Under the pieces are notes generated by a model. The model was not told where the DNA came from. It was given only the letters and a program-made list of their open reading frames with translations, and ran no database searches. A DNA stretch of 64,000 bases from Kudoa neothunni (Eukaryota > Animalia > Cnidaria): contig OZ199840.1 in assembly GCA_964304625.1 (NCBI GenBank), positions 10,239,220 through 10,303,219 on the forward strand. The letters are read 5' to 3'. Positions 1 through 64,000 of this stretch are shown here, piece by piece; positions within the stretch are counted from its first letter, which is position 1; each line of letters begins with the position of its first letter. The position numbers were made by a program, and so were the translations under genes.

Positions 1-229
1 GTAAAGTAATGAAAAGGTTAGGTTAAGCAGTTGGGTAGGACATAATGGGTGATTCCCTTGAGAAGAGGTAAGCCATCTAAGACGATAAGAAAAAGATGGT
101 CGAGGAATATTATGGGAATATATTTGTATCAGTTATCTACAATATATTATAAATTATCCGTATAAACATGTTGAAATTACATCGGCACAGTTTAACCGCC
201 ATTAATCATTGGAGTCGTCCTTCACAGCT

Positions 230-547
230 TTATTCGTACGATGGAGGCGGATTTTGGCCGCTGTAAGCAGTCAACTCTTGGGCTATATATTTTGGGGCTC
301 GTGGTGGATTGTTCGAAAATTTTATTTGATTATGGTTAGCAAATTGTGGGGTTGGTAAGTTCCTAGAACTACTCCCTAAATGTATTGTTTCAAATATTGA
401 CCCACATTAATTAGCCCTTATCCACAAACATTTAAGGAATTAAAACTCACCCGAAAAAATAAAACATTTACAACTGTATTTGACAACAAAAACGATGAAC
501 ACTATCAAATATATGCAAAACAGAATCGTTGTAAATATTATGACCAT
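230..547 (-). CDS. Small single-pass membrane protein with C-terminal PPxY motif (paralog 1; not in ORF track)
   Basis: Exons 547-451 and 375-230, joined by a phase-1 intron (G|GTGAGT...TTTAG|GG). Protein: MVIIFTTILFCIYLIVFIVFVVKYSCKCFIFSGSSSRNLPTPQFANHNQIKFSNNPPRAPKYIAQELTAYSGQNPPPSYE*. Same structure as the genes at 5.2 and 9.5 kb. Confidence 0.75.
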
Positions 548-3505
548 ATTGTAGGTCAAATTCACCTATTTTTTCATCAAAGCTATATCGGCACTGATTT
601 TAAATGGAGAAATTACTTTTAGATTCATTATGGTTTTTGGAGGTGGATTATAGTTTTATCAGTAACTTTCTTAATATAAATACATTTAAGTTACGCAATA
701 CCTATCTGAATACATTTTCAACAGTTATTCATTACTTGGTCCTGCTATGATTATTATTAATTTATGAGAAACAAACTTTATTAGTGGGATCCACTTAAAG
801 GGTAGCCGACTACCTAATCAAAATATTTACCTAATAATTAAAGTAACACTTGGGCTCATCTGATAAACTCTTTAATCTCATACTACGTGAAATTGTAGAT
901 TGTATTTATTGGATTGATATCTTAACAAATATAATGCTGAAAAAACGTAAAACCATTATACGAAATTTTTTACCATAGAAAAGTATGATTTTATTTATTG
1001 ACTTTTTCAATAAGCAGAAATAATATTCAAGCATTGGTATATATCATCTAATCCATGTAAGTTAAATCTTCTTTTCTCAAAAGAAATACATCATACGGAT
1101 TTGTATACATTACTAAAAAATTTCCTTGGACTTATTTTACTCCAATTAAATATAACAATTTTTGTTCCATAATTGAATTTTAAGTTATTATACTTGATAA
1201 ATTTTATGTATGGATTGTTGAGGAATCTGCCAACATTATACTAATGAGAAGGAAAAAACGAACGTGATAGGGAATTGGGATCATTTCTGAATAAAGTTTC
1301 CATATTTTTAAATTATATCAACAATTTAAAATGTGTAAGTATGTGAAAATTTCAATTAAGTCTAATAATAACGTTATTAATCGGCATAGGTTATTTATGT
1401 GGTAAATTTTAATCCTAAATTGCATATACGCATGCTCAATAATAATTATTAATCTTAGAAACTCTTACTCATAAACTGTATACAGATTTAATTTTTTAGG
1501 AGCTGTTATATATTATTTCTAGATCCTAAGAACGTAGTGGTTTTACAAAATAAAATACAATCAAAATTAGTGACACCTGAATATTATTTACTGTGCAAGT
1601 AGTCACTTTGTTATTAATTTCTATTCTAAATCGGATTTGGTTATTTCAAAATTATTTCGTGGTTGTATCCACCATTCAAATGGATAAAAATTTCGAATTA
1701 TCTCTGCAAATAATATCATTCAAATATTTCCGCAATCGAAGGATTAATTTGACTATAATAGATGTGTTACATTTAAAAATATGATTTTACCTTGAATGCC
1801 TTTAATCTTGACTGAAACTATTTTATACCTTCATACAGCAGATATAACATTAAATGATCAATCTCATGGCAAATTTTGGAATATGTTTCATACGGATTAA
1901 AAACATAATCCCCGGCATACGGATGACAAACGTTTCAAGCCTTGGACGGAGAATCGTACGGTCGCAAGTTCGAGACCTGTCCCGATTGGGCTACCACTTT
2001 TCTCTCCTTATTCCCTGATGGAAGATATGGTTAAAGTGTAAACTTGAAATCATGTGCGATCTAACTTTGGTTGCAGTTAGACCCGATGAGTAATATTGGA
2101 TTAAACGTTTGAATCAGCGAGAACACGTTAGGTGACAAAAATCTTGTAGCTCCATAGAACCAACGCCATTCCAGGGTATGATTTGAGATGATGATCGCTC
2201 TAAGATGAGGATGTTTATTGGGTTTAACTCCCACATAAACACAGAAAAATGTCACAAAAATTAATGCGAGGGGTTACATATTATTTGTTGATGTGCCTTT
2301 CCTCATTCGCGGAGCTAGTATGATCAATTCAAAACTCTAGGGTGTATCTTATAAACTGGAAGAGGAGTTATCCTGTACAAAAAGCATCGTTTTCTTGATG
2401 ATAATGTGCAATTATTGATTCAAGAAGAGTAACAAATCTAAAAACTTTTTTTAACGAAACAAAATTAATACTAATTTTTCGGTTAATCTAAATAATTAAA
2501 ATAAAAAACTTTATATAGTACAGCAGCAAAGTAACCTAATATAAAATTTATATTTAAACTGTTCACCACTATGGTAAAAAAATGAGTCAATGTAACCATA
2601 GAAGGATAATTTAATTTAATCCTCTAAGTTAAACTGGATAGATTTTTACCCAATTTTGTGAGTTTTGTCAAAAACATTATAGCGTATTAATGAAACAATA
2701 ATCCCTATCCATTTTGAACCTTCTATTTTTATGAAAGCTTTCAGAAAAACAAATCGAAAGTATTTTTTGCCATATATCAAAAAAGTCAATGTATAAAACC
2801 CTCTAAATCAATGGTTCTCAATCTGGGATATATTTTAAAAACAGGGGGTAAATAAAGTAACATCAAAATTGGATAGCGGCAATTTTTTCGTAATGGGGGT
2901 TGTAATGTATTTAAGGATTTCTAAGTAATTATATAATTCATGGCTGTTAAATTCAATAAGCAATTAGCAGTAATGCTAAAAATATTTTTTTTTTGAATAA
3001 GTATTCAACAACTATTTATAATCAGACTCTTTCTATTAAGGCTCGTTTATCTTTTAGTATTCTAGCCTAATAATACTTAAAATGGCTATTTGCATTGTAA
3101 ATAATATTTAAGAGACATTAGTTTTGACAATTTTTAATTATTTCTAATTCCTAATTGCAAGAGGATGTGCGAGAAATAATTTATTTTGGCAACAGCTAAA
3201 AAGTGAATGTGTAAACAGTTTTTGAGTAAGAGGTGCTAGGATTAAAGATTCCAATTTTGTAGACGTACTTGTCGTTTAGTATTAAGATTTACCAAGTCAA
3301 TAGCGCTTGCCTCAATGCCTCCCAACTGGGATACAAACTATAGACTTGGGAGGGATTGCGAGGTTCGACCACAACAAAGAGTAAATGTTGAAAAAATTTA
3401 GGACAATTACGCCTTATCGCAGAAGTGGGAAAACTTAAAAATCCACGGGCCATTATATTCAAAAATAGCTTTTTACACTGACATTAGATAGCAAATAGAA
3501 AAATA

Positions 3506-3718
3506 CAGTCGAGATTGGATATTGCGTGATATAAGATTTTCATTATGATAATAATTCCATTGGAGTTTAATTTTAAATCATTATAATACTTACGATTAAT
3601 AAGTTATTTATTTCAAAAAAATTGTTTCTATGTGTCCCTGGCTCAATATTGCATAAAATCTTTTTATTGCGTGAATCTTCCTCGATCCCCAAAATTACAC
3701 AATATCGAGTCTCAACTG
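3506..3718. mobile_element. Tc1/mariner (pogo/Tigger-like) MITE
   Basis: TA|CAGTCGAGATTGGATATTG ... CAATATCGAGTCTCAACTG|TA: imperfect terminal inverted repeats with TA target duplication, 213 bp. Confidence 0.7.
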
Positions 3719-3911
3719 TAATTTTTTTTAACGTAATTCATTTCAAATCGAATAGATGGAATAATTTGGGGAAATGTATTCTAAGCGTGAGAATAAAACA
3801 CATAATTAATATTGAGTAATAACAATTTTTCTGAGATTCGTAATGAAAGAGCTGGGGGTCCTGGTTTTCCCACCCTTGCTTATCGTATGCGGAGGGATTG
3901 TCAATTTCGTT

Positions 3912-4992
3912 CAGTGTTGCCAAGCGTGTCCGATTTCGGACAAATTAGCCAAAATTGTCCGGTTTTTTCCATGTGTCCTATTTTGTCCGATATTTACTCT
4001 TGTTCTTCGATAGACTGAATAATCGCAAAAGAGAGTTTCAAAGATACGGAGTTTTTGCAAATTCACAAAAAATAGAATTTAATCGTTGCTGATTTCATTA
4101 CGAGAAATCTTCGAATAGAAAATTTTATACTTGGAACAATGCTTTATTTCAAATTGAAATGTCCGCAATAGAAGTTCACCAAACACAAGATACAAATTGG
4201 AATTTTAATAATTCTTAAAGCCCACGTAATACAAAAATTGAGCTCAGAAAAACATGCCAAAAATTTATCAAAATGAACACATTCTTAAATTTTATGCTCC
4301 TGTTAAAACCAACATTTTGGATTTTTTACCATTATTAGCGACAAAACATAGTTTTATCATGGCCATGAATCATTTTGGTATAATTACGAGGAGATTGTTG
4401 TGCTTGAATTTAAAAAAAGACTCTGATGTTGGTGATATTCAATGCTAAGTTATCATCACAAGTGTTTGTTATCAATTTTCAAAAAATTCTTATTTTAGGT
4501 ATTATCTACTTGACTAATTTTTATTAATTTTAATGAATCAATGGTCGCACATACAAATAAAACCTCATCCAGGTCTGGTCTAGGTATTAGTTGTCACGTG
4601 ATGCTAAAAAATCGAACGAAAGGCTGTAATAAAATTGTTTGATTAAATAATTAACAATCGCCTTTTGGCCATTGTTTTTCGGCAAATAAATTTTTATTCT
4701 ATCGGAAAATACTGCATATCTACTTCCTCTAGCTCTGATTAACGCTTCTCCAGAAATATCATTGTCTCGTCTGGAATTATCGAAAATATCAGAAGCACTT
4801 GAATTTTGTGCGCTACATTAGATAATTTTGTTCTAATGAGGAAATTTTTCAACACGTTTACCAAAAAATGTCATAAATTTAAAGTTTCTGAGTTAATCAT
4901 AAATTAACGTAATATTTATATGTATATATAATTAAATATTGGTTCTGTTTTAACAGAAAATTCCTATTTGTCCGATTTGGGTTGGCAACGTT
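3912..4992. mobile_element. Degenerate DNA transposon with TIRs
   Basis: Left end CAGTGTTGCCAAG with repeated TGTCCGATTT subterminal motifs; right end TTGTCCGATTTGGGTTGGCAACGTTG; no clear TSD. Confidence 0.5.
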
Positions 4993-5188
4993 GGTAGCAG
5001 ATGTATTTAATTGTGACAACGATAAGTAACGAAATATATCGAATTAGATCATACACAAAATTGCGCCATGAAATTCAACCCCGAAATTTATACCAAAAAA
5101 TTAATGATGGATACAATTTATAGATTTTTAAGATGACACATTGTTTGGGAATAGTCTTAAACAATATTATTCTGTACACGTTAAATAA

Positions 5189-5658
5189 CTAGATTTGTTC
5201 GTAAGATGGGGGAGGAGGATCTTCATTGTGGTGGGCATTGAGGGCTGTCGGATAGTTTGAATCGAAGTAGTCTGGAGCGAGTGGGGGCTTGTGTATGAAG
5301 TGATCTCTGTCTAGAATGTTGGAAGAGGTTTGCTCCACAACGGCCACTTCATGTGGAGTGATCACAATGTATTGGGTTGGATTGTTGTAACCTGCCGCTA
5401 AATGTACCTCTTCGTTGTCATCACCTATACAAACCAAATTATATAAACGTCCAGTATATCGTTGGTCATCGAGATGACTTTTCCGACATCCAAAACTCCA
5501 GGAAAAGCCATGCATGCAATGATACCAACATCCGATTCACACGCCACAAAATTACATTGTCTGTTGTAGTAGTTTTTGCAAAGTGTATAAACGTAATAAA
5601 AAAATAGTATCAAAATAAAAATAATCACAGAGCATGAGTACAAGCTCGAAAATAGCAT
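5189..5658 (-). CDS. Small single-pass membrane protein with C-terminal PPxY motif (paralog 2)
   Basis: Exon 5658-5556 (TM segment, then CKNYYNRQ) and exon 5424-5189, joined by phase-1 intron 5425-5555 (GTAATT...GTATAG). This links two ORF-track ORFs in frame; the protein ends EDPPPPSYEQI*. Confidence 0.8.
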
Positions 5659-6812
5659 AACGATATTCGAATTCGTTTTTGGTCGGCCTCATTATTTAAA
5701 TCATTAATCCACTTATTTTTAAGCATAAGGGTAGTTTTAGCCATAGTAATTCTTGCAGATTTCACAGTTGTAACAACAAAACGACGCATTGATAATTTTT
5801 ATAGGCGCTAAATTAAGTGATAACACAACTTTGTGATTATTTATCAACTAACGAGGAGATAACAGTTTTACATCAATCATATCCCATACTTAGTTGGAGT
5901 TAATTATTTCAGACGTGATAAATTGGTTATTATATTGGACGCTTGTGTCGATGTCGGACAAACATTATAGATAATAGATTTATTTAAATATCTTTGTAGG
6001 TTGATATAGTAATTTTAAAAGGGATTGCTCTTAAAGTTGTTCTTATTGGACCTTCTTTATTTGTATCAAAGCTAAAAAATAACATTTTACTTTATCAGCT
6101 AGCATTTATGAACTTCATTAATTTTCAAATCGAATTACTAGTATGATTCAATCAATAATGAAAACATGTTTCACTTATATAATAATTAGGTAGTTGAACA
6201 GTTTAAAAACGATACAGTCTTGCGATAAAATATTTTTACCCACGACACACTTTCTAATCGAATTAAGGATTGAACTATTATTGGATGTATTTTTAACAAG
6301 AATAAGTATATAGCCGTGAATATTGGTATAATCAATTTTTGTGATTAATGAAAATCTATTGGTAAGCGAAAATTGAAGAATTTTCTGACTAGATCCCATT
6401 GAAATAGTTCTCGGTGGATATAGATGAGATTTATATACAGTAAAGTCTTGATATAAAGTGCTTCAATATAACGTAGTTGACATTTTCTGTCAAAGTTTAG
6501 GTTGAGTTAGTAAATATTTTGATTGTCATAGTTACTTAATTAAGAAATAAACAACAATAAGCAAAAATTGTGATTTTTTTTTATTATAATTCGAAGGCAG
6601 TTTGAGTGATTTGCTATAGCGAAGTAGAATTCTCTGTTCTAACCGGTGTAATCCTCTCAATTGCATAACTTAACGAGAAATATGGAGAATAACTATTAGC
6701 ATGATAAATAATATTTAGTTGACGCTAGTTTCGACTATGATTAATTATTTCTGGGACTTAAATGTGATATAAACTAGACTAATTTCCAAATAAAAAACCA
6801 CATTATATAAAA

Positions 6813-7190
6813 CTAGTGTGAACTGGCCGTCGTTGTTTGGGGAAAATTTCGCATAGAAACGTTTTTTAATAACATTTAAAAAATATATTGAAATTTCGAA
6901 TTAATCCATAGAAGAAAAATAACTAAAAAATTTTAAGCTACATTAACGATTTGGATTATGAAATTTAAATAATGATCATTTCTTGGAAGGAGTATTCCAA
7001 TCCCGGCGTTTATTTAAAAATTTTGTGGTTCGACATCAACGCTAAACAATTTAAGGTCAGCATAGGATTTTTTTCATTCCCGAATTATTTATATTACATT
7101 AAAGTGTTATCTAGAACGTTATTTTTTGGACTGGAGGATTTTTAAAAGTCGAATTCTGGCCCAGATCGAAAACTGTGTGCACCACTATGT
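6813..7190 (-). mobile_element. Non-autonomous Helitron, 3' fragment
   Basis: Similar to 30609-30990; CTAG terminus at 6813 with a degenerate GC hairpin. Confidence 0.6.
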
Positions 7191-8355
7191 TTTTAATATC
7201 ATAAAATATACAAAAAGCAATAATTAATTGTGTACAAATTAATAATAATATTTAACGTGCCCTTATCCGAATAGAATCAGAATGGTTCGATCTCAATTTT
7301 GTCTCATTTAGAAAAGTATATCCACTTTTTTCGATTAGACCTAATATAATATTGATTAATTTTGTATTTATATTATTTATTGGTACGTATACACGAAAGT
7401 GAATACTAATGAAGGTTGAATTACCTTGAGTTTTATTTGACACTGTTTTGGACGGAATGAAAAACTAAAATGTTAATTTTTAAGGCTCATCGATTAATTA
7501 AATTAGATATGATCAAATACACTTAATTTTAATTAGAAAACATTTATATATTAATTGCTTCTAAATTCTAATGTGATGGGAGGTTTGTTCAAAATTATCA
7601 ACAGTTTAAGTAAAAAAATCAATACTTTTGAAAGAAATGATGGGCGGAACTTTTTTTTAAGACGTGGAATGCGATAAAAAAATTGAGAAACACTACCTTA
7701 AGGTTTTATACTCGTTTAGCCACAACAGTGGCCATTTGAGGTGTAAATTCTGGCCCTAGAAAGTACATATGCTTGCGTAACGACAATTTCTAATCCCATC
7801 AACTCATCCACAATCTGCATACAGGTTTTATTTTTTATATTTTACTAAATCAAATTAATTCTTCCCTAATTTCTCGCTCTTAAAAAACTAGAGATAATTA
7901 AAAATAGGCATTTTAAATATTTATTATTATTAATCGTTTCGTATTGAAAATTATATTAATCATTTTCAATATAATTTCTAGAATTCCAATAATATCATTC
8001 CCTTAAAATCATTTTTTGATCAAGTTGACAAAAAAAAAAATTTTTCGGGTATATCCCTCGGATATGTTCGTTTATACTCGCCCAAAAATTTTACTTGTGT
8101 TTACTCTTAAAAATTCAAAAATAGAACTCCTTTAGCCCATTAAACTAAATTAAGAATTTTGAATTTAATTTTGGGTTACTGCGTCTTTTGGTTTCTGACA
8201 AAAAAATGGGTTCAACTTGACCCGTAAAGAAGAAAATGTATAGTCTTAATTATGTCGTGAATCAATTATTCGATCCTCATATTACTTAACTTTTAATGTA
8301 TAAAATATTGTTTCGAATAATAAGAAATATCTAAAGAAGATTGGGACTCTATTAA

Positions 8356-9216
8356 CCTTTCCGCTAAGAAGGGGGGTGTATATTAGGTACCACAAATAAG
8401 ATAAATTCCTCCCAATTCCTAACAAACTCAATTTATTCTATTGAAATTTCATGAATGCTTCCCTAATAATTCAGTACACCAATAGGTAAAAAGTTAATGT
8501 ATATCTAACTTTTAACAAGAAGTATGGCTTCAAATTTTTAATTAGTCAGATGGGTTCGTTCATAATAATCACTTTTGCCACTGCAAAATATTCATTTACA
8601 TTTTTTTGGATATTTAAATCAAATATATCTCAATAATTTTAATTTTGGCCAGGTATTTTCAAATTTAAATTATGAGATAAGAATTAACGAAGATTAATAC
8701 ATAACAGTCGTGGTCTGGTGAATGCTATTTCGTTGTAAAGTTGAGAGTTTCAGTTTAATTTAAACATTTAATGGGTTATGAGGGAAACTTAATGAATAAC
8801 ATGGAGTAGATGCCTGGTTTCGAGATTAAGGCGTTACTATAACCTGAGGATGATCCCGCGTGCTATTGTTACCCCAATATTTTGATAATATGTTGATAGG
8901 TTTGTGTGCACTCCTCCATAAGTTTAGAAGTTTTATTCGAAATTAGACTTGTCTCGTACTTGAAACTATATAATATCGACAACAAATTTAATAAAAGATT
9001 TATTCGGGCGTAGGTTGATGTTTAAATTGTAGAATACCTATCGATTAATGGGGTTTCATGGCCGATTATACTCAATAATATATAAAGTGTTGATGAATTA
9101 AAATATATTAGAAATATGTTTTAAGTAGATATGAGTTGTTAAAATAATAAAAAAATAATTTCTAATGGGGTCTCTCGGGGACCCACGGGATTTTTTCGAG
9201 CTCGGTACGGAAAGGG
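8356..9216. mobile_element. piggyBac-like non-autonomous element
   Basis: TTAA|CCTTTCCG ... CGGAAAGGG|TTAA. Confidence 0.65.
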
Positions 9217-9524
9217 TTAATATGTGGTTTAACGGATAACAATGTAGGTTGTAGTTAGATTAGCCCCAAGGAGACATGAGAAGTATATTTTATTTTAAAA
9301 ACAAGTTTATCCTTAATAATATAAATATTTATGAAAACTTATTTAAAACTTGTCATTTTTGAAGTAGTAAATTTATAGATAGATCGTAATATATATTGGA
9401 CTGAATAGCAAGCAGCACAAAAGAAAAACTGTTGGCAATAAATACAAAATTATTTTATGAAATAATTAAATACCAAATGTAAAAAATTTGGCGATGGTTT
9501 CCAAATATCTTACATCGGGTCATT

Positions 9525-10039
9525 TCAACCTATTGGTTGGTATGGCGGAGGTGGTTCGTTTGGGTTATGTTGAAGGTATTGCTGGTTGTCAATATTTTGG
9601 TCAATGTCATCATAATAACTGGATGATTCAGCTGAATTTGTAGGTAGGCAATCAATGCGTGCCTCAGTGACAACAATAAGATGTGACCTTCTGGGTACAG
9701 TATTTGATTCGGTTGTTTTTCCACCTAAAAAAAGTACATAATGATTCACCGATAAAGCATGAAAACCACAAGCCAATAAATAAATATTCGACATGTCGCA
9801 AATAAATACTATCGCTTAAATTTATTGAAATATAAACTAGTGAAGAACAACATTGTAAAATTGTTCACGCTTTTATCTCCACTTTTTAAGGGTTGCGTTT
9901 TTAATGATAAAATTGAAAATCGGCATTTGATACTCAAGAATTTGCAGCATTTCCATATAGAAGAACTTATGACATATATCAAGATGGCCAATAATATTGT
10001 TCCACTAATAACTCTAAACACAGTACCGATATCGTCCAT
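9525..10039 (-). CDS. Small single-pass membrane protein with C-terminal PPxY motif (paralog 3)
   Basis: Exon 10039-9934 (MDDIGTVFRVISGTILLAILIYVISSSIWKCCKFL) and exon 9724-9525, joined by phase-1 intron 9725-9933; ends NEPPPPYQPIG*. Confidence 0.8.
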
Positions 10040-10980
10040 TTCTATTCCACTTAGGCCTTTTCAGCAGGAATTAACTATTATTCTCTTAAAACTGATAATA
10101 TTTTCTCCAATGAATTAACACAAAGATAAATCGGTTAAGATGATGATTAACGATGATCATTCAAATAACTGTTTCGTTATCAATAGCTTAGTTGAATAGG
10201 TCATTTATATGAAGTATAATAAACCATGAACTTATCAAGTTTCGTTTCATACCTAAACACGAATATTTATTAAATAAGTAATAGAGAGATTTTACATAGA
10301 GAAAAAAATGTCTGTAGAAAATTTTCAGGGTGTAAAATCCAAATTTTTTAAGTCCCTCTATGATTTATTGGTCTTTATAAAGAAATTTGTCTTTAGGTTT
10401 CATCGCATTAAAAAGTAGCACTAAACTCCGCAAATTTTATTTTAATCTCTTTATTAATAAATTATTTGTACATAATTATTCCTATTTAATAGAAGTAAAC
10501 TAGTTGTAAAATTATCTAATAAACGAAGTTAATTTTTTAAGTAGAAACTTCTAAATTTATTTTTTTGGTTATAAAATAAAAACCGAATCATAATTAACCA
10601 ATTAACTCTCCGGAGCACACGCGAGTAACTAATTGTACGAGTAAGCGTGGGTTAAAAATTAACTCCACTCTAAAAACACGAAAATCTGAAATTATAAATT
10701 ATTAAAATAAAACGTTACACGATGAGAAAATTATTCAAAGCAAATAGTTGTAGGAAAAAATATTAAATTTAAGTTCTAATTAATCAAATAAAATAATATA
10801 AACAATTGTTAATCTATATTACAGCTAGATATGTGGATTTAATTGATCATATTGAATAAAATTAATTAAACCAACCAAGTTTTTTAGTAAAAGTTTATGA
10901 AATAAAAAAACTCAATATGCATAAAAATAACCCCAACGAATATTTAATATTATAACCAATATGGAATAGTTAATATTTTG

Positions 10981-13030
10981 TTATACGAAACCTTTTTGGC
11001 GACTTTCGATTTGAACAAATTTTTTAGATCTTTTCACATAAAACAAGACACCAACAATCAGCAATAATATAACTACTCCAGCCATACTACTTGTAATTGC
11101 AGCCACGTTCGTTTTACTCATACTATTAGTAACCGATGTGGTAGTGCTTTTATTTGTTTGAATGTCAGTAATGGATGAGTCAAATATTGGGTCTGTTATA
11201 GTTGAGGAGTTAGATTCAGTCTCTGAAGTGTTTATAGGCTGGTTTACACCATTAACATCCTTAACGATTTCTTTATCCAAAATCTCCTTATTTTGATGTT
11301 CGGGCACTCCTTTATTTTTTGATCCCCTTTTCAAAATTTCTTCTTGCGAAGATGGATTGTCTGTTTGAGTGTGCGGGACATTTGCCGCATTTTCTTGGGC
11401 GGGGGGAATAATTTCTAAAATAAGGTAAATCCTTAACAGGAACTACTACATGCACGTTTATTTCAGAAATTATATTACCTGTAGGTAAGTTGAATTGATT
11501 TATCAATTTTCCAGTTTCTTGTTCCAATTGAATCATATAGGTAGTAAACGAAAATCTATCGTCACGAACCATGCCATCTATTTCGCTAATGCGCGACTTC
11601 GCAGTATCGATTATAGTTAGATAGTCAGTAATTTCTTTTGAATCTCTAGTGGAAACATAACTGTATACATTTTGAGAGTATTTTGATAATTTGATTTCGA
11701 TTGGGTGACCAGGTGTTAAATTATCATTCTGTATTTCATCTATAACAGAAAGAACTTCTTTTGTAATCTCTACACTTCCTTTCTCGTTTGTGGCCTTATT
11801 TAAAACATTGTCACGTTTTGCTGAGATGTCTTTTATTAAAGCTTCCAGTTGAGTTAGTTTTGATATCTGAATAGCTCTTTTGGATTTTATGACCTCCAAT
11901 TGACTCATATGATTTTGCAGTAAATTTATTTTGGCTTTCAACAAAGAACTGACTTCTATAGTAAGTTGATGGAGGTTCTCTGATACTTTTTGGATTAAAG
12001 TATTTATTTCATTGGTTTTTTGTTCAGCCTTAACTTTACTTACATCTATATTTCTAAATGAACTGTTTAGTTTTGCAATTTCACTCAAGAAATATTGTGG
12101 TGTATTTTCATGAATCTTTTCTATCCAATCTGAATAGGTTCTTAGTTCTGTAGACAAACTATTTTTTAAATTATGAGTTTCCCCTGCAAATTTTCCTATG
12201 TCAGTTTTTATGTCTTCGTATTTTTGAATGGTGGTTTTTATAATGGGGTTTATTGAAGGAATCACTTTACCTGTTTCACATGTGTCTTTTATCGCATCAA
12301 CATCGCTTTGTATTTCCGAATATGTTTGATCTAAATTGTCCTGTATTTTGTAAGAGCTGATTATATTTTTATAGATATTTGCGTCATTTCGAACATTACC
12401 ACCGCAAACATCCTTTGCGGTTTTTATAGAGGTGAATAATAAATCAATATAATCATGCTCATCTTTAATACGTTCAATTGCCAATCGGGCTTTCTGGATT
12501 TTGGTCCTTAAATTAGAGTTTTCGTTTGATAGATCTTTGTGTGCAGTTCTCGAAGCTTTTACGTCATTTATTAAGCCATCGAATTGCTTATAGTATTTCG
12601 ATAATACTGCATTAACAGCTGGAATCTTTTCTATGATAAACTTTGCATCTTTTAAGATTTTCAAAGCTGAACTCATCTTTGAGAACGTATCGTGTGGGTT
12701 CAAAACGTAATGTCGTGGATTTATCTCTTTGCTTCTGAAATCACGTTCCAGCTGATCAATGTCGCAATGTTTAAAGTCTTTGTCACCCAAAGTGTATTGA
12801 CTTCTCATATATTTTTCAAAAGGTGCATTAGGATTATTGGTGCATTTTATTTGATGCATAGTGGTGAAATCTCTATCATTTTGTAATTTGAGGCCACTTT
12901 CGTTGTCAAATGAGCGATCCAAAAATACATCAGCTCGTAATAGACTACATTTAACTAGAGATATTAGTTATGAATATTACATCAATATTTGAAATAATTT
13001 ACTTGATATCAATAGCAACAAAAACCACAT
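10981..13030 (-). CDS. Helical-ectodomain type I surface protein, copy 1 (frame break near 11400-11480)
   Basis: Signal exon 13030-13003 (MWFLLLLIS), 48-nt phase-1 intron 12955-13002, then the long ORF. The stalk, TM (SSMAGVVILLLIVGVLFYV) and tail are in another frame. Paralogous to the genes at 16.6, 23 and 60 kb. Confidence 0.8.
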
Positions 13031-15641
13031 TACCCTCTTATAAATTTCTTTAGATACCGATGGATTTTAAATATATTAACTTTACACAAATTATATCAAT
13101 ACTATAAATATGCATATATTTAATATTCAAAAACATTATATATTATTAAAATCGTGTTATACTGTATATTGATTAAATAAAATTAAACAAGTCATTAGGT
13201 AGATTGTAATTAATTTTTAATACAAATAATTATACCGTCCCTGATTCTAATTAAACACAAAATACAGTTTTTATTAGTAATAATCATTCATTTGTAAGTA
13301 GCGTGTTTCCGTTATTATAAGACCCAATGATATTTTTGAACTAAGTTTTAATATAAGATTTAGTTAAATACTCAAAATCTGGTTATTTTGAATTATATAG
13401 CGAAAAATCTCTAATAATAAAATTTTATGGGTAGTTGATAATAATTAAACTTTCAAAGTAAAGTAATCATTTTTAACATAGATTTCAACATTTGATTGTC
13501 AATTATCTTCATTTTTGAGGAAACGATAAATATACTTATCAAATTATATGTTCCTCGTCGTATTTCTTTCAATTAAATGTTATTTTGTGTATTAAAAAAA
13601 AGTTTTTATTATATTTTTGTTATCTGAGCTAAATAATGCATAGAAACTATTGACTGCCAAAAATATTAGACCTAACGCTCCTTATTAAACTAAAAAATAT
13701 AAAACCTGACCTATATTCGGGGTAACACGGTAGGTGATTAATCGTAATATAAATATATCTCACTCATATTTAAATTTTTTGTAAATAATAAAAGTTTAAA
13801 TGTTAATAAATATACCTATTATAAAATTTATCCAATATTGTTTATTAGTAAATTTTACCCGTTAATACGGTGATATGTGGAATGGACACAGTCCATCAGC
13901 AGGATCAATTATAGGATGTAAATATAATCGCATATATTTCCTATAGTTTGTGTTTGAATGATTTTGTATAATTATATTAGTTATATATTAATAAATATTT
14001 TTATTTTATGGATTTAAAGTGTATCTGAAGGTTTAATTCTTGCCTCCAAAAACCGATATTCAACCATTTAACCATTAGTAGGAATTCTTGTCTGGAGCGA
14101 CTAGCTAAACAAACAAAACCCTTTACGTTTCAACAATGATATAAATTGTAAATCCTTATATAATAATAGCAAACTTCAAAAACGTTTAAAAAATAATTAT
14201 TTTCTCTAATATTTATTTCAATAAGAGAGATTAGTTTAGAAATGCAATAGAAACTTTTTTCATCGATATAAAAACGAAGCAAGTGGGGAACGTTGGCCAC
14301 CGCTAGGTTTCAAGTTTGTCACCGAGTAAAAAATTAAATCAACTATCTTTCATACTATAGAGAGAGAGAGAGAGAAATAAACGTAAAGAAACAAAAAAAA
14401 TTGTATATTGAAGCCAATATATTTTTATTTTGAACATTGGTTATACTTACCCGAATAATTAAATCGACCAAAATATCCTCAAAACTAATGCATCGAGTGT
14501 TTATTATTTATCATTTTGGCGATTAAACATTTTGAGAATATTTTCTTAAAGTTTGATCCCATTATTTCGATTTCTTAGGAATAATATGACTTGGGTGATT
14601 TAGTTACATTCTGATCCTCCGATAGTTAACAAGTAATGATTGGTAGAAACATAATAAATATTATACTGTTTAATTTTAAACACCCAAGTTGATTAAAAGC
14701 CTAAGAATTTGCCTCCTAAGCACGCAACATCTAACACGCTTGATTTTATCGTTCAGCGAACTTGTACGAAGTGTTATATTAGCTTGCCGAATTGGCTTCG
14801 GGAGGATTAACTGACCCAATGAATCATCTTTTTCCCAAAATTCAGCCGGTAGAAATTTTTTAAATTTTGTTTAACTTTTTGAAATATTTTTTTATTATCT
14901 ATCGTAAAATAAAAACTTGAGGTCCAAAAGATCCCAAGTTGGTTAATTCGTTAGAGGGTTAATAACAATATTTTTTAGTTATTAGTTAATCAATGGGACC
15001 TTGGTAAAAGTTTTGAATGAGAAAAATAATTATAATTGTAAGTCAATTTATCAAAAAAACGAATGCCATTATTAAAGTGTATCGATGTGCATTAAAAAGT
15101 ATATATTGACACAATATTACAAAATTTCTACGTTTTGTAATGTTTTAACATATGAAAAACATTTTGTTATAATTAGTATTAAAATATGTTCAAAACTTAC
15201 TCTTTATCATATAAAACCTCAAAACAATTATTTAAATCTTATAGAAACCATTTTTTACCGATAGATAAATAGGTATTCTGCGAGAAATAATTATTAACAA
15301 ATTATTCGTGGCCCAATTGAAATATATGAAATAAGAAAATTATACCTCGTTCCCAATAATTATATTTGAGAATATTAAATTTATTATAAACGGCATTATG
15401 TATTATGTTAATTGAACTAATTATAAATATTATCGGAATAAAACTCATTTATGAATAAGGTCTTTTATTTGAACGAACTTTTATCACCTATAATTGATTA
15501 TTAGTAATATTTAAAATAAAGTGTATATAAATCTATTCAAAAATTATTATAAAAATATTACAAGAGCATTTTGATAGAAATTTCTGCGATAAAAAAGCTC
15601 ACGATTTACCGTTAAACTATAATGACGAATAATCCTTAAAC

Positions 15642-15911
15642 CAGTGTTTCCTAACCTTTTTTGTATCGCGCCCTACATTTTCCATAAAAAAAGTTCCATG
15701 CTCCATCTTTCTTAAAATTTTGTGTGATGCAAATCGTCAATTAAAAATTAGCGATATCGAAAATCGCGATATTGATTTCAAAGTATGTCATCATTATCCG
15801 TGTCACACCAAACTCAATATTTTTCGCGTCCCATCAGAGCGATTCATTAAACGTTTAAAAATTTCCATGCCTCACAAAAAATTTTTCACACCCCACCGGT
15901 GGGAAACACTG
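15642..15911. mobile_element. hAT (Charlie-like) MITE
   Basis: TIRs CAGTGTTTCC ... GGAAACACTG; 8-bp TSD CCTTAAAC / CCTTAGAT (6 of 8 match). Confidence 0.75.
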
Positions 15912-16574
15912 CCTTAGATTTGGATATATGGATGACATAAATATTTCATGACTTTATAACCATTTTTTATAAACAAAAATATGATTTATTATAATTTGAA
16001 AATATTGATTTTAACTCTCCAATGATGCGAAAATCGTTAGAAGATTAAAAAACTTAATTCTGTGCACAAAAATTTGGTGTAAATTCAGGTTTTCAAAAAC
16101 GATAAAATAAGCTTTAATTAGCTGATGTCTAATTAATATATTTTTATTTAGGATTTTTTATGAGATATGTAAAATTTAACGATTATTAATTTTTAAGTTA
16201 AATTTTAATTATATTATTATATAAAATAATAAGTTTATATATCTATAGATACCTTTACTAAACAAATATATCTTTAAAAATATTAATATTTTTAATCTAT
16301 AAAAATGAATACACATTTGTTTGTAATTTGATACATCAATAAGTCGTAAGCCAGTCTGTAAATAATCATTTTACAAAAACGAAGAATATATATTATCAAT
16401 TTATTATTTATATACATAAGTTAATTTAACAAATTATTGTTTTAACTGCATAATCTTGCGCACAATAAAAACAAACCTTTGAAACCATACAGAAATATGT
16501 TAAATCTAATAATAATCATACTTATAGTCAAATGTATTTGCAAATTTCAATTTTTATGGTCGATTTTCATGTTT

Positions 16575-18532
16575 TCAAAATATCCTGGATCTTTTCTGGT
16601 ACACCAAAACACCAACAATCAATATTATCACAATCGCTCCAATTAAACCACTTGACATTACGGCCATGTTTGCTTTGCTCATCCCATTATGAAACGAAGT
16701 GGTGGCATTTCCGTCCTCCTGATTGTTATCGTGATTAGGTGAGTCTAATTTGAGATTAATTGAATCTGATAAGGTTGAATCAGTCCCTAAAACATTTTTT
16801 CCTTTGTATCTTCATCACTATTCTTATTTGGTAAATTACCCGAAATTTCTTTTTGGTTCGAAGCTACTCCATCTCCTTGATCTGTAATTTCTTGAGAAGG
16901 ATCATTTAGTATTGGTTTAGTTCCTCTTACCAAAGCTGCATTATTTACTGGAACTTCTACAGGTCCAGATACGTCGATTGTATGTGACAAATTATTTTGA
17001 AAAGAGTTAAATTGATTACTCAATTTATCACCATCGTGGGTCAAACGTTTCAAATAATTGTCAATATTTGAATTAGTAAAAGCAACGAGGTCAGAAACAT
17101 CACTAATCTTAGATTTTAAATCATCTAATTTGGTTAAGTAGTTTTCAATATCAGTTGAGTCTCTAAATTTTGAATATGTGCTATGATATGCAGAAAATAT
17201 TGATAATTTGGATGAGATGGAGTGGCCCGGGGAAAGAGTATCGCTGTTTATAGCCTCAATAGCTCGAATCACTTCTTTTGATAATTCGATACTTTCTTTA
17301 TAATATTGGGCTTTACGTGAAATAGCACCATGGCCCTTTTGAAGCTCTTTAATGAGAGTCTCTAATTGTTGAATCTTTTTTGTTGGGCTATTCTCGTTCT
17401 CAGATTTTATCCTCTTTATTTGATTTAGGTGGCTTTGCAAGGAAGATATTGTTACTTTTATTAGTTGTTGGGAGGTACTATCAAGTTGAGGTAATTCTTC
17501 TGATATCTTTGTTATAAAGGTTTTCATTTTCTCAGTTTCTTGTTCGGCTCTTCCATAATTTGTTTCCATCATATCGAATGATGTATGCAGTTTATTAAGC
17601 ATTTTCACAAAATCACTGGGTGAGTCTCTAAATATTTTTTCTATCCAAGCCGAGTACAATTTACCTTCCGCAGTCATAGCGTTAGACAAGATTTGCAATG
17701 TTAAGCGAATATCACGTAAGCCAGTTTTTAAGTCCTTATATTTTTGACTAGTAGTAACAATAATTTGATCTATGGTTGGGTTGATTTGAACATGTTCACA
17801 TACATCCTTGAGTTTCTTAACTTCATTTTTAATATTAGAATATATTTGATCTAAACGTTCCTTTATTTTATAAGAACTTATAATATTTTTGTAGACATTG
17901 ATATCACTTTGAGGTTTTCCATTGCATATGTTTAATGAATTTTCAATTGAAGAAAATAATTTTTCAATGTATTCTCGATTTTGTTTTACATTTTCATAGG
18001 CAGATTTTGCTTTATTAATATTGTTCCGCATATTATTATTCTTCTCTAATAGTGCCATATGTGCAATATTTGAAGATTTGGCATCATTTATTAACTTTTC
18101 GAATTGATCATAATAGTCGAATAGAACCGTTTTAATCACTGGAATATTTTCAGTAACAAATTTTGAATCTCGCAAAAATTCGAATGTGAAAATCATTTTG
18201 GGATATGTTGTTTTTGGTTCATTAACATAATTTTCGAGATTGACGTCTATTCTAACGAAATTTTGTGACAATTTAGTGACATCACAATGTTGAAATTCCT
18301 GGGTATTTGAATCGTAGTTATTTTTTAAATATCTGTTAAATGGTATATTTTGATTATTGACACATTTTAAGCGGTGTATTTCAGCGATATTTAAGCCTCT
18401 AAAGGAGTCATCCAAAAACTCTCTTTCTTGTAATGTACCGCATACAACTAAAGATATAGTTCATGTATATTACATTAAAATTATAGTTAATTTACTTGAT
18501 ATCAATAACAACCATACCAACTCCAACCTCAT
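16575..18532 (-). CDS. Helical-ectodomain type I surface protein, copy 2 (frame break near 16790; shortened tail)
   Basis: Signal exon 18532-18496 (MRLELVWLLLIS) and 48-nt intron 18448-18495. The main ORF stops at 16787, but another frame continues TDSTL...SKANMAVMSSGLIGAIVIILIVGVLVYQKRSRIF*. Confidence 0.8.
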
Positions 18533-21500
18533 TATTTTCTTACTGAAATCGTTATATATCGAAGTAGTTAAAATATATTATTGTAGTATAAATTATATTA
18601 AACCATTACTTATAATAAAATTTGAGTGCAGAAACAGTATGCTTTTTTATAGTCTCGGTATAAATTAAATTAATAATTTTAAAATTGTAATAATTCATTC
18701 GTTTTGGAAAACTCTAGAAAACGGAAATATAACATAATAAATATCTTTCACTTGAAAGCAAGTTTCTGACATTTGAAAAAATAGTCTATTAGATATAATT
18801 ATTTTAGATATTATTAACATCTTATACCTTACATTTATAATTAGTTTGGTTATGCAATTAATTCAAGTTATATGCATTAACTACATTAAGACAGTAAGTC
18901 CACTCTAGAGATCTAAATATTACGGCATATTTTCCATTAAAACTTTAAAAGATTGTAAATAATTTCAGTTTTGTATTATTGAATATTTTTTGGTTGGAGA
19001 GAAAAATTTAATCCAGATTTTTAATTCGCAGCTTTAACCCCGACTCGAGTATTAGTACGAATCAGTCAATGGGTCTCTAGTTTAACCTTCGGAAAGTCTG
19101 AAAAACGACTTTGCACTTAATTTTTTTAAAGTCGAGTTGGCAGCATATATTTTTATATACATACAGGAAAAATATATTACTATTTCCTAATTATTAAAAC
19201 TGTTTTTTTCTATAAAACCTACAGAATAAGATGAAAACATGTATTACGAGATTATACTAATATTTGCCAGAAGTTTGAGTAGCATTAACTCGGTGAAAAC
19301 CTTCATTAGATTTTATAATTGATAATATTAGTGATACATTATGTATATTGTGTATTTATACGTATTGTAAAATTTAAAATTTATTACTCAATAGGCACAA
19401 CGCAGATAAAATCAGGTTATAATTAGAACGGAAAAATTCATTTATCAGATGAAATTTAATTAGTTCCAACAATGAATTTAAAATGAGAAACATTGGAGAG
19501 TTTTTTGCAGCAGTTAAATATTAATTTGGAACAAATTATTCAGGTTTTTCAAGTTCGAAGCCACACTACAGTGTCAACATCCTTTTCTATTTCGAGGAGT
19601 ATCATTCACTTCAATGTGGTCTATTACAAGACAATCTACTAGAGTTTCAAAAAATTTTAAAGTGAGAATTTGGGATTAACACATCTCTTTATAAATATGG
19701 AACGCATTTATTGACCCTCAAAGGAGGTATCACGATAATTTTACGATAGAGTCGAAGCAAGTTACAAATAGACCCAAGCACTTTTAGCCACTTTCCTCAT
19801 TAATATTCATTAAAATTTTATTTTTAGATAGATTAAGTTTTTAATTTTGTAATTTATTGTGTTAAATAATATGAATATTTCCTCCAAATAAAATGTAATG
19901 AATGCTTAAAATCGGGTCACAAATTTTATCAGGATAACCGAGTTTCAAACATTTTTTCGTCCCATAATATGCGAGAATAGAATAAATTAAACTTTTTATT
20001 ACGCCTCAATGCATCAAATCATATTTCTAATGGAAATTATGGTAAGGTCGACCCGTTATTGAAAGAAACAAGCTCATAGCGATTTTTTGTCAACTTCGAG
20101 ATTATAGAGAGGATTAAACTCACATCATATAATGCTCCTAATTTTTAGCTGGAGTAGACTTGAAATGCGATATAAATGGAATAATTTTAATTAGCACCCA
20201 TATTAAGTTAATAAATTTCATTTTTAAATGAGTTTCGGGCTATTCTTGACACCAACAAAAAACAGTAGTTTTACAAATAAATCACCATATTAAAAAACAT
20301 AAACATATTGAATTTTTTTAAACTATATATAATTATAATTTTTCATGAAACTTTATATAACCTGGATTAATGAACCTTGCAAATGGGCATCATACAATTG
20401 ACGCTGCAAGTTTTATTTATTGTGCTCTCTTGGACAAATGGAGCAACCTTACGTTGTATTAAATATTTTAAACAATATTCTGCGTAATTATGTCATCAAT
20501 ATCATGTTAATGATGAATTGCTTTATCGAAAACAACGGTTCTCTCATTCATTTTAGTTCCCGCACCTCTTCTCAAATGAGGGATTATTCCAAGGATATTT
20601 ATTAGTGGGGAAAATAATTCTAAAAGAATCCCTACTATCCTTATAGAAAATAAATTAACAATGAAAATGATTCTGCTTTAGAGAGAAAAGAAATCAAAGA
20701 TAAAAGTCAGCATTAATAATTAATTAAATTTTTCGACTATTTTCTTGTGTTTTTTTGATAATAATGAAATCTGAGAGGGTCTATTTGATAGATAAATAAT
20801 TCGATGTGAATTCTGAAAGATAAATTCTACGTTGTTGACGGAAATTTTACGTGACGCCAAAAATTCCGAATGCCTGCTAATTTTAATCCATCTCAAATAA
20901 TGGACCTTTGATTAATTCACGGTATTTTGTTACATTTTTTGAAGTGTATGATTAAAACACTTAATTAGCATTCGTATAGATAATAATACTTACAATTATA
21001 TAGTTTAATGTCAATTAAGTGGAAACTTCAATATAAAGATTTTTCTTTTCAATCAATGAAGTTTACTTTATCGAAAAATCCGTCTACAAATGCGTGAATG
21101 TTTTTTATGGTAGTATACTTAATACATATATGAAATATTTGGGTGCAATTATTTCTTACCCTAAAAATGAAATCAAGAAATAAATAAAAAGTTTTTCAAA
21201 TAAAAGCCTTAATTCACAAAGCCACAGTTTTAGCCATATTCACTACATATTGTCAATTATATAAAGGCTCAGCATGAATAAAATGAATTAGTATACGTAT
21301 ATTGTTTATTAATTAGCTTGATATTTTTTATTTTATCGAGAAATATGAGTTACAATAATTCACACTTGCGCGTAGTTTTGTTTTTTTGTTTAAATTGTAA
21401 ATTTAAGAACAAAGATGTGAATCAATCTCAAATTTAGTGATTTAGTTTATATATTTTTTTGAGTGCAATTTTATTTTTAGTTATAAACAATTTAATTGTT

Positions 21501-22952
21501 ATTTGCGCATAAGTTTATATATAAAAATATATTAGAGAACTTAACTAAATTTAAACAAACCTTCTAATTGGTTTATACAATGGATGAGGGGTAATACCCA
21601 GTTGGGCTCACGCGCATAATAAATATCAAATTATTTTTTGGTTATTATTGTAATAATTTATTTTAAAAAACATTTATTAATTCAGCTTGTTTGTTGCATT
21701 CCACGTATATGTCAGACAAATCTTCTTCTAAATTTTAAGTGTATTTTTAGAAATAAATAGAACCATTTTTTGTTGAATAATTTTTTGACATGGCCACAAC
21801 TCGCGCCAAATCTACTGCGCGTGTGATTTTATAAAAGATCTTTTGAGGTATTTGGCTTCTTACATTGCGTTTTAAGATTGTGATTACTTTTTATTTTAAA
21901 ATGATATTTTGCTTTTTTTAATGGGAGATCAAAAAACACCCAACAATGTTATATCATTATAAGAACACAGATAAGAGGGGATAAATTCTTGCATAATGGT
22001 TATTTTTATGTAATGACTACAAGTCTAATCCAAATAAACATTGGGGATGTGAAAAAAGTGCTAGAAACAGATGTAGTATCATTTCACTACTGTCAAATAT
22101 CTTTTTTTCGAGGAAAATACGACTTTAACCACGTCGTTACGTTTTATGATATTAAATGGGACTTTTATTAACGATATAATTAAAAAGTATGACGTAAATG
22201 AATAATATTCATCCAATAGGGTCTACTAAAATGGAACTTAAAATATTTTTATCGACGAAACACATACAATTCCAGTAAATACAATTTTAAAAAGAAAATA
22301 TCAAATTAATACCATAAAACAGTGACAAATCTTATTGTAAATTTTATCTGGAATCAATATCTTAAAAATATAATTAACAATTACAATAATTTCTAATCAT
22401 AATGTTATTTTGATATGAAACTTGCTTTTACCATTATTTTTTATTCAATTTATTCGTTTATTAATAAAAAGGAAATAAAGTATCATATTTTCATATATTT
22501 GTGTATATACATAAATATATTAAAAACCTAAATAAATTTTTTCAAAATTTCTTCTTACAACCAAGTTGACAGATTATTTTATTCTCAAAAGAAACTTGAA
22601 TCGCATAAAATCCGTACAAAAAATGTAAAACATTCTCGGACATGGAAGTTTTACTTGATTCAGTGTATGAGTCCCAGGAAGCCCGGCGTCACATGAATAT
22701 TCCTGTTTCATCAATGAGCACGCGCGAAACGAATGTTTTTGTGTGTTGAATCAATTTAATTAAATATTGAGAGGATTTACTTAAAAAATCGACAATATTT
22801 CAATGAATAATTTATTGATTAATCAGGTAAATAATATTATTAAGGCGAGAAATGTTTTTTGCCAAAAGAAAAACAAACTTTCAAAATTTAAAAAAATATG
22901 AATTGAATGCTATATTGTAAAATAAAAATGTAAATAATTCGTTTATAATTCT

Positions 22953-24933
22953 TCATGGTTCATTTTCGTATGGATGAAACCTATTAGACCATCTATGGTA
23001 AAATATGACACCAACAATCAACAATATTATAACCATTCCACCCAAACAACTTGATAATGCAGCCACATTCATTTTGCTCTTACCATCATTAAAATTTGTG
23101 GTGGCGTGTTCATTTTTTTGATTGTTATTATTATCAGATGGGTGTGTATGTGGATTTGTTTTTTGTTTGGGGATAGTTTTTGTCTCCTGAACCACCTTTT
23201 CCTTAGTTACACCCTCTTCATCTTTATTTGGTACCGTTTCTGGAATTTCTTGTTGGTTTGAGAGAGGGCTCCTTTCTTGATTTATGACTACCTGAGAATC
23301 ATCATTTTCGCTTGTTGTAACGTCTTTGAATGTAGGTTCATTCCTCACTTGTATTACTTCGGGACGTTCTACAATAGGCAATAAATTACCCCTATGGGAG
23401 TTAAACTGAGTTTTCATTTTTCCACCCTCTTGCATCAAATGACTTATATATCCATTAATAATTGTATTATCACCATAAATTTGGCTATCAGCATTAATAA
23501 GTCCCAATTTCACAGTATCGACTTTTTCTAAGTAAGCTTCAATATCAGATGACTGAATTGTTAGTGCATAAGTGTTTTTATTTGCGGTAAATCTTGATAT
23601 CTTTGAAGCCGCATGATGGCTAGGCGAGAATCTGTTGTTTTTTATGTCATCTAAAGCTTGAATCACTGCTATTGTTAATTCAACGCTTAGTTTGTGATTA
23701 GTGACTTTGTTCAAAACTTCCACATGATTGGTTGAGAGTTCATTAATGGAAGTCTCCAGTTGTCTCAGCGTTGCCAGATGATTTTCCTTGTTGGTTTGAA
23801 TTGTTTTCATTTGATTTAAATGAATTCGTAAGGTGGACATTTGTATTTCTAACAACGCTTGAGAGTCAGGAGATAGTTGAGGCAGTTTTACGGAAATTTC
23901 TTTTATTAAGTCTTCCATTTCTCTTGTTTTTTTAGCAGCTTCAATATACTTTTCTTCCGTATTTCGAAGTGATGTATGAAGTTTACTGTGGGTGTTCATG
24001 AAATGACTAGGTGAATTATCCTTAATTTTGTCTATCCAACCAGAATACGTTGAAACTTTTTCTCTAAATGTATCACACATATCCTGAATTTTTGAAGGGA
24101 TGTTATTTAACGAATTTTTTATTTCTCGATATTTTTGGAGGGTAGTATCAATGATAGGATTAATTGTAGGAATGCTTTCACCTTTTTCGCACACATTCTT
24201 GATTACTTGAACGTCGCTTTGTATTTCCAAATATTCTTCATCTAAATGTTCCTCGATTTTATAAGTGCTAATAATATTTTTGTAGACATTAATATCATTT
24301 GAAGGTCCGCCATCACATGTTTTCAAGGAAATTTTTATTGAAGAAAATAAATCTTCAATGTAGTCTTGATAGTCTTTTATATTTACAAGCGCATTTTTTG
24401 CTTCCTTTAATTTTTCCCTAAAATTATCATTTGCTCTTAATAGTGCTTTATGTGCATCTCTTGAAGATTTAGCATTAGTTATTAGGTTATCAAATTGGTC
24501 ATAGTAGTCAGTTAGAACTTCATTAATAGATGGAATATTTTTTGTTACAAATTTTGAATCTCGTAGTAATTCAAACATAGATATCATTTTAGGGAATGTA
24601 TTGTGTGATTCCCTGACGTAATGACGAGGATTCGTTTTTTGTTCGTTAAATTTTTTTTCCAGTTCTTTAATGTTGCAATGTTGAAATTCATCAATTTTTG
24701 CATTATACTTATCTTTAACAAATTGATTAAATGGTTTATTTTGGTTATTGACGCATTTCATTTGGTGCATTGCAACGAAGTCGGTCTCACCTATACCCTG
24801 AAGCGAATCATCCCAAAATTTTGTAGTTTCTAATATGCTGTATTGAACTAAAAATATGAGATCTATGTTGGATATAACTTTTTTAAACAAATATACTTGA
24901 TACCAAAAACAACAGGAAATACATTTTATCCAT
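22953..24933 (-). CDS. Helical-ectodomain type I surface protein, copy 3 (intact)
   Basis: Signal exon 24933-24897 (MDKMYFLLFLVS), 49-nt intron 24848-24896, then an uninterrupted ORF through the TM (SSCLGGMVIILLIVGVIFY) and tail (HRWSNRFHPYENEP*). Confidence 0.88.
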
Positions 24934-26989
24934 TGTAGATTCGTTAGCATTCGACTGATTCAAAAGAATTTCTATTCATTTTCTAAATACTAATACTATT
25001 ATAGTATTTCACTATCAAGATAAAAACACGTCTTATGAAGCAGCAGATTACTTTTATATTTTTCTTATTTTTAGATAAAAATAAAAAATTTAAGAATATG
25101 ATTGAATAGATTAAAAATACGACATTTTTAATATAAAAATAAAGATATGGATATAATTGTACGCTTTGTTCATATATATTGAATTATGAAATAATTAAGA
25201 CTGGTAGAAAAAAATGCAAGGTTTTTTGTTTTAAATATGACAGATTATACAATATATAAGTTATTTAAGAAAAACAACTAACAACATATAGCGCCACAAA
25301 CAACTTGTAAGTTAATAAATTAAAAAATTTCGAAGGAAACTACTGAAATTAGTTTCCAAAATTATACGAAGAATTTAAATGTTATTTCTGGACTTCCTTG
25401 TATAATAAAATGATTTTTAATTAATAATGAAATTATTATTTATGTTCAAATAATTCGCATCATTGTTAATCTATGTCTATTAAGCATGTTTGCATCTTAG
25501 TTGGACAAGTTGGCATTTTGACTGCTAAATACTGTATTATCATTAGGAGAGCTAACACAGTATATTTTATGAGAAAAAACGTTTATATTTGTAAACAATA
25601 ATCTAACCATAGTATTCTAAAATGAAACAATTATTAATCTCCGACTTATATAATTCTCTTCACTATGAATATATCATTATCCACCAATAGCATTTAACTT
25701 ATTCATAAATGAATAATGGGCTCAGTGTTATACAACTATATTTGTACAAGGAAGTGGTTATATCTCTGGGAATGAACATCTTTAAAACTACTGCAAATAT
25801 TTTATTCATATTTTAAGTATTATCTAATACAGTAGGTAACCACTTTTACGTAATCCCCTAAGGCCTAGGGGACAGGGAAAAATTAAAAATAGTCACTTAA
25901 TCATTTTAATCCAATTTGGATCGTGCGTAAACAATATGAATTTTTTTATATCACCATTGTACATGATTTAGGTTATAAACATTAGTCTTCTCGCAAAACA
26001 CATCCAAATACTCATTTTTATCGTCAGATCCACCAGAATTTGAATTTCGACAATCAAAAAAAGTGATATAAAATAATTCGTTTGAATTTCTCTCATATTC
26101 AATCAGAAAAATCTCATAAAAGCCTCCCTTAGGCTTCCGTCAGCATGTTTAGGGTAACTTTGTGCGAATGGCGCGGGAAAACGGATGCATCTGTGTCATC
26201 GCGGATGACCTCGTTTACATGTTTTCCTTATTTTCTCAATATTCTGTTATCATTTAAAACAATAAAACCCCTGGTCAAATTGACCTCAAAAACATCAAGT
26301 TTATTTTTTTGTATATCGTTGTTTAGTCTATTTTTTCAAATTTTTATTGAATAAGTATAAAATACTAATTATTTTAGGAGAATACACCAGATATTATAAT
26401 TGTTAAAATCTTCTATGTATATAAAACTTTAATACAATGGGCTCTGGGGTCAATTTGATCCCAGAAACGCTCGGGAGGTTAAAAAGGCCCAGGAAGACAT
26501 TTCATCTGATAAAATAATAAAATCTCGGAGAAAGTCTGTAATTCTAAGTAATCATTTCGACAATGTTTTAGTAATTGCGAATATAATTTTTTAATCAGAA
26601 GGTGAGAATTTGAGTACACCCAATGAAATTAGCTGTAATGATAAAGCTGAAGTTGAAGAAGAAATGTGTATAGAAATAATAATTTTGATTATAGCCAAAG
26701 TGAAATTAATGTAATAAATGATTTGAAGATAATTAGATAACAAGCGAACCTTTAAATATTGAGAGTAAACTAGAATGTGATATGGTATCTCAAACCTCAG
26801 ATAATCTGATTGAACCAAAATATTGAAACAATACTAACAAAAAGTATCCTATAAATGTTGGAAAACTGAGAATTCCCTTATCCAAAATTCACCAAGCTAT
26901 TTACTATGGAAATCCAATAGACAAAGAAATTATAGCTTGTTATGGACATAATTTTAGACATCATTATATAAAATTAAATAACAACTTAA

Positions 26990-28252
26990 CCCTCTAATGA
27001 ACTTGGGGTAAATTTTTACCCCAACGAGAAGTTAATAGTTGTATATGTGATTTGTTCGCCCTTCATAGGATACGAGTTTTTTTCAAATCGTCTAAAAAAG
27101 TTAATAACGTATGATTTTGAAATATTATGACTAAAAATATAAAAACAGAAAAATTATATCAAGTTTAGATTCCAATGAATTTTTTGGGTAAATACTTCCC
27201 AAAGATTTTTTTATACCAACTGATAGATAAAATAATTAGTATTTCATAATTCAAATATTAGCTATATATAATGGCTAAATTTGAAGTTATATGGTTATTA
27301 CCTATGCTAGTTATCACGTGACTTCCTTTTTTATTTTTAACATTGTGATAATTGAGGTGGATTCCAACGATAATACTTAAAATGATGAACAAAATTCTTT
27401 TAGAGTGATCATAAATCTTTACAATTGATATTGTTAACTTCAGCCACAGAATGATGCGAACACGCTGAAATAATAATAACCCTTTTTATAAGGTGAAAAC
27501 AATTATCCAGTTAATACACTGCGTATAAAAGATATATCATAGGAATCTGACGATATTAGAAACTGAGAATTCGGGTCAATCTATATTCAGTAAAGACGGC
27601 CTATGGTGGTGTTTTTCCATTTAATGGATTTATTATTTATAAATGCGTGTTAAATTTACAAAAACAAAACTTTTGAGATGATATTGTTATGAGAAAGTTT
27701 TTTAAATATGGCAAAATTATATCTTTCCATTAATGGAAAGAAACAATCTTGAAGCCCAAAATCCTGCGAGTTCGACCTTATATATTATGCTACAAATCAG
27801 AACACCGAATAAATGACCAATATTTTCAAGGTTTGAATGTTTTCTACGACAAAATGATAAGAAACCCATTACAGCTTGTTTCAGTTGTATGAAACTGTTG
27901 CAAAATTCATTCTGAGTGTTTGCAAATTTTATTCTCATTAAATGTTCGATTTTATTGCGCATATAATAATTAAAATACTTATTACATGATATAAATGTGA
28001 AATCTACTCAAATATTAAATTTTAATCAAAAATTGTCATTGCGGATTTTGACGAATACAGTTTCCGTAGGATTATGAGGATTACTACTCAGATGTTAGTT
28101 GTTTTACGGCTGAATCTAGCCATGGAATTATGCCCATTTTTATTTTCTGAAATCAAATATTTTTTATGGTTTGAATAAGGAAATAAAAATCTGGGGTAAT
28201 TTTTTACCCCCAATTTCATCGAAGTGCAATCGATTTTTAGTACATTAGAGGT
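26990..28252. mobile_element. piggyBac-like non-autonomous element (family also at 30387 and 49194)
   Basis: TTAA|CCCTCTAATG ... CATTAGAGGT|TTAA with subterminal GGGGTAA(A/T)nTACCCC palindromes; inverted copy at 49194-50352. Confidence 0.8.
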
Positions 28253-28284
28253 TTAATATAAGATTATTTTAAAAAGAGATAGTT

Positions 28285-28450
28285 TAACCCTAGAAAGCTC
28301 ACCAAAAATAGTTTTATAAAGGTTCAATGGATCTTTATTTGTTCAAAGTATAAATTGATCAAATAAAGTCACTTAATTATTGTAAGGTTTTTTTTAGAGA
28401 TTATTTAACCATATAGAATAAACAATATTATTTATTCTAATTTCAGTAAT
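28285..28450. repeat. TTAA-type transposon end with an inverted homologue at about 32600-32925
   Basis: TTAACCCTAGAAAGCTC vs GAGTTCTCTAGGGTTGA; shared AAGTATAAATTGATCAAATAA.GTCACTT block in opposite orientation. Confidence 0.5.
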
Positions 28451-30386
28451 TTATAAACTATAAATATTCGTTGAGAACGATTTTTGTAATATTTATCTAT
28501 TCATCGAATCTTTTAATTCTCTATCATAAATTAAAATTAGTTTGAAAGAAACAAAACAATAATATATTTAAAATTTTTTATTCAAATCATAATATACAAT
28601 ATAGATAACGAGATCTAAATAAACACGATGTAAAGTTGGTTGTCGAATGTTTAAAAAGGAGATTAAGTTTTATACACCACCCGATTTGCAATGGTTGGGA
28701 ATAATACGTTTGACTTCGATACCTTCCATTCCAAAACATATTCCAGCGTTAAACCATATTTAAAAGAATATTATCATAATAGACAGAAGTCGTGGAGCAA
28801 TAAAGATGATAACCTGGTGTTGGATGGCGATCATGATTTCATGTAAAAAGCGTCATGGCCTTACTGCGTAAATAATACGTCTTCGTAGTTTTTATTAAAT
28901 TATGTTGAATCGTTTTGAAATAATATTTTTTTGTAGTCTGTGCTATTACAGTGAAACTTCGGAGTTCGACCAAAAATTTTAATTCAGAAACACTTTTGAG
29001 TTCGAACACATAGGAAGGATATGCAGAACAAATCCAGATGGAGAAAAGAAGAGAAGAAAAGAAATTCTAGAAGGAGATTCGCTCAACCAAGTTGCACAAA
29101 CGTCATCGAAAGATAACTCTTTTTAATCTATCATATGACGACCAAAATACATTTATCCTATGTAACATGCGGATTAAAGGGTTGTAATTAGGCCTTTAAA
29201 AAATCGAGGGTGATTATGTGTTGAAGTGAGGATTATTAAGAATTTCATGATTCAACTTTTTGTGGTTGTTACTAGTTATTACGAACATTTTGATGGATAA
29301 TTGTTAAGTTCTAGATATACCCTTAATGCATTTGCATAGTCACGTGTTTTGGTAGTTATAAATGAGCGTTTATGGTGGCATTAATAACAATACATCTCTG
29401 TAAATTAATTATATTAATAACCTGGGTAATAAACGTTAATTTTTAGGTTTTACACAATTTTTATATTGTTGAGAGAAGTAAGAAAATTTGTCTTGACTAA
29501 TTGCCATATCAAATAAATTTAACTTAAAATGCCTAAAAATCTTATATTTTGATTTGTGACGATTACTCTACCTTAAAGTTAGTTTTAAATAAAAAATAAT
29601 TGTTTTTAGTCACTTGATGAATATAAATAAAAAACTAACAATAAAATAGATTAAAAATTTTAATGTTTGAATTTAGGGACAAATATAGTTATAAAATTTT
29701 TTTAATCATGAACAAACAACTCTAGAAAATTTAGAAACTAAAACCCACATTAAGGAATAACATAGTTAATTTGAAACATCTTCGTTGTAATTTTGAATGG
29801 AATAAATCAGAAAGTTCTGTTTTTAAAATAGGAAGTCACAAGATTGAACATCTACAAACTTATTACTAACAGACACAAATAAAAAAATCTGTGAACAGTT
29901 AACGACTTCGAACTTGTTAAAATTACAGAAAATAATACGTTTTTGATGTATTTATCATCAACATAGAAATTCCACGTGAATCCGAATGTGCTCTACTTAA
30001 GATTAATTTCAAGTTGTTTATAGGTTAATTCATTTTAATTTAACTATATAATGCACTCCTGAATTTTGATAAGAAAGTTTCTGCCAACATTGGTTACAAA
30101 AATCTACTCTGAACGAATCACACAATATTGTTAATACATTGACTTGATCTCTTCGAACTGAGGGATAATCCCTATACCCTCGATTTTTTGAAGCCCTAGT
30201 TTTAATCCATCAGTCATATGCACGATCTAGAGCAGAGCGGTACGGCATCACCGCCTTTAATGCTAATAACAGGTTCGAATCCCAAATAGGTAGGAGCTTG
30301 TGTTACATCATATATGTCATTTTTACTATTATATTTAATATCTATTTGTTCTACATTTATAAACATAAGGCGTGCTTGTTTTTTAA

Positions 30387-32362
30387 CCCTCGAATGTACT
30401 TAAAGTCGACTTACCTCTAATGGATTTTGGGGTAAAAAAATACCCCGGGTTTTTTTATTTCGTATGCAAGAAAAAATTATAATTTTTTGAAATTACATGG
30501 AAGAGAATAAATATATTGCCAGAACCAGTTGAAAACAAATGAATGAAGTCTATAATAATCCTACGATAACTAGCTTCGTTAAAAATCGTTGTACTATTTT
30601 ATAGATAACTAGCGGGAACTGCCCAGCGTTGCTTGGGCAAGATTCCGCAGAAATTCGTTTTTTAATAACATTCGAAAAATATATTGAAATCCTGATAACT
30701 TCTGTGCAGGGATGTACTAATTCCGGCGTTCATTGAACAATTTCAAGGGCCGATAAGAATGGTATATAATTTAATGTCAGCGTCGTATTTTTCTGTATTT
30801 CCTAATTATTTAAATTACCTTAAAGTGTTATCTGAAACGTTATTTTTTTTGGCCCGACTCAAAAAGTTTTTGTAAGTGCTTTTTGGGGGAGGTGAAAAAA
30901 GACGTCGAGATAGAGAAACATTTACGTAAACTGGTTTTTATTACTCAAATTAATATCAGTTGGCCCGGCATAAACCATTGTGTGCTCTTTCTCAAAAACA
31001 CGTACAAATCACGTCAATATCAACATAAATAATTTGTATAAACGGATGAAATAAACATACAACCATCCGCTTTGAATTTAATCATTGAGAGTTCAACATA
31101 GCGTATGATTTCAATGAAATCTACGTACATAGTGTTTGTATTCTAGAGATTTAATCTATCTGATTATGGCAAGCTCCATTAATTCACTATTAATGATGCA
31201 AACATAAACTTTTTCCATATCTAAAGCCATTTATAGAGACTTCAAAGTATGAATATCAAGTCAAATCTGTTAAAACTCCCGATATAGAGATTGTATTTGC
31301 GAGAACACTTAAATTTACACACCAAATTTGTATAAAAAGTCAGATGGCAGCATTTAATTAATATTTGATAGAGCGTACAAGGGGGAAAGTTAACATAAAC
31401 CGACAGTCATCATGACATAAGCTGTGTTTAATCCTACAATCGAACTCATGCAATCCGCTTCACAAACTTTGAATCGACAAAATCACTATTTTCTAAAAAC
31501 TTCTGGGAACATTTGGTAGTGCATAAACGATTTAAAGATTTATTGAAACGTGGTGATTTTTAAAAAAATTTCCTAAATGAATGTCTCTTTATAAGGAATA
31601 AATTTTGTTGCACATGCGTACTTGCAGACACACATGGATACTTTAGCTTTATATATATGCAGTAGATAGTAGAAGGAGAGCTTTTTATTGCTCATAATAG
31701 CGAAAATCTTCTTCAATAAATAAGACAATGTAATTAATTGGTTAACCTTCCAAGTTCCCCAAATCGATTATACACTTGCTGCTTTCAGGATCACATTGAC
31801 TCTAGGTTTTTATCGCATCTTTAAATGCAATAAAAATTATGTACTCGCATGTAAAATTGAATAATTCGAATTCGTGGGATAACCCAATTTTTGATACGTA
31901 AAAATGGTTTAAAATTGTTTATACTAAAAAATATTTATAAATTAAGTTCACCCGTTACGTGAGTTACAAATTAGTTCCCTATGGTGGGTAATCACTTTGT
32001 GCGGTTTGATGAAAACATGAGCAATATGAATTTTTTTAATATCTCCCTTTGAATATAATATAGGTCATAAAGATTATTCATGCCACCAAAAACTTCAAAT
32101 CCTCATCATATTTACAGTGAGTGATATCCGTTATACCATTGCAGATGCCATCCAGGTAATCCATTTCTTTGGAATGGAGGTGAATCGTGCGAGTTTAATT
32201 AACTAAATTACGTGATTTGTTAAGAATTAAGAGAGGTATATTTTCAAATTTTCCCATCAAAATGTGTTCAACTTGGCGAAAATTTCTCTGCCAAAATTAT
32301 TTAATCTAAATTTGGAAGAGAAAAAAATTGGGAGATTTTTTTACCCAAAATCCATTAGAGGG
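30387..32362. mobile_element. piggyBac-like element carrying a nested Helitron
   Basis: TTAA|CCCTCGAATGT ... CCATTAGAGGG|TTAA; ends similar to the elements at 26990 and 49194. Confidence 0.7.
30609..31673 (-). mobile_element. Non-autonomous Helitron (about 1.06 kb)
   Basis: Minus-strand 5' end TCTACT...ATATATATAAAG...GTGTGTCTG; 3' hairpin GCCCAAGCAACGCTGGGC followed by AGTTCCCGCTAG|T. Homologues at 6813, 57590 and 61734. Confidence 0.75.
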
Positions 32363-34857
32363 TTAATAAATACAAATAAAAATAGTCATTTATTTGATGA
32401 GAGATACGGATTAAACTAATTTTCATTGTTATACACGGGAAAAATTATGAAAATAACTTTCATGTTGGTTATCAGACTTAATCTCATTTTTAAACATTCT
32501 ACAATCGATATTACATCATGTTTATTTTGGTGAAATTATCAATATAATGTATTACGGTTTGAATAAATGTTTTAAATATTTATAAGTTTAATTTCTATCC
32601 AAAAAACCTTAATTTAGATCAAAGCATTAAAAGATTAAATGAACAGCTAAATATTCCAAAAATATCGTTTACCCTTTTTAGTTAGATAAATTATAAATGA
32701 ACATTTTACGATAATCAAGTGACGTTATTTGATCAATTTATACTTGGACAAAAAAGGGGTTCATTGAGTTTTTGCGCAACTTTTTGAAAAATCCGATAAA
32801 AAGCATACATAGGATGATAAAATTTGCTTAGCATTAATCTCGGTACATAAAATATCCCTATAACTTTATAAGCATTTAATTAGATTCGTAACTGAATGGA
32901 GCCCACTGAGTTCTCTAGGGTTGATAACATTTTTTGTTTTTGTATAAGTGCGCACGCATTCTACATTTATAGAGTTGATTGGATATTTCTTTGTATGGTT
33001 GGATTATTGACGTAACTTACGTAAGAGAATGACCCTTGAATACCATAAATAATTAAATATAGCAGATTCAAAAAAAAAATAAAATCTGTAAACAGCCTGT
33101 AAGTAACAGTTTAAGCAATTAAATATTTTTAACGCGCACGCAGACATGTAGTTTAGGATTTAAATATACTCTGACAATGGTAAGTTTCTTAGTTTATGTA
33201 GACTGAAACAAAAAACATGCGCAATCAAAGCTTAATTTGGCAGTCACGTGGCGTAATTTTGCCATCATAAGGTACGATTTTAATTCAAGAGTCTCGGATT
33301 AAAATAATAATAAATAAGATAGCTAACATGATAGAAAATTAAGTGTAGATGTGGAAGTGGCCTTGACAAAAGTAGACGATGGAAACATAGAAGAAGGAAA
33401 CAATCGCCTTCTACAAAGAAACATTTTAAAGATTAATCCAATCTCATACATTTTTTTGATAAAATCTAAATCGTTAAATAGCTGGATTAGTTATCAAAGT
33501 TACAATTCTATAATACAATGAAAACAAAACATTCTAAATCACATGTCATACTTGTGCTATTGTTAAATATAATCCTCAATTGAATGGTCGGTTCTAGATG
33601 GTGAAGAAAAGTTTTTTATTAGCGCATCCACATCAAATGTTTCCGTTCAAATTTTAGTTGGTTATCAATAATTAATACCATTAAACGATTTTCCCTCGAA
33701 AATTAATACCACATGTGAACAAATCAATGTCCACATAAAATACATTAAATAGTCGTTTGCTGACGATGTGTAATCGGATTTAACATCATTAATCCTTATT
33801 CTTTTTTTGTGCGGTACAGCACTAATTTACTGTATTGTAATATTGTAACAGGCGTGAGGATGATATATTGTTATCCGATTATGAAAAAATATTATTCACA
33901 ATCATCCAGCGGTAGCATACTATTGAGTTGAAGATTATCATCATCTAGGTTCGTTATTAATAGTGAATGTGCGTTGATCTGAGTGGGACATTTGGTGCTA
34001 TGCGTGCAGTTGTTACACTGTTAAATTGGGATATAATTCTTTCCTCATTTTTGGAGTGGAAACTTAACAAATACACCACATTAGTGAGTGATTTGGTTCG
34101 GAATGTGAACTACGAACACTTATTGTTGAATTTAAAATGATAATTGCGCAGGCGTTTTTCTCTGTTTAGGTGCAGTCAGCGCTGACTCACTACAGTCACA
34201 TCCAAAAAAAATAACCGGTTTATCTCATTAACACACGCTTAAATTCAATTTTTTCGGCTAAGCAGATTTCATTAGATATTCCCGTAGAGTTATTTTGTTC
34301 ACACGGTGCAACTGCTCAATCCATTAGAGTCGAATCATATTGTTTTACCAGGTGGATTGGATGTTGGTTTTTCATGTGGGACATGTAACACCGATTGTTT
34401 ATCCATATCCCTTGGTAAGCTTACTGTATAAAAGTATTAGCCGTTATTGATACCGACAATAAAAGTGAATGATTCAATGTCAATTATTGGCTCTATTCAT
34501 GGATGGGTGGATGGTTTTTAACAGCGCTTAGCTTCATTCACAATTCAGTTTCATTATGCATATCTCTATTTGAGCATACTTGTGAATTTTGGGTTGACTC
34601 ACTGAATACAATCATAATCGGACATTATTCAGATTAAATTAAAAATTAATGTTAAAAATTTTTTAATATTAGTAACGAGGATTGTAGGTCTGTGTGTGGG
34701 CAATAAATAGTTTTAGTTTGTTGTAGTGGTTGTTGTGGTTGGGAGAGGTTTAAGTGTTAAGAAACAAGCAGGGCGGCCATCAGCATGCGAGTTGTATCCC
34801 ATCGGATCGTCGCGTGCTGTTGCTATAGAAGGTGCGTCGGTGTTTTTTGCTTTCCCA

Positions 34858-37800
34858 ATGGGCAGAGGTACATCCAGTCAATCTCCACCAAAGTCTGTAC
34901 ATAATGCGACCATGGAAACTGAAGCAACAGTTGATAACAAGGTAGTTTGTCCAACTGCTAATGTCTAACTCATTCTCGCCCCATCCATCCATCCATCCAA
35001 CCACTCATCAATTTCGATATGTGTTGTTGGATCTAGATGTTGTATATGTGGTAACACGTGTGTTATTTTATTTTCTCTTTCCAACTATCATCATTCACCG
35101 ACTCGATTAATGTGAATATGAAATTATTGAATGACGATTAAGTTGGTATAATTTTCACATCGATACAATACTCCAATTAATTGTTACCATAAGAATTATA
35201 TTTATTTTATTTTAATCCAATAGAACATGAGTTAATTTTTTTCAATCCAAACCTTCCACATCACCAAATTTGATCGACCATTTGGATGATGATTGAACCC
35301 GGTGAGCGATCAATTGGATGGTGTTTACTCTTAACCCCAATTATGTAAACTACCTGCTATGATGCGTGGTTTATTATAGTGGTGGATGGTGCAGTGTGTT
35401 AGTGGACGCCTTTTTAAACAACACGCTACGTTTCCATGAACATCACTCATCTGTTTTAGATTGACTCTCACACTTTCATCAACCATAAACAACACATCAT
35501 GAAAACACTGCAATCGAAAATTGGACAGGATTTCAGTGTGGATACCAGCTCCAGCTCGAGTATCAGCAGCAGCAATAGCAGCGTTCAGAATTATTCGGGT
35601 TAGTTTCTATTCCCTTGTGGCGTCATTCATTAGTCATTGTCGCTGTGAGCCTTTTCAGTTGGTTAAGTAGTTGATTGATATTTTTGTTGTAACAATTGGG
35701 TGGAGGACGTGTGCACATCGATACAACCATCTTTGTCATATACAAAATACGATCTGCTACATTTTAACAACTGATAAACATCTCTTAGCTGCTGTTTGAT
35801 TATAGCCAACCTTTATTCTACGACATATTTAGATCAACTCACAGAGAACAAAAAGAGTTTATCCAACTCCTGTGGTGAAAATCAGATCGTTACAATTGCA
35901 ACGATGGGCGACAGCAACTCTCCTACACATCCTCTCAATGTGAACAACGCCAAATTTGATCTTATCTTCAAGTTGGTCAGCGATGGCCATATTACACCCG
36001 ACAAATTCAACACCGAAAATGAAAGCCTACTTGGAATCGCTTGCTCAACTGGTAACACTTTTTTTGACATGATTCCCATTATATAACTTAATTCGAATAG
36101 GGCATTTCAATCTTGTTCGATTGTTGATACAAAAAGGAGCCGATGTCAATCATCTAGGTGCCAACGGTGAGCACACTCCTCTTATGGAGGCTGTCAATAA
36201 CAATTCGATCCAAATTGCCAAATGTCTAATCAATCACAACGCTAATGTAATTTTATACATGCTCAGTCATTTTTAGGCGGTTTTTGGTGGTAGGTGAACG
36301 CAAAATCCAAATCTGGTTACACTGCTCTTCATATTGCCTGCGCCTCGGGAAGTCTTCCTTGTACCAAACTGTTGATTGAATCCGGCGCCGACCCTACCAT
36401 CTGCAGTGCTCTACTTAGAACCCGGTAATGGAAGCCGCGTTTTGTGGTCATTCCGAATTATCGCCTATCTACTTGATGAATCCCCTAACACTATCAACTC
36501 AACTGAAGTATATTTCAAATTTGACACTCGCTCGTCATTTTTGATTATCGGTTTATTCTAGTGTCTCACCAACTGTACCAACAACAACAACAACAACAGC
36601 AACAGCAACAGCAACAACAACAACAACAATCACGCCAGTAGCAACAGTTTAACATTACAACATGTACATTGTAGCTCGTCGTCGTCGGCCAGCGGTCCAA
36701 ACTCTACCTCGGCTCCTTGCACCAGTGACAACTTTTTCAAAATGTGCCACATCAATTTTAGAGAATCTCCACTTTTGATCGCTTCTCATCGTGGTATTTT
36801 TTTTTGTCGGTGGACCTGATTGGTTTTAATATCGCTGTTCTCATGATATTTCAATTATAATTAAATGCATCCAAATATTATTGCATTTACAAACTATTGA
36901 TAAATGATTTAATTTTCCAATTTTTTATCATTCGTTATTTAATTGTAATATTCTAAAATAATTTAAAAATTATTACTATTATTACAATGTTCATTTTCGT
37001 ATATTTTATTAATTCTTATATAATTCAATAACTACTATATGCTTTACTTTTGTGATATTTTATTATAATTTTCTAATTCTAACAATTCTTAGAGTATTTA
37101 ACAGTTATTGTTATTATTATATTTGTTAATTTTTTCAAGTCATTTATTAAATAGGATAATCGTTCAGCATCTATACAATAATTAATTGAGTGTTATGCTC
37201 ATTATTTTATTCTAAAATTTAAAATGAGTGGCTCTATATTGATGTTTTGAAAATTCTTTAATTAATTCTATGAATTATTAGATTTTATAAAATCAATTTA
37301 TTGTCTAATTTTTTTATATTTTTTAATAAATATTTTATCACATCAGTTCCCCATTTTCTGAAATTATATAATACCTGACGCCATTTTTTACGTAATTATG
37401 GTATGATTGACTAAATAGACGAATTCTTAAATTCTTATTAATATAAAATTTTCGTTAATTATATTGATCGTTAAATAATTGACATTATTTATTTATACTT
37501 GGAGTATAATTAACTTATTGTATTAATTATTATTTATTTTCCAATTAATGTATTAATTAATACAAACAAGCGCTAAATATTTGCTAGTTATTATACTTGT
37601 TAATTCACAGAGAATTGTAAATTAATTAAATCTGCATAATCTTGAATAACCGATTAAATGTGATAAATTTTCATCAAATATACTAATCGTTATATATTTG
37701 AAAAAGACAAAATTTTGTTGACAATTTTTCTAATATTAATCTTCTGCACCTATCTACAATCTTTGCGCCTAATTCCATAATTCCTGGTTATGTGTTGCAA

Positions 37801-40800
37801 TTTAAATTTACTCTTTATAATTAAATCTGACATTATTGCACGTATATTAAATGTAGATTGTTAACACCCCGAATTCATTAATATTTCATTAATTTTTTAA
37901 TATTTCCATAATATTGAATTGGATTTTATTATTAACTACGGGGAGAGTTGAACGAATCTATACTACGCGGAAGCTTATATTACCAATAAAAATTAGATAA
38001 GCTGCCCAATATAGAGTTTACGACCTTTTTAGTTATCTTCGACAATAATGTTGTGTTAATATTGAAGCAGTGAGATTCTCAAATTATAATGTTTAACACA
38101 AATATGTAGTAATTAACGTTCAGTTGTGCTATTAGTTTACTAGAGTAAAGATGGGTTTCCATGGAGCAGAGTATTAATTCTCAATCAAACTGTTTTTTGA
38201 CAATTGGATTGTTTGTTGAGTTACTAACAACGTTTGTAGGTCACGCAGATGCGGTCCGTGCCATTCTAGAACGAATGTCCTACATGGTGAACCCCGAGGA
38301 GGATATAATGTCGTCAATTCTTGAGGCAACTATTGACTGTCATGTTCATGTGGTTGAGTTGTTGTTGGATTTCGCCTCAAAAAATTTTGAGATTGACGAA
38401 GCGTTGAACTCACCTTTGACGTTAGCGGCCAGCGGGGGACACCTAGGTCTCGTAAAGTTATTCCTAGATTATGGCGCCAATCCTAACGATTTTAATGCGG
38501 AAGGCTTCACTCCATTGATGGAAGCTTGTCGTGAAGGCCACCTTGATGTAATTAGGTATTTTTTGTCGCCAGAAGTTGGCGCCCAAATCAACACCATCAC
38601 CAAAGAACACGGCGAAACTGCGCTCACTATCTCCTGTTGCAGCGGTAATTTGGAGACGGTGAAACACTTGGTAGAAGTGGGTAAAGCGTCCATAGAACTG
38701 GGTCATTCGCCACCATTGCTTGAGGCCGCTTCGGAAAATCATGCCGATATTGTGGAATATCTCATCAAAAAAGGTGCGGCTATCAACTCGAAAGGTTCGG
38801 TCGGTAGAGATGCTCTCTATCAAGCGTGTGAAGCGGGAAATATCGATGTCGTCAAAGTGCTTTTGAAACATGAGGCTGATATTGAGAGTTGTGCCGATGA
38901 CTCAAAAACTCCACTTATGCGAGCGGTTGAAAGTGGCCACATTGATATTGTGGAATACCTACTGTCTAAGGGTGCCCGTGTCAACTCTAGATGCTCATCA
39001 AGCGAATGGAGTCCTCTGATTATTGCGTGTCTGTCCGGAAATGTTATTATGGCTCGTTATCTGGTGGCTAATGGTGCAGATCCACGCGTAAAAATGACCG
39101 ACAACTCCTCTCTACTCATTGAAGCCACAAGAGCCGGCCATCTGAATATCGTAGCTTTCCTACTTAATCCATCCATGAGCACTCCTCATTTCCAAACCAA
39201 TTGTGATAATCATGCGGCAACGGGGACATCAACTTCAATCTCCACACAAACGGTGGTAATGCCACCTGTGAGTGACAACAAAATGCCGTCTGTCTATTGG
39301 CAAAGCGATTCATCGGAAATTGAGCGTCTTCGAACATTGATACCTCCTAGGATATTGGACCTCTACATGAAAGCCAACAAAATAACTGACAGAAACGCTG
39401 CATGCAATTCTATGGCTGCTGCTTTTCAATCATATTCGAAAAAATTATTTGATTCACCGCAGTGTGGCAACAACCAATCTTCACAAACAACAGTCACCAC
39501 TCAGGACGGTCACATTAAGAATGTACTACAAGTTTCTGATAAAACTCAGGCTTCAAGTGGCAACAACAACACAATCAAAAAGCCCACTCGTATGTGCGAA
39601 TATCACAACTTAATGGAATCCATGTCTTCGTTAGACTGGAATAGTTTGCCGAGTGATTTACTTTCTCTTAGCAACACTAACGATATTAAAGAGTATGCTA
39701 CGGCTACAACTGGTGATAATCAATGCATCGTTGATAACACTGGAAAGACTACCATCGCTATCAATAACAATAATAACGATGGAAACTGTTTTGGCCCACA
39801 CCGCAATATCAGTTTACTCAATCTACTTGAACATCTTAGTTTAAAAGGTTCTAAACTCGTGTCGCCAGTGATAGCTCAAAGTGATGATTGTTTTAACATG
39901 AACCCAGCGCCTTCTAACAGCTGTTGTGACGGTGGAGGACATAACGTCGTTGACTGCTGTTGTCTTGCCTCGTACGCTAACAAATATCTCCAAATGAATG
40001 ATGTTGGTTCGCCCATATCTGACGATTGTATTAGAAATGTGATAAAAAAAATCAACGCCCACTTCAAAGTCTGCTCAAACCCTTTCAACGATATTAACCA
40101 TCGCACAGATATCAACAGAGACAGTCCTCTTTCCATCGCCGCCAATATGGGCTATTTGGATATTGTAGATTATTTGGTGAGAAACGGTGCCGATGTAAAT
40201 ATTGTCGACCGTAAGGGATACACTCCTCTCATGGTAGCATGTGCTGCTGGACATTTTCATGTGGCCAACTATCTTCTTTCGCTAAAAAAAGTGGATGTGA
40301 ATGTGAAATCTGATCGAAATCATGACACAGCTCTCACCTTGGCCACCGCAGCTGGGCGAGTCGATCTTGTGGATTTACTGATTGATCGTGGTGCCATCGT
40401 TGAACATAAAACATCCAACGATTATACTCCACTTTGCTTGGCTTCACATAACGGTCACTTAGATATAGTCAAATTGTTGTTGGGTAGGAAAGCCAATGTG
40501 AATTGTCGCACTACCTACTCTCCATTGATTCTCGCAGTGATGAATGGACACGAAAAAGTCGCTGAATTGCTGATCAATTATGGAGCTGATGTGAATGCAT
40601 CAGTGGAATCCAATGGAAGCACTCCACTTTCCATCGCTGTCTATGCCAACAAAGCCAACTTGGCTGACCTTTTGCTTAAGAACGGAGCCGTACCTGATTG
40701 TAAGAACAAAGTTGGTTATACACCATTTATGGACGCAGTATCGTCAAACAATGTTGCGATTGGTAGAATTCTCTTGGATTACAACTGTGATGCCTCTACA

Positions 40801-43800
40801 ACATCAAGCGTTGCTTGTCGTGAAAGTGCAATGTTGTTGACTGCTGAAAAAGGACACAATGAATTTATGGAAATGCTCCTACAACGCAAGTTCCCAGTGG
40901 ACTGTCGTAATAAAAAAGGTCAGACTCCATCATGGATCTCAGCTACAAATGGATTTTTAAATTGTCTCATTTTGCTGTACGAATATAAAGCCAATATTGA
41001 ATTACCTGATTATGGTGGTGTCACTCCTTTGTTGAGTGCATTCAAAAATTGCCACATTGAAGTTGTGGAGTGGTTGGTCAGTAAGGTTGATCAGCTACCT
41101 TCATTAGGAGTGTGTCGTAAACACATGCTGAAATGCGCTGCCCCTCTCAAGTCCAAATATGAACACACTTATGATATCCTGAGCAAAGCTATACATCGTA
41201 AAAGTCAAATTGCTGAAATGAATGCAAATCGATTGTTGTTGGAAGAAGAACGAGTAAAAAATAAAAAGAAGAAAAAGCGCAAAACTAAAAAACCTAACAA
41301 GCCAATCAAAGAACCTGAAGTTGTAGTTACTGCTAAAATCAAATCATCACCCATTAAACCACAAATATTGGCAACCTCTGAAATTTCTACAAAGTCAGAT
41401 GACGAACTGCCACTCGATAATGAAACCAAATCCAGCAATCAGGAAACAGACTCTATTAAAAGCACAAATGAAATTAGTAGTGAGCAATTAAGTGGTGCCA
41501 CTTCGGATGAAGAATCAGAATCCGATGGATGGATTTCTAATCAACAGCAACAGCAATCCCAACAATTACAACCTCACATTTCCACTCATTATTCACACCA
41601 ATCGCAATCTTTGGCTGTACCCTCATCGAAAAAAGTGTCAAAACCTATCAGAATTAATTTGGATATGGCCGAATCGATCACTGAAGTTATCTACATCAGT
41701 AGAAATTCTGTGAGTAGAACAATTGGACGAAATGGATCAACCATTAGTGCTGTAAAATGCAAAACCTCCACTTATATCGATATTGATACCGTCACCGAAT
41801 TTGAAGGTGGTAAATTGTGTAAAACGGTGATTATTGGCAAAAAGGATGGTGTCGAACAAGCTAAGCGTATATTGAAGTCTATTGAAAACAACTCTCCGTC
41901 TGTGATGGATGAGTTAGTATCATTTATTGGTGAATATGCACAATTCAATTTTACCAACACAAACCAACCCTCCAACGCTATTAGCAACACACAAAAAACA
42001 ACCTCACAAGAACCTGCTGTCGCTACCAGTACTAATCACAAAAAACCACCCCAAATATCTGTATCTTCACGTATCCCTTCTTCCTATAAACATTCGGCAG
42101 AACGTGCTGTTCTCTCCTCTACTTCTTCAACCAGCAATCTGCCTTCATCTGTAGCATCAACCCCGCCCACCACCAGTTTGAATACTGTTGTTGTTGGTGC
42201 TACTGCGGATAAATCTAAAAAGCTCAAATCCAGTAATTTGGCTAAAGAATCCAACCCTTCTTCTCCATCTGGTACTTCAAGTCAGTCCTTTGTGTGTACT
42301 CAAAAAACCCATAAACCACCACAACCTGTCATTAAAACAACCACCGTCACTTTGAAGGATAATCATTCTCGTAGTAGAAAACCATTCTCTGCCGATAAGT
42401 CACCATCAAGTGGCTTTCCAACACGTTATGTAGCTGCTACTGGTGCTAAAACTAAGCCAAAAGCTTCCAACGATAGAGCAGCAACAACCGCCAATCGTCA
42501 ACAACATAATGACTCTGAAGCTGTGGATATTTCTTGGTTTCCCTTGTTGAAATCGTCCGAATATCTTCCTGCGCGTGGAGTTGCTGATACTAACAACACC
42601 GATACCCCTGCTCAAAATTACAATGAAGTATTAAATGAGGTCCAGAAAAATTCATTCCCAACATCTCTTAATGAATCCACTTTGATCGGCCTTCCGTGTA
42701 ATGAGAGAGCATTTGCTACACTGAATCCAAGCTGCGAAAGTTTAAAACTTACTCCGGGAAAAGGTAGAAAAGGTGCTCCTGTATCAAAATTGACCAGTAC
42801 CAAATATACGGATTGGAAAAGCATTCTACAAAATGCCCACAGCAAGTATCCATCCTTCGTCAGTACCATCGATAAGGAAACTTTACTGAGGGTTACGGAC
42901 TCATTGGCCAAAGACATCAGCTCGATTTCTAATGACGCTATGAATGATATTTCGACTTTGAACCAACTGTACAATGATAGATCAAATACAACAAATACTT
43001 CCACCAGCCGACTGTTAGAAAGTTACCAGGATAACTTCAATTTTAGCAGCCTCGGTTATCACAGTTTAACCACAGATCCACTCACTTCTTCTATACCTCC
43101 TAATTCCCACCAAATGTCGTCAGCTATCCCTGGAATGCATGATTCATCGTCTGTTCCATTCAATTACGGATTTCCTATGTCTTCTAACCAACAATATATG
43201 ACTGGCACTGAAGGTGGCAACCACAGACATGGTACTGGGATAAATTTACCCCAGAATTCTTCTGTCTCATCAATGCACAATTCTAATTCGAGAAATGTCG
43301 ACGCTAATATACACCATTCTGGTGTTGCCCCTGTACCTCAATTTCATCCAATTCATCCTTCTCCATTGTCGCCTTCATTAGCAGCTACCGGAGGCCATTT
43401 CAGTATGTGTTTCTATTTTCCTGATATCATTTTTATGTTTCAACTGTTTTAATGTGTTTAGTAATACCGGCGTGCAATCCCCATTTCTTTCAAAGGTTTA
43501 ATAATGCTCGGCAGGTAAATTTACCCTGTCATAGGCGGAACTACTCTTCTACGTTCCCCTATGTAAATGATGCAACTTTCGATTACAGCACAGCCAATTT
43601 CGAACAAAATTTCACGAATATGAATAATCCTCGTCTTGTACGAACTACTACTATTTCTTCTTTTCTTGAGAGATATAACCTAATGGATCTCTACGAATAT
43701 ATCAAATGCTCGGTTAATTCTATGGACGAATTATTAGCCCTGAATGACAATCAACTGCTCGATATCAATATTCCTGTGGTATGTTACTACTTTTTTGTAC

Positions 43801-43970
43801 TGGTATACATATATATATATATATATTCTATTCTATAGCGATACATTCAAACACTTCGAATCGCTATGAACGATTTTCTTCTCAATAACTCAACAGTTCC
43901 TAATAATTCAGCTAATTTTCATAGAAATTCACAAGGTTATAACTTTTATCAAAATGAATATAATTCTTAG
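34858..43970 (+). CDS. ANKHD1: Mask / ANKHD1 / ANKRD17-like protein (two ankyrin blocks, KH domain, putative C-terminal SAM)
   Basis: Approximate exons 34858-34941 (tentative), 35460-35598, 35833-36051, 36101-36246, 36294-36507 (two 1-nt frame breaks), 36562-36793, 38240-43402, 43462-43778, 43839-43970. Two ankyrin arrays, a basic segment (ANRLLLEEERVKNKKKKKRK) and a KH loop (VSRTIGRNGSTI) match the Mask architecture. Confidence 0.88.
36578..36630 (+). repeat. AAC/AGC trinucleotide repeat encoding a poly-Asn/Ser tract
   Basis: NNNNNNSNSNSNNNNNN, in frame in Mask exon 36562-36793. Confidence 0.85.
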
Positions 43971-45504
43971 TTTACATCGATTAAACTCGTTTTTTTGCGT
44001 GTTTTTAAGTGTGTGGCGTTTTATGGACCTATAATTAAGAGATAGGTAAGATACCATGTGTTGGAGATCTCTTGGATGTGAATCTTACGTCGCATCAACA
44101 AGTATTGGCTCTTTTTGCATTTAAATGGTCCTTAAAATGTTCCATTAAGTGTTTTTACTACATAATAAATTCATCTAAATTTAAATCAATGTTTGCTGAT
44201 TCATTTTAATTTCTACACCTCCACCTCTTATGGGGACAACTCCGCACTCCTTATCAAAGGAGTTACATGTATTTATTTGTTGGTAGAATAGTATAAAAAA
44301 GAAAATAAGGAGTTTATTTTAAATCAGGGACGTGAAACTAGGGCCCGCGCGCTCAGTTAATGCGAATCTCAGAAAATTGTATATTACTCAATATTCACTA
44401 TGTATTTATTCTCATTGCGTAAAAGTTATTTTCTCAAGTGATGTCACCTTTTCGGTTTTAAATGAATTAATTTAAAATAGAAAATTGTTGTTCTACTTGC
44501 ATTCTAATGGTAGTACAAAGGACTATTTCCGAATGTTGCGGTCTCCTGTCTTAACATTTATCTCCATGCTGCTCGCGAAAAAAAAGTTTCCCCACCCCTA
44601 CTCCAAGATATGTAAAGTGTTCATATGCAATTACATTATCTAAATAAAAGAAATTTAAATTTAATGCAAAATGAGTTAAACAGTAATTTACATATTCTAG
44701 ACGTATTATGGATTAATTAATAGTACATTAAAAACTATTCACTAAGGCATTATTTATAGGAAGAGGTTCTTGGTGCTGTAGAACTTAATCCAAAATGGCG
44801 TCTACGCTTTCGCACAATAAAATTTTAACCTCAGCAACTCTTACATTCTGTTTACAGATTTAATTTTTTAGAACATGCTAAATTTAATTATTTTTCGTCA
44901 CTTAGAGCGCAACAATGAACACGAAATAATTAAATATAATCAAAGCTAAAGTCACTCGAATATTATTTACCGTGTCAATAGCTATTTTTTCTATTATTAT
45001 ATAAAGGGAATGGTAATTGACACGAATATATTTAATCTTAAACGACGTTTACGCATTTTCAATAATCGTAATTCCTGTTTATCGTCTATACATAAAGTGT
45101 ATTTATTTGAATCTGATACAGTCACAACTATACCCATCTAAATATTACGATCGGTGTCAATAATAACGTCCTTATTTAGAATATTGAGCGTTATGGTGAT
45201 GAAATTTTATCCTTGCATTCAATAAAAGACATATTTCTACCTTTGAAAAGAAATAATAATTATATTATAAAAAATTCATTTGGATTAAGAATAAGTGGAA
45301 TTTTAGAAAATTTCAACAAAATCTTTTTGCTATCATGCAAAAAATCGTAATGGATAAAATACTGTTAGAACATGTAATACTACTTTAGCTTATAAAATGA
45401 TGTTATTCATTGAAACAATTTATTAAACCTACAACTCTTCCCAAATTATATTAATATTAGTGTAGTAAGAGGATTCGAAATTATTGCAAAATTCTATGAG
45501 TTTA

Positions 45505-46612
45505 TTATAAAGTAGGGTTTCTTTGGAAAAAATTGACACCAACACGTTTTCCTGGGATTAGTTCAACTTTAGATCTTTTGAAATTGAACTGATTATTACA
45601 GCACATCGGAGGGCACATTTGAGAACAGTAAACAGAGCATTTAGGGTCACACATGAGAGGATAATTTGAGGGGGGTAATATGGGAGGAGGGGGACCTAAT
45701 GCTCAAGTAGAAATTGCTCTCAACATCAATCTAAAGGAAATATTTTACGTGGTGGCATTTGGTTAAACATTCCAAACCCGGATAATCCAGGTAGTGTTGG
45801 AGTATTCATGAATGATGTAGCTGGTTGAAGATTGAAAGCAGGCATTGGTTTTGGGGCGGGTTTAATTGATGCGGGCCAAGCAATACAACATGAAGGATCA
45901 CAATTGGAAACGGCCGGGTTAAGACATTCGTCAGATAGGAATTTGCAATTTTTGGGACAGAATTCCAATATATCTGTCATATTTGCCACATCTAGAATAA
46001 TTTTTGTTATTTTTAACTACTCTAACTTGATTAGCTCACCAATTTTTAAAGAGCTAGACTTGAATAGATAACATCCACAGTCACACATTATTGCTTTAAA
46101 GAACAAATGTATGTTTCCTTTAACTTCTTTGGTGAATCGAATCAACATTTTGGCATGCACATGTCCATTCATTTCTCTAATAATAACATACAATATTTTA
46201 AATTAGAAGTATTGAGAGGAATATACGAGAATTTCACTCCAAATAAATCCAGGAAAAAGTCGTTATCAGCATAAACTCTCAAAAACTATCACAAATTAAT
46301 TTACAACTTGTGACACTTATTTTACAAAATTTTGAATTTGCTCCCTAAGTTTATTGATCTTCTCGGAACCTTTCTTGCTGAATTGATCATCGTAAGGTTC
46401 GTTTGTTTGCAAATATATCAAATAATTTATTGCTATCAACAAAATTATTTGAATGGCTCAAAGATTCATTATACCCTTGTTTTCACGCAGTTTTAGATTT
46501 CCTATTTTACAATTGTTGGTGTTGAATACATTACAAGGAGGAATTTCGTTCAGGTTTGCCAAAAATGTATTACAACATTGGTGGAATACTTTCTCTACAA
46601 CACATTCTCCAC
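45505..46612 (-). CDS. Nematocyst/polar-capsule-type protein region: SEA-like domain, Pro-rich linker and minicollagen cysteine-rich domains
   Basis: Six exons with GT-AG introns of about 40-55 nt splice in frame. Canonical CRD CDPKCSVYCSQMCPPMCC (45598-45651) preceded by PPRPPPPILPP and followed by KRSK; a widened CRD CPKNCKFLSDECLNPAVSNCDPSCC lies upstream. The 5' start is unresolved. Confidence 0.8.
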
Positions 46613-46815
46613 CTTGGTTTATCAGTTACGTATCATAATTTTTTAGAAAAGCAAAAGGAGAGAACATCGGCGATTAAACAAAAAATTTAACAAATATTAT
46701 TTATATAGTAACCTTTATAAATAAATTTTTAATATTAAATATATTCCAACTTGATAAATTAAAATTTTGTAAATAATTCAAATATTATAGTCACCATTTA
46801 TTCAATATATTATTT

Positions 46816-48848
46816 CTACTGATGGTGATGAGTAAGGAGATCTGAAAGAATATTAAGAATTAATATCAGTCAATAAATCACCAATGAAGTTCCGTTTTTT
46901 AAAATAATAGTCATTTTTGTGAATTTATTTCATTACCTGGGATGGTTACATTACCAGATGGACACCCTGGTTCTATACATGGTGTCCTTCCTCCGGAACA
47001 TTTTAAACACTGTGGGCATTTCATACAAGCAAGTGGTAGGTTGATTTCAATTGTGTTGCAATCACCACATTTACAATTATCACAGACACTTGTGGATGTG
47101 TTGGAAGGATTAACTGTATTCTAATAGATATCATGTTTATTAATTTCAATCTTTGTGAATATTTTACGGATGATGAAGTATTCACTGTGGTTACACTTTG
47201 TCTAGAATTATAATTTTTTAGATTAGAAGTTTTCATCAAAATTGCCAATATACGATGAATCTTGTATATTGTTAAATGAAGTTGATAATGGTTGACCAGC
47301 AGTTCCAGTACTAGTACTACCAGTTCCTGTATCTGTACTTGTGCTACCAGTTCCTGTACCTGTACTTGTGCTACCAGTTCCTGTACCTGTACTTGTACTA
47401 CCAGCCGTATTTGCTAAATCACCAGTTGAAGACGGCTGTGAAACTGATCCATCGTCAGAAGAAGTCCCAGTTGAAGATGTATCTGACACTGACTCGATTC
47501 CGTTCAAATTACCAGTTTCAGATGTTGGCATACTTGCTTCACCTCCAGTTGGGGAACTAGATCCAATATAATTACAAGGTCGGAATAAATGAAATGTTTG
47601 TTTTATACCTTTGAACCTCAGCTGCGGCAGTTCCGACATCATCCATGCTTGTTAGTGTAGTTGATGATCCTTTGAATAAAGTTTAGAAACGTCTTACACA
47701 TTAACCAAAAATTGCGTGTACCCCCCGGAGGATTTTTGTTATTATTAACCCCAGATCCTGGTTTACCCGACCCCTTATTGGGTTGCTTGCCAGAACTATC
47801 TCCTGACGAGGTAGTACCAGCACTTGCACCTGGAGAAGGTGCGCTACCGCTACTAGCGGGGGCAGATGATGCTGAACCGGGGCTGCCTCCCGATGAAGTT
47901 GGAGTATTAGAACTACCAACGTTATTTAATTCCGAAGCTGAATTAGACTTCATCCCGTTATCATGCCCACCAGAAAACCCCATTTCTGAGGAACCCTTGC
48001 TACTTTCTGACGACGATCCCATATTATCAGAGTTAATATTATCATTAAGTCCCCCTTGCCCACTACCACTAGTTTCGCCTATACCGGGTCTTGAAAGGCT
48101 GGAACCTCCTTCTAATAAATTGCCACCCCCTGAATAAGACCCGAGATTGGAATCATTACTTGATGTTCCAGAAGACATGCCATCACCACCTAGAGTTGAG
48201 GAAGTTGGTGAGCCAATAAAATTAGCTATAATCAGGTGGTTAAACATGCGTTATGTTGTCTCTCATACGATCGGTGGATGAGCCCATTCCTTCTAAACTT
48301 GAATAGCCAAGTGAAGGATCAGACAAGGAATTTGCTAAATTATCATGTTGACATTAATGTGGGGTAGCTGTCGAAAAATATACAACTAGTGGGAGTTCCT
48401 TCATTATTGTAATCAAGATTTGCAATTGAGGATCCAGAAGTTTTTTCCACGACATCTCCACTACTGTCTACAATAATTAGATAATTGTCTCATGCATTGT
48501 TAGTAAATAAATACCGAGGTTTTGTTGGCTTCCAATTTCTGTTGAATCGGTTGGGCTTGTGCTTTCAAAAAGTGGGTCATCTTGTAGATTGAGAAAATTG
48601 GAGCGTTTATGGGATCTAGATTTGTGCAGAATTCTATCATGATTGCGGTGCTTTTTACCTACACCATAATAGCAACATTTAAAAAATACATATTTATCCT
48701 CAAAACAGATATACATTCAATTGTCAGTAGAAAAACTAATAATATTAATATTTTCCATATGATTTTTCTATTAAACTTATCCTACACATATGTGAAAAGA
48801 ATTATTTTCAGAAAAGTTCCATATAATTTAATTTACCTGAAAAATCAT
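46816..48848 (-). CDS. Secreted Ser/Gly/Thr-rich protein with KR propeptide and a 10-Cys domain (may be the N-terminal part of the 45505-46612 gene)
   Basis: Spliced start MIFQDKFNRKIIWKILILLVFLLTIECKKHRNHDRILHKSRSHKR|SNF..., about 11 exons, long S/G/T low-complexity region, then CDNCKCGDCNTIEINLPLACMKCPQCLKCSGGRTPCIEPGCP. Confidence 0.75.
47305..47402 (-). repeat. 27-nt coding tandem repeat (GSTSTGTGT, about 3.5 copies)
   Basis: Unit ACTTGTGCTACCAGTTCCTGTACCTGT repeated on the + strand. Confidence 0.85.
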
Positions 48849-49193
48849 AATCCTGTTTTTTGAGAACAAATATGGTATCTCTTGTGTATAGGTGGTATCA
48901 GATTATTCAATCAAATACGACTTTATTTACTTTTGTTAAAGGTATGAAATTTTTCTCTATCGACATTAAAGATGCTAGCAAATTTTGATTGATCTATTCA
49001 TTGGTGTTATACAGCTTCATTTGTTGTTATGGTTCGAGTTATAAAATTGGATTTAGACATTTTCCCATAAGTAATTGGAATTTTTGGATATATAAAATAT
49101 CAGATCTACGTTATAACTTTGTTTAAGGTGTTGGATTGGTTTCGAGAACTTAAGTTCAGTTTGAATTCACGTTTTCTTCTCGTTTAAGTTTAA

Positions 49194-50352
49194 CCCTCGA
49201 ATGTGCTAAAAATCGACTTCACTCCGATAAATTTTTGGGCAAAAAATTATCTCAGATTTTTATTTCTCCATTCGAACCATAAAAAATATTCGACCCCAGA
49301 AAATCAAAACAGGTATAATTCCATGGCTGGATTCAGCCGTAAAACAAGTAACATCTGAGTAGTAATCTTCATAATCCTACGAAAACTGTATTCATTAAAA
49401 TCCGCAGACAATTTTTGATTAAAGTTTAATGTTTGAGTAGATTTCATGTTTATATCATGTAATAAGTATTTTAATTATTATATGCGCAATAAAATCGAAC
49501 ATTTAATGAGAATAAAATTCGCAAACACTCAGAATGAATTTTGCAACAGTTTCATACAACTGAAACAAGCTGTAATGGGTTTCTTATCAATTTGTCGTAG
49601 AAAACATTCAAACCTTGAAAATATTGGTCATTTATTCGGTGTTCTGATTTATAGCATAATATAAAAGGTCGAACTCTTAGGATTTTGGGCTTCAAGATTG
49701 TTTCTTTCCATTAATGGAAAGATATAATTTTGCCACATTTAAAAAACTTTTTCATAACAATATCATCTCAAAAGTTTTTTTTTGTAAATTTAACACGCAT
49801 TTATAAATAATAAATCCATTAAATGGAAAAACACCACCATAGGTCGTCTTTACTGAATATAGATTGACCCGAATTCTCAAAGTTTCTAATATCGTCAGAT
49901 TCTTACTACATATCAGTTGTAAAGTATTCATACACATTTTGAAGGAATTTGGTTCATGGTTTTAACTACTACCGATGAAATCCATCCTCGTTACCGCTAT
50001 GATAAAGTTAAAAACACATGTCACGTGATCATCGGTTGAGGTAATAATCGTATAACGTCAAATCTATCCATCAGATACACCTGAAATTTGATTTTATTTA
50101 TAATAATTATTTTATTTATCGATTGATGTGAAAAAAATCTTGGGTAATTTTTTACTCTAAAAATTCATTCGAGTGTTATCTTGCTATAAGTTTTCTGATT
50201 TTATATTTTTAGTCCTAATATTTTAAAATCATGTATTACTCTCCTTTTTCGAAAAGTAGAAAAAATTCGTATCCTTTGAAGGGCAAACAAATCGTGTACA
50301 CAACCAATAACTTCTTGTTGGGGTAAAAATTTACCCCAAATTCATTAGAGGG
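49194..50352. mobile_element. piggyBac-like non-autonomous element, inverted copy of 26990-28252
   Basis: TTAA|CCCTCGAATGTG ... CATTAGAGGG|ATAA; near-identical internal block (MRNKIEHLMRIKF appears twice in the ORF track). Confidence 0.8.
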
Positions 50353-51975
50353 ATAATGCGTCAAATATCATTTAACAAACACCATGCTATCTATATTTTT
50401 ATTGCATTTCTTCTGTCTATTTGTGTGATTAAATCATTATAACGGGACCGAGATTTTAGTGTTCCAATGCGGACGTCGATTCACTACTTATTTTACTATT
50501 AATAATGAAAAAAAGACATATTATGATATTTCTTAACTTTTATAATAAAATTTTCAAAACATGAATTTAGGAAAACGAATAGGAAGACAACGACCAAACT
50601 CTCCAATAATCATACCAATATTTTTCTGGGTTGTTTTCGTGATTTCTCGGATTATTTTAAAATATCATACCAAAAATTAATACTCATGAAATTTTCAAAT
50701 CACATGTAATTAATTGAAAAATTAAAATTATGAAAATTTAAGTCCTGTCATTATAAATTGAAAAAGACTGCCTGTTGATTCAATAAACACGACTGATTTA
50801 ATTTCTTGTGATATATTCAACAATTTTTTATTTTTTGAATCGCCTTTGAATTATACCAGAAAACCTTGTTTAGCAATAATGTTTCATTAAGTCTTCAACT
50901 TTTATTTTAATTAATAAGGGAATAATACAATTCTATTTCATTACCCCAAATTATTTATCATATAATTAGTAAGCATAAAAATTTCACCAAATATTGAAGT
51001 ATCAATTGGGTTTTCTAACGAATTTAGACAAACTAATTTTTCTCCCCACAAGCCCGTATTTCTTAAATCATTATTATAAAAGCTACGTGTGATGTATAAT
51101 GCAAATTTTAGATTATCATTATTTGAATAATGTATGGTAAACATGATATTAATGTCTGGAAAGTGCGCATGCGTTATAGTAATTTCTTGTATATACAAAT
51201 ATTTTTAACTTATTATTTGGATTAAATTAATTCATTTAAAAAACCCTTTTCTAAATAAAAATGGCGCGCACTTTTATATCTATTAATGCAAACTTTAGTA
51301 TGGTAGAGGCAGAGAAAGGAGGTCAGCCGAATTTTTTTAGAGTGATTTAGTTTAATTTTATAAAGTTGAAGTTTTGAATATCTTTTCCAATCCGCAAAAG
51401 ATGGATTTATCAGAAACGTATTCAAAAAATCTGGCTTACCATGAGACATTAAATTTAATTCTGAATTATTTTAAACATAATCCATTATTGTGAAATAAAT
51501 AGCAGGCAAAGGCTATTGGCACAGTAAATTTTAATCCTAAACGGCAGTGACGCACGCGCACCATATATTTTTTAATCCCGGTAACTTTTACTCGCAAAAT
51601 ATGTGTAGATATAATTTTTTAGAATATACCATATTTAATTATTTTTAACGCATCCCTTCACTCTTAGGGCCGGGTATAATTAAACATGGTCAAAACAAAC
51701 TACGCATGAATATTATTTGCCGTGCAAATGACCATCTTTTTTTAAATAGTAAACTAAAATATTTTATATTTCAGCTTTTTACATTTGATAGTTAGCATCA
51801 CACCAATGAACACAGAAACATTTGTTTGCATTATTAAGAGAGTGTATGTTTAAATTCATGTGTGTTAGGACTGAGGAGTGTTTATAGACTTGCCAACACA
51901 CACAGAAAATAAATAACACAAATAAAAACTATTGTCTACATTTTGTGATTGTTTTCAAGTTCATGTACATGATAA

Positions 51976-54900
51976 TCAAGAGTTGTTTTTCCTTTTTATT
52001 TTTTCGCCCAGAGGTACCCTAAATTGTTTGCATAGAATTCAATAACTGAAAATATGCCACTAAAAAACTACTCTTGCAAATCCAAAGAGTCGACATTGAA
52101 AGCTTCGGTGATAGGAACCAAATTGTAATCGAGAGGTTTGCCTTTAGGAGGTTCAGTTGTATCGCTGTAGAAATTGCCAATATCCATTTTCTAGTGGAGC
52201 AAATGTAATAATGTTAAAAAATATAGTACATACATCAAGAAGTCGATCATCCACATCCAACTGATTAGGATGGTCTTCCATATTGTGAGATAATTGTGTG
52301 TTTGATTTATTTTTACGATTTTTCCGCTTACCTGATATAGATTTAATAAGTTTATATTCCTAAATAAAATAATAAATAATAAAAATAACGAAATAACATG
52401 GATTTACATCAGCTTCTTGGTCGATTTGGAAATCAGGATTGCTGAAAAGAGATGTGAATCTAGAGTCCCCGAGTGGATTGGTGAGATCTGATTGCTGTTA
52501 TCCAAAGGTCGAATAAGAAAAGCAACAAAAAATAATACGAACATAAACCAAAACATGCTTTAATTTAAATATGATTCAATTAATAAGAAAAAACTTCCAA
52601 CGAAAGCACGGGAATATTCAAGATGCACCTTTCAAAAACGGACAATAATAATTAACGCAGTTTTAGCATGTGTTCGCCAAATCAATAAATATAATAAATA
52701 TACGGTAATTTTGATTTTTTTGGATAGCAGATTCGTGGCCAACTCTGAATTCACCCCTGGCAATTTCTAAATACAATCAATCAATCAATCAACCGCTTAA
52801 CATAAAAATAAAGATTACGAAGAGTTGGACACGATCCTTTCTCTCCTGTGCCAATTTAAGTTTGAGACGTTCTTTTTTGTGTAGCTCGTAGCTGGTAGGT
52901 AGTTTGGCAGCTCTTGCTTTAGCGTAAACTCGGTCATCAATGTAGAAACCATGTAGAGCAGGCTTCAATTTTTGCGTACCCTTGAGATGAGTCAAATCTA
53001 AAAAAATTAAACATACACATAGTATTAAGCTGATACGAGAGAAACGCTCATCAATAAATACCTAATTCTTCAAGCTCATCGTGGGTGACAAATCGGAAGT
53101 CATCATACACTAGAGGATACGCGATTTGAATACGTGTACAACTTAATAGCTGAAGTATTACTGTTGAATTTGTTCGATTCTTCGAGTTCTTCAGCAATAT
53201 TGTCCAAAAATGAGCACCACCTAGGAGCAGGATCGAATCCCTATAGAAGAATTAAAAAATATTAAAATTGAGTTTAATATTTGGCTTACAGGAACAAAGT
53301 AGATCTCGCATTTGGGGGACTCATTGGCGAACAAAAACAGTCCTAATAAATTCAAAATCTCTAATATTAAGAATATTTAAATTGCCTGAGTTTGGAAAAA
53401 CAATAAAATCATTGATATGCTTCTCGGTTTCCACTGTGGTGAAGAGTTCCGAGCTGTTTTTGGACCACAATTTGACACAGTGTTTATCGCAACTCGCAAC
53501 AACCTTCTCATCGAGATTGGTGGAAAAGATGGAGTGGATTTTTTGAATTGGATCACCATATTTATGGTCGCGCATTGCAAAAGGCTGATTGTTACGTATA
53601 TCATAGAGATAGACCTTGAGAAAGTGAAAGAAACAATTATTTTGACGTGAAATTCAAACCAGTACTCTGCCTGTGCTAGTACCAACCATCATATGCATAG
53701 TGCCATCAAAAGTGACCGATGTGACTTCACATGTTGAGTTTGGTTGGTAACTTTAGAATATTGAATTAAATTAACCAAATACTGTCATAACTAAAATCTA
53801 ATTACAATTTGGCCTTATCAACACTGGCCACATTTAATTTGGCTACATATTTCTCATTTTTCGAATCGAAACACGTCACATAGCCCTAATCAAACACTCC
53901 AACTTATAAAATATTCTTAACAGATATAATCGAACAACCAACCTTTTCATTTCCTACTCCCAAAAGTTGTAGATCCACATTCATCGAACAGCAATTCAAT
54001 CCACTACATCACAATTCATCATTTAGTCAAATCCTAATGCTATGCAAAGATACCAATCATCATCAATTGTGTATGGCTTTAAAAATTGGCCTGCATACAA
54101 GCTCAATCGGTAAACTTGATTGCTATAGCACGAAAATAATTTTCCATCAATTGCAAGATAAATTCATACCCACTTCCCGCTATGTTCAACTCTCCTGATG
54201 TTTTATCGTACACCAGATCACGGCCGTATTTCGGTATTCGTAAACTGTAATACATATTACCCTGAATAATCATTTAAATAGTTTTCCATCGATAAATAAT
54301 AATAATTAATAATAACTAAAATAAGTAAAATAATGAGGAATTGGATTTCTCACCCCACAACTACCGTATCATGAATGGTGCAGTTATTACAATAATAGTT
54401 TACGTTTTTCGTTAAAAGAAATAAGAATGTCCAAGAAAATGAAATATTCAACTATATCGCTATTGTAGCAGTTAATATTCTACGTAGTTTAAAAAAAGAA
54501 TTTGTCAAGGTCTGTAAAAATTCAATCCACTAGATGTTGTGTTGTGTGTAGATTTGAAAATTTCTGATTATTTTTTGTCTCTAAGGGTATATTGATTGTG
54601 TAAAAATAATTAAATTAACTACAGTTATACTAATAATATTTATATTATATGGTAAATAAATAAAAATCCGTATATCATTGAATTTTCGGGCTTGAAATCA
54701 TTGGCTAATAATAACACGAAATTTTTTTCGCTGCTATATTCTTATCTAATTAATTATTAAGTTTAATATATATGTAAATAATATTTTTAATTAAATAATA
54801 ATTTTAAAATATTCTAGTGACTTTAATCTCACACCTATTAAAAATCATAAAAGAATCAAATAAAATTAATTTTATAATAATTAAACATGTCAAATTAAGG

Positions 54901-56053
54901 GTAGATATTGTTTACAATGTTCAAACCACGCAAAGGTGAATATTATATAATTTATGTCATAAAAATTGTTGTCCTGAATTAATCATAAACGATTTCTAAA
55001 CAAGAGTATTGATATTGGAACTTTACCAATATATAAATAATAAAATGTAACATCGATTATTATTCAGATCAATTTCAACAGGTCGACTATCCATAAGCAG
55101 AAATTTTAATTTTATAATTAATATTTTATCTATTATTAATACTATTTCCTATATTCTATATTCTAAACGGAATTTCTCATACAATTCTAATAATATATAG
55201 GTTTTTGTAATTTTCTTTCAATGAAAAATTAAATGGATTAAATATTAAATTTGTAACAAGAATAACAACAGCCTTCACAGCAGTACGCATGCGTGTAGCA
55301 TTTTTCAAGATTTAATTTCCTAAGCAAACAGCAACCATGTGAAAATATAATAATATACGCATGTATGTTAAAAACAAAAATCTCATTTTCCAGACAAATA
55401 GCAATAATGCAAAAATATACACGCATGAGCACATTAAAGATTAATTGTGGATGCGAAAAAACCTCCTCCCGAAAAATTACCAGAGTGTGAAATTCAATCA
55501 CTCTATCTGCACGCATCACCACCGTTTTAGAGGCGTCGTCCGAAATGAACTTCATTTTGTTGGCTTTAGGTTGCACATGCTCAATACGCATTTTGAAATT
55601 TAAGTAAATTACGTTGGTGGTCCACGCAGCGGTCGAATTTTATGGACAATTCGTTGACGTCGTAACATCTAATCCTAGGACGATATGTACCTTTTGTCCA
55701 ATTTCTGTTTATTACACCATTCAACCGCAACACTTAAAATCACCTGTAGTCATTATAAACTGACTGTTTGGGGAAATCTCAATTGAAGTGGTGATGTCAG
55801 GCATCTCGAATCCCTGAAGAAGATCGATTTTTCTTTTAATGTCTTAAAAAATGCGACCACTTATACAATTGAAATACAAATCCATTCTTTACCGTTATCT
55901 TTTTTCAGCAATTTTTTCGCCTGTTTACTGGTGACCCACTAGATTTTATTTGTAGGCCCTAAAACATAATGCTATGATTTTATTTACTTCTGGAATAGAT
56001 TTTCCGCTTGTGACATTGTATATTTTGACGTCGTTACTTTCCACAACCTGCAT
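51976..56053 (-). CDS. NOL10: Nucleolar protein 10 (Enp2 homologue; WD40 + NUC153), multi-exon
   Basis: MQVVESNDVKIYNVTSGKSIPEW, IDLLQGFEMP, GTYRPRIRCYD, FISDDASK...DRVIEFH, LRIPKYGRD, VGTSTGRVYLYDIR, PAPRWCSFLDNIAEELEE, HGFYIDDRVY and DSRFTSLFSNPDFQID match known NOL10 motifs. Confidence 0.93.
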
Positions 56054-56387
56054 CGTTGTTTTTTGCAATGCGTGCGCACTTACACCCTGGGTTACTATCC
56101 TTATGTAACCCCCATTGTGAGGACCTAATTTTGATATAAAAATATGCAATCATATTCATTATTGTGTACGAATTTAATAAAATTATCTGCGCTTCGTTTT
56201 TGCCGAATTGTATAAATATTTGGATTGAGTGAATAATGGTAGGAATGACTCGAATGGACGCCTAAATTTTTAACGCTCCGTTTAAAATGTAAAAGCATTG
56301 CACACGTGTGGAGCAATTTCAGATATTATATTAACAAATTTTTCTTCTTGGAATATGATTCAATGAATTATAAAGTTTATAACAGAT

Positions 56388-56418
<31 letters not shown>

Positions 56419-57589
56419 TGTTATTATTTATGGGGCAATATTTTTTAATGAAATGCTTAAAAATTTTTTTATATTTTCCAGCACTATATTCAATATAGAG
56501 AAGTGGTTCTTAAAGTTTTTCCCTGCGGACCCCATCTTGTTTTAATGCATAATCCAATCATATATATAAATATTTTACCATTTCGTTCCCATTATTTACT
56601 TTAATGAACAGATAAAAAAAGATTGAAATATTTTTTAAGTTCTTTATTCAAGTAGATTATAATTTAATATTAGTTTAATCCAATATTTCCCTACACGGGG
56701 TGTCCGCACCTCCTAGGGGTGCAAAGAGCCATCATTAGAGGTGCGGGAGTCGTTCTAGAATAAATTTAGATATTTAACTTAATTATTTTATTTATTTCGT
56801 AACTTTCATTAGTCCCCGTTTAAATCACGTAAGGATGTAATGCGTGTAATAATTTTGTTGGTTGTTTTGTTATCAATTAGTTTCTATTAAAAAAATGAGA
56901 TATGGAAATTTATTTCACTTAATTCTACGAAATGTGAAGTAAAGAAATAGTTTATATTAAGCCTGCAAAGCCTTTCACTCGCTATTATCATGTAAATTCG
57001 TAACTTTGTCATCTTTGAATGTAACATTTATATGCTTAAGTTGTAATTGGGTTGTCAACATTTTTATCTACATAGAAATAATCTATATCCTTAAAAATAA
57101 AATCACGATGAGGTTTAAAATTTGTCTTCTGTCTAAATTTTAAATCCATCATTTAATTGTATATTTTTTATTAGGTTACACTTTAAGTTTTATGTTCTAA
57201 TTTGTACCTGGCCTCTAATATGAGTTTTAGTTAAATTTTCTTTAAAAATGTTGGTACAATAAAAATCAGAGCATCCATTTACACACTTAAATAAATGAAT
57301 GTCAATTTTAACTGATTAATTAGTTATTTTTATTCAGGTACATTAAGAAGGCATCTGCATTGACTTTTCTGAATTTTTCATAACCCATTGCCTCAATGTT
57401 TAAATTAAAATCTGACTCAATATAGAATAAGGAATTCGCTAGGTTTTTCCCCACAACGTAATACAAGGTAATACAAGATAGTACAAGATAGACAGTATAT
57501 GAGGCAGGCTTCTCGTATTTATTGTAGGCAAATAAAAGTATCGGATTTCCCTGAATCCCCAAATGATTTGCAAGTGTCATTTACCAACA

Positions 57590-58700
57590 ATGTGTCCCTA
57601 TGCATGCATGTGCGATAAAATTTTTTGCGTATAGAGTATAGAGAGCCATATAGAAAATTTTCTAAAGTTTGTGGTATAAAAAATCGTTCAATTGTATTCA
57701 CATGACTAAAACTTCCAAAAAGTATTTGTGAAACAGTGATTTTGTCGATTTAAACTTTGTTTATCGAATTACAAGAGTTCAACTATGGAATTAACACCGA
57801 CCTATGATATTGGTGGTCGGTGGGACTTAACTTCCCCCTTATATTCTTTGTCAAATATTAATTAAACGATGTAATATATCTTCATGTGTAAGGTTGGTGT
57901 GTCAATTTGAGTGTTTGCACAAATACGCATCTTATTTCGGTAGTTTTAAAGTATTTGACTTGATGAGCACATTTTGAAAATTCCATTAACGGTTTTAGAT
58001 ATCACAAAAAGTCTATATTTACATTATTAATAGCGAGTTGATAGTGCATGTTGTAATCAAATAGATTGATGCATTGTAATGGAAGTACTGTGTTCGTAGA
58101 TTTCATTGCAATCATCCGTTATATTGGACTTTCAGTGATTTAATTCGGTGAAAATGTTTGCACGCTTATTTCATCCGATTATTTAAATTATTTGTGTTGA
58201 TATAGGTGCGATTTGTGGTTTTTTGTTGGAAAAAGCGCATTAAAGTATATGGGGGGAGGGCCAAAGAATATTAATTTGAGCAATAAAAATTAATTTTATT
58301 AGGTTTACTTCTCTTTATATTACTTTTTATACTTTTTATTCCTTAGAAAGTCAATGATGTACACATTTTCCGAACCGGACCAGAATCAAATAAACGTATT
58401 AGATTGCACTTTAAGAGAGTTTAAATAATTCGGTCACGAAAATAAATATGACACTGGTCTTAAATTATTTAGCGTTAGTGCCGGAACAAGAAATTGTTAA
58501 TTAGAAACCGGGATAGATTCAGCTCTGCACAGAAATGATCATGATAATATAAACTTCGAAGTCGATAAAATATGACAATTAAAAAAATTTAGTTAGATTG
58601 CTTCTATAAATCAATTTTAAACATAATATTTTTTTGAATGTTATTGAGAAACGTCTCTATACGAAATCTTCTCCAAGCAACGCTGGGCAGTTCGCGCTAA
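57590..58700 (+). mobile_element. Diverged copy of the non-autonomous Helitron
   Basis: Colinear similarity to the reverse complement of 30609-31640; 3' end CCAAGCAACGCTGGGCAGTTCGCGCTAA|T. Confidence 0.65.
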
Positions 58701-59837
58701 TAAATTAATATCCTTGAACTCGTTTCATCTCTTTAAATGCTCTTTATATTTTCCTTCAAAAAAGTTTGTTGATATGAAAACTAATGAGTTTGCTGACAAA
58801 TATAAAAATTCAACATAACTTTTATATTGACTATGTAATCCATGTTTTTTAGTTTTTTAAGGAATATTTGACCAAAGTGTAAAATGTAAAAATAAATGTT
58901 CAATATTGTTGCTTTAAAAAAAACAACATAAGCTGTCATTTAGAATAGATGACAATATAATTTTTATAGATATAATCTTCATACAAACTCAGTCATTGTT
59001 TCTTGAGGCTTTCAAATATTTATAAAATGAGTACTTTGCCAAACAATTTTAACTATGCTGTGCGAGCGCGTCGACTGAAATTCGTCATTCCACACAGAAT
59101 TATTAGATAACAAATTATTCTGGTTAGATAATGCTTATATTTTTGAGTTTAATTTTTTTTACTTTAAGATTTTGAAAGTCAAAATCTAAGTCCTCTAAAG
59201 CACAAAATCGTTATGATTTTCCTCTAACTACAATATCTCAAGATCAAAATGCAACGTATGAATGTGGCCCTATGACTATTATATAGCAACTGATAAAAAT
59301 TGTATTTTAATTAAAACATAAAAAATTTAAGCGTTAACGTGATGTTGAATGTCATATAATAATCGTTTAAAATTTAACTACAGTAAGTAATCGATATTCT
59401 GTTATTTCTCGTAGTTCACAAATAGTTACGTAATATCGATACCTTATTGTATGCATCGTAGCGCGATTTGGTTTCACAATACGTAGAAAAAAAGCTATGA
59501 ATTAATGATGAACCTCCAATATAAATGTTTATTCTGATTAAAAAAATAAATTATAGAAAATTAAAATATTAACATTTCCCCTTACGATTTAATTATGAAA
59601 TCATTTAAAATTATTATTATTTATCAATATCATTCAATGTGAGTATCATCAAATTTTAATAAAATTCGATATTTAAATAAATTTAAAATTTTGTAATTTA
59701 ATAACTATTAAATTGTTTATTTGCTTAATCATTCTAATCATAATCTGATTTCAAAGTAATATAAATTGTATGGTGATTTGTTCGCAAAAAAACAATAAAA
59801 ACATCAATAACTACAAAATAATTATACTTTTCAATTT

Positions 59838-61671
59838 TTATATATTTTCTCTACGAAATTTAAAATTACTCGGTGTAGAGCGTCTTTTTAGAATGAATAG
59901 GATGCCAACAACCAATAATACAATCACCACTCCGGTAACTCCACATGATATCATACTGACTTTCATTCGATTCTCAGAATTTTTGTTTTTATCGGATGTG
60001 GTTGGAGGAATTTTTGTTTTGAGGTCTGTCGCTGTTTGGTTTACCTGCTCTATTTCTTGAGTAGGAGAAGTTTTAGGATTTGCGTTCTCATCGGTTTGCT
60101 GTATTTCGTTGGATACATATAAATGCATAGATTTGACGGCGTTTTCTAATTTTTGGTAGTAATGCTCCAATTTATAATCGTAATTTATGATTTTTGCTCT
60201 TAATTGCATACCAACTATAACAATATCTCTAATTTTAGGTATTAATGTTGCAAATGAGTTATAATATTCTATCAATTTTTCATCATCCAATGTTCGAGTA
60301 AAAGCTTTTATTTTATCAGAATTATCCAATAAATATTTCAGACTGTAATAGCTTATTGAAAAATCGTTTCCTATAACATTTTCGATAATACCCAATACAG
60401 CGATTGCCATTCTTATATTAGATAAATCAGTTTTTGCAATCTCTACGTGTTTATGTTGTTCCGAAATTATGTTTTTGGATGATTCTATAACAGTCATGAC
60501 TTCATTTTGATAATTTTTCAATTCAATTTCGAAATTCTCAGAACGCTTCAAATGAGTGACTAGCAGTGAGATAACTGTTTCTATCACTTCCTTAGTTTCC
60601 GAAGATTTGCCAATAATGTTTTTAGAAATTTTGTCAATAAATATCTTTGCATTTTTTTTATTTATTTGAACCTGATTTAAAATATCACTTATTTCATGCA
60701 CTGCATAAAGTTGGTCTAGCTCATGCCGTAGGCGCGCTGGTATTCCTTCCATATTCTTTATCAAATCGGAATTTATTCGAAAATGTATTTCCAACTGTTC
60801 TATGTCATTAATTAAATTTGGTTTTATTCTCCCAAATGAGTTCGTGATATCTTGATATTTCTCCAGCACATCAGAAACTAATGTGGGTATTTGTGGAATA
60901 TTTTTAGCTTGATCACAACCAATTTTTATTTTGTGAATTTCCGCAGTAACATCAGTCATATATTGACGTAAACGATTTTTTATGTTATAACTGCTTATAA
61001 TGTTTCTATATTCTCTAGGGTCAGCGGTGGATTGATTACTGCAAACTTTAATCGATTGTCTTATGGATTGTAATATTTGATCAATATTGTGTGTGTATGT
61101 TATTTTTTTCTTATTTGCTTCTTTGGCATCCACAAGAATTTTCTTTAATTTATCATTTGCTTGATCTAATTTATTTAATTCATCAAATATTCTCCCCGTT
61201 TTAATTATTAAATCATCAAAATGGCCATAATATTTATTCAACCCTTCTCGTAGGTAGGAATACTTTTCAGTCACTAATCTTGACATTTTTAAAAAACGAA
61301 ATATATCATTCATGTCATGGAGTGTTTTCAGCTTATTCGGAAAAATTGTTGTTGATCTATGCATTGAAGCTAATGCGTCATTTTCCAAGGTATTAATATT
61401 GCAATGATGATAGTCGCTCCCATCCATATTGTATTGATCCATAACGTAATTGTTGGTATTGAATGGAGCATTTTGATTATCTGTACACTTTATTTGATGC
61501 ATTTCTTCATCATCCGCATCGTCGTAAACGTAGAGATTTTGATCGTTATCAAAATTGTTGTCCAAATAATCAATACAAGTTGAATGTTTCAGTGTAACTA
61601 TAATATAGAATTAGATTATATTTTACTTTATTTCATGATTTACCAAAAAATAATAAAAGCGATAACAACAT
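59838..61671 (-). CDS. Helical-ectodomain type I surface protein, copy 4 (intact, most divergent)
   Basis: Signal exon 61671-61644 (MLLSLLLFF), 46-nt phase-1 intron 61598-61643; MHQIKC, HC, NIISSY motifs; TM GVTGVVIVLLVVGILFIL. Confidence 0.88.
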
Positions 61672-61733
61672 TTCCTTTCGTATATTTACGGGTGATTATA
61701 AATAAATGTTTCATTCATTATTTATACGATTAA

Positions 61734-61831
61734 TCTATATCTATATACATAATAAAGTTCTTATGTCTGTCCGTGTGTGTCAGTTTGCAGTAGTACGCAT
61801 GTGCCACGGAGAAATTTTCATTAAGTATAGC
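61734..61831 (+). mobile_element. Helitron 5' end, interrupted by a Gypsy insertion
   Basis: A|TCTATATCTATATACATAATAAAG...GTGTGTGTC...GTACGCATGTGC matches the 5' end of the 30609-31673 element. Confidence 0.55.
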
Positions 61832-61966
61832 TGTAAGTTTGTATTTGAATAGATAAAATTGTTGTATTTTTTAAATTACGCTTGAATAAGACACACTTAA
61901 ACGACACAACACCTCGCGATCATTGTTTTTATAGACAATTAATGTTATTTTCAATAAAGGATTACA
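61832..61966 (-). mobile_element. Putative 3' LTR of the Gypsy element
   Basis: Follows the polypurine tract AGGAGGGAGGAA; begins TGTAA and plausibly ends TTACA. The left boundary is inferred because the 5' LTR is outside the window. Confidence 0.55.
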
Positions 61967-64000
61967 TTCCTCCCTCCTAGGGGGGTAACAAAGTCCTTTA
62001 GGTGGCTAGGGCGTGTTCGATTTTGACATGGTCGTTGATTCAGACATTCGATTTGAATTTCCTCGCTTATTTCGTCTGAAATCTTTTTAGGTGACGCACA
62101 TGGCGGAGTTTCACCCAGTCCTGTGTCATTTAAAGCCCTTTTAGCGCCATAATCAGCATTCTCTAGCTCAGTGTTAGTAGAATCCAAGTTGTAGGATGGA
62201 AATAGTTCAACATCTTCCATTGATACTGATGGAATAATGGCGCAGCTATACTTTCGAATAAGTTGATTTTGATGCAGTTTAGCATAACCATGATCCGTTT
62301 TAATTAAATAGATCATGTTGCCTAATTGTTTGACAACTTTTCAAGGCTTCCATAATTTATTAGGTCCAAATCTAAAATATATATTATCATTTTGATTAAA
62401 CTTACTTGATTGAGTAGGATGTTTTCGTAAGGATGATGGAAAATTAGGCGTTCTAGTACCATGTAATTTTTCCGCAGGTGTATGCCCATCCATTGCTGGA
62501 GTAAACCGATAGGTTCTAAGGAAGGTTGATAGAGCTTCCTGTAAGCTTTTACCATCAGCCATTAATTTCATCATAGTTTTCTTAAAACTTCTAACGAACC
62601 GTTCAGCTTGGCCGTTGGAGGCTGGGTGATAAGGAGGTGAGGTTATATGATTAACACCGCTGGAATTCAGATATCGTTCCACTTTATTTGATAATAATTG
62701 TGGACCATTGTCTGATACTAAGGTTTGTGGAAACCCTTCGATTGTAAATACTTGATGCAATATTTTGCAAGTTGTTTCAGCTGTCATATCATCACAACAG
62801 CACACGTATGGATACTTAGAATAAGCATCTACGATGAAAAACCAGTAATGGCCTTTGAATGGTCCAGCATAATCAATATGGACTCTCTCCCATGGTGACG
62901 CATCATCATGACTTTTGCAAATGTCACATTTTTTAACATACTCTTCTATGCCGTGTGTCATTTTTGGCCAGTAACAAGTACGTCGGGCGAGACTCTTCAT
63001 TTTTTCTATTCCCCAATGACCCTTGTGAAGTTGAGACAGATAATTCTGTCGTAATTGTTTGGGAATAACTGGTCTCATCGTAGGTGTGTCAATCAATAAG
63101 ATCCCATCCTTACATGGTAACGCATTCCGTACGTTGTAATAATTTCTCATTTCTTGATTCTTTTTTAAAGATTTAGGCCATCCGTCTACAATATATTTTC
63201 TCAATTGTTCGAACTCGGGGTCTTGTAGCCCCTTTTCTTGAATAAGTTCAAAGTTTATTGGAAACGTTGAGATCATGTTCACAAAACATATTGCTTGTTT
63301 GTCTTCCTCTTCTTCTTCCCGGTCGAATTTTTCATCGCCGCCGATTGGAAGTCGCGATAGAGCATCGGCATTCCCATGTCGTTTTGTACTACGGTACTCC
63401 AATGTATATTTGTAGTTCGATAGTAGGAGTGACCATCGTTGCAGACGTTGTGTCGTTGTAACACTTATCTTCCTTGAAGGACAGAATAAGGAAATGAGAG
63501 GTTGATGATCTGTTATTATAATGAACTTCTTGGCGTATAAGTATTGGTGGAATTTCTTTACTCCATAAATTATTGACGGCGCTTCTTTTTCAATTTGTGA
63601 ATATCTGCGTTGTGTAGCGTTCAGAGTCTTGGAAGCAGGTGCTATCGGAAATTCACTTCCATCATCCATTCTGTGAAGAATGACCGCTCCGACTCCAACA
63701 TTTGAAGCATCTGTTGCCAAGATAAGTACTTTATTTGGATCAAAATGTGTTAATGAAGTAGCATTCACAATGGCATTTTTGATTTTGTTGAAGGCATCAG
63801 CTTCTTTTCTTTCCCATTTGAAGACCTTACTTGCTCTACGAAGGCTGTTCAATGGTTCAGCAATGTTTGCCAAATTTGGGACAAATTTCCTATAGAACTC
63901 AGCCTTTCCGAGAAATGACATCAATTGTGATACATTGGTAGGCGCAGGTAGCAATTCTATTGCTTTTGTGTTTTCCCTCGAAGGACGGATTCCTTTTGAG
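61967..64000 (-). mobile_element. Ty3/Gypsy LTR retrotransposon pol (RT end, RNase H, integrase), partial and degenerate
   Basis: LATDASNVGVGAV, YSQIEKE, TDHQPL, H-x3-H...C-x2-C, PWERVHIDYAGP, LVSDNGPQ, YHPASNGQAERFV. Integrase follows RNase H. Frameshift near 62340. Confidence 0.93.

What the first reader, a model, noticed from the sequence alone, without database searches (positions are those of the whole stretch)
10981..24933. Tandem family of disulfide-stapled helical surface proteins: candidate variant surface antigen or adhesin repertoire
Seen in sequence: three head-to-tail paralogs, plus a fourth at 59838-61671. All share a 9-12 codon signal exon, a 46-49 nt phase-1 intron, an ectodomain of about 480 aa with amphipathic-helix periodicity, and four invariant Cys (H.[IML]KC, HC, and two flanking NIIS[ST]Y.I). 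Each then has a length-variable polar stalk, a TM ending L[IV]VG and a short basic tail. By hand count, copies 1 and 3 match at only 53 of 110 positions in the N-terminal block, so the scaffold is kept while the sequence diverges. I recognise no known domain. Inference: the design parallels helical-bundle surface proteins of other parasites (trypanosome VSG/ISG, Plasmodium RH5/RBP) and may be an undescribed host-interface family. Those comparisons are analogies, not detected homology.
Basis: partly seen in the sequence, partly recalled or inferred. Interest (0 to 1): 0.8.

Follow-up and report, generated by a model that had tools for sequence, protein, structure and literature searches.

The report
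Fast-evolving helical surface-protein family, Kudoa
A tuna-muscle parasite related to jellyfish (almost certainly Kudoa neothunni) carries about 25 copies of a gene for a membrane-anchored, rod-like helical protein with no detectable relatives elsewhere. The copies sit mostly near chromosome ends, swap segments and change their outer part unusually fast, as parasite surface proteins that face a host do. No expression data exist yet.

Summary
Four paralogous genes lie on the minus strand, each with a 9-12 codon signal exon, a 46-49 nt phase-1 intron, an all-helical ectodomain of about 470 aa with four invariant Cys, a disordered polar stalk, one TM helix and a short basic tail.

The family is larger than reported: 25 loci on all three chromosomes, 17 of them uninterrupted, and 11 of 15 clusters lie within 1.5 Mb of a chromosome end. 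Pfam, a word search, a profile search of 1.84 billion proteins, the PDB and the ESM Atlas give no relative. Fold matches stay within the background for helical bundles.

Recent paralogs have gene-wide dN/dS of 0.6-1.6. In one pair the ectodomain has diverged two to three times more than introns, flanks and 4-fold sites. Four tandem copies are clear recombination mosaics.

Best reading: a lineage-specific type I surface family under diversification, probably at the host interface. Expression, localisation and antigenic switching are untested, because no parasite RNA was found. The protein databases hold no Kudoa, so spread within Myxozoa is unknown. No earlier scan note covers this family.

The parts
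10981..13030 (-). Copy 1. Exon 1 at 13030-13003, intron at 13002-12955, ectodomain exon ending at the in-frame stop 11312. The stalk-TM-tail frame is open to 10981 in another frame.
11401..11406 (-). C6 homopolymer where the reading frame of copy 1 changes between the ectodomain and the stalk/TM.
   Evidence: Contigs of runs X1 and X2 agree with the assembly.
16575..18532 (-). Copy 2. Exon 1 at 18532-18496, intron at 18495-18448, ectodomain exon ending at the stop 16787-16789. The stalk-TM-tail frame is open to 16575 in another frame.
16787..16839 (-). A 53-nt GTAATT..TTTTAG stretch containing the A6 run (16795-16800). Removing it as an intron would put the TM back in frame. This is untested.
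   Evidence: read from the sequence; no RNA available
22953..24933 (-). Copy 3, uninterrupted. Exon 1 at 24933-24897, intron at 24896-24848, exon 2 at 24847-22953 encoding ectodomain, stalk, TM and tail.
59838..61671 (-). Copy 4, uninterrupted. Exon 1 at 61671-61644, intron at 61643-61598, exon 2 at 61597-59838.

Best explanation
These genes belong to a lineage-specific multigene family of a myxozoan, almost certainly Kudoa neothunni. The family has about 25 loci, 17 of them uninterrupted.

Each gene encodes a type I membrane protein. A short signal peptide sends it into the secretory pathway. An elongated all-helical ectodomain of about 470 aa, probably braced by two disulfides, is held away from the membrane by a disordered polar stalk of 75-123 aa. 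A single TM helix and a short basic cytoplasmic tail anchor it.

The family grows and decays by tandem and dispersed duplication, mainly in the distal parts of the chromosomes. It exchanges segments between neighbours. Its ectodomain is under diversifying pressure, while the stalk base, TM, tail and flanks stay alike.

The most likely role is at the parasite's outer surface, as a binding or shielding protein that faces host molecules.

Shown: gene structure, family size and positions, lack of relatives, predicted fold class, substitution pattern, mosaicism.

Inferred: signal cleavage, disulfides, surface location, host contact.
For: - Gene structure is conserved in 17 members: exon 1 of 9-12 codons plus one base, and a phase-1 intron of 40-49 nt.
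- C31, C57, C177 and C219, plus H27, K30, N36, Y47 and P226, are invariant across members only 17-43% identical to copy 3.
- The AF2 model is all-helical with helices up to 63 residues and pLDDT above 90 over most of 20-490. It is disordered over 492-593 and has a TM at 590-622. The N-terminal part folded alone gives the same helices.
- TM segments and basic tails are present in the full-length members scored.
- The census gives 25 loci. Of 15 clusters, 11 lie within 1.5 Mb of a chromosome end, which is 22% of the genome (binomial P = 4e-5; contig lengths).
- No relative was found in Pfam, the word search, or the profile search of 1.84e9 representatives, whose 8 weak hits all fall on the stalk/TM part. 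The PDB sequence profile gave only coiled-coil noise.
- For L010/L011, GY94 omega is 1.64 and the likelihood-ratio statistic against omega = 1 is 5.66. For L005/L006 omega is 1.0, and for the C2 tandem cluster it is 0.64-0.73.
- For L010/L011 the ectodomain DNA differs by 13.4%. The 5' flank differs by 6.9%, the intron by 4.9%, the 3' flank by 2.8% and then 0.5%, 4-fold sites by 5.9%, and the stalk/TM/tail by 4.3%. Fisher P = 1.5e-12.
- Both copies keep open frames of about 600 codons.
- In the four tandem genes, 130 informative sites fall in long runs: 96 adjacent sites share a pattern, against 46.8 expected and a maximum of 68 in 10,000 permutations.
- In that cluster the flanks of L014, L016 and L018 differ by 0-7% while ectodomain pS is 22-26%.
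Against: - There is no expression evidence. Two RNA runs with the host's label held no read of this stretch, and the genome paper reports very few parasite RNA reads (PMC12239612).
- There is no localisation or binding data.
- Two of the three tandem copies in the finding have the TM out of frame. They may be dying genes or soluble forms.
- omega above 1 rests on one pair with modest likelihood support. Recombination can distort dN/dS.
- The 1.5-Mb threshold for the position test was chosen after seeing the data.
- K. neothunni plasmodia grow inside muscle fibres (general knowledge). The interface may therefore be host cytoplasm rather than the immune system.
- Fast evolution also occurs in self-recognition and reproductive proteins.
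Confidence: 0.6

Rival explanations
1. The proteins act between the parasite's own cells. Possible roles are recognition, adhesion or fusion between the enclosed cells of the plasmodium and spore, or between sporoplasms or gametes. Such proteins also duplicate and evolve fast.
For: The same topology and fast ectodomain evolution fit this reading. Myxozoans have cell-in-cell organisation and a sexual phase in the annelid host (general knowledge). The number of members is moderate at about 25.
Against: Recognition systems rarely need about 20 highly divergent intact paralogs at 17-43% identity. The enrichment towards chromosome ends and the mosaic exchange are more typical of host-facing families. 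There is no direct evidence either way.
Confidence: 0.17
2. It is a true variant-antigen system. One or a few members would be expressed at a time, with switching helped by segmental gene conversion, as in protozoan parasites.
For: The family is multi-copy and enriched in distal chromosome regions. Tandem members are mosaics. Upstream and downstream flanks are nearly identical around divergent coding regions in the C2 cluster. Decayed copies beside intact ones could serve as donors.
Against: There are no expression data at all. The repertoire is small next to var, VSG or VSP families. Most members are old, at 17-43% identity, rather than a cloud of recent variants. The loci lie up to about 1.4 Mb from the ends, so they are not strictly subtelomeric.
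Confidence: 0.12
3. It is a structural or secretory-pathway protein family that is not exposed to the host, for example in the spore shell valves, the polar capsule or internal membranes. It would be evolving under relaxed constraint after duplication.
For: The long helices resemble many scaffolding proteins, and the best fold rows include TBK1/IKK scaffold domains, BAR domains and tektins. omega of 0.6-1.0 in several pairs is compatible with relaxed constraint.
Against: Relaxed constraint does not explain an ectodomain that diverges faster than introns, flanks and 4-fold sites while 600-codon frames stay open. The signal peptide, invariant Cys and TM followed by a basic tail place the helical part outside the cytoplasm.
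Confidence: 0.08
4. It is an envelope-like gene of a retrovirus-like LTR element, because copy 4 lies just downstream of a Ty3/gypsy RNase H-integrase ORF on the same strand.
For: The pol fragment at 62341-63954 (-) lies directly upstream of copy 4. A helical ectodomain with a TM and a short tail is also the outline of class I fusion proteins.
Against: Of the 31 stored stretches around the family's loci, only the one holding copy 4 holds any pol-like sequence in its flanks (tblastn). The genes have their own signal exon and spliceosomal intron. No fusion-peptide or cleavage-site pattern is conserved.
Confidence: 0.01

Closest known systems
Trypanosome three-helical-bundle surface proteins (VSG, ISG65, haptoglobin-haemoglobin receptor, factor H receptor)
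   Same: Both are an elongated, mostly helical ectodomain with a few conserved disulfide Cys on a parasite surface protein, encoded by expanded and diversifying gene families. These structures recur among the weak fold rows: 4wjg_E at Z 10.7, 5vtl_A at Z 10.5 and 6soy_A at Z 9.5, and 4x0j_B in Foldseek at E = 0.065.
   Different: No sequence similarity was found. The fold scores lie inside the background for helical bundles. The anchor here is a TM helix with a cytoplasmic tail, whereas VSG has a GPI anchor. There is a long disordered stalk. The family has about 25 genes, not hundreds to thousands. The organism is an animal, not a kinetoplastid.
Plasmodium reticulocyte-binding / RH5-type helical adhesins
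   Same: Both are helical, Cys-stabilised host-binding ectodomains of a parasite. PvRBP2b (6d03_E) appears at Z 10.0 for the full model and Z 8.5 for the N-terminal part.
   Different: The matches lie within background, at 8-11% identity. No Pfam or profile hit was found. Size and domain layout differ.
Borrelia burgdorferi paralogous family 12 outer surface protein BBH37, and other helical-bundle surface paralog families of pathogens
   Same: It is a small multigene family of helical-bundle surface proteins. It is the top Foldseek row for the N-terminal part (8s2p, E = 0.03) and scores Z 8.3 over 169 residues.
   Different: The match is not significant. BBH37 is a bacterial lipoprotein. There is no shared sequence.
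Surface families reported from the myxozoan Sphaerospora molnari (VSP-like, RIFIN/STEVOR-like, ETRAMP-like; bioRxiv 10.64898/2026.02.11.705288)
   Same: These are also lineage-restricted, duplicated membrane-protein families proposed for host interaction in a myxozoan.
   Different: Those are Cys-rich CXXC proteins or small RIFIN-like proteins. Here the ectodomain is helical with only four conserved Cys. The only resemblance to ETRAMP, RIFIN or STEVOR is a set of sub-threshold Pfam hits on the stalk/TM segment.

Membership tests
Trypanosome VSG/ISG/HpHbR three-helix-bundle superfamily | Detectable sequence or profile similarity to family members | tested here: not met
   There is no Pfam hit above cutoff. 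The profile search of 1.84e9 proteins and the PDB profile search gave nothing on the ectodomain.
Trypanosome VSG/ISG/HpHbR three-helix-bundle superfamily | Structural match clearly above the background for helical bundles | tested here: not met
   The best trypanosome rows score Z 10.7 (4wjg_E) and Z 10.5 (5vtl_A). The tool states that Z below about 13 is common for helical proteins. Foldseek E is 0.065 or worse.
Plasmodium RH5/RBP adhesins | Sequence or fold match to the RBP/RH5 helical domain | tested here: not met
   6d03_E scores Z 10.0 and Z 8.5 at 8-11% identity, within background. There is no Pfam hit.
Plasmodium RIFIN / STEVOR / ETRAMP (Pfam PF02009, PF17410, PF09716) | Score above Pfam's gathering threshold | tested here: not met
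   ETRAMP scores 12.9 bits against a cutoff of 29.1, on the stalk/TM piece of copy 1 only. The weak database hits carry similar sub-threshold matches in their TM regions.
ATG17-like / spectrin-like helical repeats (PF04108, PF25034) | Score above Pfam's gathering threshold | tested here: not met
   ATG17_like scores 25.9-28.1 bits against a cutoff of 43. Spectrin_SYNE1 scores 11-12 bits against a cutoff of 35. These are cytoplasmic families, whereas this protein has a signal peptide and a TM.
Variant surface antigen system (functional class) | Multigene family of surface proteins with divergent exposed domains | tested here: met
   There are 25 loci, 17 uninterrupted, at 17-43% identity to copy 3. 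Surface exposure itself is inferred.
Variant surface antigen system (functional class) | Location biased to chromosome ends, with exchange between members | tested here: met
   Of 15 clusters, 11 lie within 1.5 Mb of an end (P = 4e-5, threshold chosen afterwards). The tandem genes are mosaics. Clades mix chromosomes. The loci are distal rather than strictly subtelomeric.
Variant surface antigen system (functional class) | Mutually exclusive expression and switching | not testable with these tools
   No parasite RNA was found in the runs laid. The genome paper reports very few parasite RNA reads.
Retroviral / errantiviral env | Gene lies inside an LTR element downstream of pol in most copies | tested here: not met
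   Pol-like sequence flanks only copy 4 among the 31 stored stretches around the family's loci.

The most novel reading that the evidence does not exclude
An animal parasite (a cnidarian) may have independently built a protozoan-style variant surface coat. This would be a family of helical, disulfide-braced type I membrane proteins in distal chromosome regions, expressed one or a few at a time. Segmental gene conversion, with decayed copies as donors, would diversify it. Homopolymer frame changes in the stalk might toggle members between membrane-bound, secreted or silent forms.
Probability: 0.12. Interest if true: 0.9.

Novelty: new variant of a known kind. Interest (0 to 1): 0.62.

Why it matters
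Myxozoans are animals reduced to a few cells, and almost nothing is known about the molecules on their surface. How they persist in immunocompetent fish is an open question.

This family gives that question a concrete starting point. It is expanded, has no detectable relatives, carries a confidently predicted helical ectodomain, and shows signs of diversifying selection and segment exchange. If it does face the host, an animal lineage would have converged on the gene-family strategy of trypanosomes, Plasmodium and Giardia.

There are practical uses too. Kudoa species spoil tuna and other fish flesh, and some cause food poisoning. Abundant species-specific surface proteins are natural targets for detection and typing.

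One side result may help others. Weak RIFIN/STEVOR/ETRAMP-type hits arise here from stalk and TM composition alone, so similar claims in other myxozoans need care.

Tried and rejected
- **Pfam:** a scan of all four copies gave only sub-threshold helical or coiled-coil and TM/mucin hits.
- **Word search:** searching 5.8e9 proteins with copy 3 gave nothing.
- **Profile search:** searching 1.84e9 representatives gave 8 hits at E = 2.6e-5 to 5e-4. All fall on the stalk/TM part and belong to unrelated proteins such as LRR kinases and FHA proteins.
- **Database control:** the neighbouring ANK-KH gene finds vertebrate ANKHD1/ANKRD17 at 38-39% identity but no Kudoa protein, not even itself. These databases therefore say nothing about other myxozoans.
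- **Foldseek against the PDB:** no match at E of 0.001 or better for the full model or the N-terminal model.
- **VIA-align wide search:** best Z is 12.4 and 8.7, within the helical background.
- **ESM Atlas:** nothing usable by shape or by features.
- **PDB sequence profile:** coiled-coil noise only.
- **Metagenome locus search:** I did not repeat it.
- **RNA evidence:** runs X10 and X11 gave zero reads, so this is no test.
- **Env-of-a-retroelement idea:** rejected.
- **Intron to repair copy 1:** no GT..AG of suitable phase exists near the frame change.
- **Disulfide pairing:** not checked, because model coordinates are not exposed.
- **Joined spliced proteins (exon 1 plus exon 2):** not sent to any search or fold tool. 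Exon 2 was used by reference, and exon 1 is too short to search.
- **Literature:** searches found no description of this family.
Full report
**What is in the window**

The stretch 10981-24933 holds three genes in the same orientation on the minus strand. A fourth lies at 59838-61671.

I read the DNA upstream of each long ORF. In every case there is an ATG followed by 9 or 12 hydrophobic codons plus one base, a GT..AG intron of 46-49 nt, and a continuation in frame into the long ORF. A script that listed all ATG/GT/AG combinations picked the same models. Coordinates are given under 'parts'.

The four proteins align over their whole length. Identity to copy 1 is 38, 38 and 25%, and there are 59 invariant columns, including four Cys.

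In copies 1 and 2 the ectodomain ORF ends early and the stalk-TM-tail sequence continues in another frame.
- By comparison with the other copies, the change in copy 1 maps to a C6 run at 11401-11406.
- In copy 2 it maps to an A6 run at 16795-16800.
- Contigs from two sequencing runs of one sample cover both places without a gap or mismatch. The frame changes are therefore in the reads, although these runs are probably the data the genome was built from.
- In copy 2 a 53-nt GTAATT..TTTTAG stretch (16787-16839) would restore the frame if it were spliced out. In copy 1 no such solution exists.
- Both genes could be recently disabled, or they could make soluble ectodomains. RNA is needed to tell.

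**The organism**

The window is C3:10239220-10303219 of a 40.26-Mb assembly. Its pieces measure 17.15, 12.04 and 11.05 Mb plus 18.2 kb.

This matches the published Kudoa neothunni genome recovered from yellowfin tuna data: 40.2 Mb, N50 of 12.0 Mb, three chromosomes plus a circular mitochondrial genome, and a median intron of 49 bp (PMC12239612). Earlier notes of this scan name the same species. A neighbouring 1763-aa ORF is an ANKHD1/ANKRD17-type ankyrin-KH protein, which fits a metazoan.

**The family is larger**

I searched the genome with copy 3 and with a profile of the N-terminal 255 residues, then inspected the weaker loci. This gives 25 loci:
- 17 are uninterrupted from signal exon to tail.
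- 3 have a frame change before the TM: copies 1 and 2, and one interrupted at a (CAAA)n run.
- 1 is truncated and lacks a TM.
- 4 are decayed, with several stops.

All 17 members modelled keep the signal exon and a 40-49 nt phase-1 intron. They are 17-43% identical to copy 3. C31, C57, C177, C219, H27, K30, N36, Y47 and P226 never change.

The loci form 15 clusters on all three chromosomes. Eleven lie within 1.5 Mb of a chromosome end, a zone that covers 22% of the genome (binomial P = 4e-5). I chose the threshold after seeing the positions.

In the tree, the window's copies 1-3 group with a gene on chromosome 1. Copy 4 groups with two genes from the other end of chromosome 3. Members have therefore moved between distal regions.

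**Structure**

AlphaFold2 with the 17-row alignment gives a confident model, with pLDDT above 90 over most of residues 20-490.
- It has short helices up to residue 111, then long helices of 45-63 residues.
- A disordered stretch covers 492-593, and a TM helix covers 590-622.
- The N-terminal 255 residues folded alone give the same helices, with pLDDT 84.5.
- Stalks are 75-123 residues long and 15-23% Ser+Thr. Tails are short and basic.

**Relatives**

None was found.
- Pfam gives only sub-threshold hits.
- The word search gives nothing.
- The profile search of 1.84 billion representatives gives eight weak hits confined to the stalk/TM part of unrelated proteins.
- The PDB sequence profile gives coiled-coil noise.
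- The ESM Atlas gives nothing usable.
- Foldseek finds no match at E of 0.001 or better.
- VIA-align gives a best Z of 12.4 for the full model and 8.7 for the N-terminal part. The top rows mix TBK1/IKK scaffold domains, HD-PTP/ALIX, BAR domains, trypanosome receptors, PvRBP2b and a Borrelia surface paralog. The tool states that such values are usual for helical proteins.

The fold class is a long helical bundle. Kinship with any known family is not supported.

One limit matters here. A control search with the neighbouring ANK-KH gene returned vertebrate proteins at 38-39% identity and no Kudoa protein, not even the query itself. The databases therefore hold no Kudoa. The family may well occur in other myxozoans, and absence is shown only outside them.

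**Evolution**

Pairwise dN/dS is high among recent paralogs. By GY94 maximum likelihood it is 1.64 for L010/L011 (likelihood-ratio statistic against omega = 1: 5.66), 1.0 for L005/L006 and 0.64-0.73 within the C2 tandem cluster. Old pairs give 0.26, where synonymous sites are saturated.

For L010/L011 the divergence figures are:

| Region | Divergence |
|---|---|
| Ectodomain DNA | 13.4% |
| 5' flank | 6.9% |
| Intron | 4.9% |
| 3' flank | 2.8%, then 0.5% |
| 4-fold sites | 5.9% |
| Stalk, TM and tail | 4.3% |

Non-synonymous change in the ectodomain exceeds these neutral proxies (Fisher P = 1.5e-12). Both genes keep open frames of about 600 codons in an AT-rich genome. That pattern argues for selection for change, not decay.

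In the four tandem genes at C2:11.05-11.10 Mb, the 130 informative sites fall into long runs that support different pairings along the gene. Adjacent sites share a pattern 96 times, against 46.8 expected and a maximum of 68 in 10,000 permutations. Flanks of L014, L016 and L018 differ by 0-7% while ectodomain pS is 22-26%. These genes are recombination mosaics with homogenised flanks.

**Interpretation**

The topology places the helical part outside the cytoplasm: a short N-terminal hydrophobic segment, conserved Cys, and a TM followed by basic residues. Family expansion, distal location, mosaicism and ectodomain-specific excess change add to this. Together they make a diversifying surface family at the host interface the best reading (0.6).

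The rival readings are a role between the parasite's own cells (0.17), a true switching antigen system (0.12, a special case of the main reading that needs expression data), and an internal or spore structural role under relaxed constraint (0.08). The idea that the gene is an env of the Ty3/gypsy element next to copy 4 fails, because none of the other stored stretches around the family's loci has pol nearby.

**Limits of this work**

- No RNA of the parasite could be laid on the stretch. Two RNA runs with the host's label gave zero reads, which is no test.
- Joined exon 1 plus exon 2 proteins were not sent to any search or fold tool. Exon 2 was used by reference, and exon 1 is too short to search.
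- The literature searched contains no description of this family. The genome paper does not use the words 'surface' or 'gene family' at all.

Noticed in passing
window 13599-16288: Contigs of runs X1 and X2 join 13599 to 16288 with the letters TTAAAAC in between. This looks like a second allele lacking about 2.7 kb of the spacer between copies 1 and 2. The missing part holds repeats with raised depth (14350-14950, 15750-15950), so it may be a transposon insertion polymorphism.
   Followed up: no
window 18549-18561, 24941-24953, 61678-61690 (minus strand), and the matching places in L004-L009, L013, L014-L019: A motif CG-N7-ACGA lies a few to about 20 nt upstream of the ATG in 13 of 17 family members, including members whose flanks otherwise do not align. 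The window has 16 matches against 8.3 expected. Some lie before other small genes, so it may be a general Kudoa promoter or 5'-UTR element.
   Followed up: partly
window 38161-43452 (+): A single uninterrupted 1763-aa ORF encodes an ANKHD1/ANKRD17 (Mask)-type protein with two ankyrin blocks and a KH domain, at a higher GC of about 40%. The best database hits are vertebrate proteins at 38-39% identity, and no myxozoan protein is in the databases.
   Followed up: partly
window 62341-63954 (-), running off the window end: A Ty3/gypsy-type RNase H plus integrase ORF lies directly upstream of copy 4 on the same strand. This adjacency is unique to copy 4.
   Followed up: yes
window 47223-48247 (-): Two adjoining ORFs of 139 and 202 aa are very rich in Ser, Thr and Gly, with STGTG-type repeats. 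They look mucin-like and may be another secreted or surface gene in this region.
   Followed up: no
L012 / L015 (G000:C2:8.640-8.642 Mb): One family member is split into two frames exactly at a (CAAA)n microsatellite inside the conserved NIVSSF motif region. This is a third case of a simple-sequence frame change in the family.
   Followed up: partly
stalk/TM parts of the family (e.g. window 10981-11334) and database hits P0001, P0002, P0005: Polar stalk plus TM segments alone draw sub-threshold Pfam hits to ETRAMP, RIFIN, Stevor, sialomucin and EssA. Reports of RIFIN/STEVOR/ETRAMP 'homologues' in myxozoans (bioRxiv 10.64898/2026.02.11.705288) could rest on the same compositional effect.
   Followed up: no
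L024 (G000:C2:8.395 Mb): A member has the signal exon, intron and the four-Cys N-terminal domain, but then a different low-complexity C-terminus and no TM (397-aa open frame). It may be a secreted derivative of the family.
   Followed up: partly
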